Source: Nemertoderma westbladi
Lineage: Eukaryota; Animalia; Xenacoelomorpha
NCBI GenBank assembly: GCA_032718475.1
Contig: JAUCBJ010008627.1
Coordinates: forward strand, 1 to 64,000
Direction: 5' to 3'
DNA length: 64,000 nucleotides
Position numbers and translations under genes: made by a program. This document shows, one piece after another, positions 1 through 64,000 of this stretch. Below the pieces are notes generated by a model that saw only the letters and a list, made by a program, of their open reading frames with translations, ran no database searches and was not told the origin of the DNA. Within the stretch, counting starts at the first letter, position 1. The number at the start of each line of letters is the position of its first letter.

Positions 1-968
1 TTAGGGTGTTTACTGAGGCTAGTCTAGTGACTTGCCTCAGATTCACCAATGGCTTTGTTGGTCGGGGTGGAACATGAGAGTAGCCTCCAACTCCAGAATC
101 CCTCTCCCCCTCACAATCTGGCCTCCCTGGTGACCCAGGGTTTGGGCCAGAAAGGTCATCAGGGAAGGGACTCAAAGAATTGTTGGCTGCTCTCTCTCCA
201 GTAGGGGGTGAGACCGGCAGCCGGTCAGGAGATAACTGACGCCTGTGAGGCCGATTGTGTCCGGTAATTCCACTGGCCTCTAGTGGCCGGACCTCCGCAT
301 TACTAATGTAATCCATAGTGGGGGTTGGGGGGTGCTTTTTTGCCGAGTCAGCTCTCGGGGCAAATACCACACCCCGGTTTGCCATTCCACAGGGTGGGTG
401 TCGCAGTGGAGCCAGATATGAGGCCCATCACCCATATCTACTCTGGCGCACATGACCCACCATTGGCTGTGCAGCTCATCTGCTGGGTCATGCCCTGTAC
501 CCCTGCTGCCAGGTGCAGGTCGCAGTGAAGTGCACTCAGAGTGGACATGAGAACACTCTACTCCTGACCAGCCTTTCGTAGATCACCATCTGCCTGGCCA
601 GGCCATATACCCCTGCAGCCAAGTATATGGGTCCTTAATCCAGGACCAAGGGCGTCCTTTTCCCAGAACGAAGGGGGTCCTAGTTACAGGACCAGATTTG
701 CCCTAGTAAGAGGGTCTATGCAGCTACAGGTGGCACCGCCTTTATGCTGCATGGAGGTGGCAAGTTTTCTTGATCAATGACCTAGAATACCTGACCTGAC
801 CTGGAGTTAACATTGGTCAAACCCCCAGAAGTAATGTAAATACTGTAGTTATTGTTTAAAGCTAATAATAATTATAATATAATAGGAGAACTAAAGGAAT
901 CAATTATTAGGCCTTCGTAAAGTACCTTCCATATAATGTAACCAAACCAGTTGGCTACCATAACCAAC

Positions 969-1201
969 CTGCAACTCCTAATCCCATAACGAATAACACA
1001 GCGCCAGTTGAGATCAATGACCTAGGAATGGGTAGCCAAGGTGCTGGTCCTATTAACTGGTGACCCAGGAATAAAGTTATCGAGGAAAGTAGAAATACTT
1101 GTTTCGTAAAACCAAACCGATCACATAATCCTCCTATAGCAACGCCGCCAAGGCTGTACCCAGCGCATAGCAACGTCAACATTAGACTCGTTGTCATTGG
1201 C
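969..1201 (-). CDS. Internal exon of an SLC18B1-like MFS transporter; the gene continues left, probably beyond the window
   Basis: Hydrophobic peptide PMTTSLMLTLLCAGYSLGGVAIGGLCDRFG...LIGPAPWLP contains the MFS GxxxDRFG motif. Acceptor TTTTATAATAG| at 1203-1202 is phase 2, matching the donor at 22612. The donor GCAG|GTTGGT at 968 is less certain. Confidence 0.8.
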
Positions 1202-2499
1202 CTATTATAAAAATACATAATTATATAGAAGGAATTAGTTTGCATTCCATTATTGAGTTCGCCGTGCCGATAAAATGGCCCTACAACAAAAATTTACCAA
1301 TCAATCGAAAAATTATTACGCGAAATATCGCAATTTCTCTAAAACGTTAGCTTTCTATCACTTAAACAGTGAAATAAAGTTATAATATTGTTTACAAGTA
1401 TCACCTTTTTTCTCTGTCGTTATAGATGTTGTATTTTCTTCATTTATATTTTAAAAAATGTAAATACAGAATGTGTGCTGACTTATTAGATATAAAATGT
1501 GTATAAAATGATAAAAATGCATTATATCTTATTTCTGATGAAATATATAAATAAGGAATATTTTAGAAAATGTGGAATTGTTGGGTAGAAACAATTTAAT
1601 AAGGGGTAAGTAACAAGGTGCTCTGAATTGAGTGGCGGCGTTTATTTCGTTAAAATGCGATTAAAGGTTTGTTCTATACGAATCTGCACCGAACTGGTCC
1701 GAACTATACTGAACTGGATCGAAAACGTGGCAAACTGGACCGAACAATGACACGATTTCAACAATGAACGCACCCTCATTCTGAAAGCGCATCGAAAACA
1801 CGCGGTAATTCTGGCAATGGAATTTAACACCGAATAATATAAATATCAAATTAATTAGATTTGTCATGAAGACAGAGCCATCAAGATAATAATATTTGAA
1901 ATAGATGGTGTTTGAAACTTAGCTTAAACTTAAACAAGCGAAACAAGATCAGGAGAAAGAATTTCGGCCAATGAATTAATTTGAATAACGGCTGCTAAGG
2001 CCATTTGCGTTTCAGACCCGAAACAACATTGAATCTATAAATTCGAGGCAGGGGGGGGGGGGGGGGGGGGGAATCTCGACGCAATTCCCTTCTTGGCGAA
2101 TTAATATCTCGCCTCAATGTTAAATTCTCAATTTAGGGAAAGGGGTTACAGTGGCACGTTATATTAACCAAAACAATAACTAAACACAATAGAACAGGTT
2201 ACAGATTTATTTTTGAGAGTAATCAGCTGTTAGTTGCGTCGAATTTCCCCTGGAGAGGGATGAATTTTTATTGCGTCCAGTCCCCCCCCCCCCCCCCCCC
2301 CCCCCTACCTGGAAAACATACAGCATTATTTTACTAGCTGTCTTGGATTACTTACCACTATTACTGTAGTACCTGTAATGAAAATGACTGGTTATTGCAG
2401 TATTGGGGTGGTTTTTGTAATGGTTTTTGTCCACCTACTGGCTCCAGAAGTCGAGGAAGCCCTCCAAGTACCTAACTGATCTACACTTTGCTGATGGCT

Positions 2500-3047
2500 T
2501 AGGAGTACTTTCAGAATCACTAGAGGGAGCGCTGCTTCTATTGTTGCTCTTTTTATTAACTCCAAAAAGACCCCAATTTTGACAGTTAACTTTGAAAGTT
2601 CTAAGCAAGTCTCTGACCGGATGAGCATAAACTCAAAGGATGGTATGCTTGAGCATGTGGTCGACTTCTGTTACCTGGGATCATGGATGCGGAAGTCAGG
2701 TGAGGACCCTCGAATACGTAAGGGAAAGGCATGGGCAACCTTGAATAGGCTTTCCAGGATTTGGAAGTTACATAGAATTCATCGGAAACTTATAGGTCCG
2801 ATTATTTAGAACAACAGTAGTTCCAGTACTCCTCTATGGCAGTCCATGCTTAGCTCTAACTGCGGAGGACACCAAATCTCTGGATGGCACATTCACAAGA
2901 ATGTTACGCCGGATTCACTGTGTCAAGTACAATGCACACATCTCCAACGAGACACTATAACATAGGAGGTGTCTCATTGGTTCCTCCAAGCTCGACACTA
3001 GAACAAAGCCGCCGCCGCTTTGCAGGATATTGCTTTCGCTGTGAGGA
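2500..3047 (+). mobile_element. Decayed RTE-clade LINE fragment (C-terminal RT region)
   Basis: Peptides VVDFCYLGSW, RIRKGKAWATLNRLSRIWK and VPVLLYGS; near-identical to 26530-27060; contains frameshifts. Confidence 0.8.
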
Positions 3048-3684
3048 CTATAAGTAACCGGTCTCTCTAACCTTCAGTATATCAAGAAGATTGGGGTTTT
3101 ATGATTATTTATCGATATTCTCCAAATATAACAACATATCCATCAACTTCTAACAATTAATAACCGACAGTAAATAGCAGTAAAATAATGTGGTGAAAGG
3201 TATGTATAGTATGATATGATATGATAGGACTTGATAACAGTTATACGTTTCTATAATCAAAGCCGTTCTAATGTTTGGCTAAAGTCTGAAACACCGAATA
3301 ATTCCAAAGCCGATGTTCTGGGCTCAGGAAAAAAGGTAAACAAAGACCATAATGCATTGCGCGATCTTCCGTAGGCTTCTGTGCAAGATAAAATGAAAAT
3401 CGCTCTGATTGGTCGAGTGAGCCGAACAAAGAAAGCCAAAAAGCTCCACATCGACATATCAGCTGATAGATGTCGTCATCTGAACTACACTGTATTAAGA
3501 GTATTTTGGCGTATTGCGGCATAAAATGGCTTGTTATGTCCGCTAAAGTACACATACAGAAAAATGGCTTTTTATGTCCACTAAAACACCTACACAGTAA
3601 GAAAACGGCTTTTTATGTCCGCTAAAACACCTACAGAGTACTTTGCGGGGAAAATGACTAGCTAGATCCGCAAAAGCCTTTACA
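3048..3684 (-). repeat. 3' LTR of copy 1, distal ~540 bp missing
   Basis: Matches 20841-21477 with about 8 substitutions counted by eye. Starts TGTAAAGG on the minus strand and abuts the RTE fragment at 3047. Confidence 0.92.
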
Positions 3685-3692
3685 CCGCTCCC
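3685..3692 (-). other. Polypurine tract (GGGAGCGG) immediately before the 3' LTR
   Basis: Minus strand reads TTCTGGGAGCGG|TGTAAAGG; identical in copy 2 at 59196-59203. Confidence 0.7.
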
Positions 3693-3970
3693 AGAAAATG
3701 GGATTTAATTCTATAAAATATAAAAAATCACAGTTTCTAAAATATAAAAATACTCTAAACAGTTAGTCTTTCTTGCGCGGACGGCGTTTACGCAGTTTTT
3801 TGAGGCTAGCAAGAGTCCTTTTCTCTTTGGGGCGAGCCACTTTACTAGGAGGGCTATAACTCCTGGGTGAAGGGTGCAATACAATTGCATCGGAAGGTTT
3901 AGGATTACGGTCGGTGTATCCGCCGGTCGAGGTACCTGGTTGATCGATATCAACCTCAGTGGAGCGAGGT

Positions 3971-6900
3971 CTAACGGCCTTTAGAGCGCGTTTTAGGACA
4001 GCAGCTCCTTTCTGGTCCCTGACGAGTCGTCTGAACGATAGCGGTAGGTGGACCGTGAGTGGTGAGAAACTTCCTCGGTTTAATGGTTCTTTCCAACTCG
4101 CGTTCTCGGGCTCGATATTCGTAGGGCCGTCGATGTACTTCCTGTAACTCTGGATGCGAGTTGATGAACAAATCGCCATACTCCGGGTCTTGACGGATGA
4201 AGTTGATCAAGTTGTATGAATTAATATCGTTAGGATTGATGTTCCTGAGATATTTACGAACAAATTTGGTGGAAATACACTCACCAACACGCTTCATTAG
4301 TTCGTAACTCGGTGTGCGTGATTTTTGTTCAACAGACGCGAATAGATAAGGATGGAACGCATAAACTCCTTCGTAGGCGCGTCCAGGGTAATAGCGATGG
4401 CGTGACTCACAATGTAAATCCGCATTCGCTTCCCAAGCTCGGATGTAGCGCAGGGTAATCATTTCATCTACGCTTTCCAGATCGCGGTTAAAAGGGCAAT
4501 CAAAACTGGCATGTCCTTTAAGTTGACAATGATGGCATTGAGTCATAAATTGGGGGCAGACTGCGAAAATGTGCAAGTTATTGAGTCTGCAATACGCACA
4601 ATAGATCTCCATCGCCGGTTGTTCGTGGAAATAGGAGCAGGGTACGTCTGAGTCCATGGGGGTGAGATGATCTCTCGATGCGCATAATTGGCAACGTTTT
4701 CGAGAAACATAGTTGGCGTGCCGATAATCGTATGCGGTGAGACATTGTGGACCTTGATACCATTCCAAGACGTAGTCGTTGTCGCTGCTCCGGGGCGCTG
4801 TAGGCTGAATCTCCTCGGATTCTAAGCATATTGGTTCGTCTTCCAATTGCATAGCTGAGGTAGGTGCGGCTGTCTCCTCAAGCGAACCCACTGTCTGAAC
4901 TTCCACGATAGAATAACCCGTGGGTATTCGAGGTCTTTGTATAACAGAGGAATGTAAGTTCTGTAGACAAACGTCCTTGAAAATGGCGAATCCAGCGCTG
5001 TCTAACTTCTCAGCAGCTGAGTCTCTTAGGCTGAGCTTAGTCAGAGCGCGGTCCTTGAACTGACTATCAACGTTACGGAACGGAGTCAGAAAGCGCCTGA
5101 AGCATTCGAAGCGGATGAATTTATTGTGTTCATCTAGCTTGGCGAGTTTGGTTCCAAGTATTAAGGGATGGGCGCGTATAGTACGACTGCACACATCGGC
5201 TAGCCAACCGGCAAGTGCGGCGTTTTCAAAGATCGTGTATATAGCTAAGGAGGGACGAAGTGGAACACTCATGAAGCTATACACGACACCAGGTGCGGTC
5301 AATGGTCCATCAAAGTATAATCGAGAATAATGATCTCCATATACTTGTTGATAGTTGATAGGGTTTCCGACCTTGAAATTCCATCCGTATTCTTGAAAGG
5401 CAAGATGTCCGATGGAAGTTCGTTGTACTTTAGTAATGCCGCTGGGTGTATTGGCATACATAGTGCGGAAGAAACCTCGGCCTTCTGCCCAGGGAGCAAT
5501 CAGCTGAGTATCTACGAAAGGATATGGGATGTTCTCCATGTTCCGAAAGTCGTTTTGGAGATCTCCATAAACAGCTGAGCCGATTTTAAGGATTCTTTCG
5601 TTAAACAACATCTCGAGCACGGGCTGGGGTAACATCGATCCATCGATACCCATGGCCGGTTTGCGCTCGGTGTCAGTGACGTAACGCTGCGCGAGTTCGA
5701 ATTGTCCATGTCGGAGTTTCTTTTGTATCTCGGTGAGGGTCTCAAAAGAATAATCAATCACATCGGAACACGCTCGAGTAAATACGTGGGTAGAACCAGC
5801 TAGTCCTCGTATATGTATCATGCGCGTAGTTCCCAGTTCTCCAACCGGAACGCTACCTTCGTTATCGTAAGTGACAACTCCATACATCTCTATAACGTTA
5901 AGAGTTTCGTTCCACTCTTTAGTGGCGTTTTCTAGGGTCATTCCCACTGGATGCCACAAGGTGGCGCATTCGCTAGCGTTAGGTAGATCTCTATACTTCA
6001 AATACTGTGTAGTATATGTTTCTACATCTCCATATCGTTGTATTCTCTCCTCCTCGAATAACACGTCGAGATTCCAGTGGACTAATCGAGTTTTGATAAA
6101 TCCATCGAGAGTATACGGAGGTATTATATCTTTCTCTATTCTGGAAACATTATAGGGTTTTCGGAATGAGTTTACTTTCACTAACTGATCCAGATGTTTC
6201 TGCAGTTGTTCGAGTTCGACAAGATCGAGAGGATTTATTAGTGGTAGAAACCTTAGACTATGTGTAGGATCTTCCGGTTTTACCATGTGATATTGAATTA
6301 GATTGACATAATAAGGGTGATCTTTGATCCCATAAAACGAGTTCGGTAAAGGTCTAGCGCGTATGTTGACCTCGTGTACCATACGACGGACAAGATCAGC
6401 TCTATTGTCCGGAGGTTCTACGAGTATACCATCAACACGAGCGGTCTCGATTGGCGGACGTTGCAACATAGGAGCGTCAGCGATAAGATCCCGAGACCTT
6501 AGGTTGATATCAACCGGTTGAAGTTGTGCCGTGGCGAAGAGTTTGTCTCCGAAATGGGGAACCATCGAAGGATGAATGATGGTTTTAGAATAGAGATCAG
6601 TCATAAGGATTTGAGCTTCTGGCTGGGCTAAAGCTGCTTCTTCTCTCTCATCCATTTCTATGTGTTTCTCCTCGAGCTGATTTTCCTCCGCTTGTCGTTG
6701 TAAATGCTCATCTAGGAACTCTTGTAGAGAATAGGTTCGTCCAAGTTCAATGTCTTCCTCGAGGTTCTGGATTTCTCGATCGAACTGGGGTAAAGCTAAT
6801 TCCTTCACTGCTTGGACTTGTTGCTGCAATTTGCGTTTCTCTAAACAATCGTAAGTTCCTTTTCCGATCTTCTGCCGAATAGCGTCTAACGCGTTTCGTA

Positions 6901-8017
6901 CAACGCTCTCCTCGACTTCGGTGACGGGTTGTATCGGGGTTAAACCGGGACGATTGTACGGGTTGAACGGCGATATTAGATGCCCGCGTCCCAATCCGGC
7001 TAGATAGGATGGGCGAATATCTAGCGAGCCCACTACCGGAATGCCACCGATTAATTGTTCGGGTAACACAAGATCTTTAAATAGTGAGTACAGTTCAGGG
7101 GGATCCGTTATACTATTAGGACCAAGCGTTTGAGGTCTCACTAAGGAATGAGGAGGTCTGACCGAGTATTCCGGAACTTTGATCATGGGTTTATTTAAGG
7201 ATTGTTTGAGTCGAGCGAGCGTAGGTGATACGTCGAACAGGTTTCGCTCGAAACTCCCATAAGTATATCGTGTAAAACTGTGTTTAGCGCAACGTCTCCG
7301 CGGATGTTTATGTCTTTCCGTTTGCTGATTGGGTCTAGGGCATTCGTCGCAGTAATACCAAAGACGCACGTCCTGCAGGGGAAACGCGGGTGATCGTTCT
7401 CCAGTTTTACAATATTCCTCCATCTGTTCGAAGCTATCTGGGACGACAGGTAGCGGTCGATCGGCGGTAAGATACATCATAGTGAAATAGAGTCGTTTGA
7501 GTTCTATCATAGGGTCATGATGTATACCTTGAGGATATCGAGTTTCTAGATTTTGTTGACTGGCAATATTGAGATATGTTTCTCTCAAGAATTCCAGATA
7601 ATTGTTGAAGTCACTGCGTTTATCCGGCTCTTCAACGTCTTCTCTTTCGAGTCGGTTTCGAATAGAATTCTCGTGTTCTATTCTCGGTTTATCGTTCCGA
7701 CTCCGCTGGGTATGATATTTAAATAAAACCATTTCCCTTTCGGTGTCAACATCGTCCGTATCGTGTAAATCGATAGGATGGCCAGTAGTTAAGAAGTCCA
7801 TATACGTACCGTTACGATGCGTATAGCGAGCGGTGAATTTTCTATAGTCCAATTCACGCGTAAGTTGCTCCTGGGACATCGGCGGTTCGATATAACGACC
7901 ATCGTCCTCCGTAGTAGTTGGACTAGCGTCGCCGCGTATCAAGCTATCAACAAACGCTTGTAAAGGTAGAGTATATCGCTCCCTAATACCAAGATCATCT
8001 TCTATCAACTCAGTCAT
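3971..8017 (-). CDS. Retrotransposon accessory protein: DEDD 3'-5' exonuclease-like domain (WRN/EXD2/Mut-7 type) plus three CCHC zinc knuckles; ancestral stop probably at 3763
   Basis: 1348-aa open frame. Exo motifs: VVTYDNEG (ExoI, D718/E720), LPQPVLEMLFNERILKIGSAVYGD (ExoII, D819), FVDTQ, SIGHLA and GPLTAPGVVYSFMS (ExoIII-like, Y913). Knuckles CX2CX4HX9C, CX2CX5HX4C and CX2CX4HX4C at aa ~1109-1174. No obvious signal peptide or transmembrane helix. Confidence 0.8.
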   Translation of the reverse strand: MTELIEDDLGIRERYTLPLQAFVDSLIRGDASPTTTEDDGRYIEPPMSQEQLTRELDYRKFTARYTHRNGTYMDFLTTGHPIDLHDTDDVDTEREMVLFKYHTQRSRNDKPRIEHENSIRNRLEREDVEEPDKRSDFNNYLEFLRETYLNIASQQNLETRYPQGIHHDPMIELKRLYFTMMYLTADRPLPVVPDSFEQMEEYCKTGERSPAFPLQDVRLWYYCDECPRPNQQTERHKHPRRRCAKHSFTRYTYGSFERNLFDVSPTLARLKQSLNKPMIKVPEYSVRPPHSLVRPQTLGPNSITDPPELYSLFKDLVLPEQLIGGIPVVGSLDIRPSYLAGLGRGHLISPFNPYNRPGLTPIQPVTEVEESVVRNALDAIRQKIGKGTYDCLEKRKLQQQVQAVKELALPQFDREIQNLEEDIELGRTYSLQEFLDEHLQRQAEENQLEEKHIEMDEREEAALAQPEAQILMTDLYSKTIIHPSMVPHFGDKLFATAQLQPVDINLRSRDLIADAPMLQRPPIETARVDGILVEPPDNRADLVRRMVHEVNIRARPLPNSFYGIKDHPYYVNLIQYHMVKPEDPTHSLRFLPLINPLDLVELEQLQKHLDQLVKVNSFRKPYNVSRIEKDIIPPYTLDGFIKTRLVHWNLDVLFEEERIQRYGDVETYTTQYLKYRDLPNASECATLWHPVGMTLENATKEWNETLNVIEMYGVVTYDNEGSVPVGELGTTRMIHIRGLAGSTHVFTRACSDVIDYSFETLTEIQKKLRHGQFELAQRYVTDTERKPAMGIDGSMLPQPVLEMLFNERILKIGSAVYGDLQNDFRNMENIPYPFVDTQLIAPWAEGRGFFRTMYANTPSGITKVQRTSIGHLAFQEYGWNFKVGNPINYQQVYGDHYSRLYFDGPLTAPGVVYSFMSVPLRPSLAIYTIFENAALAGWLADVCSRTIRAHPLILGTKLAKLDEHNKFIRFECFRRFLTPFRNVDSQFKDRALTKLSLRDSAAEKLDSAGFAIFKDVCLQNLHSSVIQRPRIPTGYSIVEVQTVGSLEETAAPTSAMQLEDEPICLESEEIQPTAPRSSDNDYVLEWYQGPQCLTAYDYRHANYVSRKRCQLCASRDHLTPMDSDVPCSYFHEQPAMEIYCAYCRLNNLHIFAVCPQFMTQCHHCQLKGHASFDCPFNRDLESVDEMITLRYIRAWEANADLHCESRHRYYPGRAYEGVYAFHPYLFASVEQKSRTPSYELMKRVGECISTKFVRKYLRNINPNDINSYNLINFIRQDPEYGDLFINSHPELQEVHRRPYEYRARERELERTIKPRKFLTTHGPPTAIVQTTRQGPERSCCPKTRSKGR

Positions 8018-9720
8018 AGCTACTATATGAGTTTATCAATATTATAATGAGTTTATAATTAGGCTAGCGGGCGTCGCTGCCTACCCCTCACGGCCCCCGG
8101 ACAGTGCAAGATCCTCAGCGCCGATGTACCGTCGTCGCTGTGTTTTTTGCCAACGTAGTAGCTACACAACGACAACGATAACCAGCGCGAGTCACTCCAC
8201 CGTCCATCCCAAGGGCTAAGATTTACTTCAGGTTCTTACTGCAGAGGTAGGGCTACTTTCACAATTGCGACTCGCTACTGTAAACACACTTTAGTAGTAA
8301 CATTCACCTATAAACGCACAAATTCCACACAACTGTCACGAATTGTACACATTAGGGCCATTTGTCCGTTAGTCAAGTGCCTTCCAGAAGGCCACGTTAT
8401 TATTATGTATCCTTGGATACTAGCAGTGTGCTATTTATTCCTTATGCTATTCAATGGGCAAGCTTTCTATTGTTCTTTTAACTCGCTTCTAATTCTAGCG
8501 TGGTTGTTGCTATGGTGACATTATGGAAAGCTAGCGGTAGAATTAGGGTAATTCCCATGCATACAGATCTGGGATGCTATTTAATAGTAATTCTTTAATT
8601 GTCAATATTCCTCTTTATACATGATTTTATGAATTTTATCGGCAATTGACTATATATTGGAGATTCTCGCACACTAATACACTTAATAGGGTGAATCTCC
8701 GCTCCCATGATTAATTAATTAATGGAATTTTGGGAATATTATAAATTGTATAAAATAACAATTTATCAAATTCATTAAAAGAGATGAATTTAAATTTATT
8801 CCCGTAAATTTTATTATTTATCCTTAAAACAGACATAATTTTATTCCAGAGCATGTCTGGGGACTAGGTTCCTTAATTCTAGGAAGTTTGTCCTTTTAAG
8901 AGTATCGGTAAGTGCTACGATATCTTAATAGACTAGAAATTTAAAGGATCTAAAATTTTACAGATTTTAATTCATAGATTTTCTAGAGTTAACTTGTAAG
9001 TGGTTACTCTATTGTATTTATTTGACAGATTTTATAAATATTAATAGTTAATATTTAAGATGGGCACCGGTTTATTCCAGAACAGGTCTGGGGACGTTAA
9101 CCATTGATTCTAGAATTTTGTCTTTCAAGTATATCGGTGGGTGCCGCGATATCTTAATCGACTAGAATTACAGATGGTCAAAGGGTTTAACAGATTTATT
9201 TTGCGTTTTACGCTACTGTTAAAGGGACATCACGCTACTATATGTATTATTTAATATACGGTATGAGAGCAATATTGCAAGAAGCAATGTCAGTGAGAAG
9301 AGGCAAGTCGTTTCCAAGGTCTACCCAGAGCTTGGTTTAGCCGAGACACGAGGATCTGAATTTTGCATTCCTAATACTCTACTTACCAATAATACTTGAA
9401 TATAGTAGGAGCTTTATTGTACTTTAATAAGTACGGACATCTCATCTTACTGTAGTCACGTATTTATAATATGATATGGACAGTAAGGAAAGAGAAAAAG
9501 AGTTATTTCTCACCGTCGCACTAAATATATATTATATAAGTAATTAAGTAATAAGACTAATATATATTGCACTAATCTACTAGATAATCGCTAAAATAAC
9601 ATTCTACTAAATAAAATTAAAGAAAACGATTATAATAAAAGTACATAATAGTACATACAGAAATATAAAAATGATAAAAATATATGAAATAATATAGTCA
9701 CACACCCACTCCAGACGCTG

Positions 9721-10803
9721 TCACGTTGGGGAGTCCCTGGATGTTGGTTGGATTAGGGAGGTGGTCGTGGGAAGAGTATCTTGCCTTCCATAGTTTCCGG
9801 AGAGTTCTCTGTCTCTTTCCAGTAAACATAAACGACCAACTGGGCGATTGAGCTGCTGCGTCTCGAAGACAATTCCCGGTTTCTTAAAGTTACGTCGCAT
9901 GACGACGAGTTCTACCGATCGCACCAAACCATCATCTGAGATATGAGTCTCGATGATACGACCTGTCTGCCGCAGCTTACGTGGAAGATCTGACTCCACA
10001 ATAAGGACCATGTCTCCTGCGCTGACGTTTTCATGCTGCGCAAACCACTTAGTTCGAAGTTGTAGCGTAGGCAGATAATGTTTTTCGAAATGGTCAGCGA
10101 AACGACGGGATAACAACTGCATAAGTTGCCAAGTTTGCCGGCAGTATTCGTCTCCGTCCATGATTTCTGATCGTGGGGGCATGGCTACAGGTTTCTTCAG
10201 TAGGAAGTGCGTGGGTGTTAGCGCTTCCAAGGAATCGGGACTCGATGAGACTGGCATAAGCGGTCTCTCGTTGAGATAGGCGGCGATTTCCTCCATTAAC
10301 GTCCACAAAAGTTCGTCGGTGAGATACGCGCGGCACGGCACTATAAAGTGAAATGCGGTCTTCACGCTCCTGATTAATCTCTCCCAACTTCCTCCCCACC
10401 AAGGGGCGTCGGCGGCGTTGAAGGTCCAGCTAGACGCTGTTACCCTTAGCTGATCGTCCACCTGTCTTTGGTTCCAATCTTTTACGTAAGCCTTGATTTC
10501 ATTGTTGGCACCAATGAAGTTCGTTCCCTTATCAGATCTCATCGTGTTACTAGTTCCAAAGCGAGCGATCTGTCGGCGTAAGCTCAATATGAAGCTATTG
10601 GTAGATAAATCGTTCACCATATCGAGATGGATAGCTCTACAAGTCATACAGACAAAGATGACACACCATCTCTTGACTATAGTCCTAGCACGATATACCT
10701 CAATAGGGCCAAATAAATCCACACCGGTATTAGTAAAGGGTGGTTCATAGAAGCTTACTCGTTCCCTAGGTAATTCTGCCTCTCGTTGTGGATTTCTCAA
10801 CAA
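9721..10803 (-). pseudogene. BEL/Pao integrase core and C-terminal domain; the HHCC zinc-finger region is missing
   Basis: The DDE triad is visible in TGVDLFGP, SDKGTNF and GSWERL. LTPTHFL and DGLVRSVEL...RPVGRLCLL are typical BEL C-terminal motifs. In frame with the upstream ORF across the stop at 10867. Confidence 0.92.
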
Positions 10804-10866
10804 CAGGAAATACTTATCGGAATCCTCATAGCATTGCAGGAGTCTCAGTATCTGCTTATTGGTTTC

Positions 10867-12510
10867 TTAATCCTCCTGGTAACTGATCTTCTCCTTCAGA
10901 AATCTGCCTGATATCTTGTATTTGGGAAGATCTTTAACAACATGTACCTGTACAGATGTCAGTGGAGCGGTATCACTAGTGGTCTTCGTCCTGGAGTAGT
11001 GATGATGAAAACATCGCTTTAAATATGTAATGGCCTTACAGAGCCGATTCCAGGAACTATAGTGATGTATCGCTCTCTGCAGGAGAGGTGAGAGTCCCTG
11101 CGAGACGTCTGGTGTTCCAGATTTCCAATCTCTCTCTCTGATTTCCACAACAGACTTATTTGTGGCTGGGGTTTTTGGATCCAAAGCGTCGTCTCCAGAA
11201 GTGTGTAGTACAGACAGATCTATCACGGGTTTAAATAACTTCGATTTACTCGCTCGGGTTTTAGGTTTGACTTTCTCCGCTCCCTTGGCTTGTCTAATCT
11301 CCGCCGTGGTAAGATGAGGAGGCCATTCATCCTCTTCTTTGCTTAGGAAGTCGGGTCCGCCTAACCAGTCTGGAGTATCTATCAGTTCTTGTGGAGTTGC
11401 TCCTCTGGAGGCGATGTCGGCTGGATTAATCGTTCCGGGGCAATGTCTCCATTGATCTATCTTCGTGCGACTATGTATAATGGCTACTCTGTTGGTAACG
11501 AAGACACTGAACTGACAGACTTCATTGGTTATATACTCCAACACGAGTAAAGCATCGGTCCAATAGACAGTTTTCTCCAGTGGATAGTCGATCTGTTCGG
11601 TTACATTCCGGCCGATGGCTGTAGCGTATAGAGCCGCTTTTAACTCCGCTCGAGGAACTTTCAACTTGTTGTTTATCAAGGCCTTAGAGGTAACCAAGGC
11701 GACCTTGATTCCATCCGGAGTTTCAACTCTCAGGTAGGCTACTATACCTATTCCCATATCGCTGGCGTCTCCAAACACATGGAGTTGATAGGAATACGTG
11801 GGGAGAACATGACCAAAATATGAACGGGAAATTATAAAGTTCTCGATGGATGGTAGAGAATCTTCCCATTTCATCCATTTCTTTAATAGTTCTCCTTTAA
11901 GTGGATCGTCCCATGAGTGATTTTCAAGCCACATTTGTTGTACTAAACTCCGAGCAATCAATATAACTGGGTTAATAAATCCCAATGGATCGAAATAAGT
12001 GCTCAGGATACTTAGACAAATCCGTTTAGTCCGAACTGGATTATCTCGCTGTTTTAGCTGGAAAAACAGGATATCTCCCTCCGTGTCCCATTTCAAACCA
12101 AGTGTCTTGGTTTCTGGAAGATCGTCCTTGATAAGGTCTAGGTCTTTAACTCCTCGGTCTTCTACCGGGATTGATTCCAGAAATTCACGGGAGTTGCTGG
12201 TGAATTTAGTTAATCGAAATCCACCTATTTTCAAGCACTCTACCGTTCCTTTGGCGACATCAATGGCTTCTTCCACCGATGGGAGGGACTTTAAATTGTC
12301 GTCCATGTATATATCCCGTTTGATGTTGTCGATAACCTCTTTGGAGAAGGCGTCCCGGTTGTCATCAGCAGTGGTACGCACTATTGAGCAGGCGTTTGAA
12401 GGGCTCGAGATGATCCCAAAAGCCTGGATGGTCATCCAGTACTCCACCGGTTTCTGGTTGAGGTCTCCTTCAGGCCACCACAGAAATCGTAGGCTGTCTC
12501 GATCCCTATC
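10867..12510 (-). pseudogene. BEL/Pao reverse transcriptase (C-terminal part) and RNase H
   Basis: RT motifs RDSLRFLWW, FGIISSP, IYMDD and KTLGLKW; RNase H motifs VFGDAS, PRAEL, YWTD and NPADIASRG. The N-terminal RT motifs are absent, replaced by foreign DNA. Confidence 0.93.
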
Positions 12511-13855
12511 CAGCCGCTTACGTCCTTCTGGGCTCCTCCCCGAGGCGCACCCACGAGGCGGACGCTTTTCCACCACCCTTGGGGCCAGTCCGACTCCGTT
12601 TTTATCAGACCGGGCCGGAGGGTAGCCCGATGCTTCCCGGATTCACTTTTCAATCCCCCGATCACACCGGCACAGCTCGTCGCATGTGTAGCCAGATGGT
12701 CGGCTACTGTCAACTTACTGTGGCCTGACTGTACATTGAGCCAACTCAGAGAGTCAACCGGCGGGTGGACCAGTCGATAGCGATCGAGCATCAAGGTCAC
12801 CCTTGAGCCAAACCGACGGTCTTGTCCCAAGTGGGCTTGCGCTACCCAACATGGAATATTGACACGTTTTCACCCGCCTCGCCGGCAGTATTGAGGGGAA
12901 GTCGGTTCCGCAAACAATACTGACTAGCTCGAAAGCTAGGAACAAGTAACCACTTACCAGTCATTGTACACGTGTACTCAACAGATGTTCACGAAATCAA
13001 GTACACAATGGTAAACACAAAATCGGACACATACCATGCACACACAGAGGACATAATCGGGAAAGACAAATCGGTGACAAAATCAGAGGGGACAAATTGT
13101 ATCGACTGATAAAAGAGTCGAGAGTACCTTATTTTGCCGTCAGGGCAAAATAACTTTGTGTGCACAAAGTATGCTGGGGCGCAGTAAAGATATGGTCCTA
13201 CTAATACCAGCGGCGTCTAGACCAACCGGCAAGGGTTCCCATACTCACTCGCAGTGGCCATACATACACTCACGTATACCACGTACCCACAGCAACAGAA
13301 AGCTCAAGCAAACTACCACTGATCGTCCATACACAAACCACAGATTCCAAAGTATCGTTCACTCGGACCACACTACAACACCACCCCCTCCTTGAAGCGG
13401 ATATTCCAGGTGCTACCTCCATTCCAATAGTAGTACCAACAGAATCATCAGAATCCTGCCCATTCCGATGCAACACCTCCATTCCAATAGTGCTACCCTG
13501 GGAAAAGACACGTTTCGGCGGCCGATCGGAGACAGCAAAGAGTCTGGTCAACTCATACATACCAAACATAGACCTACCACATAGACCACAGATCACACTA
13601 AGCCACCACCCCTACTGTGTACAGGACTGGCAGTACGGCAACAGGCCGACTAGACGGTACCACGGCACCATGTTGATTCATGGTTCGCAAGACACGAGGG
13701 CCTTCAGTATCTCCCTTGCACTTACGGGACGATTTAACGTGCCCCCAGACACTCACGAGTCCGCCGCCGCCTGTTGTCGACACCCCTATAGAGACCTCAC
13801 CTCTTTGGGTATCGACTTGTCCCGCTGGATGAATGAGGTGACATAGGTTCACTTG
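12511..13855. other. Foreign ~1.35-kb segment replacing the N-terminal part of RT
   Basis: BEL similarity stops after ...LLTENETWQ and resumes at DRDRDSLRFLWW. The segment has no pol motifs. Boundaries are approximate. Confidence 0.65.
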
Positions 13856-16800
13856 GTTTTGCCAAGTTTCATTTTCTGTAAGGAGGTCGATGGTATTCTC
13901 CTCGTCGAAGAGTTGGTGGATATCGTCATTATCTGAGGAGTATGGTGTTCCCTCAGGTGGGTCGTCTCCCTCACTGGTCTCATCTTCCCATTCACTCACC
14001 TGGTAGACTCGTTCTTTGGGTAGCCTTTCCATGAGAGTTCTACGGGAAGGTCCAGTAAAGTACCAACCTACTCTAGTTCTTCCCGCATAGGATTGCAGTG
14101 GTTGTGGTTGAGCAGGCCGTTTTTCCGATGTCTCAAGCGCCTCATGCGCATTTTGGCCGATGAGTATTTGCACTCCAGGGTAATCTGTGTTGAATCTAGG
14201 TATCTCATGCTGTTGGGTGAAGTCGTCCTCATCCCAGTTATAAGGTTCCACTTGGCTGGTAGCGAAGTTCTTTATCGCCACCATTTTTACTGACCTTATA
14301 CTGTGTTCTCCTAGTTCATCCTGGGGGGTGGACAACGCGCCTACATAATAGTCTGTAGTTACTGTAGATTTCCAAACCTGCATAATTCCTGACATGTTCA
14401 ACTTAGTTCGGAACTTGGGTTGTCCAGCAAAGATGTCTTCGGCTAGTTCTTTGTCGATGAATGTTCCTGTGCTGCCGGAGTCAAGGAGGGCGTTCACTAT
14501 ATAGCTCTTTTCTGACCCGTGGACTCTCAACTGCACTACGGGAAATTCTCGGATTCCTACGTTGGAAGTTGGTGCTTTCCAAGATGGTTGTCGGTCAGGA
14601 GTAGTTAGGGGGAGCTCACTATCAATTTCCTTCTCATACGTAAGTGCTCGATACACTGCGGTATTTATTAGGTAACAGGATTCGTTTTCGTTGGAGAATT
14701 CATCCGTATAGAATCCTTCCATCTCAGAACTTTGGTCAGTGTCGTTCACATCACTGAATTGGACATGTAGTTCGGACTCACTTACCTGACTCGGGTTGTT
14801 TCTTTCGAATTCGGTGTGCAGCAAGATATGATGTTTCGCGCCGCACTTAGCACACCTCGCGTCAGAGTAACAGGTTCACCGTTGGTGTCCTTGTCTGAGG
14901 CAATTATAACACAATCGCTTATCCCACATGACTTCGCGTCTATCCTTTAAGGATTTCTTTAGGAATTCATCACACACACTTAAACGGTGGGGCCCGTCGC
15001 ACAATGCACATTTTGGTTTGATGTTACTTACTTTACCTTGGGTAATGTTGTGCACACTCGTTCTTTCCTCGGGCTTTCTTCCACGAACTCTCTTAGGAGA
15101 CGTAGGAGGAGTTTTTGTTACCTGTTCTCTCCTGTCACTAATTCGAGACTTAAATTTACTTACGTCTTTAGTTGCTTTGTTGACATAGTAAGATCTTGCG
15201 GTGTCTTTCCCATTGTCCTCCTCTTGAGAGGCCTGGCTTTCACCGTCGTCTGTATAACACACTGGTGTTACCTTTCTCCTAGAAACGGTTTTCTCACTTA
15301 CCTTATTTTCCGGTGTCTTCTCTCTGGACTGCTTTAGGAGCTGTAATTTTACCTCTCCATCTAAGAATGACATGAGATCAGCCATGGTAGGGTCTCGTTG
15401 TTGTTGTTCCATCATATATAACACTTTCTTATCCCAGCGTGTACCAACTCCACCCTTTGGCAAAGTAGATGCTACGGCTCCAATAACCATAGCACTCTGA
15501 TATTCATGAGACTTACCTAGCCAATCTAATTGTCTACAGATCTCCTGAATCTCATCGGAAAACTCTATAATCCCGCTGCTAATGAACTTTCGGGGCGCTA
15601 CCAATTTTGCATACAAATACCTAGCTATGTTATTCCTATTACCATACCTGATGTTTAAGGTATTCCATACTTGGCTTAATCCATCTGGATGTCCAATAAA
15701 CTTTAACGCCATTAACTTGGGAGATCCTTCCAAGCACTCGATGAGGAATCTAAGTTTCTCTCCGTTAGATAGCACAGAGTTCTGTATGTTATCTTTGTAA
15801 TATTCATTAAAAGGTAACCATTTCATCTCATCTCCATTGAACTTGACGATCTCTCCCACATTTACCGCTTGACGGGCTTCGGTTCTAGCCATTTGATGCG
15901 TAAAACTTTCTTGGGCCATCGTATTATTTAATATCGAGTTATCGGTATATAAATTTCTCGGATTATTATCAGGTCTATATGGAATATCATTGTCAACAGG
16001 TTTATAATTACCCTTAATAGGGTTTACTATAGGAGTTTCTACTTCACTAGCAGTGTAGATGCGTGTAGGCTCCACACCTTGCGTATGAAATACTTCAGAC
16101 CTAACAGGTTGACACATTGTTACAGGGTGTGGTGGTATACCCTTTTGTATATTTACTAATTTATCGCGTTCTAACGCGATATTCTGCTGCACTTCTTGCA
16201 ACTCTAACCTACTTTCCCTTACTGTTCCCTTGAATTGTTGAACAGTCTCCTGCATCTGCCCGAGCAGGAGATTCATCCCCCGCCGCCCCTCATCCACCCA
16301 CTCGACCGCCGAAGCGGGAGCCGCCAACACAGTAGCGGGTAGACAAGGGACAACGGGCGACAAATCGTTGATATTTCGCTCGGAGTCCAGTACAGGAACT
16401 GTCTCAGGGGCTGTTCTGCTGGGCACAGGTAGTTTAGTGCTGTGCAAAGGGAATTTAGAGTTGGGTTCTGGAAGTACAGGGATCTCTATCACAGAGGGGG
16501 TAGCTTCGAGAACAGGCCTAATTATTTCAGGCTCATCTACTATAGTAGGGAGTCTTTTTACTCTAATAATTTGGTCTGTGGGTTCTGTACTACCTAAGTC
16601 CGTGCTAGCTAGTTGCCTTCTCACAGCTGGGGGCAAATCAGGCAATTTCTGACGGTGGGGCATTCTTCTACGCCTGCTAGGACGAGATCTATTTCCTCCG
16701 TCTTCAGGATCTGTTGTATCGCCTTCATCCGATGATGTAAAACCCTGTCGCTTAGGGGTGGATCGACTTATCATCTGCCACTGAGTAGCTGTTCTCTGTT

Positions 16801-18391
16801 TATCTATGTAGTCTTGCTTCTCTTGCAGATTTTCCAACTCTAGTTGGATGGTCTCTTCAGACGCTCTCCGTTCTGCTTCTGCCACTGCTATCTTTCTTTC
16901 CGCTTATGCCGCTTTTCTTTCCGCTTCTGCCGCTGCCACTGCCGCTTTTCTTTCCACTTCTGCCGCTGCCACTGCCGCTTTTCTTTCCACTTCTGCCGCT
17001 TTTCTTTCCGCTTCTGCCGCTTTTCTTTCCGCTTCTGCCGCTGCCTCTGCCACTTTTCTTTCCACTTCTGCCGCTTTTCTTTCCACTTCTGCCGCTTTTC
17101 TTTCCGCTTCTGCCGCTTTTCTTTCCGCTTCTGCCGCTGCCACTGCCGCTTTTCTTTCCACTTCTGCCGCTTTTCTTTCCGCTTCTGCCTCTGCCGCTGC
17201 CGCTGCTGCTGTCTTTCTGTCTTCTATACGTTTTTTCTTTACTTGTTCTTCTTGGACCCTAGCGATGCGGCTGCTTTCATCAAATTTAGCTTGGTTCGCA
17301 GCTAACATTTCCGCATCTAATGCGTCCAACACAAACTTGGCTCCTTCACTATTAGGGCGAAGTCCAGCCAGCCGTCTCCTCAACTCTTTGTCTCCTACAA
17401 ATCGTTGATAGTCCGACAGATAGATGTCAATAGCGTCCTTCTTCTGAGGTTTCTCTAATGTAACCTCGCTTTCCACCTGAGAAAAGGCAGCGTCTGTTGA
17501 TTCTCCATGGGTCGAGCGCTCATTTAGCTGAATTTTCCATTGGGTCGTTCCTTGAACCTTGAGACTCACCCGTTGGAACCAAGTCTTGACGGCAACTTGC
17601 AACGACGTGTCTTGGGTTCTCTTCGAAGCTTCCTCAAAGGCTGATAGTAGTAGTCTGATTCTTAGGATTCTTACTCGAACTTGATAAAGCAGCTCTCCCT
17701 GCTCTTGAGGTCCTTGATGTTGTTGAAACAGTTGTTCCTCTAATCGCTCCAAAGAGCTGAAGAATCCCTGTACATATCCCGCTGCCGACCTCTTCCACAC
17801 AGCTGGATCACTAGTGTCTTTTGTCACTCCCATCCTGTATAAGTCCTCCCAGGCAGCTTCCGATAAGTTAAACGGGAGTCCGGGTCCGGGAAAGTTCCAT
17901 TGCGTCTCGACAATAGACTTCAGTTCCTCCCTTGTGTATCCCGCATAACTGTCCTTGGTCGATCGCTTACTTCTCGCCCAATCGATTTGGTGTTCCTCCA
18001 CTGCAATCAATACCCTAGTGAGTACGGCTGCAGGAAGAATGAGAAGTGGATCCGAATAAACCGCATCTGCCATCCTTGCTCCGCGCTCGGGTGTCAACTC
18101 TACAGTATCTGAACTACTGGAGCTATCGGGCCGCTGAGAAATAAGTTCTCGGCTCGGGTGTTGCTGCTGTTTAACAGCTGCTTCTTGGTCCCGCTTGACT
18201 TGAGCCCAAGTGCCTATGATAGACCTACGGTGTTTGACTAGCCTAGGGTCTGATACTACTACTGGAGGGATGACCTTTCTTACAGTAGGAGGGGAGTTGA
18301 ACTTCGGTCTCAAATGTTCCGCACTCCTATCTGGATCACAGATGGTTGTATCTAGGAGACTGTCTGACAGGTTTTGCTTTGTGTCAGACAT
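13856..18391 (-). pseudogene. BEL/Pao gag and aspartic protease, one frame interrupted by two premature stops (16904 and 14876)
   Basis: The three listed ORFs share one frame. Gag motifs KFNGDEMKWLPF...EKLRFLIECLEG; zinc knuckles CALCDGPHRLSVC, CYNCLRQGHQR*TC and CAKCGAKHHILLH; protease ALLDSGSTGTFI. Confidence 0.92.
16865..17212 (-). repeat. Coding tandem repeat in gag (21/30-nt units encoding AEAERKA / AVAAAEVERKA)
   Basis: Repeated ttctgccgcttttctttccrc units. One unit has GAA>TAA, creating the stop at 16904. Confidence 0.9.
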
Positions 18392-18530
18392 GTTTGTTTA
18401 TACCATTGGATGCCTACTGCTAGAACTACAGTTAAAGCAAGTCTAGTAATTCAGTATCAACTATAAGCCTAGTAATTAATTACCGATATCGTTACTCAGT
18501 GTAACGTGATATATATACACAATATATTAG

Positions 18531-18783
18531 AATACCAGTATACACTTATAGTATATATATAAGTATTATTACAGACTAGGTTTGTCACAGAATACCGGTA
18601 TATAATTTCAGCACAAATATATATAAATATATAATAAGCCTATCGTGAATACCAGTATACAACTTACACTTATAGTATATAAGTATAATTATAGACTAGA
18701 ATTAATTACAGAATACCGGTATATAATTTCAGCTCAAATTTATAGAAATAAATATAATAAGCCTATCGTAAATACCGGTATGT
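18531..18783. repeat. Tandem duplication (~115-125 bp unit) in the element's 5' leader
   Basis: aataccagtatac...aataccggtatataatttcagc...aataagcctatcgt occurs twice in tandem. Confidence 0.75.
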
Positions 18784-20302
18784 CAATTATTTTAGAATAA
18801 TTGAATTTCTGAATTTAATGTTACTTAGTTACTTTACTTTACCTTATTACCGTTATTTAAGCAGTAGTCCAACTGATATTAAGACCTAATTGATGTATGA
18901 CAGGCCTACTGTTTTATAAATCGGTTTGAGTTTATTTATAATATATATATATATACCCTTTAATGGGTTTTTGTCAATGTTTGAAATAAATGTTATTATT
19001 TCTGGTAAGGAGTCACTACACAGAAGCTGTACGCTCTCAGTGAAGTGCTACTTGTTGGACACTAAAACAAATAATTCTAATTTACTAAGTTACTTATTAC
19101 TACAAATTACGTACAATTAATGGGTGAGATTACAATCTCTAAATAAACACAAAAAATTACACGTACAAATTTGAGGGTTAATTTTACAGGGAATCTACAA
19201 ACCAGCCTAACAAGGAGTTAGAATATCTGGTTATTACAAACGGACAAGATACTACGGTATTTGAAAATAATAAAGCAGTAGTAAATATATTGCGTTGTCT
19301 AGATAAGAAAATACCACTGTCTGACGACTTATAGCCGTAGCGCTATAAGTACTACGTTATGTACCCGGAGTGTTCCTACCTAGAAGTTAATTACCGCAGC
19401 CTACCATAGCTAATGTGCCTATTAACCACTTTACAACACAAATATACTGCCTACACACTAATTACCTTTGGAAAGCACTGTACACTAAACCCTAAATTAG
19501 GTACAAGTACTTATACAACAAATAACCAGCAGTTAAAAAATACTTGTACAGCTAAAAGAACCACGGTATCTGCCGGAGTGACCAGAGCATAAAATCACCA
19601 GTCTTTACCTACGCCAAACAGCCCTGATGTAGTACCGGGGTTAATTTAACTATAACGGTATGTATAACAAGCACAATTACTGCAGGAATAAACTTGGGGT
19701 ATGTATGTTGCGAATAATCGCATAAACTCTGAATAATAAATATTACGCTACCCGTACAGACTACACAAACAAAATACAAACCAAATGCTGGCAGACTACT
19801 ATCAAGCCTAAATAAACTACAGTATATGCAGACTCCGAAATGGTTAGTTAGTATGCGTTCTAACCGAGTAGTACGAGTTATACTTTCGGGGGGATTCACC
19901 TTACAGCACTGGATGCCCCCACGTTCGTAACTAGTACTTTATCGGACATACACTCTACACACACTGCAATCTCTTCAGACCTGACAACAGCCAGACAATA
20001 ATCCAGCTTACAAATTACCTGTACAATCTGCGCAGGCTTACATGCCTTCTGCTCAATATTAACTTACAAATTAATAAAACTGACAGAAATAAGTAAAATC
20101 CCAATAAAAAACCAGGGCGGCCATCCCTGATTAAATATCAAGACCTACCGGTATATAATTATCAAAATCGAATAATACTGATGTACCTGTACTGCTGTAA
20201 GTACCGGTTCGGGTGGTTAGGTAGGTAGGCCTACTGGTTACCGGTCGACCGGTACTTTTGCCTTTATTGCCTACGTTGCAATAAAGAAACTATAACTGTT
20301 AT

Positions 20303-21477
20303 TGTTCGCGCTTTTAGACCTTTAGCAGTTTAACCTGCCAATTTTAGGTGTCTTCTAGGTTATAAATCAACTTTAGCCTATAACAAGTATTTGATACACA
20401 TAAAGCTACATTAGCCGAAGCCAGCCTATGCGCAACCATTCACCCACAGTTAAGGGAGACTGGATTCGGATGCTCTGACCTTATTGCGGTGTAGACTTGT
20501 ACTATTCGATTGATCGTTAATATATAATCTCTGACAAATATTATTCACTTTTGGGAAATATTAACAGTTCCTTTAGGACGTGGCGCTCTAAGTATGTAAA
20601 CAGAGTTATGACTTACACTAAACACAATGGTATGGCTAATGATTTTCGTATAAAGCGCATTCTTTAGGAAATGCTTTGTTATCTATCACATTCATGCACA
20701 CTACCGCACACTGCTGCACACTGATCTGCCGACCTTCACTAAATTTGATCATATATAAGGAGAACAGCAACTGACACATGTAGGGTCTATGAAATAGCAT
20801 TCAATTCACTCCAAAACCACTATAATGTAAGTCGCAATTGCTATATGTAACCGGTCTCTCTAACCTTCAGTATATCAAGAAGATTGGGGTTTTATGATTA
20901 TTTATCGATATTCTCCAAATATAACAACATATCCATCAACTTCTAACAATTAATAACCGACAGTAAATAGCAGTAAAATAATGCGGTGAAAGGTATGTAT
21001 AGTATGATATGATATGATAGGACTTGATAACAGTTATACGTTTCTATAATCAAAGCCGTTCTAATGTTTGGCTAAAGTCTGAAACACCGAATAATTCCAA
21101 AGCCGATATTCTGGGCTCAGGAAAAAAGGTAAACAAAGACCATAATGCATTGCGCGATCTTCCGTAGGCTTCTGTGCAAGATAAAATGAAAATCGCTCTG
21201 ATTGGTCGAGTGAGCCGAACAAAGAAAGCCAAAAAGCTCCACATCAACATATCAGCTGATAGATGTCGTCATCTGAACTACACTGTATTAAGAGTATTTT
21301 GGCATATTGCGGCATAAAATGGCTTGTTATGTCCGCTAAAGTACACATACAGAAAAATGGCTTTTTATGTCCACTAAAACACCTACACAGTAAGAAAACG
21401 GCTTTTTATGTCCGTTAAAACACCTAAAGAGTACTTTGCGGGGAAAATGACTAGTTATATCCGCAAAAGCCTTTACA
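20303..21477 (-). repeat. Full-length 5' LTR of copy 1 (1175 bp, TG...CA)
   Basis: Both ends are fixed by comparison with 58024-59195 and 3048-3684. Three ~40-bp tandem repeats lie near the U3 end (about 21316-21432). Confidence 0.93.
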
Positions 21478-22500
21478 AAGACATTCTGGAAAACAATGTC
21501 AAAGTCGTTGCTGCTGACCTGAATGCGCAAGTTGGTGAAGACATCAAGGGTTTACACCAAGGCGTCCTTTAATCCTCAAAAAAATCTACGCTAGCAGTGG
21601 CATTATGACATAGAAGCTGAGGTACTCTCACTAGATAGTGAAACTGTTTTCTTCCCAATCCTGGCACTGGCTGGCATCCTGCAAGGCGACACATTGCCAT
21701 TGGCGCCATTACCATTCATAAATTTATTTGATTATGCAAAAAGGATTGCTACAACTAACTGGTGGGGATCTGGGATTCACACTACAAAAACGCAGAAGTA
21801 GTAGATATCCAGCAACTACAGTCACAGACACCGACTTCGCGAATAACATCGCCCTGTTTTTCAATACGCAAACAGATGCACAGCAACTACTGAACAAAGT
21901 GGAAAGCGGTGCTACGAAGGTTGGATTGCATAAATGCTACCAAGACCGAATACATGACTTAATATTAATTGAAACTTGACCAGAATTGACAACAGTTAGA
22001 GGAATGTTGGCGACTTCCAGTACCTTATGGGTAGAGAGCAGCAGAAAATACGTAAATAGTATTCTTTGACCGTTAGACCAGGGATTACTCACAAAGTCGG
22101 ACGACTTATTTCCAGTGCAGTCCCCCAGAACTATAGTTCAGAGGAAACTTCAGTAGGTCTGCCTACTCATTTAGCAACATTTTAAGAATGAGCCTTGGCT
22201 AGTCAAGTCACTTTAAGCAATCGTGCCGAAACGATAAATACGCTGGTCCCCAAAAGCCCAAAAACATAAATCACATGAGAAACACCGATATTTATGGTAT
22301 AATACTGTACAACCTGTATCGACGACCACTCCGTGAACGTACACTGTAGATTACGTTTCAGTGGCCACTCATATTGAAGTAAAACTACATAGGTGACACC
22401 AGATCCACTTTTCTGGCAACCAACACAATGAACGCGTATCAGTGTTGAGATGTCGACCGGCTATGACATTTATAGACCAACTTGAAATCGACAATCGGGA
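21478..22500 (+). mobile_element. Highly decayed RTE LINE remnants (endonuclease, RT and 3' pieces)
   Basis: Peptides ENNVKVVAADLNAQVG (APE endonuclease), RRSSRYPATTVTDTDFANNIAL (RT DFADD region) and a WQP...PAMTFIDQL-like 3' end. Confidence 0.65.
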
Positions 22501-22612
22501 AGCCCGGAAGGATCCAAGCCAACAATTTTACCGCCCACCGACTAATAATTAACCTCATACACATTATAATGTACAGTCTGCAATGGAATGTTATTACGTT
22601 TTAATCTCTTAC

Positions 22613-23445
22613 CCGACATTAAAACTTTCCATATGTAATGCCAAGAGCGGTACCACGAATCCGAACGTTACAGCAGCAGACAGAGACACAAAACAGATTA
22701 AATAGAGGACAGGTATACGAACAGCAAAATATATGTTTGTCCTTCTTGGTAGCTGTAAAGCAATAGACGGAACTATAACTGCCGTCACTAGAGCTAACCC
22801 TATTAACAAAGAACCACAAACATTGAAGGGAGTTTTAAACCCTTGATATTCATAAAGAGAAGCACCTACAAGAGGCCCGATAACACTCCCCAACCCTATG
22901 AAAAACTCCATAAATCCCGTCACAAAATTAATATCTTCACGGAACTCTGAAATAACTGCGGAATATGAAGCGGTGTTAGCCAGGGACAGACCGATAGCGG
23001 AAAGAATGCGAAACAAAATTGAGAGATAAAGGAATTGTGTGTAATTCATAACATATTCCAGACAACCGAAAGCTATTGTTGAAATTCCATATAAAAATAA
23101 ACCAAAAATAAACCCTCGTTTAGCTCTTATGTAATTCATGTATATCCCTGAAATCACGGATGTTATTGCGCCAGCGATGGCGAATATCCCAATTACAATT
23201 CCGATTTCTGTAGAATTCAGGCCTCTTTTCGTGGCTTCGATTGGGTAAAACGGACCACCAAGGGCATATCCTGTGAATCCTATGAAATTACTCAAACACG
23301 CTATTGATAACAAAGAATATCTCTCCCATTTCTTCATAGGTACTGGTAATAATTCATCTAAGGAATGCTCCTCTTCCAGAACGTCATTGCAAGTTGTACT
23401 TTCAATGGGAATTGGTTTTTCATCCTTTTGCCGAATTAATTCCAT
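22613..23445 (-). CDS. First coding exon of an SLC18B1-like MFS-type transporter
   Basis: 277 codons with about seven hydrophobic helices. Motifs GPFYPIEATKRG, GLGSVIGPLVGASLYEYQGFKTPF and FVVPLLALHM resemble SLC18B1. The donor GG|GTAAGA at 22612 joins in phase to 1201, giving ...ESFNVGPMTT. Confidence 0.88.
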
Positions 23446-23615
23446 CTCAAATATGACAAGATGAGGATAAAATGTAAATCCGAAATATAAAGCTCTTTAT
23501 AACATTTTATATGTAAAATATTTATTTATATTTTATAAGCTAATTTGAAATATAAATTAATTGTAAGACGTATGAAATAAATAAAAGCCATGCGGTGTAA
23601 ATGTCAATATATTAT

Positions 23616-23722
23616 TAATATATGGCTAAATACTGTATATAAAGGATGATACCGTATAATATATGGCTAAATACTGTATATAAAGGATGATACCGTATAA
23701 TATATGGCTAAATACTGTATAT
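23616..23722. repeat. 41-bp tandem repeat (~2.6 units); the interrupted unit resumes at 24412
   Basis: Unit taatatatggctaaatactgtatataaaggatgataccgta. Confidence 0.85.
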
Positions 23723-24411
23723 GCTGGAGCCAGTAGTAAGGGAGCAGTTGGAGGAAGGTGACGGGACAGGGCTGCGGTGCGATGTAGGGATTAGGGGCGC
23801 GTTTAACGTGCAGACTCAGGCGTTGATCGATATCAGGTCAACCAACCTTGACGCCGAGTCGTACGTTAACCGCGCTCCTATGACCGTTCTCGAGGCGGCG
23901 GAGGACGAGAAGAAGCGGCTATACGCGGCTGCTGTAGCAGCTCGTCGCGGCGATTTCTCTCCCTTCGTGGCTTCGTGCGACGGAGTGTTGGCACCGCAGG
24001 CCAATAGACTGCTCAGAGTCATAGCCACCAGACTCCATGCATCCTGGGGGAAACCCTACGCGACAGTCATGGGATGGGTCCGGACGCGAATATTATTCGC
24101 CATCGTCCGTGGCACATCCCACTGTCTGCGCGGATCCCGCATGCGGTGGGGTGGCGCAGTGGCCTGGGGCTAGAGGACGGCGCTGGTCTCCCCTCCATGG
24201 CGGATTAGAACAGTAGTACAGCAACAAGTACTGAAGTAGCAAGTATGTAGGCCAGTCAGTTTGAATTTCCCTCCAATATTTGTATCACTTTTTACTATTT
24301 AAACTGTAATAATTACAATAATTGGTGATGGGTTTCTCTCATTGTATACTGTATGTATTACGTGTCTAATATATTGCACTAAATAGTTACTTGAGTACAT
24401 AAAATTACTAG
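23723..24411 (+). mobile_element. 5'-truncated CRE-like non-LTR retrotransposon (restriction-like endonuclease C-terminus and 3' UTR)
   Basis: Peptide RCDVGIRG...IDIRSTNLDAESY...EDEKKRLY...FSPFVASCDG...WVRTRILFAIVRGTSHCLRGSR. GC-rich island flanked by the 9-bp duplication ACTGTATAT (23714-23722 and 24412-24420). Confidence 0.82.
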
Positions 24412-24967
24412 ACTGTATATAAAGGATGATATATAGGCCTACCGTATAATATATGGAACGAATAAAACATTAATGCCCGGCCCGTCAAAACAGCATTCAA
24501 TTCGTATCATATAAATAATTTGAAAAGCATAAAACCGACTAATAGATTTTATGATCTTCGATCTGGTTTCCTATAATCTTAAGTTACTGGGCCTGTCTAA
24601 TTTATTGAATTGCAGATATAATTCCGACAAAATACTGATATGGTACAGTAGGTCCAGTGTTGGATTATAGAAGGCATCCGATACTGTAGATCGCCGGTGA
24701 ACAATGTTCGAATTTAACCGATGAAAAAATGTTCAAATTTTTGAGAACCTGGTGAAAATAGAGGCAATAATGATATAGGGGGGATATAACCTACAGTACT
24801 ACAGTATTATAGTACTGTAGGTAATGTAGGGGAGAATAAAATAATAACATGAATAATATTTTATTATAGCCATATATTAGGCCACAATGACCTTACTGAG
24901 GCGCGGAATGAGTACCACCGGCTCATGCACACTAGAACAGCCAAGGCTGCATCTAGAGGTCCCTTAA

Positions 24968-25271
24968 GGCCCGTTCACATCCAACGGAACGGTACACCGC
25001 GCGGTGTACCGCAGGGCCAGCGGTGCACCGCTGACTGTGAACGACCCAACAGGTAGTTATGCGCTAAACCGCGCGGTTTACCGCAGCCCATTTAAACAAT
25101 GTTAAAAAAATAATGTAATTTCCTGTTGAATTCACAGTCGACAGATAGACAATCAGTTACCGCAACGGTACCGTTGGGTGTGAACGGGCTCCGGGTAGTG
25201 TGCCGCTGGCTTACCCCTTCAATACCGCCAGACTACTTTACCGCTAACGCACCGTTGGATGTGAACGGGGC
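24968..25271. mobile_element. MITE, 304 bp, flanked by TTAA
   Basis: Terminal inverted repeats GGCCCGTTCACATCCAACGG and CCGTTGGATGTGAACGGGGC; TTAA on both sides; internal palindromes. Superfamily uncertain. Confidence 0.85.
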
Positions 25272-25275
25272 TTAA

Positions 25276-27345
25276 ATAGGCAGTACTCTGATTATCTGAA
25301 GGAGCATATCAATAAGCAGGTTGATGCCATTAACAATGCTGATGATAGCAGACAATCAGCTGAGGCATGGCAATCAATAAACCTTCCCATTGGGAGGAAC
25401 GCTGTGCGAAAAACAACACAAACTTAAAACCATAAATTTGGATGAGATTAGGAACTACTTCAGACTACATACAGTACAGTAGGCCTAGTCTTACAAATGA
25501 AGAAAGTAGGTAGAGATAATTGAGAAGCATCTAGAATTATCGAATCACCTTCAACCATCATACGCCATATCCAATCCAATCCAATAAGAGTATCATAAAA
25601 GAAAGAAAAATTGAAATACAACGTAAAATTGTTGATTTATACACGTAATTACTATCACCGTACTGGTAACAATAAAGATAGTCTCTCAAATAAGACAAAA
25701 GAAACAAATAAGTTGGTCCCAGTCCCAAAGAAGGGCAACTTAACAATCTATGGCTCTTTTCATGGAATCTAGTTAGTTGATCTCGATTGCTCAAAGCTAT
25801 TCAATAGAATTATATTATATCGCATCAGGGATCCTGTTGAGAGACTGCTCCGTGGAAATAAGAATGGGTTCCGTAAAGGTCATGGCGCCATGGAGCCTAT
25901 TCTAGTGCTTAGAAGGATTATCGAAGAGTTATCAACAAAGAAAGACAGACGTTTGGCTATTATCTTTGTGGACACCTTTAAGGACTTCGATTCAGTCTCC
26001 CGACCACGTACAGTACGTTCAGCATACTGGCAGCCTAAGGGGAAATCATGGGCAACATTGAATAGACTGTCTAGGATTTGTAAGTCCCATAGAATAAAAC
26101 GGAATTTTAAGGTTCGATTATTTAGGGCAGCAGTAGAACCAGTACTCTTATATGGTAGTCCATGCTGGGTTCCAACTGCAGAGGATCCCAAATCTCTGGT
26201 TGGCACTTTCACAAGAATGTTGCGCCGGGTTCACTGTGACATCTCAAATCAAACTCTCAAAATCAAACATTGGATAACAATGTGTTATAGATTAGTTGTT
26301 TCAATAGTCTCCCCTAGCTTTACACTTGAAAAGAGCCAGTTCCGCTCTGCCGGTCATTGCTTTCGCCATGAGGACCAGTCAGTGCATAATCTTGTGCGTT
26401 GGCAGCCTCATGGAGTGAATTAGCATTGTGGACAGCCCAGAATTATCTTGAAACGTCTCTTAAAAGACACTGGCCTTGAAGATGCGGATGATCTATCAAA
26501 TGTTATGGGTGATGTTATGGGTGATCAGCTCATTAGAACAGGCTGCTTCTAGTGTTGGTCTTTTTATTAACTCCAGAAAGACCAAAATTTTGACAGTTAA
26601 CTTTGAAAGTCCTCAGCAAGTCTCTGACCCGATGAGCATAAGCTCAAAGGATGGTATGCTTGAGCATGTAGACGACTTCTGTTACCTGGGAACATGGATC
26701 CGGAAGTCAGGTGAGGACCTTCGAATACGTAAGGGAAAGGCGTGGGCAGCCTTGAATAGGCTTTCCAGGATTTGGAAGTCACCGAGAATTAATCGGAAAC
26801 TTAAGGTCCGATTATTTAGAGCAGCAGTAGTTCCAGTACTCCTCTATGGGAGTCCATGCTGGGCTCTAACTGCTGAGGACACCAAATCTCTGGATGGCAC
26901 ATTCACAAGAATGCTACGCCGGGTTCATTGTGTCAAGTACAATGCACACATCTCCAACCAGACACTATATAACATTGGAGGTGTCTCATTGGCTCCCCCA
27001 AGCTTGACACTAGAACAAAGTCACTGCGCTTTGCAGGACATTGCTTTCGCCGTGAGACCAGCTAGTGTAAGTGCATAATCTTGTGCTTTGGCAGCCTCAT
27101 GGAGTGAATAAGCATGGTGGACAGCCCATGACATTCTTGAGACGCATCTTAAAGGGCACTGGCCTTGAAGATGCGGATGATCTAGCAAATGTCATGGGTG
27201 ATAGGGAGTTGTGGCGGCGCAATTTTGTCGACAAGCCGGCACAGCATTCTTAAAAATGCAGCTGCAATGCAGCATGCCGATCCTAGTAGTAGTAGTAGTA
27301 AGGGTGATAGGGAGTTGTGGCGGTGCAATTTTGTCGACAAGCCGT
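25276..27345 (+). mobile_element. Cluster of rearranged and duplicated RTE LINE fragments ending near a (TAG)n run
   Basis: Peptides VPVPKKG, IIFVD..KDFDSV, VDDFCYLGTW, VPVLLYGSPCWALT and WQPHG. The RT C-terminal block occurs twice (~26035-26520 and ~26530-27250). Confidence 0.8.
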
Positions 27346-27378
27346 ATGTTTATATTAATTAATATATGTAATACAGTA

Positions 27379-28098
27379 CAGGCCACCAGAAAACGCAGAT
27401 TTGTTCGAATGTGAACACATTTGATCAATGTGTACCAGTGTGATGTAATGTTGTTGAACGGGACAATTGAACATAATTAAACATATTAGAATTGCCAACA
27501 ACCAAATTTTTTCGCCAAAGGATACATTTGAATACTTTTGAAACGCTTAGTAATATGGAAACTCTCTGTAGTTTGCCGCGAACTGTCACTCACTGCAGCT
27601 GGAAATGCGATAAGGATTTTGTTTACCTTTATAGTGTGCGGTTAATACTGTAGTGTCTAGTAGGCCTATAATAGTTTAGTTAGTGATGTTAAGGCATCTT
27701 CTGGTCTTTCTCTGTGCCCTCTCGGTGTCAGACTAATGGCGCGACATCTCCCTGCACTAAATTAATTATTCAATGGTATACTGTAGGCTCCTCCATCCAC
27801 ATACCCATCCACTCCCATACACTCCATGAACCTTCATGTGGTCTTGTATGCAGTTCTCTCTCTACCAATACAGCCCATGTCCACAATTTTACGCCCTGGA
27901 GGCTCTCTCATCTACCTGATATCAGACATACAGGCCGCACGCAAAGCTTTTGTCGGTCCCAGCAAGTCAGCCTCCTTCTGTGGGATCTAGAAGATAACTC
28001 GCCAATGAATTAGTGTAGTGACCTGCCAATCAGGTGACTTGATCAAATGTGTCCACTTGTGATCACATTTGGTGAAATCTGGTTTTTCTGGTGGCTTG
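27379..28098. mobile_element. Non-autonomous TIR DNA transposon flanked by TA (Tc1/mariner-like), 720 bp
   Basis: Left end TA|CAGGCCACCAGAAAACGCAGATTT; right end AAATCTGGTTTTTCTGGTGGCTTG|TA. The subterminal ACACATTTGATCAA is also inverted at the right end. Confidence 0.75.
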
Positions 28099-28140
28099 TA
28101 ATGTATATATAATGCAGCGGCAATACAGCATACCGATAAA

Positions 28141-29350
28141 AGTAGTAGTAGTTGTAGTAGTAGGCCTACAGTAGTAGTAGTAGGTGTAGTAGTTTAGTAG
28201 TAGGCCTACAGTAGTAGTAGTAGTTGTAGTAGTAGGCCTACAGTAGTAGTAGTAGTTGTAGTAGTAGGCCTACAGTAGTAGGAGTAGTTGTAGTAGTAGG
28301 CCTACAGTAGTAGGAGTAGTTGTAGTAGTAGGCCTACAGTAGTAGGAGTGGTTGTAGTAGTAGGCCTACAGTAGTAGTACAGTAGTAGTTGTAGTAGTAG
28401 GCCTACAGTAGTAGTAGTAGTTGTAGTAGTAGGCCTACAGTAGTAGGAGTGGTTGTAGTAGTAGGCCTACAGTAGTAGTAGTAGTTGTAGTAGTAGGCCT
28501 ACAGTAGTAGTAGTAGTTGTAGTAGTAGGCCTACAGTAGTAGTAGTAGTTGTAGTAGTAGGCCTACAGTAGTAGGAGTAGTTGTAGTAGTAGGCCTACAG
28601 TAGTAGTAGTAGTTGTAGTAGTAGGCCTACAGTAGTAGTAGTAGTTGTAGTAGTAGGCCTACAGTAGTAGGAGTAGTTGTAGTAGTAGGCCTACAGTAGT
28701 AGGAGTAGTTGTAGTAGTAGGCGTACAGTAGTATTAGTAGTTGTAGTAGTAGGCCTACAGTAGTAGTAGTAGTTGTAGTAGTAGGCCTACAGTAGTAGGA
28801 GTAGTTGTAGTAGTAGGCCTACAGTAGTAGGAGTGGTTGTAGTAGTAGGCCTACAGTAGTAGTACAGTAGTAGTTGTAGTAGTAGGCCTACAGTAGTAGT
28901 AGTAGTTGTAGTAGTAGGCCTACAGTAGTAGGAGTGGTTGTAGTAGTAGGCCTACAGTAGTAGTAGTAGTTGTAGTAGTAGGCCTACAGTAGTAGGAGTG
29001 GTTGTAGTAGTAGGCCTACAGTAGTAGTAGTAGTTGTAGTAGTAGGCCTACAGTAGTAGTAGTAGTTGTAGTAGTAGGCCTACAGTAGTAGGAGTAGTTG
29101 TAGTAGTAGGCCTACAGTAGTAGGAGTAGTTGTAGTAGTAGGCCTACAGTAGTAGGAGTAGTTGTAGTAGTAGGCCTACAGTAGTAGGAGTAGTTGTAGT
29201 AGTAGGCCTACAGTAGTAGTAGTAGTTGTAGTAGTAGGCCTACAGTAGTAGTAGTAGTTGTAGTAGTAGGCCTACAGTAGTAGTTGTAGTAGTAGGCCTA
29301 CAGTAGTAGGAGTAGTTGTAGTAGTAGGCCTACAGTAGTAGGAGTAGTAG
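28141..29350. repeat. 32-bp minisatellite, roughly 37 units
   Basis: Unit GTAGTAGGCCTACAGTAGTAG(T/G)AGT(A/G)GTTGTA. Confidence 0.97.
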
Positions 29351-29869
29351 TATAGGTTAGTAAGACCCGCTACGTTATGAATGTATAGGCCCGTTGGTTC
29401 GGTTATACAGTTGCAGTAGTACTGTATAGGAAAACAATTTTGCGATTATTGAGATCGCTGGAATTTCTACAGTACAGTAGGCCTACTACATTTAGTACCC
29501 GGTAGTTATTTTTTTATATAATTAATAAATAATTTACATGCCTAATAATACTACTAAAAGTATCTTACTATTTATTATTTACAGTATTATCTATTCCTCG
29601 CATTATTTAGCTGCATTGTTTTATTGCATGTGAGTCATCAGACCAGTACAGTATAATCACAATCTTGAATATCATTAATGCCGTTACAGAATAGCAGAAG
29701 GATTAGATTGCATGTTAATTAATTGTAGGCGGCCTACTAAAGTAAAATAGCCTATTATTATACTGTATGAATATTTATTAAATTGTTTCCTCTCAATACC
29801 ACATGTCACGACTTAAGAATTTCAGTATTATTAGGAACCGAGAGGTTCATTACTGTAAGAATTGTTGGC

Positions 29870-29912
<43 letters not shown>

Positions 29913-32900
29913 CTGGCTGGCTAATCTACAGCCAAAACTACTCTAACGATTTTGATGAAATTTTCACAGCGTCTAGATACCGCGATTCTAATGTCCCTGG
30001 TATGTTCCGCTATATCGTCCATGAGCCGTGGGCTCAAAAAATAGACATAAACGAAAAAACGCCATAGGCGCAATGGTAAAATAACACCAATGACAGCTGG
30101 TGTCCTGATAAAAATGGCTTATGTAATGCATTTCTACACAAGGCTTAGTAATAAATCGATGAGGTTGCCAAGATTACTGTACTTGGTACACCCATACTGT
30201 TTGTTTAGGCCCTTGGACACTCTGTCAAAGCAAATATTAACTGGTTGGTTTAGTTTGAAATCTATTATCGCCTCAGCTGAATTACTCTTCCCAATGCATT
30301 CTATGGGAATATCTCACTCTGCTAATGTAAGCTGAATGACTTAAGTACACTTGTTGGCTACATTAATGCCAACATTATTGCAAAATGTTTTATTGTTGGA
30401 TTACTCTCTGTCACTTTCCCCTTCAGAACATTGTATTGGGAATTTACTTTAGTTTACTCTACTGTGCCATTCAGCTGAATGGATTTGAGCGATTGCCAAG
30501 TTACAGAGTTGGATCATTCTCTGACCATAGGCAAAGACATCAAATCTTTTTAAAAAGATACTTTTTCCATGTTTTTTTCTGGCCAAAAATTAAAAAAAAA
30601 AATTTTTCGTAGCCAGTACTGCCAATCGATTCGCCATCAAAAATAACGCAAAAAATTTTTTTTGCAAAATTTTAAATTACTGTAAATTTTTGGCGACTGG
30701 GGGGGGGTCAATTTTTTTCGATCCGCTATAACTCCGGAACGCTTTGTCCAAATTCGATGGGGTTTTTATTTTTCAACATAATTCGATGTCCTCTTTCAGC
30801 CTATCCATGTTTCGAAACCCCAAACAGCGCCGTTCAAAAATTAATTTTTTCTAGTTCTAGAATTTTACAAATTTCAAAAAAGTTGCAGTATTTTATTCAC
30901 GCCTTTACGGAATTCGATAGCGTTTTCGATTTTTATATTAAACGCAATATCCTGAATCTCACTAGCCTAGTTTCGCGTCACCAATTCCAAGACTTCATAC
31001 ATTTTGAGGAAAATTTTTCTAGAATAATTTTTAATTAATTACATTTATCGCGATTTCTTATTACTGGTTGCACATGAATTGATGGAGTTTTAATTTATTA
31101 ACTAAACACGATATCGCGCATTGCACCAGTGTGGTTACGAAATTCCAAAACGAGGTCTTCACTAGTTGCAGGTCGATTTTGTTCTAGAATTGAGCAACTA
31201 ATAATACAGTAAGTAGATCGAATTTATTAGGAACCCAGAGGTTCATTACTGTAAGAATTGCTCGTGGCTGACTGACTGGCTGGCTGGCTGGCTGACTGAT
31301 CTACAGCCAAAACTACTCTAACGATTTTGATGAAATTTTCACAGCGGCTAGATACCGCGATTCTAAGGTCCCTGGTATGTTCCGCTATTTCGTCCATGAG
31401 CCGTAGGCTCGAAAAATAGACATAAACGAAAAAACGCCATAGGCGCAATGGTAAAATAACACCAATAACAGCTGGTTTCGTGATGAAAAATGGCTTATGT
31501 AATGGATTTCTACACAAGGCTTAGTATAAATCGATGAGGTTGCCAAGACTATTGTACTTAGTACACCCATACTGTTTGTTTAGGCCCTGCACTCTCTGTC
31601 AAAGCAAATATTAACTGGTTGATTTAGTTTGTGGTTCTACACAGGCTTAGTATAAATCGATGAGGCTGCCAACTGCAATCTATTACCGCCTCAGCTGAAT
31701 AACTCTTCCCCCTGCTGAATGACTATTAGGTATACAGTGTATCGGCTACATTAATGCCAACATTAATACTGTGGAGGCTGTATGCTTATAAGGTGGAATG
31801 TTTACTCAGCCTTATACTGATACTCTGTAAGGCTAAGACCAACATTATTGCAAAATGTTTTATTGTTGGACTCTCTGTCAGTCTCCCCTTCAGAACATTG
31901 TATAGGGAATTTAGTTTAGTTTACTCTACTGTGCCATTCAGCTGAATGGATTTGAGCAATTGCCAAGTTACAGAGTTGGATCATTCTCTGACCATAGGCA
32001 AAGACATCAAATCTTTTTAAAAAGATACTTTTTCCATGTTTTTTTTCTGACCAAAAATTTAAAAAAAAAAATTTTCGTAGCCAGTACTGCCAATCGATTC
32101 GCCATCAAAAATAACGTAAAAAATTTTTTTTGCAAAATTTTAAATTACTGTAAATTTTTGGCGACTGGGGGGGGTCAATTTTTTTCGATCCGCTATAACT
32201 CCGGAACGCTTTGTCCAAATTCGATGGGGTTTTCATTTTTCAACTTAATTCGATGTCCTCTTTCAGCCTATCCATGTTTCCAAACCCCAAACAGTGCCGT
32301 TCAAAAATTAATTTTTTCCAGTTCTAGAATTTTACAAATTTCAAAAAAGTTGCAGTATTTTATTAACGACTTTACGGAATTCGATAGCGTTTTCGATTTT
32401 TATATTAAACGCAATATCCTGAATCTCACTAGCCTAGTTTCGCGTCACCAATGCCAAGACTTCATACTTTTTGAGGAAAATTTTTCTAGAATAATCTTTA
32501 TTTAATTACATTTATCGCGATTTCTTATTACTGGTTGCACATGAATTGATGGAGTTTTCAATTTATTAACTAAACACGATATCGCGCATCGCACCAGCGT
32601 GGTTTCGAAATTCCAAAACGAGGTCTTCACTAGTTGCAGGTTGATTTTGTTCTAGAATTGAGCAACTAATAATAGATCGAATTTATTAATAATTATTGTA
32701 TGAAATATGATTGTATTTTTACATAATTATTTGTTCTATACTAATTCTCGTTGTCTCTATTATTTATTAAAATAAAAAGTCGGTTCCTTATCGGGCCGCT
32801 AGGCCCGTCACTAGTTAGGAACCGAGAGGTTCATTACTAGTTAGGAACCGAGAGGTTCATTACTGTAAGAATTGTTGGCTGATTGACTGGCTGGCTGGCT

Positions 32901-34547
32901 GGCTGACTGGCTGGCTGGCTGGCTGATCTACAGCCAAAACTACTCTAACGATTTTGATGAAATTTTCACAGCATCTAGATACCGCGATTCTTTAGGAACC
33001 GAGAGGTTCATTACTGTAAGAATTGTTGGCTGATTGACTGGCTGGCTGGCTGGCTGACTGGCTGGCTGGCTGGCTGATCTACAGCCAAAACTACTCTAAC
33101 GATTTTGATGAAATTTTCACAGCATCTAGATACCGCGATTCTAAGGTCCCTGGCATGATCGGCTACTCCGTCCATAGCCTCTGGGCTCGAAAAATAGAGA
33201 TAAACGAAAAAAACGCCATAGGCGCAATGGTAAAATAACACCCATGACAGCTGGTGTCCTGATGAAAAATGGTTTATGTAATGCATTTCTACACAAGGCT
33301 TAGTAATAAATCGATGAGGTTGCCAAGATTATTATACTTAGTACACCCATACTGTTTGTTTAGGCCCTGCACTCTCTGTCAAAGCAAACATTGACTGGTG
33401 GTTGGTTTAGTTTGAAATCTATTATAGCCTCAGCTGAATTACTCTTCCCAATGCAATGTATGGGAATATCTCACTCTGCTATTGTAAGCTGAATGACTTA
33501 AGTACACAGTGTGTTGGCTACATTAATGCCAACATTATTGCAAAATGTTTTATTGTTGGATTACTCTCTGTCAGTCACCCCTTCAGAACATTGTATAGGG
33601 AATTTACTTTAGTTTACTCTATCTACTGTGCCATTCAGCTGAATGGATTTGAGCGATTGCCAAGTTACAGAGTTGGATCATTCTCTGACCATAGGCAAAG
33701 ACATCAAATCTTTTTAAAAATATACTTTTTCCATGTTTTTTTTTCTGACCAAAAATTTCAAAAAAAATTTTTTCGTAGCCAGTACTGCCAATCGATTCGC
33801 CATCAAAAATAACGCAAAAAATTTTTTTTGCAAAATTTTAAATTGCTGTAAATTTTTGGCGACTGGGGGGGGTCAATTTTTTTCGATACGCTATAACTCC
33901 GGAACGCTTTGTCCAAATTCGATGAGGTTTTCATTTTTCAACTTAATTCGATGTCCTCTTTCAGCCTATCCATGTTTCGAAACCCCAAACAGCGCCGTTC
34001 AAAAATTAATTTTTTCTAGTTCTAGAATTTTACAAATTTCAAAAAAGTTGCAGTATTTTATTAACGCCTTTACGGAATTCGATAGCGTTTTCGATTTTTA
34101 TATTAAACGCAATATCCTGAATCTCACTAGCCTAGTTTCGCGTCACCAATGCCAAGACTTCATACTTTTTGAGGAAATTTTTTCTAGAATAATTTTTATT
34201 TAATTACATTTATCGCGATTTCTTATTACTGGTTGCACATGAACTGATGGAGTTTTCAATTTATTAACTAAACACGATATCGCGCATCGCACCAGCGTGT
34301 TTTCGAAATTCCAAAACGAGGTCTTCACTAGTTGCAGGTCAATTTTGTTCTAGAATTGAGCAACTAATAATAGATCGAATTTATTAATAATTATTGTATG
34401 AAATATGATTGTATTTTTACATAATTATTAGTTCTATACTAATTCTCGTTGTCTCTTTTATTTGAAATAAAAAGTCGGTTCCTTATCGGGCCGCTAGGCC
34501 CGTCACTAGTTAGGAACCGAGAGGTTCATTACTGTAAGAATTGTTGA

Positions 34548-34578
<31 letters not shown>

Positions 34579-35349
34579 ATCTACAGCCAAAACTACTCTA
34601 ACGATTTTGATGAAATTTTCACAGCGGCTAGATACCGCGATTCTAAGGTCCCTGGTATGTTCCGCTATTTCGTCCATGAGCCGTGGGCTCGAAAAATAGA
34701 CATAAACGAAAAAACGCCATAGGCGCAATGATAAAAACACCAGCTGGCACTCATGAAAAAATGGATAGAGATGGCCTATAGTAATGCTATTCTATTGGAA
34801 TGGCCACCTAACAAGGAAATGCTTTCTGTGCCAAGTATTATCCTCACTCTACAACTCAGACAGTAAGCAAACATAAGCTGTGGGCTTCTAATGTATTACA
34901 TCATAAGCTGATTGCTCTCCCAATAGCCCTCACACACTCACTGAATCGAATGAAATCGAATATCTATTAGCTTAATGCGAATAGCTGGTAAGCTGAATGC
35001 CATTTTAGTTATTGTGTACTGTTGTTGTAGAGTTGAAACTGCTATGTTGTATGTATTTAATTAAAATAATTTTCGTCGAGGGAAGTTAATTTGGGATTAC
35101 TCTCTATCAGATGTAAGCAAAGCTGTTTAATGGGGTGGGTCATGGGACCCAAATATAGTACATTATTCATGGCAAACATTATTAAAATCATTCAGTCAAC
35201 CTGAAGTGTATTTGATTTAGTTAACTACTGTGCGAAAAGCGAATTTATAATGTTACCCATACTTCAGGTAAATTAATTTGTAGATATTTTGTACTGAAGG
35301 CGAGGATTTCTGATATAATATAAATACAAAACAGGGGCTTGTTTCGATA

Positions 35350-35670
35350 TAGGTAGTTGCGCCCTTCGAGCAGCACGTGAGTTAATCAAATATTAGACAC
35401 AATGTTTGACTTTCTCACTTCGAGCAGCACGTGAGTTTGGCTTTGACCCTTCGATATATGTATTTGCGCCCTTCGAGCAGCGCATGAGTTACATCAAATA
35501 ATAGACACACTGTTTGACTTTGACCCTTCGAGCAGCACGTGAGTTTTGCTTTGTCCCTTGATATATGATGTTGCGCCCTTCGAGCAGCACATGAGTTACA
35601 TCAAATAATAGACACACTGTTTGACTTTGTCCCTTGGAGCAGCACGTGAGTTTGGCTTTGACCCTTCCAG
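35350..35670. repeat. Internal tandem repeats with a CCCTTCGAGCAGCACGTGAG core (also at ~45570-45815, ~50290-50500 and ~52835-53125)
   Basis: Direct reading; the block precedes the GCCGA satellite each time it occurs. Confidence 0.85.
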
Positions 35671-35679
35671 CATCGTGTG

Positions 35680-37600
35680 TCAATCGAGCCGAATCATACC
35701 GATTGAGCCGAATAGAACCAATAGAGGTGATCAAGCCGAGTCGAGCCCAATCGAGCCGAACAGAGCCGAGTTGAGCCCAATCAAGCCGACTCAAGCCAGA
35801 CTGAGCCGAGTCAAGCCCAATCGAGTCGAGTCGAGCCCAATAGAGCCGAGTCGAGCCCAATCAAGCCTAGTCGAGCCAAATTGAGCTGGACTGAGCCAAG
35901 TTGAGCCAAATCGAGCCAAGTCAAGCCCAATCAATCCCAATCGAGCCGAGTCGTGCGAATTGAGCCGAATCAAGCCCAATTGAGCTAAGCCGAGCCGGAC
36001 CGAGCCAAGTCGAACCCAATCGAGCCGAATCAAGCTGAGTCGAGCTGAGTCGACTCAGACCGAGCCGAGCCGAGCCAAGCCGAGCCGAACCGAGCCGAGC
36101 CGAGCCGAGCCGAGCCGAGCCGAGCCGAGCCGAGCCGAGCCGAGCCGAGCCGAGCTGAGCCGAACCGAGCCGAGCCGTGCCGAGCCGAGCCGAGCCGAGC
36201 CGAGCCGAGCCGAGCCGAGCCGAGCCGAGCCGTGCCGAGCCGAGCAGAGCCGAGCCGAGCCGAGCCGAGCCGAGCTGAGCCGAACCGAGCCGAGCCGAGC
36301 CGTGCCGAGCCGAGCCGAGCCGAGCCGAGCCGAGCCGAGCCGAGCCGAGCCGAGCCGAGCCGAGCCGAGCCAAGCCAAGCTGTGCCGAGCCGAACCGAGC
36401 CGAACCGAGCCGTGCCGAGCTGAGCCGAGCCGAGCCGAGCCGTGCCGAGCCGAGCCGAGCCGAGCCGAGCCGAGCCGAGCCAAGCCCAGCTGAGCCGAAC
36501 CGAGCCGAGCCGTGCCGATCTGAGCCGAGCCGAGCCGTGCCGAGCCGAGCCGAGCCGAGCCGAGCCGAGCCGAGCCGAGCCGAGCCGAGCCGAGCCGAGC
36601 CGAGCCGAGCCGAGCCGAGCCGAGCCGAGCCGAGCCGAGCCGAGCCGAGCTGTGCCGAGCCGAGCCAAGCCAAGCCAAGCCGAGCCGAGCCGAGCCGAGC
36701 CGAGCCGAGCCGAGCCGAGCCGAGCCGAGCCGAGCCGAGCCGAGCCGAGCCGAGCCGAGCCGAGCCGAACAGAGCCGAGTCGAGTCGAGCCGAGCCGAGC
36801 CGAGCCGAGCCGAGCAGAGCCGAGCCGAGCCGAGCCGAGCCGAGCCGAGCCGAGCCGAGCCGAGCCGAGCCGAGCCGAGCCGAGCCGAGCCGTGCCGAGC
36901 CGAGCCGAGCCGAGCCAAGCCGAGCCGAGCCGAGCCGAGCCGAGCCGAGCCGAGCCGAGCCGAGCCGAGCCGAGCCGAGCCGAGCCGAGCCGAGCCGAGC
37001 CGAGCCGAGCCGAGCCGAGCCGAGCCGAGCCGAGCCGAGCCGAGCCGAACAGAGCCGAGTCGAGTCGAGCCGAGCCGAGCCGAGCCGAGCCGAGCCGAGC
37101 AGAGCCGAGCCGAGCCGAGCCGAGCCGAGCCGAGCCGAGCCGAGCCGAGCCGAGCCGAGCCGAGCCGAGCCGAGCCGAGCCGAGCCGAGCCGAGCCGAGC
37201 CGAGCCGAGCCGAGCCGAGCCGAGCCGTGCCGAGCCGAGCCGAGCCGAGCCGAGCCGAGCCGAGCCGAGCCGAGCCCAGCCATGCCGAGCCGAGCAGAGC
37301 CGAGCCGAGCCGAGCCGAGCCAAGCCGAGCTGAGCCGAACTGAGCCGAGCCGAGCCGTGCCGAGCCGAGCCGAGCCGAGCCGAGCCGAGCCGAGCCGAGC
37401 CAAGCCAAGCTGTGCCGAGCCGAACCGAGCCGAACCGAGCCGTGCCGAGCTGAGCCGAGCCGAGCCGAGCCGAGCTCAGCCGAGCCGAGCCGAGCCGAGC
37501 TCAGCCGAGCCGAGCCGAGCCGAGCCTAATCGAGCCAAACTGAGCCGATCAAGCCAAGTCGATCTAAATCGTGCCCAATCGTGCAAGACCGAGCCGAGCT
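35680..37600. repeat. (GCCGA)n pentanucleotide satellite: degenerate to ~36055, nearly pure to ~37525
   Basis: Direct reading; it explains the SARLG/AEPSR pseudo-ORFs. Confidence 0.97.
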
Positions 37601-40600
37601 CGTTGTCTCTTTTATTTGAAATAAAAAGTCGGTTCCTTATCGGGCCGCTAGGCCCGTCACTAGTTAGGAACCGAGAGGTTCATTACTGTAAGAATTGCTC
37701 GAGACTGGCTGGCTGACTGACTGACTGACTAATCTACAGCCAAAACTACTCTAACGATTTTGATGAAATTTTCACAGCGGCTAGATACCGCGATTCTAAG
37801 GTCCCTGGTATGTTCCGCTATTTCGTCCATGAGCCGTGGGCTCGAAAAATAGACATAAACGAAAAAACGCCATAGGCGCAATGGTAAAATAACACCCATG
37901 ACAGCTGGTGTCGTGATGAAAAATGGCTTATGTAATGCATTTCTACAGAAGGCTTAGTAATAAATCGATGAGGTTGCCAAGATTATTATACTCAGTACAC
38001 CCATACTGTTTGTATAGGCCACCACTCTCTGTCAAAGCAAACATTATGAACTGGCTGGTTTAGTTTGAAATCTAATATCGCCTCAGCTGAATTACTCTTC
38101 CCAATGCAATCTATGGGAATATCTCACTCTGCTAATGTAAGCTGAATGACTGTTACGTACACAGTGAGTTGGCTACATTAATGCCAACATTATTGCAAGA
38201 TGTTTTATTGTTGGATTACTCTCTGTCAGTCTCCCCTTCAGAACATTGTATAGGGAATTTAGTTTAGTTTACTCTACTGTGCCATTCAGCTGAATGGATT
38301 TGAGCAATTGCCAAGTTACAGAGTTGGATCATTCTCTGACCATAGGCAAAGACATCAAATCTTTTTAAAAATATACTTTTTCCATGTTTTTTTTTCTGAC
38401 CAAAAATTTCAAAAAAAATTTTTTCGTAGCCAGTACTGCCAATCGATTCGCCATCAAAAATAACGCAAAAATTTTTTTTTGCAAAATTTTAAATTACTGT
38501 AAATTTTTGGCGACTGGGGGGGGGGGTCAATTTTTTTCGATCCGCTATAACTCCGGAACGCTTTGTCCAAATTCGATGGGGTTTTCATTTTTCAACTTAA
38601 TTCGATGTCCTCTTTCAGCCTATCCATGTTTCCAAACCCCAAACAGCGCCGTTCAAAATTTAATTTTTTCTAGTTCTAGAATTTTACAAATTTCAAAAAA
38701 GTTGCAGTATTTTATTAACGCCTTTACGGAATTCGATAGCGTTTTCGATTTTTATATTAAACGCAATATCCTGAATCTCACTAGCCTAGTTTCGCGTCAC
38801 CAACGCCAAGACTTCATACTTTTTGAGGATAATTTTTCTAGAATAATTTTCATTTAATTACATTTATCGCGATTTCTTATTACTGGTTGCACATGAATTG
38901 ATGGAGTTTTCAATTTATTAACTAAACACGATATCGCGCATCGCACCAGCGTGGTTTCGAAATTCCAAAACGAGGTCTTCACTAGTTGCAGGTCGATTTT
39001 GTTCTAGAATTGAGCAACTAATAATAGATCGAATTTATTAATAATTATTGTATGAAATATGATTGTATTTTTACATAATTATTAGTTCTATACTAATTCT
39101 CGTTGTCTCTTTTATTTAAAATAAAAAGTCGGTTCCTTATCGGGCCGCTAGGCCCGTCACTAGTTAGGAACCGAGAGGTTCATTACTGTAAGAATTGCTC
39201 GAGACTGGCTGGCTGGCTGGCTGACTGACTGACTGACTGATCTACAGCCAAAACTACTCTAACGATTTTGATGAAATTTTCACAGCGGCTAGATACCGCG
39301 ATTCTAAGGTCCCTTGTATGTTCCGCTATTTCGTCCATGAGCCGTGGGCTCGAAAAATAGACATAAACGAAAAAACGCCATAGGCACAATGGTAAAATAA
39401 CACCCATGACAGCTGGTGTCGTGATGAAAAATGGCTTATGTAATGCATTTCTACAGAAGGCTTAGTAATAAATCGATGAGGTTGCCAAGATTATTATACT
39501 CAGTACACCCATACTGTTTGTATAGGCCACCACTCTCTGTCAAAGCAAACATTATGAACTGGTTGGTTTAGTTTGAAATCTAATATCGCCTCAGCTGAAT
39601 TACTCTTCCCAATGCAATCTATGGTAATATCTCACTCTGCTAATGTAAGCTGAATGACTGTTAAGTACAGTGTGTTGGCTACATTAATGCCAACATTATT
39701 GCAAAATGTTTTATTGTTGGATTACTCTCTTCAGTCACCCCTTCAGAACATTGTATAGGGAATTTACTTTAGTTTACTCTACTGTGCCATTCAGCTGAAT
39801 GGATTTGAGCGATTGCCAAGTTACAGAGTTGGATCATTCTCTGACCATAGGCAAAGACATCAAATCTTTTTAAAAATATACTTTTTCCATGTTTTTTTTC
39901 TGACCAAAAATTTCAAAAAAAATTTTTCGTAGCCAGTACTGCCAATCGATTCGCCATCAAAAATAACGCAAAAAATTTTTTTTGCAAAATTTTAAATTAC
40001 TGTAAATTTTTGGCGACTGGGGGGGGTCAATTTTTTTCGATCCGCTATAACTCCGGAACGCTTTGTCTAAATTCGATGGGGTTTTCATTTTTCAACTTAA
40101 TTAGATGTCCTCTTTCAGCCTATCCATGTTTCCAAACCCCAAACAGCGCCGTTCAAAAAATATTTTTTTCCAGTTCTAGAATTTTACAAATTTCAAAAAA
40201 GTTTCAGTATTTTATTAACGCCTTTACGGAATTCGATAGCGTTTTCGATTTTTATATTAAACGCAATATCCTGAATCTCACTAGCCTAGTTTCGCGTCAC
40301 CAACGCCAAGACTTCATACTTTTTGAGGAAAATTTTTCTAGAATAATTTTTATTTAATTACATTTATCGCGATTTCTTATTACTGGTTGCACATGAATTG
40401 ATGGAGTTTTCAATTTATTAACTAAACACGATATCGCGCATCGCACCAGCGTGGTTTCGAAATTCCAAAACGAGGTCTTCACTAGTTGCAGGTCGATTTT
40501 GTTTTAGAATTGAGTAACTAATAATAGATCGAATTTATTAATAATTATTGTATGAAATATGATTGTATTTTTACATAATTATTAGTTCTATAATAATTCT

Positions 40601-43386
40601 CGTTGTCTCTTTTATTTGAAATAAAAAGTCGGTTCCTTATCGGGCCGCTAGGCCCGTCACTAGTTAGGAACCGAGAGGTTCATTACTGTAAGAATTGTTG
40701 GCTGATTGATTGACTGGCTGGCTGGCTAATCTATAGCCAAAACTACTCTAACGATTTTGATGAAATTTTCACAGCGGCTGGATACCGCGATTCTAAGGTC
40801 CCTGATATGTTCCGCTATTTCGTCCATGAGCCGTGGGCTCGAAAAATAGACATAAACGAAAAAACGCCATAGGCGCAATGGTAAAATATCACCAATAACA
40901 GCTGGTGTCGTGATGAAAAATGGCTTACGTAATGGATTTCTACACAAGGCTTAGTATAAATCGATGAGGTTGCCAAGATTATTCACTTAGTACACCAATA
41001 CTGTTTGTTTAGGCCTTAGGACACTCTGTTAACTGGTTGGTTTAGTTTGAAATCTATTATTGCCTCAGCTGAATTACTCTTCCCAATGCGCACTCTATGG
41101 GAATATCTCCCTCTGCTAATGTAAGCTGAATGACTTAAGTACACAGTGAGTTGGCTACATTAATGTCAACATTTTTGCAAAATGTTTTATTGTTGGACTC
41201 TCTGTCAGTCTCCCCTTCAGAACATTGTATAGGGAATATACTTTAGTTTACTCTACTGTGCCATTCAGCTGAATGGATTTGAGCGATTGCCAAGTAACAG
41301 AGTTGGATCATTCTCTGACCATAGGCAAAGACAGCAAATCTTTTTAAAAAGATACTTTTTCCATGTTTTTTTTCTGACCAAAAATTTCAAAAAGATTTTT
41401 TCATAGCCAGTACTGTCAATCGATTTGCCATCAAAAATAACGCAAAAAATTTTTTTTGCAAAATTTTAAATTACTGTAAATTTTTGGCGACTGGGGGGGG
41501 TCAATTTTTTTCGATCCGCTATAACTCCGGAACGCTTTGTCCAAATTCGATGGGGTTTTTATTTTTCAACTTAATTCGATGTCCTCTTTCAGCCTATCCA
41601 TGTTTCGAAACCCCAAACAGCGCCGTTCAAAAATTAATTTTTTCTAGTTCTAGAATTTTACAAATTTCAAAAAAGTTGCAGTATTTTATTAACGCCTTTA
41701 CGGAATTCGATAGCGTTTTCGATTTTTATATTAAACGCAATATCCTGAATCTCACTAGCCTAGTTTCGCGTCACCAATGCCAAGACTTCATACTTTTTGA
41801 GGAACATTTTTCTAGAATAATTTATTAATAATTATTGTATGAAATATACTTTAGTTTACTCTACTGTGCCATTCAGCTGAATGGATTTGAGCGATTGCCA
41901 AGTACAGAGTTGGATCATTCTCTGACCATAGGCAAAGACATCAAATCTTTTTAAAAATATACTTTTTCGATGTTTTTTTTTCTGACCAAAAATTAAAAAA
42001 AAAATTTTTCGTAGCCAGTACTGCCAATCGATTCGCCATCAAAAATAACGCAAAAAATTTTTTTTACAAAATTTTAAATTACTGTAAATTTTTGGCGACT
42101 GGGGGGGGTCAATTTTTTTCGATCCGCTATAACTCCGGAACGCTTTGTCCAAATTCGATGGGGTTTTCATTTTTCAACTTAATTCGATGTCCTCTTTCAG
42201 CCTATCCATGTTTCGAAACCCCAAACAGCGCCGTCCAAAAATTATTTTTTTCTAGTTCTAGAATTTTACAAATTTCAAAAAAGTTGCAGTATTTTATTAA
42301 CGCCTTTACGGAATTCGATAGCGTTTTCGATTTTTATATTAAACGCAATATCCTGAATCTCACTAGCCTAGTTTCGCGTCACCAATGCCAAGATTTCATA
42401 TTTTTTGAGGAAAATTTTTCTAGAATAATTTTTATTTAATTACATTTATAGCGATTTCTTATTACTGATTGCACATGAATTGATGGAGTTTTCAATTTAT
42501 TAACTAAACACGATATCGCGCATCGCACCAGCGTGGTTTCGAAATTCTAAAACGAGGTCTTCACTAGTTGCAGGTCGATTTTGTTCTAGAATTGAGAAAC
42601 TAATAATAGATCGAATTTATTAATAATTATTGTATGAAATATGATTGTATTTTTAGATAATTATTAGTTCTATACTAATTCTCGGTGTCTCTTTTATTTA
42701 ATAAAATAAAAAGTCGGTTCCTTATCGGGCCGCTAGGCCCGTCACTAGTTAGGAACCGAGAGGTTCATTACTGTAAGAATTGCTCGAGACTGGCTGGCTG
42801 ACTGACTGACTGACTGACTGACTGACTGATCTACAGCCAAAACTACTCTAACGATTTTGATGAAATTTTCACGGCGGCTAGATACGGCGATTCTAAGGTC
42901 CCTTGTATGTTCCGCTATTTCGTCCATGAGCCATGGGCTCGAAAAATAGACGTAAACGAAAAAACGCCATAGGCGCAATGATAAAAACACCAGCTGGCAC
43001 TCATGAAAAATGGATAGAGATAGCCTAGTAATACTATTCTATAGGAATGGCCACCTAACAAGGAAATGCTTTCTTTGCCAAGTATTATCCTCACTCTACA
43101 ACTCAGACAGTAAGCAAACAAAAGCCGTGGGATTCTAATGTATTACATCATAAGCTGATTGCTCTCCCAATAGCCCTCACACACTCACTGAATCGAATGA
43201 AATCGTATATCTATTAGCTTAATGCGAATAGCTGGTAAGCTGAATGCCATTTTAGTTATTGTGTACTGTTGATTGCAGAGTTGACTGCTATGTTGTATGT
43301 ATTTAATTAAAATAATTTTCGTAGAGGGAAGTTAATTTGGGATTACTTTCTATCAGATGTAAGCAAAGCTGTTCAATGGGGTAGTA

Positions 43387-45372
43387 TATATGTTTATTGA
43401 CGTATTTTTTCCAAGAAATAATTTTACGGCACAGAATAACTAATTCAAATTGAAATTGAAATTATACAGACCAACCATTTACAAATAAACAATTACGGCA
43501 ATAAAAAATATCGTCCAATTATTATGACTTCAAATACAAACAATTTAATCCTAATTAATATAATCTAAACTAATATAATCTTACCTAATTTAATTAATCC
43601 ATACTATCTAAAACACGCTCTATATACTTACACATTACATACAATTCCTTACTCTGAAAAAATTCCGGTAATGATGAAAAAATAAGATTGGTGTGAAAAT
43701 AGGGGGTAACACGAAACGGTTTGGAAATGGGACAATGAAGGAGAACGTGTGTCTCTGTCTGCACCGATTGGTTATCACAGCGGCACACACGGTTCTCTCT
43801 CGGCAGCCTTGACCACCTTCCAGTCTCAATTTTCAAATTATGGGACATAACTCTCAATCGAGTAAAATAAATACGTAAGTAATCCGGCACAAAAGGTCTC
43901 AGACATGTATATATTGGATGCGGAACTAAAGCAATGTTAAACTGACTACGGTAGGTTACAAACTTTGTAGCTGACAAAGGTTTAGACATAATTCTACTTC
44001 GTATCTCATCCAGTGGATTGATGTTATCTGCAAAATGTTGTGCCTCAGTTAGCATTCGGAAACCTGGTGTATTCGCGCTTCGGCATAGATTAAACACTTT
44101 GTGAAAAGGTAACTCTTTATCTACTACTTTAAACATTCTACTCATAAAACGTTTCCTCGCTCGCATAATTAAATACTTCAATGTGGGAGTACCAATTTCT
44201 ATTAAGCAAACATCTGTAGGTGTCTGGGACCTAACACCAAGTAAACTTTTCACCATTCTGTAATAGTATTTCTCTATTTGTACAGTATTTTTTGATAACC
44301 AAGCTTCACATCCGTAAATCAGGCCGGACAATACAGCAGCGTCAAATACACGTTTCTTAATAACAAACGGCAAACTGGTATTTGCACTCGCAAAAATACT
44401 AAATTTATTTACCGTTGCCTCGCACTTTAACTGATGCAAATTAATTGTACTATGCACACTACCATCTGAACAGAAAGGTACACCCAGATATATATAACTA
44501 TTACAATAGTTAACAACAAGGTTATTAATAACAAAGGGCATTTTATCACTAGCCTTGGCATTGATGACGAAGAACTTAGTTTTTTTCTCATTAATTTCCA
44601 TACCTGACTCCTTGCAGTAGTCAAGTAAAGCATTTAATTTCAACAATGCACAATGCCGGGTAGTAGATAAAATTACCGTGTCATCCATTAGCAGTAATAT
44701 TTGGACTACACCTAAAAACCCATCACTGCTCACGGCAGAGCGAATCATATGCACCAATTTATCTATATATATACAGAACAGTACAACACTAGATGGCGTA
44801 CCTTGACGGACACCAATAACAGTAATCAAAACAGCCGATTTTAATACATGCTTAGTACACTTATATATTGCTTGTATGGCTAATAACATAACCCTCCCGC
44901 AACCTAGTGATCTTAAACAATTTAATAAACCATGCCGCGGAACTCGGTCGTAAGCCTTTTTAAAATCAACAAATACTACAAACAATTGTTGTTTATTAAA
45001 CAAAGCATAGTCTATAAGTAGGCGCAGCGACATTATTTGCTCTAAACACCCCCGCTTTGGCTGCCCTCCAGCCTGACATTTATCAATCGTACACCATTTC
45101 GTTAACCTATTCGTAAGTAACAAATCATACACTTTGGCAAGTGTCGTAATTATAGAGATTCCTCTATAATTACCACACATTTTACGATCCCCCGACTTAA
45201 ATAAAACAACTAACTTACTAATTCCCCATGCGATAGGATACCAAGATCTGCTAAACAGAATATTAAATAATGACAGAAAAAACAATAACCAAGACGCTGG
45301 TAATGCTGTGAAAATACCCGGGTCGACTCCAATATAACCTTTCCCTGTTTTTAGGTCTGCCATCGCTTCAGC
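43387..45372 (-). mobile_element. 5'-truncated RTEX-like non-LTR retrotransposon with an open RT frame (stop at 43594), inserted into an array unit
   Basis: RT motifs NYRGIS, FVDFKKAYDRV, GVRQG, LLMDDTV and YLG; C-terminus RLRVMSHNLKIETGRW...CRC...ETHVLLHC. AATAAA at the 3' end, TAGTA at both junctions, and host unit sequence resumes at 45373. Confidence 0.88.
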
Positions 45373-45814
45373 TAGTACATTATGCATGGCAAACATTAAT
45401 AAAATCATTCAGTCAACCTGGACGGTATTTGCTTAGTTAACTCTACTGTGCGAAAAACGAATTTATAATGTTACCCATACTTCAGGTGAATGAATTTTTA
45501 GATATTTGTACTGAAGGCAAGGATTTCTGATATAATTAAAATACAAGACAGGGGCTTGTTTCGATATATGTAGTTGCGCCCTTCTAGCAGCACGTGAGAT
45601 AATCAAATAATAGACACAATGTTTGACTTTGTCCCTTCGAGCAGCACGTGAGTTTTGCTTTGACCCTTCGATATATATGTATTTGCGCCCTTCGAGCAGC
45701 ACGTGAATTACATCAAATAATAGACACATTGTTTGACTTTGTCCCTTCGAGCAGCACGTGAGTTTTGCTTTGACCCTTCGATATATGTATTTGCGCCCTT
45801 CGAGCAGCACGGGG

Positions 45815-46410
45815 AGTCGACTCAGACCGAGCCGAGCCGAGCCGAGCCGAGCCAAGCCAAGCCAAGCCGAGCCGAGCCGAGCCGAGCCGAGCCGAGCCGA
45901 GCCGAGCCGAGCCGAGCCGAGCCGAGCCGAGCCGAGCCGAGCCGAGCCGAGCCGAGCCGAGCCGAGCCGAGCCGAGCCGAGCCGAGCCGAGCCGAGCCGA
46001 GCCGAGCCGAGCCGAGCCGAGCCGAGCCGAGCCGAGCCGAGCCAAACCGAACCGAGCCGAGCAAAACCGAACCGAGCCGAGCAAAAACCGAGCCGAGCCG
46101 AGCCGAGCCGAGCCGAGCCGAACCGAGCCGAGCCGAGCCGAGCCGAGCCGAGCCGAGCCGAGCCGAGCCGAGCCGAGCCGAGCCGAGCCGAGCCGAGCCG
46201 AGCCGAGCCGAGCCGAGCCGAGCCGAGCCGAGCCGAGCCGAGCCGAGCCGAGCCGAGCCGAGCCGAGCCGAGCCGAGCCGAGCCGAGCCGAGCCGAGCCG
46301 AGCCGAGCCGAGCCGAGCTGAGCCGAGCCGAGCCTAATTGAGCCAAACCGAGCCGATCAAGCCAAGTCGAACTTAATCGTGCCCAATCGTGCAAGACCGA
46401 GCCGAGCTCG
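45815..46410. repeat. (GCCGA)n satellite, nearly pure
   Basis: Direct reading. Confidence 0.97.
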
Positions 46411-47034
46411 TTGTCTCTTTTATTTGAAATAAAAAGTCGGTTCCTTATCGGGCCGCTAGGCCCGTCACTAGTTAGCAAGTCGTTAGACTTGATTACTGTA
46501 AGAATTGTTGACTGACTGACTGGCTGGCTGGCTGGCTGACTGGCTGGCTGGCTGGCTGGCTGATCTACAGCCAAAACTACTCTAACGATTTTGATGAAAT
46601 TTTCACAGCATCAAGATACCGCGATTCTAAGGTCCCTGGCATGATCGGCTACTCCGTCCATAGCCTCTGGGCTCGAAAAATAGAGATAAACGAAAAAACG
46701 CCATAGGCGCAATGGTAAAATAACACCAATGACAGCTGGTGTCCTGATGAAAAATGGCTTATGTAATGCATTTCTACACAAGGCTTAGTAATAAATCGAT
46801 GAGGTTGCCAAGATTATTATACTTAGTACACCCATACTGTTTGTTTAGGCCCTAGGACACTCTGTCAAAGCAAATATTAACTGGTTGATTTAGTTTGTGG
46901 TTCTACACAGGCTTAGTATAAATCGGTGAGGCTGCCAACTGGTTGGTTTAGTTTGCAATCTATTACCGCCTCAGCTGAATAACTCTTCCCCCTGCTGAAT
47001 GACTGTTAGGTACAGGTTATTGGCTACATTAATG

Positions 47035-47730
47035 CCAACATTAATACAGTGGAAGCTGTATGCTTATAAGGTGGAATGTTTACTCAGCCTTATACTGATA
47101 CTCTGTAAGGTTAAGACTAACATTATAGTTTGAAATATAAAAATCACTTATTATTATCTGTATTGGGTTAATAATCACTGTGGCATTCAAAATGTTTTAT
47201 AGGTGATTGACATTTAGTGCAAGCTGAATGACTGTTAGTTACAGAGTACTACAGTACTGCACTCTTATTTTATTTTTAAATCTTTCGTCCAACATTAATA
47301 CTTTGGAGGTTGTATGCTTATAAGGCGAATGTTTACTCAGCTTCATACTGATACACTGTAAGGCTAACACTAACGTTATAGTTTAACACATAAAAATCAC
47401 TGCTTATTATCTGTATCAGGTTACATACTGTGGCATTCAAAATGTTTAAATGTTTTATAGGTGATTGATATTTAGTGCAAGCTGAATGACTGTAGGTTAC
47501 AGAGTACTATTGCACTGTATTTTATTTTTAAATCTTTTGGCCAACATTAATACTGTGGAGGCTGTATGCTTATAAGGCGGAATGTTTACTCAGCCTCATA
47601 CTGATACTCTGTAAGGCTTACACTAACATTATTGTTTGAAATATAAAAATAACTGCTTATTATCTGTATTGGGTTAATCACTGTGGCATTCAAAATGTTT
47701 TGTTAGGTGAATGACATTTAGTGGCTAAGA
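47035..47730. repeat. Three diverged ~253-bp tandem repeats inside the variant unit 46472-47980
   Basis: ccaacattaatac..tgga.g.tgtatgcttataagg recurs at about 47035, 47289 and 47541. Confidence 0.8.
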
Positions 47731-50504
47731 TTATTCTCTGTCAGATTCCCTTCACACCATAGGCAAACATTGTTGAGGCTGAGGGAATTTACTTTAGTTT
47801 ACTCTACTGAGTCATTCAGCTGAATGGATTTGAGCAATTGCCAAATTACAGAGTGGGATCTCTCTCTGACCATAGATAAATAACACTTCCCTTCTGAACA
47901 AAGGTAAACATTGTTGAGGGAACTTACCTTTGATTGACGACTTCCGACTTGCTTAACGGCGTCTTGACGCCGTCTCTAGTTAGGAACCGAGAGGTTCATT
48001 ACTGTAAGAATTGTTGGTGGCTGGCTGGTTAATCTATAGCCAAAACTACTCTAACGATTTTGATGAAATTTTCACAGCGGCTGGATACCGCGATTCTAAG
48101 GTCCCTGGTATGTTCCGCTATTTCGTCCATGAGCCGTGGGCTCGAAAAATAGACATAAACGAAAAAACGCCATATGCGCAATGGTAAAATAACACCAATA
48201 ACAGCTGGTGTCGTGATGAAAAATGGCTTATGTAATGGATTTCTACACAAGGCTTAGTATAAATCGATGAGGTTGCCAAGATTATTGTACTTAGTACACC
48301 CATACTGTTTGTTTAGGCCCTAGGACACTCTGTCAAAGCAAATATTAACTGGTTGGTTTAGTTAGAAATCTAATATCGCCTCAGCTGAATTACTCTTCCC
48401 AATGCAATCTATGGGAATATCTCACTCTGCTAATGTAAGCTGAATGACTGTTACGTACACAGTGAGTTGGCTACATTAATGCCAACATTATTGCAAAATG
48501 TTTTATTGTTGGATTACTCTCTGTCAGTCACCCCTTCAGAACATTTTATAGGGAACTTACTTTAGTTTACTCTACTGTGCCATTCAGCTGAATGGATTTG
48601 AGCGATTGCCAAGTTACAGAGTTGGATCATTCTCTGACCATTGGCAAAGACATCAAATGTTTTTAAAAATATACTTTTTCCATGTTTTTTTTTCTGACCA
48701 AAAATTTCAAAAAAAAATTTTTCGTAGCCAGTACTGCCAATCGATTCGCCATCAAAAATAACGCAAAAAATTTTTTTTGCAAAGTTTTAAATTACTGTAA
48801 ATTTTTGGCGACTGGGGGGGGTCAATTTTTTTCGATCCGCTATAACTCCGGAACGCTTTGTCCAAATTCGATGGGGTTTTCATTTTTCAACTTAATTTGA
48901 TGTCCTCTTTCAGCCTATCCATGTTTCCAAACCCCAAACAGCGCCGTTCAAAAATTAATTTTTTCCAGTTCTAGAATTTTACAAATTTCAAAAAAGTTGC
49001 AGTATTTTATTAACCCCTTTACGGAATTCGATAGCGTTTTCGATTTTTATATTAAACGCAATATCCTGAATCTCACTAGCCTAGTTTCGCGTCACCAACG
49101 CCAAGACTTCATACTTTTTGAGGAAAATTTTTCTAGAATAATTTTTATTTATTTACATTTATCGCGATTTCTTATTACTGGTTGCACTTGAATTGATGGA
49201 GTTTTCAATTTATTAACTAAACACGATATCGCGCATCGCACCAGCGTGGTTTCGAAATTCCAAAACGAGGTCTTCACTAGTTGCAGGTCGATTTTGTTCT
49301 AGAATTGAGTAACTAATAATAGATCGAATTTATTAATAATTATTGTATGAAATAAGATTGTATTTTTACATAATTATTAGTTCTATAATAATTCTCGTTG
49401 TCTCTTTTATTTGAAATAAAAAGTCGGTTCCTTATCGGGCCGCTAGGCCCATCACTAGTTAGGAACCGAGAGGTTCATTACTGTAAGAATTGCTCGTGGC
49501 TGGCTGGCTGGCTGGCTGGCTAATCTATAGCCAAAACTACTCTAACGATTTTGATGAAATTTTCACAGCGGCTAGATACCGCGATTCTAAGGTCCCTGGT
49601 ATGTTCCGCTATTTCGTCCATGAGCCGTGGGCTCGAAAAATAGACATAAACGAAAAAACGCCATAGGCGCAATGATAAAAACACCAGCTGGCACTCATGA
49701 AAAATGGATAGAGATAGCCTAGTAATGCTATTCTATAGGAATGGCCACCTAACAAGGAAATGCTTTCTCTGCCAAGTATTATCCTCACTCTACAACTCAG
49801 ACAGTAAGCAAACAAAAGCCGTGGGATTCTAATGTATTACATCATAAGCTGATTGCTCTCCCAATAGCCCTCACACACTCACTGAATCCAATGAAATCGA
49901 ATATCTATTAGCTTAATGCGAATAGCTGGTAAGCTGAATGCCATTTTAGTTATTGTGTAGGCCTACTACTGTTGACTGTAGAGTAGACTGCTATGTTGCA
50001 TGTATTTAATTAAAATAATTTTCGTAGAGGGAAGTTAATTTGGGATTACTCTCTATCAGATGTAAGCAAAGCTGTTCAATGGGGTGGGTCATGGGACCCA
50101 AATATAGTACATTATGCATGGCAACGATTTCTGATATAATTAAAATACAAATTGTTTATTTTTATTTTATATCTATTTTATTGATAAAATAATAATATGA
50201 TTTTACCGAATTTCATTTACCCCGTTGGGGAGTGTATATTATTATATTATTATTAAAATACAAGACAGGGGCTTGTTTCGATATATGTAGTTGCGCCCTT
50301 CGAGCAGCACGTGAGTTAATCAAATATTAGACACAATGTTTGACTTTGTCCCTTCTAGCAGCACGTGAGTTTTGCTTTGACCCTTGATATATGATGTTGC
50401 GCCCTTCGAGCAGCACGTGAGTTACATCAAATAATAGACACACTGTTTGACTTTGTCCCTTCGAGCAGCACGTGAGTTTGGCTTTGACCCTTCCAGCAGC
50501 GTGT

Positions 50505-51350
50505 GTCAATCGAGCCGAATCATACTGATCGAGCCGAATAGAACCAATCGAGGCGATCAAGCCGAGTCGAGCCCAATCGAGCCGAGTCAAGCCGAACGGA
50601 GCCGAGTTGAGCCCAATCAAGCCTAGTCGAGCCAGACTGAGGCGAGGCAAGCCCAATCGAGTCGAGTCGAGCCCAATAGAGCCGAGTCTAGCGCAATCAA
50701 TCCTAGTCGAGCCTAATTGAGCCAGACCGAGCCAAGTCGAGCCCAATCGAGCCAGACTGAGCCAAGTTGAGACAAATCGAGCCGAGTCAAGCCCAATCAA
50801 TCCCAATCGAGCCGAGTCGAGCGGATTGAGCCCAATTGAGCCAAGTCGAGCCAGACCGAGCCGAGTCGAACCCAATCGAGCCGATTGAGCCGAATCGAGC
50901 TGAGTCGACTCAGACCGAGCCGAGCCGAGCCCATTGAGCCGTGTCACGCCAATTTGAGCCGGACTGAGTCGCGTCGAGCCCAATCAAGCCGAGTCGAGCC
51001 CAATCGAATCGAGTCGAGCCCAATAGAGCCGAGTCGAGCCCAATCAAGCCTAAGTCGAGCCCAATCGAGCCGGACTGAGCCAAGTAGAGCCAAATCAAGC
51101 CGAGTCAAGCCCAATCAATCCCAATCGAGCCGATTCGAGCCCAATCGAGCCGAGTCGAGCCCAATCGAGCCAATTCGAGCCAAGTCGAGCCGGACCGAGC
51201 CGAGTCGAACCCAATCAAGCCGATTGAGCCGAATCGAGATGTGTCAAGTCGAGCCCAATCAAGCCGAGTCTAGCCCAATCGAGCCAAACCGAGCCGATCA
51301 AGCCAAGTCGAACTGAATCGAGCCCAATCGTGCCAGACCGAGCCAAGCTC
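50505..51350. repeat. Degenerate GCCGA-derived satellite (GAGCC/GAGTC/CAATC mosaic)
   Basis: Direct reading; homologous to 35680-36055. Confidence 0.9.
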
Positions 51351-53134
51351 ATTGTCTCTTTTATTTGAATTACAAAGTCGGTTCCTTATCGGGCCGCTAG
51401 GCCCGTCACTAGTTAGGAACCGAGAGGTTCATTACTGTAAGAATTGTTGGCTGATTGATTGACTGGCTGGCTGGTTAATCTACAGCCAAAACTACTCTAA
51501 CGATTTTGATGAAATTTTCACAGCGGCTAGATACCGCGATTCTAAGGTCCCTGGTATGTTCCGCTATTTCGTCCATGAGCCGTGGGCTCGAAAAATAGAC
51601 ATAAACGAAAAAACGCCATAGGCGCAATGGTAAAATAACACCAATGACAGCTGGTGTCGTGATGAAAAATGGCTTATGTAATGCATTTCTACACAAGGCT
51701 TAGTAATAAATCGATGAGGTTGCCAAGATTATTATACTTAGTACACCCATACTGTTTGTTTAGGCCCTAGGACACTCTGTCAAAGCAAATATTAACTGGT
51801 TGGTTTAGTTAGAAATCTATTATCGCCTCAGCTGAATTACTCTTCCCAATGCATTCTATGAGAATATCTCACTCTGCTAATGTAAGCTGAATGACTTTAA
51901 GTACAGTGTGTTGGCTACATTAATGCCAACATTATTGCAAAATGTTTTATTGTTGGATTACTCTCTGTCAGTCTCCCCTTCAGAACATTGTATAGGGAAT
52001 TTACTTTAGTTTACTCTACTGTGCCATTCAGCTGAATGGATTTGAGCGATTGCCAAGTTACAGAGTTGGATCATTCTCTGACCATAGGCAAAGACATCAA
52101 ATCTTTTTAAAAATATACTTTTTTCATGTTTTTTTTTCTGACCAAAAATTTCAAAAAAAATTTTTTCGTAGCCAGTACTGCCAATCGATTCGCCATCAAA
52201 AATAACGCAAAAAATTTTTTTTGCAAAATTTTAAATTACTGTAAATTTTTGGCGACTGGGGGGGGGGTCAATTTTTTTCGATCCGCTATAACTCCGGAAC
52301 GCTTTGTCCAAATTCGATGGGGTTTTTATTTTTCAATTTAATTCGATGTCCTCTTTCAGTCTATCCATGTTTCGAAACCCCAAACAGCGCCGTTCAAAAT
52401 TTAATTTTTTCTAGTTCTAGAATTTTACAAATTTCAAAAAAGTTGCAGTATTTTATTAACGCCTTTACGGAATTCGATAGCGTTTTCGATTTTTATATTA
52501 AACGCAATATCCTGAATCTCACTAGCCTAGTTTCGCGTCACCAACGCCAAGACTTCATACTTTTTGAGGAAAATTTTTCTAGAATAATTTTTTTTAATTA
52601 CATTTATCGCGATTTCTTATTACTGGTTTCACATGAATTGATGGAGTTTTCAATTTATTAACTAAACACGATATCGCGCATCGCACCAGCGTGGTTTCGA
52701 AATTCCAAAACGAGGTCTTCACTAGTTGCAGGTCGATTTTGTTCTAGAATTGAGCAACTAATAATAGATCGAATTTATTAATAATTATTGTATGAAATAT
52801 GATTGTATTTTTACATAATTATTAGTTCTATACTCGCCCTTCGAGCAGCAAGTGAGTTAATCAAATATTAGACACAATGTTTGACTTTGTCCCTTCGAGC
52901 AGCACGTGAGTTTGGCTTTGACCCATCGAGCAGCACGTGAGTTACATCAAATAATAGACACACTGTTTGACTTTGTCCCTTCGAGCAGCACGTGAGTTTT
53001 GCTTTGACCCTTGATATATGATGTTGCGTCCTTCGAGCAGCACGTGAGTTACATCAAATAATAGACACACTGTTTGACTTCGTCCCTTCGAGCAGCACGT
53101 GGGTTTGGCTTTGACCCTTCCAGCAGCGTGTGTC

Positions 53135-53785
53135 AATCGAGCCGAATCATACCGATCGAGCCGAATAGAACCAATCGAGGCGATCAAGCCGAGACGAGCC
53201 AATCGAGCCGAGTTAGCCGAATGGAACCGAGTTGAGCCCAATCAAGCCGAGCGATCCAAACTGAGCCGAGACAAGCCCAATCGAGTTGAGTCGAGCCCAA
53301 TAGAGCCGAGTCGAACCCAATCAATCCTAGTCGAGCCCAATTGAGCCGGACCGAGCCAAGTCGAGCCCAATCGAGCCATACTGTGCCAAGTTGAGCCAAA
53401 TCAAGCCGAGTCAAGCCCAAATCAATCCAAACCGAGCCGAGTCGAGTGGATTGAGCCGAGTCGAGCCCAATCAAGCCTAGTCGCGCCCAATTGAGCCGGA
53501 CCGAGCCCAGTCGAGCTAGACTGAGCCAAGTTGAGCCAAATCGAGCCGAATCAAGACCAATCAAGCCCAATCGAGCTGAGTCGAGACCAATCGAGCCGAG
53601 TCGAGCCCAATTGAGCCAAGTCGAGCCAGACCGAACCGAGTCGAACCCAATCAAGCCGATTGAGACGAATCGAGCTGAGTCGAGTCGAGCCCAATCAAGC
53701 TGAGTCGAGCCCAATCGAGCCAAACCGAGCCCATCAAGCCAAGTCGAACTGAATCGAGCCCAATCATGCCAGACCGAGCCGAGCT
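53135..53785. repeat. Degenerate GCCGA-derived satellite
   Basis: Direct reading; same flanks as the other satellite blocks. Confidence 0.9.
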
Positions 53786-53856
53786 CGTTGTCTCTTTTAT
53801 TTGAAATAAAAAGTCGGTTCCTTATCGGGCCGCTAGGCCCGTCACTAGTTAGGAAC

Positions 53857-54680
53857 CGAAGGTTACTTTCTGTAAGAATTTGATGTAATAGTAGTAATAG
53901 TAATAGTAATATTTTGAAGCGAAATAACATAAAAACGGCTCTAACGATTTTGTTAAAATTTTGCATAACGCAATGTTTTGATGACCACTATCGTTTCCCG
54001 CTGGTCCCATGTCTGTCCATAGAATGTGGGCTCGAAAAATAGTCATAAACGAAAAAACGCCATAGGCGCAATGATAAAACACCAGCTGGAGTGCATGAAA
54101 AATGTATAGAGGGCCTAGTGATTCTATTCAATAGAGAAAGGGCCAACTAACAAGGATGTACTTTCTGTGCCAAGTTTTTATTTAATCACTCACTCTTTCA
54201 ACCCAGACTATAAGCAAACTTTAACTTGGTTAGTAATCTACTATTATCCCATCAGCTGAATAACTCTTCGAAGGTTACTTTCTGTAAGAATTTGATGTAA
54301 TAGTAGTAATAGTAATAGTAATATTTTGAAGCGAAATAACATAAAAACGGCTCTAACGATTTTGTTAAAATTTTGCATAACGCAATGTTTTGATGACCAC
54401 TATCGTTTCCCGCTGGTCCCATGTCTGTCCATAGAATGTGGGCTCGAAAAATAGTCATAAACGAAAAAACGCCATAGGCGCAATGATAAAACACCAGCTG
54501 GAGTGCATGAAAAATGTATAGAGGGCCTAGTGATTCTATTCAATAGAGAAAGGGCCAACTAACAAGGATGTACTTTCTGTGCCAAGTTTTTATTTAATCA
54601 CTCACTCTTTCAACCCAGACTATAAGCAAACTTTAACTTGGTTAGTAATCTACTATTATCCCATCAGCTGAATAACTCTT
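53857..54680. repeat. Apparently exact 412-bp tandem duplication in the last array unit
   Basis: CGAAGGTTACTTTC starts at 53857 and again at 54269. Confidence 0.9.
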
Positions 54681-57074
54681 CCCCGTGCTTCCTAAGGGAA
54701 TATCTACAAGGTGGTGGTGGGTTGTGGGTCAGCGGAATGAATTTTAGTTACACACATAGTGCTGGTTACCGTTAATGGTACTATACTCAGCTAATAATAA
54801 AATAATAATTGATGTATTTAAAAATCCGAGAGGGGGGTGAGTTAGTGACTTGCTTGACAAACATTAATTATATTAATCTGTCAAACCAGAGGGAATACAG
54901 AGTGGGATCTACAGTACCTGTCTCTGTATAACTTTTTGCCCAGCTGATAGCTCCTTTAATCCAACACAAACTGTTGCCCTGGATTCAATGAATGCGAATG
55001 TCTATTACAGTAGGTTCCTGGGAAAAGCTGGCCACCTGAATGACTTTTTAGTTATAGAGTAGTGTACACGAGTGAGGCTTAACTCTCTCAGCGAACAATT
55101 ATAATTATACTATGGCTAGTTATATATTCTGATATTGGCTTCCGACACACACACTGAAACCTACACCTAAGTTCGCTGGTTATTCGCAGTTCTGACTCGC
55201 CATATATGAACCTAACTGTATGGTACTATTGATAAACTATACTAATTGCAATGTTCAATTAAAATCAGAGTTTGGAGGTCTAATTATGTTTTGGCAACAT
55301 TAATACTATGAGTGGTGTTTGGTATTATATATAATTTTGATGTAGACAGGATATATGTTGCCCTAACTGCTTTAATAATTACTAGGAACAGATTATGAGA
55401 TATATGAGTTTCTTTTCCCTAAATTGAGAATTTAACATTGAGGCGGGATATTAATTCGCCAAGGTAGGTTTTGCGTCCACTTCCCCCCCTGTCTCCTTTG
55501 TTCACTACCTTGGTGCAATTTTTTATTATAAATGCTGAACATACGTGCAAATTACAGTATTAGTATAGGTAGTGCTGGCTGATACTGGGTGCTCATATTT
55601 GCAACCATTTGTAACAAATTGTAACCAGGGACATCAATTCGTGACAAGTGCTCATATTTTTAACCAAACACATTGATTCGTAATGCGGAAATACAGATTT
55701 GTAACCAGGCGCTCAGATTCGAAACTGGTTTAGAGTTGATATCCTGAAAAAAATAGTTAGCGGCTTATGGCCTGTAAAAATATTAGTTTCGGTTTAACTT
55801 CGGTTCCTTCACGGCGTCTCGACGCCGTCTTTAATATTATGTTTGTGATTATCATAATATCTCTCCACCTGGTATTAATTTAAAATCTTCGACAATAATA
55901 TTTTCCCCCCCCCCCCCCTCCCGTGCCTTTCAACCGTGACTCTCGCCCTCCCCCCAGAGATAGAACCAACTTTGATGAAATAGAACTAAACTTTGAAACA
56001 CGTGTTGTATATAAAAAGTTTAGAAATTATACGCACAGACAGCCTTATATAGTTTATTCTGTTCGTCATATACCTTTTACCTATTATCGCCTTCTATTCT
56101 CGTTGTATTTTTGGCAAAAAGTTGACCTGACTGCAGGACACTATCTCTGCTGCAGGGCAGGGCTGCTAGGCACTAGGTAGGCCTATTGTTTAGATTGTTA
56201 ATACCGTAACTACTGTAGGCACATCATTGGCCGACTTTCAGCTACAAAATGTAAATTAAGGCTTTCCCTATAATTTGAGGTAACACTGGCTAGCCGCTAG
56301 ATAATTCCATAATTACAAATGTTTAGTCTCACTTTCAACATTTATGGCTGACTTGGTCCAGCCATAAAGGTTGATTTTTTTTAAGGTAGTTATTTTTTGC
56401 CCTATATTTTTTACTCAAATGCCCTATATTTTTTTCGAATACTTTTATGCCCTATATTTTTTGGACTAGAAAAACTGCTATACTCGACTATCAGACTGTT
56501 GCTTATTTTACTGTATTACTGTCAATAAACAACTCAAATAGACCCGTCTCTATGAGAAACACTTTGTAATTTATACACAACACTTAATAAGAAATTATTT
56601 ATTATATTATAGGCCTAATCCAAAATTAAAATGAACAATTAATATAAAAGATAAGTATTGTTAGAAATTCACTAGGTCTATTACAATACAAATTAAACAA
56701 AAAACGTAATAATTAAAAAATTGACCATATTAACTGATTAATGTACCAACACAGTTGAATAAGTTACTACAGTAGAAAGTTCATTAGCGAATTACAAATA
56801 CAGGTATTCAAATGAAAGAATTAACAACGATAAATACAGTAGGAAGAAATCCACTACTGCACTAGGCCTATTGCAATTACAAATTAGAACTAGAGTAATA
56901 AAACGACGTAATTAAGAAATTTACTATATTAATGGGATCGAAAATTCCACAATCTTTCTTAGATTATAGCCTCATGACTTAGGGTTACATGACAGTTTTA
57001 ATTAGTGTTTGGGCCTGACCAACTACTGAACTAACCCAAACCAAAAAATAAACCAATAAATCTAAGTTAAAGTA

Positions 57075-57440
57075 CGGGGTTATGGTGCGTTAGGTCCTGG
57101 AAGCAGTACTGCATTAGGTCCTGGTAGCGTTAGGTCCGTGCCATGGGAAAGATTAGGCTGTTTGGTCAGTAGGTACAAAAGATAAACCAGGCAGGTTAGT
57201 AAAGGAACAGTTTACACAGAGGCGAGTTGAAAGGACAGAAGGAACCAATACAATAAACGAGAGTTAGGAATATTGTAGAATCAGTGAATAGAAAACCATA
57301 GTCAGATAATGCTACAGGAACTAAAGCTACAGGACACACAGGCAGCCAGGACCTAATGCGCCAGGACCTAAAGCTGCAGGGCCTAACACACGCTAGCTAC
57401 AGGACCTATCCGCCAGAACCTAAAGCTACGGCAGTACGTG
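57075..57440. mobile_element. Possible MITE or foldback remnant
   Basis: Three TAGGTCC(TGG) repeats at the left face several (CC)AGGACCTA repeats at the right; termini unresolved. Confidence 0.45.
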
Positions 57441-58023
57441 ACCTATAACGCTGCATTACTCTGTCTGTCTGTGCGGAACGCTAGGCCACTACAGTATTAT
57501 TATATTGCTGTACTGTAAGTCTATAGGAAGGGGGGACACCTGTGACAAATCAAATTTAAACTGAATTTAGAAGAAGCGCAAAATAAAGAGGTTGTTATAT
57601 ATCTAAACCATATAAAACATAGCGATTGCATAGTTGTAGTATTGTACTGTATAAGGAAATAGTTATTATAGCCAAAACAAAGCAGAACAGAATTGAGAAG
57701 AGATAAGAACTAAGTTCTTATCTATCACTGTATCACATTAATTGCATATAGTACAGTAGGCCCTGCCTAGTAGTAGTATTACGTACATACAGTAGTTAGT
57801 TTAAAATTGCCAAGGTCAGAAGGTAAGGTGTAAGAATTGAATGCCAGCATCAGACAGTCAAAGCAAGTTATTATTTGCAAATTGAGCTACTGTACATGTT
57901 TACCTAGCCGCTGAAGGTAATTCATGTATACACGTTCGTGGGGCCTTCACGCAGCACGAGGCTCAGTTATGAGATACATATTAATATTGAGCGATTCTAC
58001 TGTATCACTCATGATTATATCGG

Positions 58024-59195
58024 TGTTCGCGCTTTTAGACCTTTAGCAGTTTAACCTGCCAAATTTAGGTGTCTTCTAGGTTATAAATCGACTTTAGCCT
58101 ATAACAAGTATTTGATACACATAAAGCTACATTAGCCGAAGCCAGCCTATGCGCGATCATTCACCCACGGTTAAGGGAGACTGGATTCGGATGCTCTGAC
58201 CTTATTGCGGTGTAGACCTACTGTATTATTCGATTGATCGTTACTACAATATCTCTGACAAATATTATTCACTTTCGGGAAATATTAACAGTTCCTTTAG
58301 GACGTGGTGCTCTAAGTATGTAAACAGAGTTATGACTTACACTAAACACAACGGGATGGCTAATGATTTACGTATAAAGCGCATTCTTTAGGAAATGCTT
58401 TGTTATCTATCACACTCATGCACACTACCGCACACTGCTGCACACTGATCTGCCGACCTTCACTAATTTTAATCATATATAAGGAGAACAGCAACTGACA
58501 CATGTAGGGTCTATGAAATAGCATTCAATTCACTCCAAAACCACTATAATGTAAGTCGCAATTGCTATATGTAACCGGTCTCTCTAACCTTTAGTATATC
58601 AAGAAGATTGGGGTTTTATGATTATTTATCGATATTCTCCAAATATAGCAATATTCCATCAACTGATAACAATTAATAACCGACAGTAAATAGCAGTAAA
58701 ATAATGCGGTGAAAGATTGTATGGTATGATATGGGCTGATATGATAGGATAACAGTTATACGTTTCTATGATCAAAGCCGTTCTAATGTTTTGCTAAAGT
58801 CTGAAACACAGAATAATTCCACAGCCGATGTTCTGGGCTCAGGAAAAAAGGTAAACAAAGACCATAATGCATTGCACGATTTCGCGGAGGCTTCTGTGCA
58901 AATAAAATGAAAATCACTCTGATTGGTCGAGCCGAACAAAGAACAAAGAAAAGCTCTACGTGGACATATCAGCTGATAGATGTCGTCATCTGAACTACAC
59001 TGTATCAAGAGTATTTTGGCGTATTGCGGCATAAAATCGCTAGTTATGTCCGCTAAAGTACACATACAGAAAAAATGGCTTTTTATGTCCACTAAAACAC
59101 CTACACAGTAAGAAAACGGCTTTTTATGTCCGCTAAAACGCCTACAGAGTACTTTGCGGGGAAAATGACTAGCTAGATCCGCAAAAGCCTTTACA
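58024..59195 (-). repeat. Complete 3' LTR of copy 2 (1172 bp)
   Basis: Reads TGTTCGCG...CCTTTACA on the plus strand and is homologous to 20303-21477. Confidence 0.93.
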
Positions 59196-59273
59196 CCGCT
59201 CCCAGAAAATGGGATTTAATTCTATAAAATATAAAAAATCACAGTTTCTAAAATATAAAAATACTCTAAACAG

Positions 59274-62200
59274 TTAGTCTTTCTTGCGAGGACGGCGTTT
59301 GCGCAGTTTTTTGAGGCTAGCAAGAGTCCTTTTCTCTTTGGGGCGAGCCACTTTACTAGGAGGGCTATAACTCCTGGGTGAAGGGTATAATACAATTGCA
59401 TCGGAAGGTTTAGGATTACGGTCGGTGTATCCGCCGGTCGAGGTACCTGATTAATCGATATCAACCTCAGTGGAGCGAGGTCTAATGGCCTTTAGAGCGC
59501 GTTTTAGGACAGCAGCTCCTACTGGTCCCTGACGAGTCGTCTGAACGATAGCGGTAGGTGGACCGTGAGTAGTGAGAAACTTCCTCGGTTTAATGGTTCT
59601 TTCCAACTGGCGTTCTCGGGCTCGATATTCGTATGGCCGTCGATGTACTTCCTGTAACTCTGGATGCGAGTTGATAAACAAATCGCCATACTCCGGGTCT
59701 TGACGGATGAAGTTGATCAAGTTGTATGAATTAATATCATTAGGATTGATGTTCCTGAGATATTTACGAACAAATTTGGTGGAAATACACTCACCAACAC
59801 TCTTCATTAGTTCGTAACTCGGTGTGCGTGATTTTTGTTCAACAGACGCGAATAGATAAGGATGGAACGCATAAACTCCTTCGTAGGCGCGTCCAGGGTA
59901 ATAGCGATGGCGTGACTCACAGTGTAAATCCGCATTCGATTCCCAAGCTCGGATGTAGCGCAGGGTAATCATTTCATCTACGCTTTCCAGATCGCGGTTA
60001 AAAGGGCAATCAAAACTGGCATGTCCTTTAAGTTGACAATGATGGCATTGAGTCATAAATTGGGGGCAGACGGCGAAAATGTGCAAGTTATTGAGTCTGC
60101 AATACGCACAATAGATCTCCATCGCCGGTTGTTCGTGGAAATAGGAGCAGGGTACGTCTGAGTCCATGGGGGTGAGATGATCTCTCGATGCGCATAATCG
60201 GCAACGTTTTCGAGAAACATAGTTGGCGTGTCGATAATCGTATGCAGTGAGACATTGTGGACCTTGATACCATTCTAAAACGTAGTCGTTGTCGCTGCTC
60301 CGAGGTGCTATAGGCTGAATCTCCTCGGATTCTAAGCATATTGGTTCGTCTTCCAATTGCATAGCTGAGGTAGGTGCGGCTGTCTCCTCAAGCGAACCCA
60401 CTGTCTGAACTTCCACGATAGAATAACCCGTGGGTATTCGAGGTCTTTGTATAACAGAGGAATGTAAGTTCTGTATACAAACGTCTTTGAAAATGGCGAA
60501 TCCAGCGCTGTCTAACTTCTCAGCTGCTGAGTCTCTTAGGCTGAGCTTAGTCAGAGCGCGGTCCTTGAACTGACTATCAACGTTACGGAACGGAGTCAGA
60601 AAGCGCCTGAAACATTCAAAGCGGATGAATTTATTGTGTTCATCTAGCTTGGCGAGTTTGGTTCCAAGTATTAAGGGATGGGCGCGTATAGTACGACTGC
60701 ACACATCGGCTAGCCAACCGGCAAGTGCGGTGTTTTCAAAGATCGTGTATATAGCTAAGGAGGGACGAAGTGGAACACTCATAAAGCTATACACGACGCC
60801 AGGTGCGGTCAATGGTCCGTCAAAGTATAATCGAGAATAATGATCTCCATACACTTGTTGATAGTTGATAGGATTTCCGACCTTGAAATTCCATCCGTAT
60901 TCTTGAAAGGCAAGATGTCCGATGGAAGTTCGTTGTACTTTAGTAATGCCGCTGGGTGTATTGGCATACATAGTGCGGAAGAAACCTCGGCCTTCTGCCC
61001 AGGGAGCAATCAGCTGAGTATCTACGAAAGGATATGGGATATTCTCCATGTTCCTAAAGTCGTTATGGAGATCTCCATAAACAGCTGAGCCGATTTTAAG
61101 GATTCTTTCGTTAAACAACATCTCGAGCACGGGCTGGGGTAACATTGATCCATCGATACCCATGGCCGGTTTGCGCTCGGTGTCAGTGACGTAACGCTGC
61201 GCGAGTTCGAATTGTCCATGTCGGAGTTTCTTTTGTATCTCGTTGAGGGTCTCAAAAGAATAATCAATCACATCGGAACACGCTCGAGTAAATACGTGGG
61301 TAGAACCAGCTAGTCCTCGTATATGTATCATGCGCGTAGTTCCCAGTTCTCCAACCGGAACGCTACCTTCGTTATCGGAAGTGACAACTCCATACATCTC
61401 GATAACGTTAAGAGTTTCGTTCCACTCCTTTGTGGCGTTTTCTAAAGTCATTCCCACTGGATGCCACAAGGTGGCGCATTCGATAGCATTAGGTAGATCT
61501 CTATACTTCAAATACTGTGTAGTATATGTTTCTACATCTCCATATCGTTGTATTCTTTCCTCCTCGAATAACATGTCGAGATTCCAGTGGACTAATCGAG
61601 TTTTGATAAATCCATCGAGATTATACGGAGGTATTGTATCTTTCTCTATTCTGGAAACATTATAGGGTTTTCGGAATGAGTTTACTTTCACTAACTGATC
61701 CAGATGTTTCTGCAGTTGTTCGAGTTCGACAAGATCGAGAGGATTTATTAGTGGTAGAAACCTTAGACTATGTGTAGGATCTTCCGGTTTTACCATGTGA
61801 TATTGAATTAGATTGACATAATAAGGGTGATCTTTGATCCCATAAAACGAGTTCGGTAAAGGTCTAGCGCGTATGTTGACCTCGTGTACCATACGACGGA
61901 CAAGATCAGCTCTATTGTCCGGAGGTTCTACGAGTATACCATCAACACGAGCGGTCTCGATTGGCGGACGTTGCAACATAGGAGCGTCAGCGATAAGATC
62001 CCGAGACCTTAGGTTGATATCAACCGGTTGAAGTTGTGCCGTGGCGAAGAGTTTGTCTCCGAAATGGGGAACCATCGAAGGATGAATGATGGTTTTAGAA
62101 TAGAGATCAGTCATAAGGATTTGAGCTTCTGGCTGGGCTAAAGCTGCTTCTTCTCTCTCATCCATTTCTATGTGTTTCTCCTCGAGCTGATTTTCCTCCG

Positions 62201-63527
62201 CTTGTCGTTGTAAATGCTCATCTAGGAACTCTTGTAGAGAATAGGTTCGTCCAAGTTCAATGTCTTCCTCGAGGTTCTGGATTTCTCGATCGAACTGGGG
62301 TAAAGCTAATTCCTTCACTGCTTGGACTTGTTGCTGCAATTTGCGTTTCTCTAGACAATCGTAAGTTCCTTTCCCGATCTTCTGCCGAATAGCGTCTAAC
62401 GCGTTTCGTACAAAACTCTCCTCGACTTCGGTGACGGGTTGCATCGGGGTTAAACCGGGACGATTGTACGGGTTGAATGGCGATATTAGATGCCCGCGTC
62501 CCAATCCGGCTAGGTAGGATGGGCGAATATCTAGCGAGCCCACTACCGGAGTGCCACCGATTAATTGTTCGGGTAACACAAGATCTTTAAATAGCGAGTA
62601 CAGTTCAGGGGGATCCGTTATATTATTAGGATCAAGCGTTTGAGATCTCACTAAGGAATGAGGAGGTCTGACCGAGTATTCCGGAACTCTGATCATGGGT
62701 TTCTTTAAGGATCATTTGAGTCGAGCGAGCGTAGGTGGTACGTCGAACAGGTTTCGCTCGAAACTTCCATAAGTATATCGTGTAAAACTGTGTTTAGCGC
62801 AACGTCTCCGTGGATGTTTATGTCTTTCCGTTTGCTGATTGGGTCTAGGGCATTCATCGCAGTAATACCAAAGACGCACGTCCTGCAGGGGAAACGCGGG
62901 TGATCGTTCTCCAGTTTTACAATATTCCTCCATCTGTTCGAAGCTATCTGGGACGACAGGTAGCGGTCGATCGGCGGTAAGATACATCATAGTGAAATAG
63001 AGCCGTTTGAGTTCTATCATAGGGTCATGATGTATACCTTGAGGATATCGAGTTTCTAGATTTTGTTGACTGGCAATATTGAGATATGTTTCTCTCAAAA
63101 ATTCCAGATAATCATTGAAGTCGCTGCGTTTATCCGGCTCTTCAACATCTTCTCTTTCGAGTCGGTTCCGAATATAATTCTCGTGTTCTATTCTCGGTTT
63201 ATCGTTCCGACTCCGCTGGGTATGATATTTAAATAAAACCATTTCCCTTTCGGTGTCTACATCGTCCGTATCGTGTAAATCGATAGGATGGCTGGTAGTT
63301 AAGAAGTCCATATACGTACCATTACGATGCGTATAGCGAGCGGTGAATTTTCTATAGTCCAATTCACGCGTAAGTTGCTCCTGGGACATTGGCGGTTCGA
63401 TATAACGACCATCGTCCTCCGTAGTAGTTGGACTAGCGTCGCCGCGTATCAAGCTATCAACAAACGCTTGTAAAGGTAGAGTATATCGCTCCCTGATACC
63501 AAGATCATCTTCTATCAACTCAGTCAT
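59274..63527 (-). pseudogene. Accessory exonuclease-like/zinc-knuckle ORF of copy 2, with premature stops at 62712 and 59451
   Basis: Near-identical to the copy-1 protein. Two CAA codons of copy 1 read TGA (62712) and TAA (59451) here. Confidence 0.88.
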
Positions 63528-64000
63528 AGCTGGTATATGAGTTTATTAATATTATAATGAGTTTATAATTAGGCTAGCGGGCGTCGCTGCCTAACCATCT
63601 CGGCCCCTGGACAGTGCAAGATCCTCAGCGCCGATGTACCGTCGTCGCTGTGTTTTTCGCCAATGTAGTAGCTACACAACGACAACGATAACCGGCACAA
63701 GTCACTCCACTGTCCGTCCCAAAGGCTTAGATTTACTTCAGGTTCTTACTGCAGAGTTAGGGCTACTTTCACAATTGCGACTCGATACTGTAAACACACT
63801 TTAGTAGTAACATTCACCTATAAACGCACAAATTCCACACAACTGTCACAAATTGTACACATTCGGGCCATTTGTCCGTTAGTCAAGTGCCTTCCAGAAT
63901 GCCACGTTATTATTATGTATCCTTGGATACTAGCAGTGTACTATTTATTCCCTATGCTATTCAATGGGGCAAGCTTTCTATTGTTCTTTTTACTCGCTTC

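Follow-up and report, generated by a model that had tools for sequence, protein, structure and literature searches.

Whether animal retrotransposons encode proteins against small-RNA silencing is an open question. It is raised by a long reading frame, ORF3, in the window (the whole 64,000-nucleotide stretch of Nemertoderma westbladi DNA analyzed here), which an earlier note had taken for an exonuclease gene of a BEL/Pao element. The features discussed are listed in Table 1.

Table 1. Features of the ORF3-carrying element in the window
Feature	Position	Strand	Basis
3' LTR, copy 1, cut after 637 bp by start of LINE fragment	3048..3684	-	
Pro/Ser-rich then basic tail of ORF3, out of frame in copy 1	3763..3970	-	
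ORF3 (P0001), 1348 codons, ATG 8017	3971..8017	-	open reading frame
Conserved module after knuckles, aa ~1185-1235, E..A......R.R.......G	4313..4465	-	A1 invariant columns
Three CCHC-type zinc knuckles, aa 1109-1174	4496..4693	-	
Putative DEDDy-type 3'-5' exonuclease domain, aa ~700-945	5183..5920	-	sequence + language-model evidence
Acidic region, likely coiled coil, aa ~395-470	6608..6835	-	composition; coiled-coil-type PDB match weak, E=5
Strongly conserved region, aa 1-260	7238..8017	-	pN/pS 0.06; no Pfam or PDB match
AT-rich spacer, 1.7 kb, 34.5% GC	8018..9720	-	longest sense frame 58 codons
Integrase core + DUF5641, stop at 9721	9721..10866	-	DUF5641 E=1.6e-17 + translation
C-terminal RT (YMDD), RNase H, connection	10867..12642	-	Peptidase_A17 (Pao) E=4e-36
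~1.2 kb seemingly foreign, at expected site of N-terminal RT half; bounds approximate	12643..13820	.	
Protease region, LLDSGS motif	13820..14836	-	Asp_protease_2 E=0.004, below cut-off; motif read in translation
gag	14837..18391	-	DUF1759 E=3e-11 + translation
5' LTR, copy 1, 1175 bp, TG...CA	20303..21477	-	LTR-to-LTR comparison
Copy 2: 3' LTR, ORF3, spacer start; remainder outside window	58024..64000	-	

The host of ORF3 is a BEL/Pao retrotransposon

Judged by its sequence, the host of ORF3 is a BEL/Pao LTR retrotransposon, as the earlier note had it. Copy 1 measures 18.4 kb and is flanked by 1175-bp TG..CA LTRs, and its DUF1759 (gag), Peptidase_A17 and DUF5641 (pol) all score above their Pfam cut-offs, with pol in the BEL/Pao domain order PR-RT-RH-IN. 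The two LTRs of copy 1 agree at 98.6% over 637 bp, the 5' LTR agrees with the 3' LTR of copy 2 at 94% over 1180 columns, and a short purine-rich tract lies just before the copy 1 3' LTR. Gag combines a long N-terminal part bearing an Ala/Glu/Lys repeat with DUF1759 and three Cys-His motifs, and is broken in copy 1 by two in-frame stops. Copy 1 contains just half of RT; the seemingly foreign segment has no RT-like frame and shows the lowest contig depth within the element (runs X1, X3 and X5), the last LTR bin aside. No N-terminal zinc finger of integrase was seen in copy 1. Contigs from all four sequencing runs cover 30 of 30 bins of the element.

The Belpaoviridae profile gives TG..CA LTRs of 0.2 to 1.2 kb and a genome of 4.2 to 10 kb, as a descriptive range and not a classification criterion (PMC8742986). 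Our element shares with it the LTR range, the three gag Cys-His motifs, and the pol order and Pfam families named above, whereas its length exceeds both 10 kb and the 15-kb upper bound of a 62-genome BEL/Pao survey (PMC3118150; this source, like PMC5408684, PMC7797062, PMC3429428 and PMC10309623, is cited for the part of its text that was available). Its third gene is of nuclease type, whereas only env-like genes are listed for BEL/Pao in PMC8742986 and in the available part of PMC3118150. It also has a 1.9-kb leader. BEL/Pao elements have a tRNA-Arg or -Gly primer-binding site after the 5' LTR; here we saw no canonical one, as the 178 bases that follow the 5' LTR contain no TGG start and the first TGG lies 179 bases downstream.

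ORF3 is a conserved gene of the element

ORF3 is a separate, intronless frame, sense to pol, between the integrase C terminus (DUF5641, stop at 9721) and the 3' LTR (starting at 3684), the site where an envelope gene would sit. An env reading was dropped: the transmembrane scan gives a maximum 19-residue hydropathy of 1.35, in agreement with the lack of a membrane anchor noted before, and the search for a viral glycoprotein match yielded none in Pfam or PDB. Promoter or splice signals for ORF3 probably lie in the spacer upstream.

The earlier note placed the frame between integrase and 3' LTR in both copies, which holds for copy 1; for copy 2 only the adjacency to the complete 3' LTR (58024-59195) stands. 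The copy 2 match (97.1% over 5446 columns) starts at 58565, continues up to the edge of the window and reaches only 3048-8489 of copy 1, where pol ends at 9721, and with copy 2 pol outside the window the pol-ORF3 linkage is directly visible in one of two copies. ORF3 is broken near its 3' end in both: the copy 1 frame stops at 3971, with a one-base length difference from copy 2 near 4010, and the copy 2 frame (ATG at 63527) contains two premature stops, at codon 272 and near 59451. Because neither copy holds a whole ORF3, we infer the product of about 1400 aa, which had earlier been given as its length, from a frame of 1348 codons.

ORF3 is kept by purifying selection, as the comparison among copies proposed in the earlier note revealed. 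Over codons 1-1323, the copies differ by 51 synonymous and 28 non-synonymous changes (pS 0.054, pN 0.009, pN/pS 0.17, Fisher p=6e-15), and in the non-coding DNA upstream 21 of 421 sites are different, a proportion equal to the pS of ORF3. The pN/pS value is 0.06 for aa 1-260 (p=2e-7), 0.12 for the exonuclease region (aa 681-960) and 0.20 for the knuckles plus C terminus, while aa 261-400 and aa 401-680 show no significant selection between the two copies.

ORF3 might be a host gene captured by the retrotransposon, or a separate element nested in it, and of no use to it, in keeping with a pol link directly seen in a single copy and with a genomic context readable for only one of three distant relatives (see below). 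We consider this very improbable, because ORF3 is intronless, occupies the same place by the 3' LTR in both copies, has no terminal repeats of its own within the window, is under selection among element copies, belongs to an element that contigs of all four runs span in all 30 bins, and, for the part after its 680 N-terminal residues, lacks any close relative of cellular origin among 1.84 billion protein representatives. Forms with a deletion joint at 4843-7648, which removes most of ORF3, occur in two of the four runs. Contig depth, which is no copy number, is lower over the ORF3 middle; among the runs recorded as RNA none contains the ORF3 stretch, one run being RNA by guess only.

A probable DEDDy exonuclease domain with an altered active site

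Several weak, agreeing sequence tests and language-model evidence make a DEDDy fold of ORF3 aa ~700-945 highly probable. ExoI (D718-x-E720) and ExoII (D819, the Asp at K+8, in the stretch LP..L..L...ILKIG.....D) lie where they had been reported, with the spacing of E. coli RNase D. The NCBIfam RNase D model matches at E=0.005, no Pfam model matches the domain, and on a reference exonuclease HMM ORF3 outscores 200 of 200 shuffles. A profile of ORF3 with three relatives matches 13 RNase D/NrnC/PolA-exonuclease sequences at E=4.3e-5 (HH probability 69%) in the order ExoI, ExoII, PxxDTQ motif, ExoIII, a score reached by none of 40 column-shuffle controls. In the ESM Atlas, 25 of the 30 matches listed are PF01612 clusters (best 0.92) and the top match (0.93) is an unnamed cluster, with shared-feature counts of 155-157, below the 170 mark. 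Two AlphaFold models from 4-row alignments (pLDDT 32.7 and 30.1) were unusable, and Foldseek returned no match to them at E<=0.001.

While the DEDDy type proposed earlier is thus upheld by sequence, its WRN/Mut-7-like subgroup is not set apart from other DEDDy subgroups: the weak matches are to EXD2 and RNase D. Among 177,635 PDB sequences, the domain profile matched only human EXD2 (E=0.84, not significant), to which the LP..L..L....ILK.G.....D stretch aligns best. None of the other domains of EXD2, WRN, Mut-7 or EXD1 were seen in ORF3, nor is the ExoIII Asp kept.

This third motif had been left out of the earlier note. All 13 references have its Asp, which in ORF3 is replaced (Y927-x3-E931 or Y913-x3-S917), and because of the missing Y-x3-D we regard ORF3 as a DEDDy derivative, a non-canonical member. 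After alignments to references and relatives, Glu931 is favored over Ser917 as candidate fourth ligand. The two registers tie on the 13 references (0.5 vs -0.4) and against P0004 (4 vs 4); only P0002 separates them (Glu931 21 vs Ser917 -1).

Distant relatives share the layout

Among 1.84 billion proteins ORF3, searched without its 680 N-terminal residues, has four matches, none of them a Juno, Vesta or Athena protein. Three (P0002, P0004 and P0005; 575-648 aa) have the exonuclease-knuckle-module layout, one of these lying on a contig that resembles an LTR element; the fourth, the acidic repeat protein P0003, was dropped as a low-complexity match. P0002 and P0004 match ORF3 separately in the exonuclease and in the knuckles. 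The active site is complete in P0004 (D-E-D-D plus Tyr) and reads D-E-D-E in P0002, as in the favored ORF3 register, while P0005 has lost the E of ExoI, gives no exonuclease HMM score and carries two knuckle modules, so the family tolerates a dead site.

Word-seeded protein searches gave 0 of 4235 candidates for ORF3 aa 690-1250, 0 of 4448 for alignment A1 (its own members were also missed, so this search is insensitive) and only the query itself among 7995 for P0004. Viral contigs held no confirmed locus for P0004, P0002, integrase, the ORF3 C-half or E. coli RNase D, genome contigs none for the ORF3 C-half and P0005, and metagenome contigs none for P0004 and one for P0005; tblastn with P0004 against phages and with P0002 against plasmids found nothing useful, and a PHROGs scan of ORF3 gave matches only at E>0.05.

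The replaced ExoIII Asp and the decayed P0005, which nevertheless has two knuckle modules, raise the alternative that ORF3 has a nuclease fold with little or no catalysis left and serves for binding, as a decoy or scaffold for RNA or for host silencing or export factors. Half of the protein lies outside any enzymatic part and is nevertheless conserved in places, EXD1 and Maelstrom count as DEDD derivatives without activity (PMC5408684), and CERV of Cer1 is an RNA-export accessory protein (PMC10309623). Since both copies retain D718, E720 and D819, as do P0002 and P0004 with an identity of about 25%, and P0004 keeps all four acids and the Tyr, we hold this alternative to be unlikely.

Zinc knuckles and other parts of ORF3

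The three clustered CCHC motifs described earlier are present as C1109-x2-C-x4-H-x9-C1127, C1140-x2-C-x5-H-x4-C1154 and C1161-x2-C-x4-H-x4-C1174. They match Pfam zf-CCHC_3 at E=2e-4, below the cut-off, and the A1 profile matches HIV-1 nucleocapsid (E=1.4e-5). The module after them is common to ORF3 and all three distant relatives in A1. The N terminus is acidic, which together with the likely coiled coil bears out the acidic region of the earlier note; no domain could be assigned to the 680 N-terminal residues against Pfam, NCBIfam, PHROGs, PDB sequences and the window. Within aa 1-260, the cluster C223-x2-C226...H236,H238...C243-x2-H246 is a possible fourth zinc site. The basic tail appears NLS-like from its composition.

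Comparison with known systems

In bdelloid rotifers, the LTR retrotransposons Juno and Vesta and the Athena/Terminon elements encode DEDDy-exonuclease ORFs (PMC5408684), a precedent correctly given in the earlier note; the nematode precedent given with it was not found among the literature matches listed, though databases and supplements may hold some. Like ORF3 here, the Juno/Vesta ORF3 is a separate non-envelope frame after pol, with an RNase D-like DEDDy domain, an altered acidic motif, no transmembrane part in the text available, and a function that is predicted only. The host element differs, being BEL/Pao here, and so does the motif (DEED in the rotifers, D-E-D-E or D-E-D-S here). The available text describes no knuckles for the rotifer ORF3s and says that they lack coiled coils (PMC5408684); compared by description only, ORF3 here adds three knuckles, the further module and 680 residues. 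Among the literature matches listed, we found no publication that reports exonuclease ORFs for BEL/Pao elements (Repbase, GyDB, Dfam, subscription journals and supplements may hold some) and none with the exonuclease-knuckle-module layout.

The trypanosome RNase D TbRND has a C-terminal zinc-finger domain (PDB 7C42/7C45; PMC7797062) that raises RNA binding and cleavage. As in ORF3, a DEDDy domain precedes several CCHC fingers, which in TbRND bind RNA. TbRND is, however, a cellular enzyme of mitochondria, spans about 350 aa in the structures and has its fingers close to the nuclease, whereas about 160 residues separate the two in ORF3, and the ORF3 knuckle profile matches TbRND non-significantly (E=0.83). 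The layouts are likely convergent, and by analogy TbRND may serve as the best working model for the ORF3 protein.

Proposed function of ORF3

We tentatively propose that the ORF3 protein is a 3'-5' RNA exonuclease with knuckles that would blunt host RNA-based silencing of the element, a possibility somewhat short of even. Because 1.7 kb without a frame separates pol from ORF3, ORF3 would be translated from a separate RNA, either subgenomic or spliced. Its knuckles would bind single-stranded RNA and pass the 3' end of that RNA to the nuclease, as in TbRND; a two-metal site of D718, E720, D819 and E931 has about an even chance of retaining some activity, and the basic tail would direct nuclear action. 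Guide RNAs, their precursors or other element-derived silencing triggers are conceivable substrates, if not yet probable ones, and the 680 N-terminal residues are guessed to serve oligomerization and partner binding. Gag-pol is sufficient for ordinary BEL/Pao elements (PMC8742986), so the added nuclease is an extra, and the ORF3-deleted forms fit a product supplied in trans. In Lassa virus, a dsRNA-digesting exonuclease is linked to immune suppression (PMC3429428). In the rotifer study, DEDDy ORFs showed no clear relationship with copy number, and a role in silencing was considered doubtful (PMC5408684).

Alternatively, ORF3 could be an active exonuclease that serves the cycle of the element itself by trimming 3' ends, be it of genomic RNA, primer or pre-integration cDNA, while its knuckles behave as a second nucleocapsid would; such a role had also been suggested for the rotifer ORFs (PMC5408684). 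Its knuckles do resemble retroviral nucleocapsid, but gag already has three Cys-His motifs. Without a TGG near the 5' LTR, priming may be unusual, but the missing primer site may reflect decay of copy 1. That selection is visible at a synonymous divergence of only 5% points to use in most cycles, whereas ordinary BEL/Pao elements replicate without ORF3 and ORF3-deleted forms exist. Overall, we think a role in the cycle rather unlikely.

The silencing reading has a wider form, which we likewise rate as doubtful: an old, undescribed retroelement family of nuclease-plus-knuckle proteins would act as an enzymatic piRNA/siRNA suppressor, destroying or shortening silencing small RNAs as a one-chain mimic of host Rrp6/Air-type or Mut-7-type RNA-trimming machinery. 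Its users would be giant BEL/Pao and other LTR elements, whose size beyond the length limits of LTR surveys would explain why the family went unnoticed.

The element also shows that BEL/Pao elements reach about 18 kb, above the limits used in surveys. For the rotifer DEDDy ORF3s, known since 2017, we found no functional test in the literature searched. ORF3 extends the DEDDy cargo to BEL/Pao and adds a putative RNA-binding module for which TbRND is a well-understood cellular counterpart; and because the active site of one relative, P0004, is complete, natural fragments lend themselves to assays of activity and substrate.

Structure and class of the host element

On its minus strand the window contains one nearly complete LTR element (copy 1) and a second copy of which only the 3' third lies inside (copy 2). 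The domains of copy 1, listed in the table, are the marks of a BEL/Pao element. Its LTR pair is 98.6% identical across 637 bp, its gag and pol are interrupted by stops, and no integrase zinc finger was seen. The first half of the reverse transcriptase (RT) is replaced by about 1.2 kb (12643-13820) that appears foreign; a weak pair of inverted arms, each 22 bases long, lies in this stretch at 12767 and 13801, and it could be assigned to no family. At 18.4 kb, copy 1 is larger than the 4.2 to 10 kb in the ICTV profile of BEL/Pao (PMC8742986) and the 15-kb bound on element size in a 62-genome survey (PMC3118150).

Coordinates and main features of copy 1 and of LINE fragments in the window
Feature	Position	Strand	Remarks
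5' LTR, copy 1	21477-20303	-	1175 bp, TG...CA
3' LTR, copy 1	start 3684, truncated at 3048	-	LINE fragment begins at cut
gag	between LTRs of copy 1	-	long; DUF1759 E=3e-11; three Cys-His motifs
Protease motif	between LTRs of copy 1	-	
RT C-terminal half + RNase H	copy 1	-	Peptidase_A17 E=4e-36
Integrase	copy 1	-	DUF5641 E=1.6e-17
ORF3	8017-3971	-	1348 open codons
Non-LTR (LINE) RT fragment	43594-45408	-	604-codon open frame, RVT_1 E=5e-30
Non-LTR (LINE) RT fragment	25773-27078	+	
Non-LTR (LINE) RT fragment	2531-3045		adjoins truncated 3' LTR of copy 1

Upstream of the copy 1 gag is a 1.9-kb leader, and the gag N-terminus (16904-18391, minus strand) exceeds the usual start of DUF1759 by about 500 residues; an Ala/Glu/Lys tandem repeat in gag (16867-17204) is coiled-coil-like in appearance. 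Three 38- to 41-base tandem repeats, possibly enhancer repeats, occur in U3 near each LTR start (3523-3640, 21316-21433 and 59033-59151). Beside the 5' LTR, a long single-exon MFS transporter frame (22609-23496, minus strand; MFS_1 E=2e-21) is probably a host gene, and a 153-codon frame at 23712-24173 (plus strand) resembles the endonuclease region at the C-terminus of non-LTR elements. Positions 29800-54700 are occupied by an array of a 1.5- to 2.8-kb repeat (about 95% identity), interspersed with 107-base units and with satellites rich in GC, (AGCCG)n / AATCGAGCCG; the array could be either a large satellite or an element of the rolling-circle type.

ORF3 is an accessory gene under selection

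The third gene, ORF3, follows an AT-rich spacer of 1703 bases with no sense frame above 58 codons; two 68-base repeats lie in this spacer, 229 apart (8893 and 9122). The earlier note had drawn the ORF to 3763, but the frame ends at 3971; the basic tail does continue to 3763, in another frame in copy 1, and the two copies differ in length by one base near 4010. The same note placed ORF3 between integrase and 3' LTR in both copies, which is correct for copy 1. In copy 2, ORF3 is interrupted by one stop at codon 272 and another near 59451; it adjoins a complete 3' LTR, and the integrase linkage is visible in only one of the two copies because the copy 2 pol extends past the window edge. No terminal repeats flank ORF3, as an independent element with its own termini would have.

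Between the two copies, codons 1-1323 differ by 51 synonymous and 28 non-synonymous changes (pN/pS 0.17, p=6e-15), and we conclude that ORF3 is a real accessory gene under selection. By region, pN/pS is 0.06 (aa 1-260), 0.12 (681-960), 0.06 (961-1100) and 0.20 (1101-1322), with nonsignificant values of 0.63 for aa 261-400 and 0.45 (5 changes) for aa 401-680. Because both copies decayed after insertion, constraint in the active lineages is likely stronger than these ratios suggest. Synonymous divergence at aa 401-680 (5978-6817) is 0.010 versus 0.04-0.10 in the rest of the ORF, which may reflect recombination between family lineages.

In all four sequencing runs, contigs span each of the element's 30 bins, their depth being no measure of copy number, and a joint skipping 4843-7648 (most of ORF3) is present in two of them. 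Contigs of several runs also join across 11459-13920 and 9850-11270, dropping portions of RT or integrase; the family seems to include non-autonomous deleted forms.

Zinc knuckles and distant relatives

ORF3 carries three zinc knuckles at aa 1109-1174, and the family profile matches retroviral nucleocapsids (E=1.4e-5). An exhaustive search with aa 680-1256 against 1.84 billion protein representatives gave four hits, one of which was dropped as a low-complexity match. The remaining relatives (P0002, P0004 and P0005; 648, 575 and 633 aa, 16-23% identity across the alignment) all run from exonuclease through linker and knuckles to a conserved C-terminal module, and all three lack the 680-residue N-terminal part. 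The exonuclease and knuckle parts of P0002 and P0004 each match ORF3 separately, and their contigs reach 9.4 and 11.5 kb, respectively. P0005, on a 3685-base contig whose positions 124-3685 are described here, has a decayed exonuclease site and two knuckle-plus-module units 585 bases apart. Downstream of its gene come a purine tract, TG at 2073, CA at 3158-3159, TGG at 3162 and a new ORF start at 3390; the contig reads like the ORF3-LTR-primer site-gag order of a permuted LTR element, on short motifs and with no pol on the contig.

The predicted exonuclease domain and its putative active site

Pfam models gave no match to aa 680-1040. In the ESM Atlas, PF01612 clusters made up 25 of 30 hits, the best of them at 0.92, behind an unnamed cluster that ranked first at 0.93; shared features were below the 170 mark. 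NCBIfam RNase D scored E=0.005, and a profile of the domain and its three relatives matched a profile of 13 RNase D/NrnC/PolA-type exonucleases motif by motif (E=4.3e-5, probability 69%), a score that none of 40 column shuffles reached (38.5 observed versus at most 18.5). Against the HMM of these references, ORF3 outscored 200 of 200 shuffles; P0002 also outscored its shuffles, P0004 did so narrowly, and P0005 failed. The sole match of the domain profile among PDB sequences was human EXD2 (E=0.84). Two AlphaFold models had pLDDT of 32.7 and 30.1, and Foldseek on these low-confidence models found no match. Taken together, the weak fold tests agree on a putative RNase D-type exonuclease.

D718, E720 and D819 are spaced as in RNase D. 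For ExoIII, two registers fit PL-x6-Y-x3-acid, Y913/S917 and Y927/E931, which are equal against the references and P0004; the closest relative, P0002, has Y-x3-E-N and favours Y927/E931 (21 versus -1), a stretch predicted as a long helix in both weak models. The canonical ExoIII Asp is absent from ORF3 in either register, and the site of P0004 is complete (D-E-D-D plus Tyr). That ORF3 is a dead nuclease acting as a binding-only decoy seems improbable to us.

Relation to known elements and proposed function

In rotifers, DEDDy ORF3s have been published for two LTR elements, Juno and Vesta, as well as for Terminons (PMC5408684), a report cited in PMC5718144, PMC6431247 and PMC6338049. In the accessible part of PMC5408684, knuckles are described in gag and pol only, whereas the N. 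westbladi ORF3 itself carries them; the word nematode is absent there, and the nematode precedent named in the earlier note finds no backing in that text. The open-access literature covered yielded no exonuclease ORF for BEL/Pao, and the accessible parts of PMC3118150, PMC13524379, PMC2774666 and PMC10309623 mention none. What is new in ORF3 relative to known DEDDy ORF3s is its host family, size and domain layout.

ORF3 would be translated from its own RNA. By analogy with the trypanosome RNase D TbRND, whose finger domain increases RNA binding and cleavage (PMC7797062), the knuckles might hold single-stranded RNA and deliver its 3' end to the nuclease, and the basic tail points to a nuclear location. 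Such an enzyme could trim RNA, primer or cDNA of the element itself, a role that we consider rather unlikely, as ordinary BEL/Pao elements need only gag-pol. For the same reason, and because deleted ORF3 forms occur, we tentatively favour, over both this trimming and a dead decoy, the reading that ORF3 may be a trans-acting factor against RNA-based silencing of the element.

Follow-up and report, generated by a model that had tools for sequence, protein, structure and literature searches.

A primer-binding site complementary to its own LTR in a BEL/Pao-type retrotransposon of Nemertoderma westbladi, most likely a self-priming site

What primes reverse transcription in an LTR retrotransposon whose primer-binding site (PBS) matches its own LTR rather than a tRNA? 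The question is raised by an element lying in a 64-kb stretch of DNA from Nemertoderma westbladi (contig JAUCBJ010008627.1, positions 1 to 64,000), hereafter termed the window. Judged by its protein domains, this is a BEL/Pao-type LTR retrotransposon on the minus strand, with a span of about 19 kb (21477 to 3048 alone covers 18.4 kb, and the 3′ LTR there is incomplete). LTRs were defined by self-BLAST of the window together with inspection of the ends, and the features used below are collected in Table 1. Compared with the 5′ LTR, the 3′ LTR of copy 1 shows 9 differences and that of the second copy 73 differing alignment columns; the second copy runs beyond the window, which does not include its 5′ end. 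Pfam domains along gag-pro-pol follow the order DUF1759, aspartyl protease, RT/Peptidase_A17 and integrase-side DUF5641 (E-values 3e-11, 0.004, 4e-36 and 2e-17), which is the Metaviridae order; the copy-1 reading frame is interrupted by in-frame stops at 16904, 14876, 13598 and 10867 and by a frame change between the 13598 and 12642 pieces. Direct LTRs with TG...CA ends and a polypurine tract (PPT) ahead of the 3′ LTR agree with the structural definition of BEL/Pao. The gag-pol homologues are BEL/Pao polyproteins of 31-43% identity, and among the matches listed PF05380 is present in all 120 and the named ones come mostly from marine animals (corals, echinoderms, lancelet, brachiopod and fish). 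No relatives of the element were found in IMG/VR.

Table 1. Features of the element and its second copy, in window coordinates
Feature	Coordinates	Strand	Description
5′ LTR	20303..21477	-	1175 bp, TGTA...AACA; self-BLAST and end inspection
PBS position	20285..20302	-	ATAACAGTTATAGTTTCT, directly after the 5′ LTR; complementary to the LTR site
Putative self-primer	21027..21045	-	LTR nt 433-451; predicted primer 3′ end at 21027
TATA-like TATATAT (20757) and Inr-like TCAGT (20724)	20720..20757	-	Downstream of the putative primer; possible rival start
gag-pro-pol region, BEL/Pao type	9721..18397	-	Pfam domains; broken in copy 1
ORF3, accessory	3971..8032	-	1353 codons stop to stop; first ATG at 8017
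Polypurine tract, short	3685..3692	-	GGGAGCGG; precedes the 3′ LTR
3′ LTR, copy 1	3048..3684	-	Truncated after 637 bp by unrelated DNA; self-BLAST
3′ LTR, second copy	58024..59195	-	Self-BLAST; site at 58749-58767
ORF3 of second copy	59451..63542	-	One in-frame stop at 62712

Several features of the locus are recorded here in their own right. The non-coding stretches of the element are unusually long, with a 1.9 kb leader (20302-18397) and a 1.7 kb spacer before ORF3 (9721-8032). Unlike most relatives, its 5′ LTR (20303-21477) holds no AATAAA or ATTAAA, and a polyadenylation site is not evident. Just upstream of this LTR and on the same strand lies a host-type Major Facilitator Superfamily ORF (22609-23496, 295 codons without a stop), and a separate RT ORF at 43594-45408 (RVT_1, E 5e-30) probably belongs to a non-LTR element. 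Repeats of roughly 1.4 kb (91-97% identity) make up an array at 29800-54700; short-period repeats lie between them, one being a GC-rich tandem array with a 10-nt unit at about 35850-37800. The segments 2531-3045 and 26542-27056 are two copies of a 515-bp repeat (92% identity); the first starts almost precisely at the truncation point of the copy-1 3′ LTR, and the repeat is likely another inserted element.

A first-pass annotation of the letters alone had reported that the PBS position lacks TGG, that it pairs with the LTR over 12 bp and, after a 1-nt bulge, another 6 bp, and that the LTR site is conserved in three LTRs, and all of this was borne out. TGG is absent from the first 8 nt after the 5′ LTR end, and the duplex between 20302-20285 and 21045-21027 comprises 12 bp, a bulged G (21039) and 6 bp, is flush with the LTR end (offset 0) and has an energy of -18.2 kcal/mol. 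The published in-silico criterion for a self-primer requires a stretch of at least 10 bp, beginning 0-5 nt past the LTR, that can pair with that same LTR (PMC6317226, in the part of the paper available); the window element has 12 + 6 bp at offset 0. A 12-nt complement occurred in 5 of 5000 dinucleotide-shuffled LTRs, and the gapped score of the real duplex was matched in none of 2000 shuffles. When interior positions served as a fake PBS, none of about 16,500 reached 12 nt (best 11, twice), and the gapped score was equalled at none of 3308. A chance origin of the duplex is excluded. The palindromic core ATAAC-N-GTTAT occurs exactly four times in the 64 kb, namely in the three LTRs (3234, 21027, 58749) and the PBS. 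The putative primer site of the copy-1 3′ LTR is at 3234-3252, and between the LTRs designated B and C the site is identical while the next 50 nt hold 10 differences.

Two other kinds of primer were sought in the window and rejected. The best spliced match in the LTR, 11 nt with a GTTATC donor, is shorter than the contiguous one. Some nematode Cer elements reportedly encode their own tRNA-like primer; none was detected by ARAGORN in the window or by Rfam over 2500-22000, where Rfam gave two miRNA-family matches only, both far below their thresholds.

The element family is highly repeated in the host, as seen in public DNA contigs, and contigs of three DNA runs from two samples (X1 and X2 being one sample, X3 the other) were compared over 21012-21082. 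Depth rises about 70- to 360-fold from 21021-23 (508 in X1, 1,377 in X2 and 141 in X3) to 21027-29 (64,004, 101,286 and 50,945, respectively). The depths are sums over contigs, and scarcity of the window haplotype immediately beyond the site may be enough to account for the rise. Many different loose contig ends fall at 21024-21026. Since this jump and the loose ends coincide with the predicted primer end, the family keeps the site and varies directly beyond it; host copies thus diverge right after the point where the primer is predicted to stop. All six listed indels lie at 21054-21067, none of them in the site or at the bulge, and one divergent contig matches 21026-21059 only, as an island. 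A PBS variant in X3 (one loose end, 3 contigs) had no LTR change matched to it. A further run, X4, which we guess to be RNA, has little or no coverage at the site. As a separate observation, public-contig coverage of the LTR is much deeper over its 3′ half than over its 5′ half.

The window holds a single 5′ LTR/PBS junction; both remaining LTRs are 3′ LTRs and give no test of the PBS. Relatives were collected by way of an alignment of 40 proteins, leading to 80 metagenome loci in 62 clusters, and both contiguous and GT-AG-spliced complements between PBS and LTR were scored. Their proteins, on which the family-level evidence rests, are about 36-42% identical to those of the window element. The core set consists of 10 clusters in which the 5′ LTR end was fixed by comparing two LTR copies (hand-placed in L032). 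In all 10, TGG is absent and the PBS pairs with the element's own LTR over 10-15 nt, whereas swapped PBS/LTR pairs reach at least 10 nt in 0 of 90; the covariation across families that the first-pass annotation had named as a check is therefore present. Pairing runs across a GT-AG splice joint in seven clusters (L004, L006, L032, L052, L061, L069, L072) and is contiguous in three (L035, L055, L064). Another 13 loci, whose LTR ends were chosen from ACA/ATA candidates, in most of them as the top-scoring one and hence partly circularly (by eye in L067 and L077), include 11 that reach 10-14 nt, so that two of the 23 relatives with complete-looking LTRs stay below 10 nt (L001 with 8, L008 with 7). 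A wider set of 23, which includes the window element and omits L001 from the swapped-pair count, gives at least 10 nt in 22 of 23 matched pairs versus 4 of 506 swapped ones, none of which reaches 11. All 23 PBS sequences are different, none has TGG within 0-5 nt, and all positive cases begin to pair at 0-4 nt from the LTR end. Matched changes are mirrored in each PBS, as in CGTC|GACGAAT (L020), CGAT|GACGAAT (L013) and CGTC|GTCAAAT (L077). Finally, 21 loci with mostly incomplete LTRs were scanned but left uncounted, the rest being duplicates, too short or lacking a 5′ end; here 11 nt was found in L031 and L060 and 10 nt in L023, L048 and L051, while 16 gave at most 9 nt or no candidate, and L042 gave 11 nt after its end was re-placed.

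In the spliced form, the LTRs of relatives carry a GT-AG intron of 71-201 nt, and the exon-exon joint is an exact 10-15 nt complement of the PBS (L004 at 682-1077, L006 at 7360-8014, L052, L061, L069, L072, L032 and ten more). The contiguous forms L035, L050, L055 and L064 sit at separate places on an RT-RH tree, as repeated loss of the LTR intron would give. The window element is on a long branch of this tree, without a supported sister among the scored relatives; the tree holds only unnamed or “uncharacterized” relatives. Two offset classes can be seen among the relatives, one pairing from base 1 (PBS starting GT; AT in the window) and one from base 3-5 (PBS starting T), and they may reflect different processing of the cDNA end. 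L067/L068 contain head-to-tail tandem BEL/Pao copies with a 6138-bp period and single shared LTRs, an arrangement that assembly of reads from a one-LTR circle might have produced.

Given that related families keep the PBS-LTR pairing with different sequences, and none of them with a TGG site, self-priming is likely, and we regard the feature as genuine and, most likely, as a site of self-priming. That said, the variants of this idea differ in strength. Self-priming taken over all its variants, from the LTR RNA near the transcript start in the manner of Tf1 or from the 3′ end of the RNA, appears likely to us, and the Tf1-like variant, argued from sequence and from analogy, is the one we favour, with reasonable though not strong confidence. 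Transcription would begin at 21045 or upstream of it, and pairing of the leader with 20302-20285 would enclose a loop of up to 724 nt. Cleavage immediately 3′ of 21027, with the element's RNase H as the probable agent by analogy with Tf1, would leave a 3′-OH; RT would extend it from 20303 to about 21026 (across U5 and R) and then transfer to the corresponding stretch of the 3′ LTR. In most relatives, splicing of the LTR intron would generate the primer, the window element being the uninterrupted form. Because the partner in relatives is often an internal splice joint, a start at 21045, close to the one predicted in the first-pass annotation (21045-21038), is neither supported nor required. In folding calculations the 12-bp core pairs with a probability of 0.86-1.0 if the transcript begins at 21060 or 21045; the value drops to about 0.5-0.65 when it begins at 21100-21200 and to 0.04 when it begins with the first base of the LTR. 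The folding energy of the whole leader is ordinary (z -0.54), and only this one duplex stands out; its loop is 724 nt compared with 46-360 nt in relatives. This route is weakest at the start site: the sole TATA-like and Inr-like pair (20757/20724) is downstream of the predicted primer. The self-priming first suggested for this locus gains the differing pairs of the relatives and the divergence of host copies at the primer end, and loses its predicted start and its tentative link to ORF3.

ORF3 itself is under purifying selection; its two copies differ by 51 synonymous and 26 nonsynonymous codon changes and one stop. By weak but consistent signs, its middle part (residues 690-1020) resembles a DEDDy 3′-5′ exonuclease, with CCHC knuckles after it. 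DEDDy enzymes have the RNase D fold and carry Exo I (D-x-E), Exo II (D) and Exo III (Y-x-x-x-D) motifs; by eye, YDNEG, KIGS...GDL, DTQ and YTIFE (E for D) may be their counterparts in ORF3. An Atlas feature match scored 0.92 (163 of 256 features) to a cluster in which 50% of members bear PF01612, and the homologue P0121 (E 5e-5) has the same layout, exonuclease-like followed by a double CCHC, with PF01612 at E 0.2 only. No Pfam match was obtained for ORF3's own domain, further protein searches with it returned no additional homologues, and a single-sequence structure prediction gave a pLDDT of 30.5. Its first 680 residues are unexplained, and about 70 nt upstream of its ATG there is a GGGGGCCG motif that resembles the PPT of relatives. 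Priming had been tentatively linked at the outset to this nuclease-like ORF, and the comparison lends that link no support: in 21 of 21 signature-bearing relatives checked, only 105-581 nt separate the pol stop from the 3′ LTR, and tblastn found no ORF3 homologue among the 80 relative loci. The PBS-LTR signature is therefore independent of ORF3, which would probably be dispensable for priming.

The strongest competitor, which we regard as unlikely, keeps self-priming and moves it to the other end of the RNA. If transcription started downstream, for example near 20724, the site would lie in U3 and the primer would come from the RNA 3′ end, that is, from the 3′ LTR copy of the site on the same or a partner RNA, exposed by a cut or by 3′-5′ trimming that stops at the duplex, possibly by ORF3. 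The only TATA-like and Inr-like motifs noted in the LTR do lie downstream of the site, none being found upstream of it, but TATA-like matches are at chance level here (2 seen versus 1.3 expected by composition), and where such motifs are clear, in L064 and L069, they sit 124-142 nt upstream of the partner. The unusually long loop, a selected ORF with a 3′-5′ exonuclease-like domain and a palindromic core that could also let two RNAs pair would all suit this route; in relatives, however, the partner needs splicing of the LTR intron, and ORF3 is missing. A broader reading joins a wide marine BEL/Pao branch without tRNA priming, mostly with splice-built primers, to an ORF3 exonuclease that would trim the 3′ end in place of a Tf1-type RNase H cut. 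As a whole it seems to us quite improbable; its group-wide self-priming part, taken alone, is probable, and the exonuclease trimming step is a long shot.

Could selection have kept the pairing for a different function? It might serve RNA dimerisation, packaging or translational control, with priming left to some host RNA that has escaped recognition, for instance a small RNA or a piece of a tRNA. Dimerisation signals are often palindromic, as is the core here, although the sites of the relatives are not. Half-tRNA priming does exist in copia groups (PMC6317226, in the part available), but 23 different PBS sequences would need 23 host RNAs, each mirrored in the element's own LTR, and in every positive case the pairing begins just where a primer must end; we therefore think this explanation improbable. 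It is very improbable that the LTR and PBS sites are two instances of a palindromic transcription-factor site or arose through an inverted duplication by accident. The core is AT-rich as well as palindromic, and TAACTG at 21036 presumably fits a Myb consensus, but the core is confined to LTRs and PBS, the match extends 7 bp past the palindrome and ends flush with the LTR, and relatives pair with unrelated, non-palindromic letters, so that the swapped-pair control largely refutes this idea.

If self-priming is true here, it extends to a third superfamily of LTR elements and spans a broad range of marine animals, and the host-tRNA priming given in the ICTV profile does not hold for these BEL/Pao elements. 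For most of the relatives examined, no primer would be available until the RNA is spliced; reverse transcription would then be tied to host RNA processing, and unspliced RNA could be barred from copying. The proposal predicts a primer 3′ end at 21027 in the window element and at the named splice joints in relatives. LTR finders that require a tRNA PBS would presumably miss or mis-annotate such elements.

The mechanism as such is known already, and what would be new, within the literature searched, is its occurrence in BEL/Pao. According to the parts of the papers available, self-priming is described for Tf1/sushi and Tcn1 elements and proposed for TAR copia elements (PMC6317226, PMC4600332, PMC7175516, PMC3601003, PMC6934838). 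In Tf1 and Tf2 of Schizosaccharomyces pombe, Tj1 of S. japonicus, and the Tf1/sushi and Tcn1 chromoviruses, the PBS complements the element's own 5′ LTR (PMC4600332, available part), and the Tf1 RNA anneals to the PBS through its first 11 bases, with RNase H cleaving between bases 11 and 12 (PMC7175516, available part). The window element resembles Tf1/sushi in a PBS that complements its own LTR rather than a tRNA, but those elements are Ty3/gypsy whereas this one has BEL/Pao domains and homologues, so it is no member of that group. Its likeness to Tf1 lies in the pairing, and the transcript 5′ end and RNase H cut are placed here by analogy; its duplex is 18 bp with a bulge and closes a loop of up to 724 nt, and most of its relatives pair through a splice junction, which the Tf1 texts available do not describe. 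Relative to Tf1, the trait may still be called convergent, as first suggested, although it is widespread among BEL/Pao relatives and not peculiar to this element. The TAR lineage of Ty1/copia (Houba, Osr-1) offers a case where self-priming was likewise predicted from sequence alone, under the same criterion (PMC6317226, available part), but these are plant copia elements of a different superfamily.

ORF3 has its own parallel in Juno and Vesta of bdelloid rotifers, which bear an RNase D-like DEDDy ORF of unknown role in the third-ORF position, sometimes with a Cys-His-Cys motif (PMC5408684, available part). Those are described there as rotifer-specific retrovirus-like lineages, and the window ORF3 differs in its length of 1353 codons and in a weaker exonuclease call; the available part of that paper mentions neither a PBS nor a link of the DEDDy ORF to priming. 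The words PBS, tRNA and priming do not occur in the main text of the Sinbad paper (PMC554778) or of a BEL/Pao survey (PMC3118150), and no description of BEL/Pao self-priming was found in the literature searched, which was thin in subscription papers and without supplements. The ICTV profile, which calls replication of Belpaoviridae poorly understood, assigns them genomes of 4.2-10 kb and a PBS of 18 nt that pairs with the 3′ end of host tRNA-Arg or tRNA-Gly (PMC8742986). The window element agrees with it in LTRs of up to 1.2 kb, the PR-RT-RH-IN order, a PPT before the 3′ LTR and an extra ORF in the env position (PMC8742986), and departs from it in its size of about 19 kb and in the exonuclease-like rather than env-like nature of the extra ORF. 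Because its PBS is not of the tRNA type, TGG being absent at 0-5 nt past the LTR, we file the element as BEL/Pao-type by its proteins and not as a typical member of the family that the profile describes.
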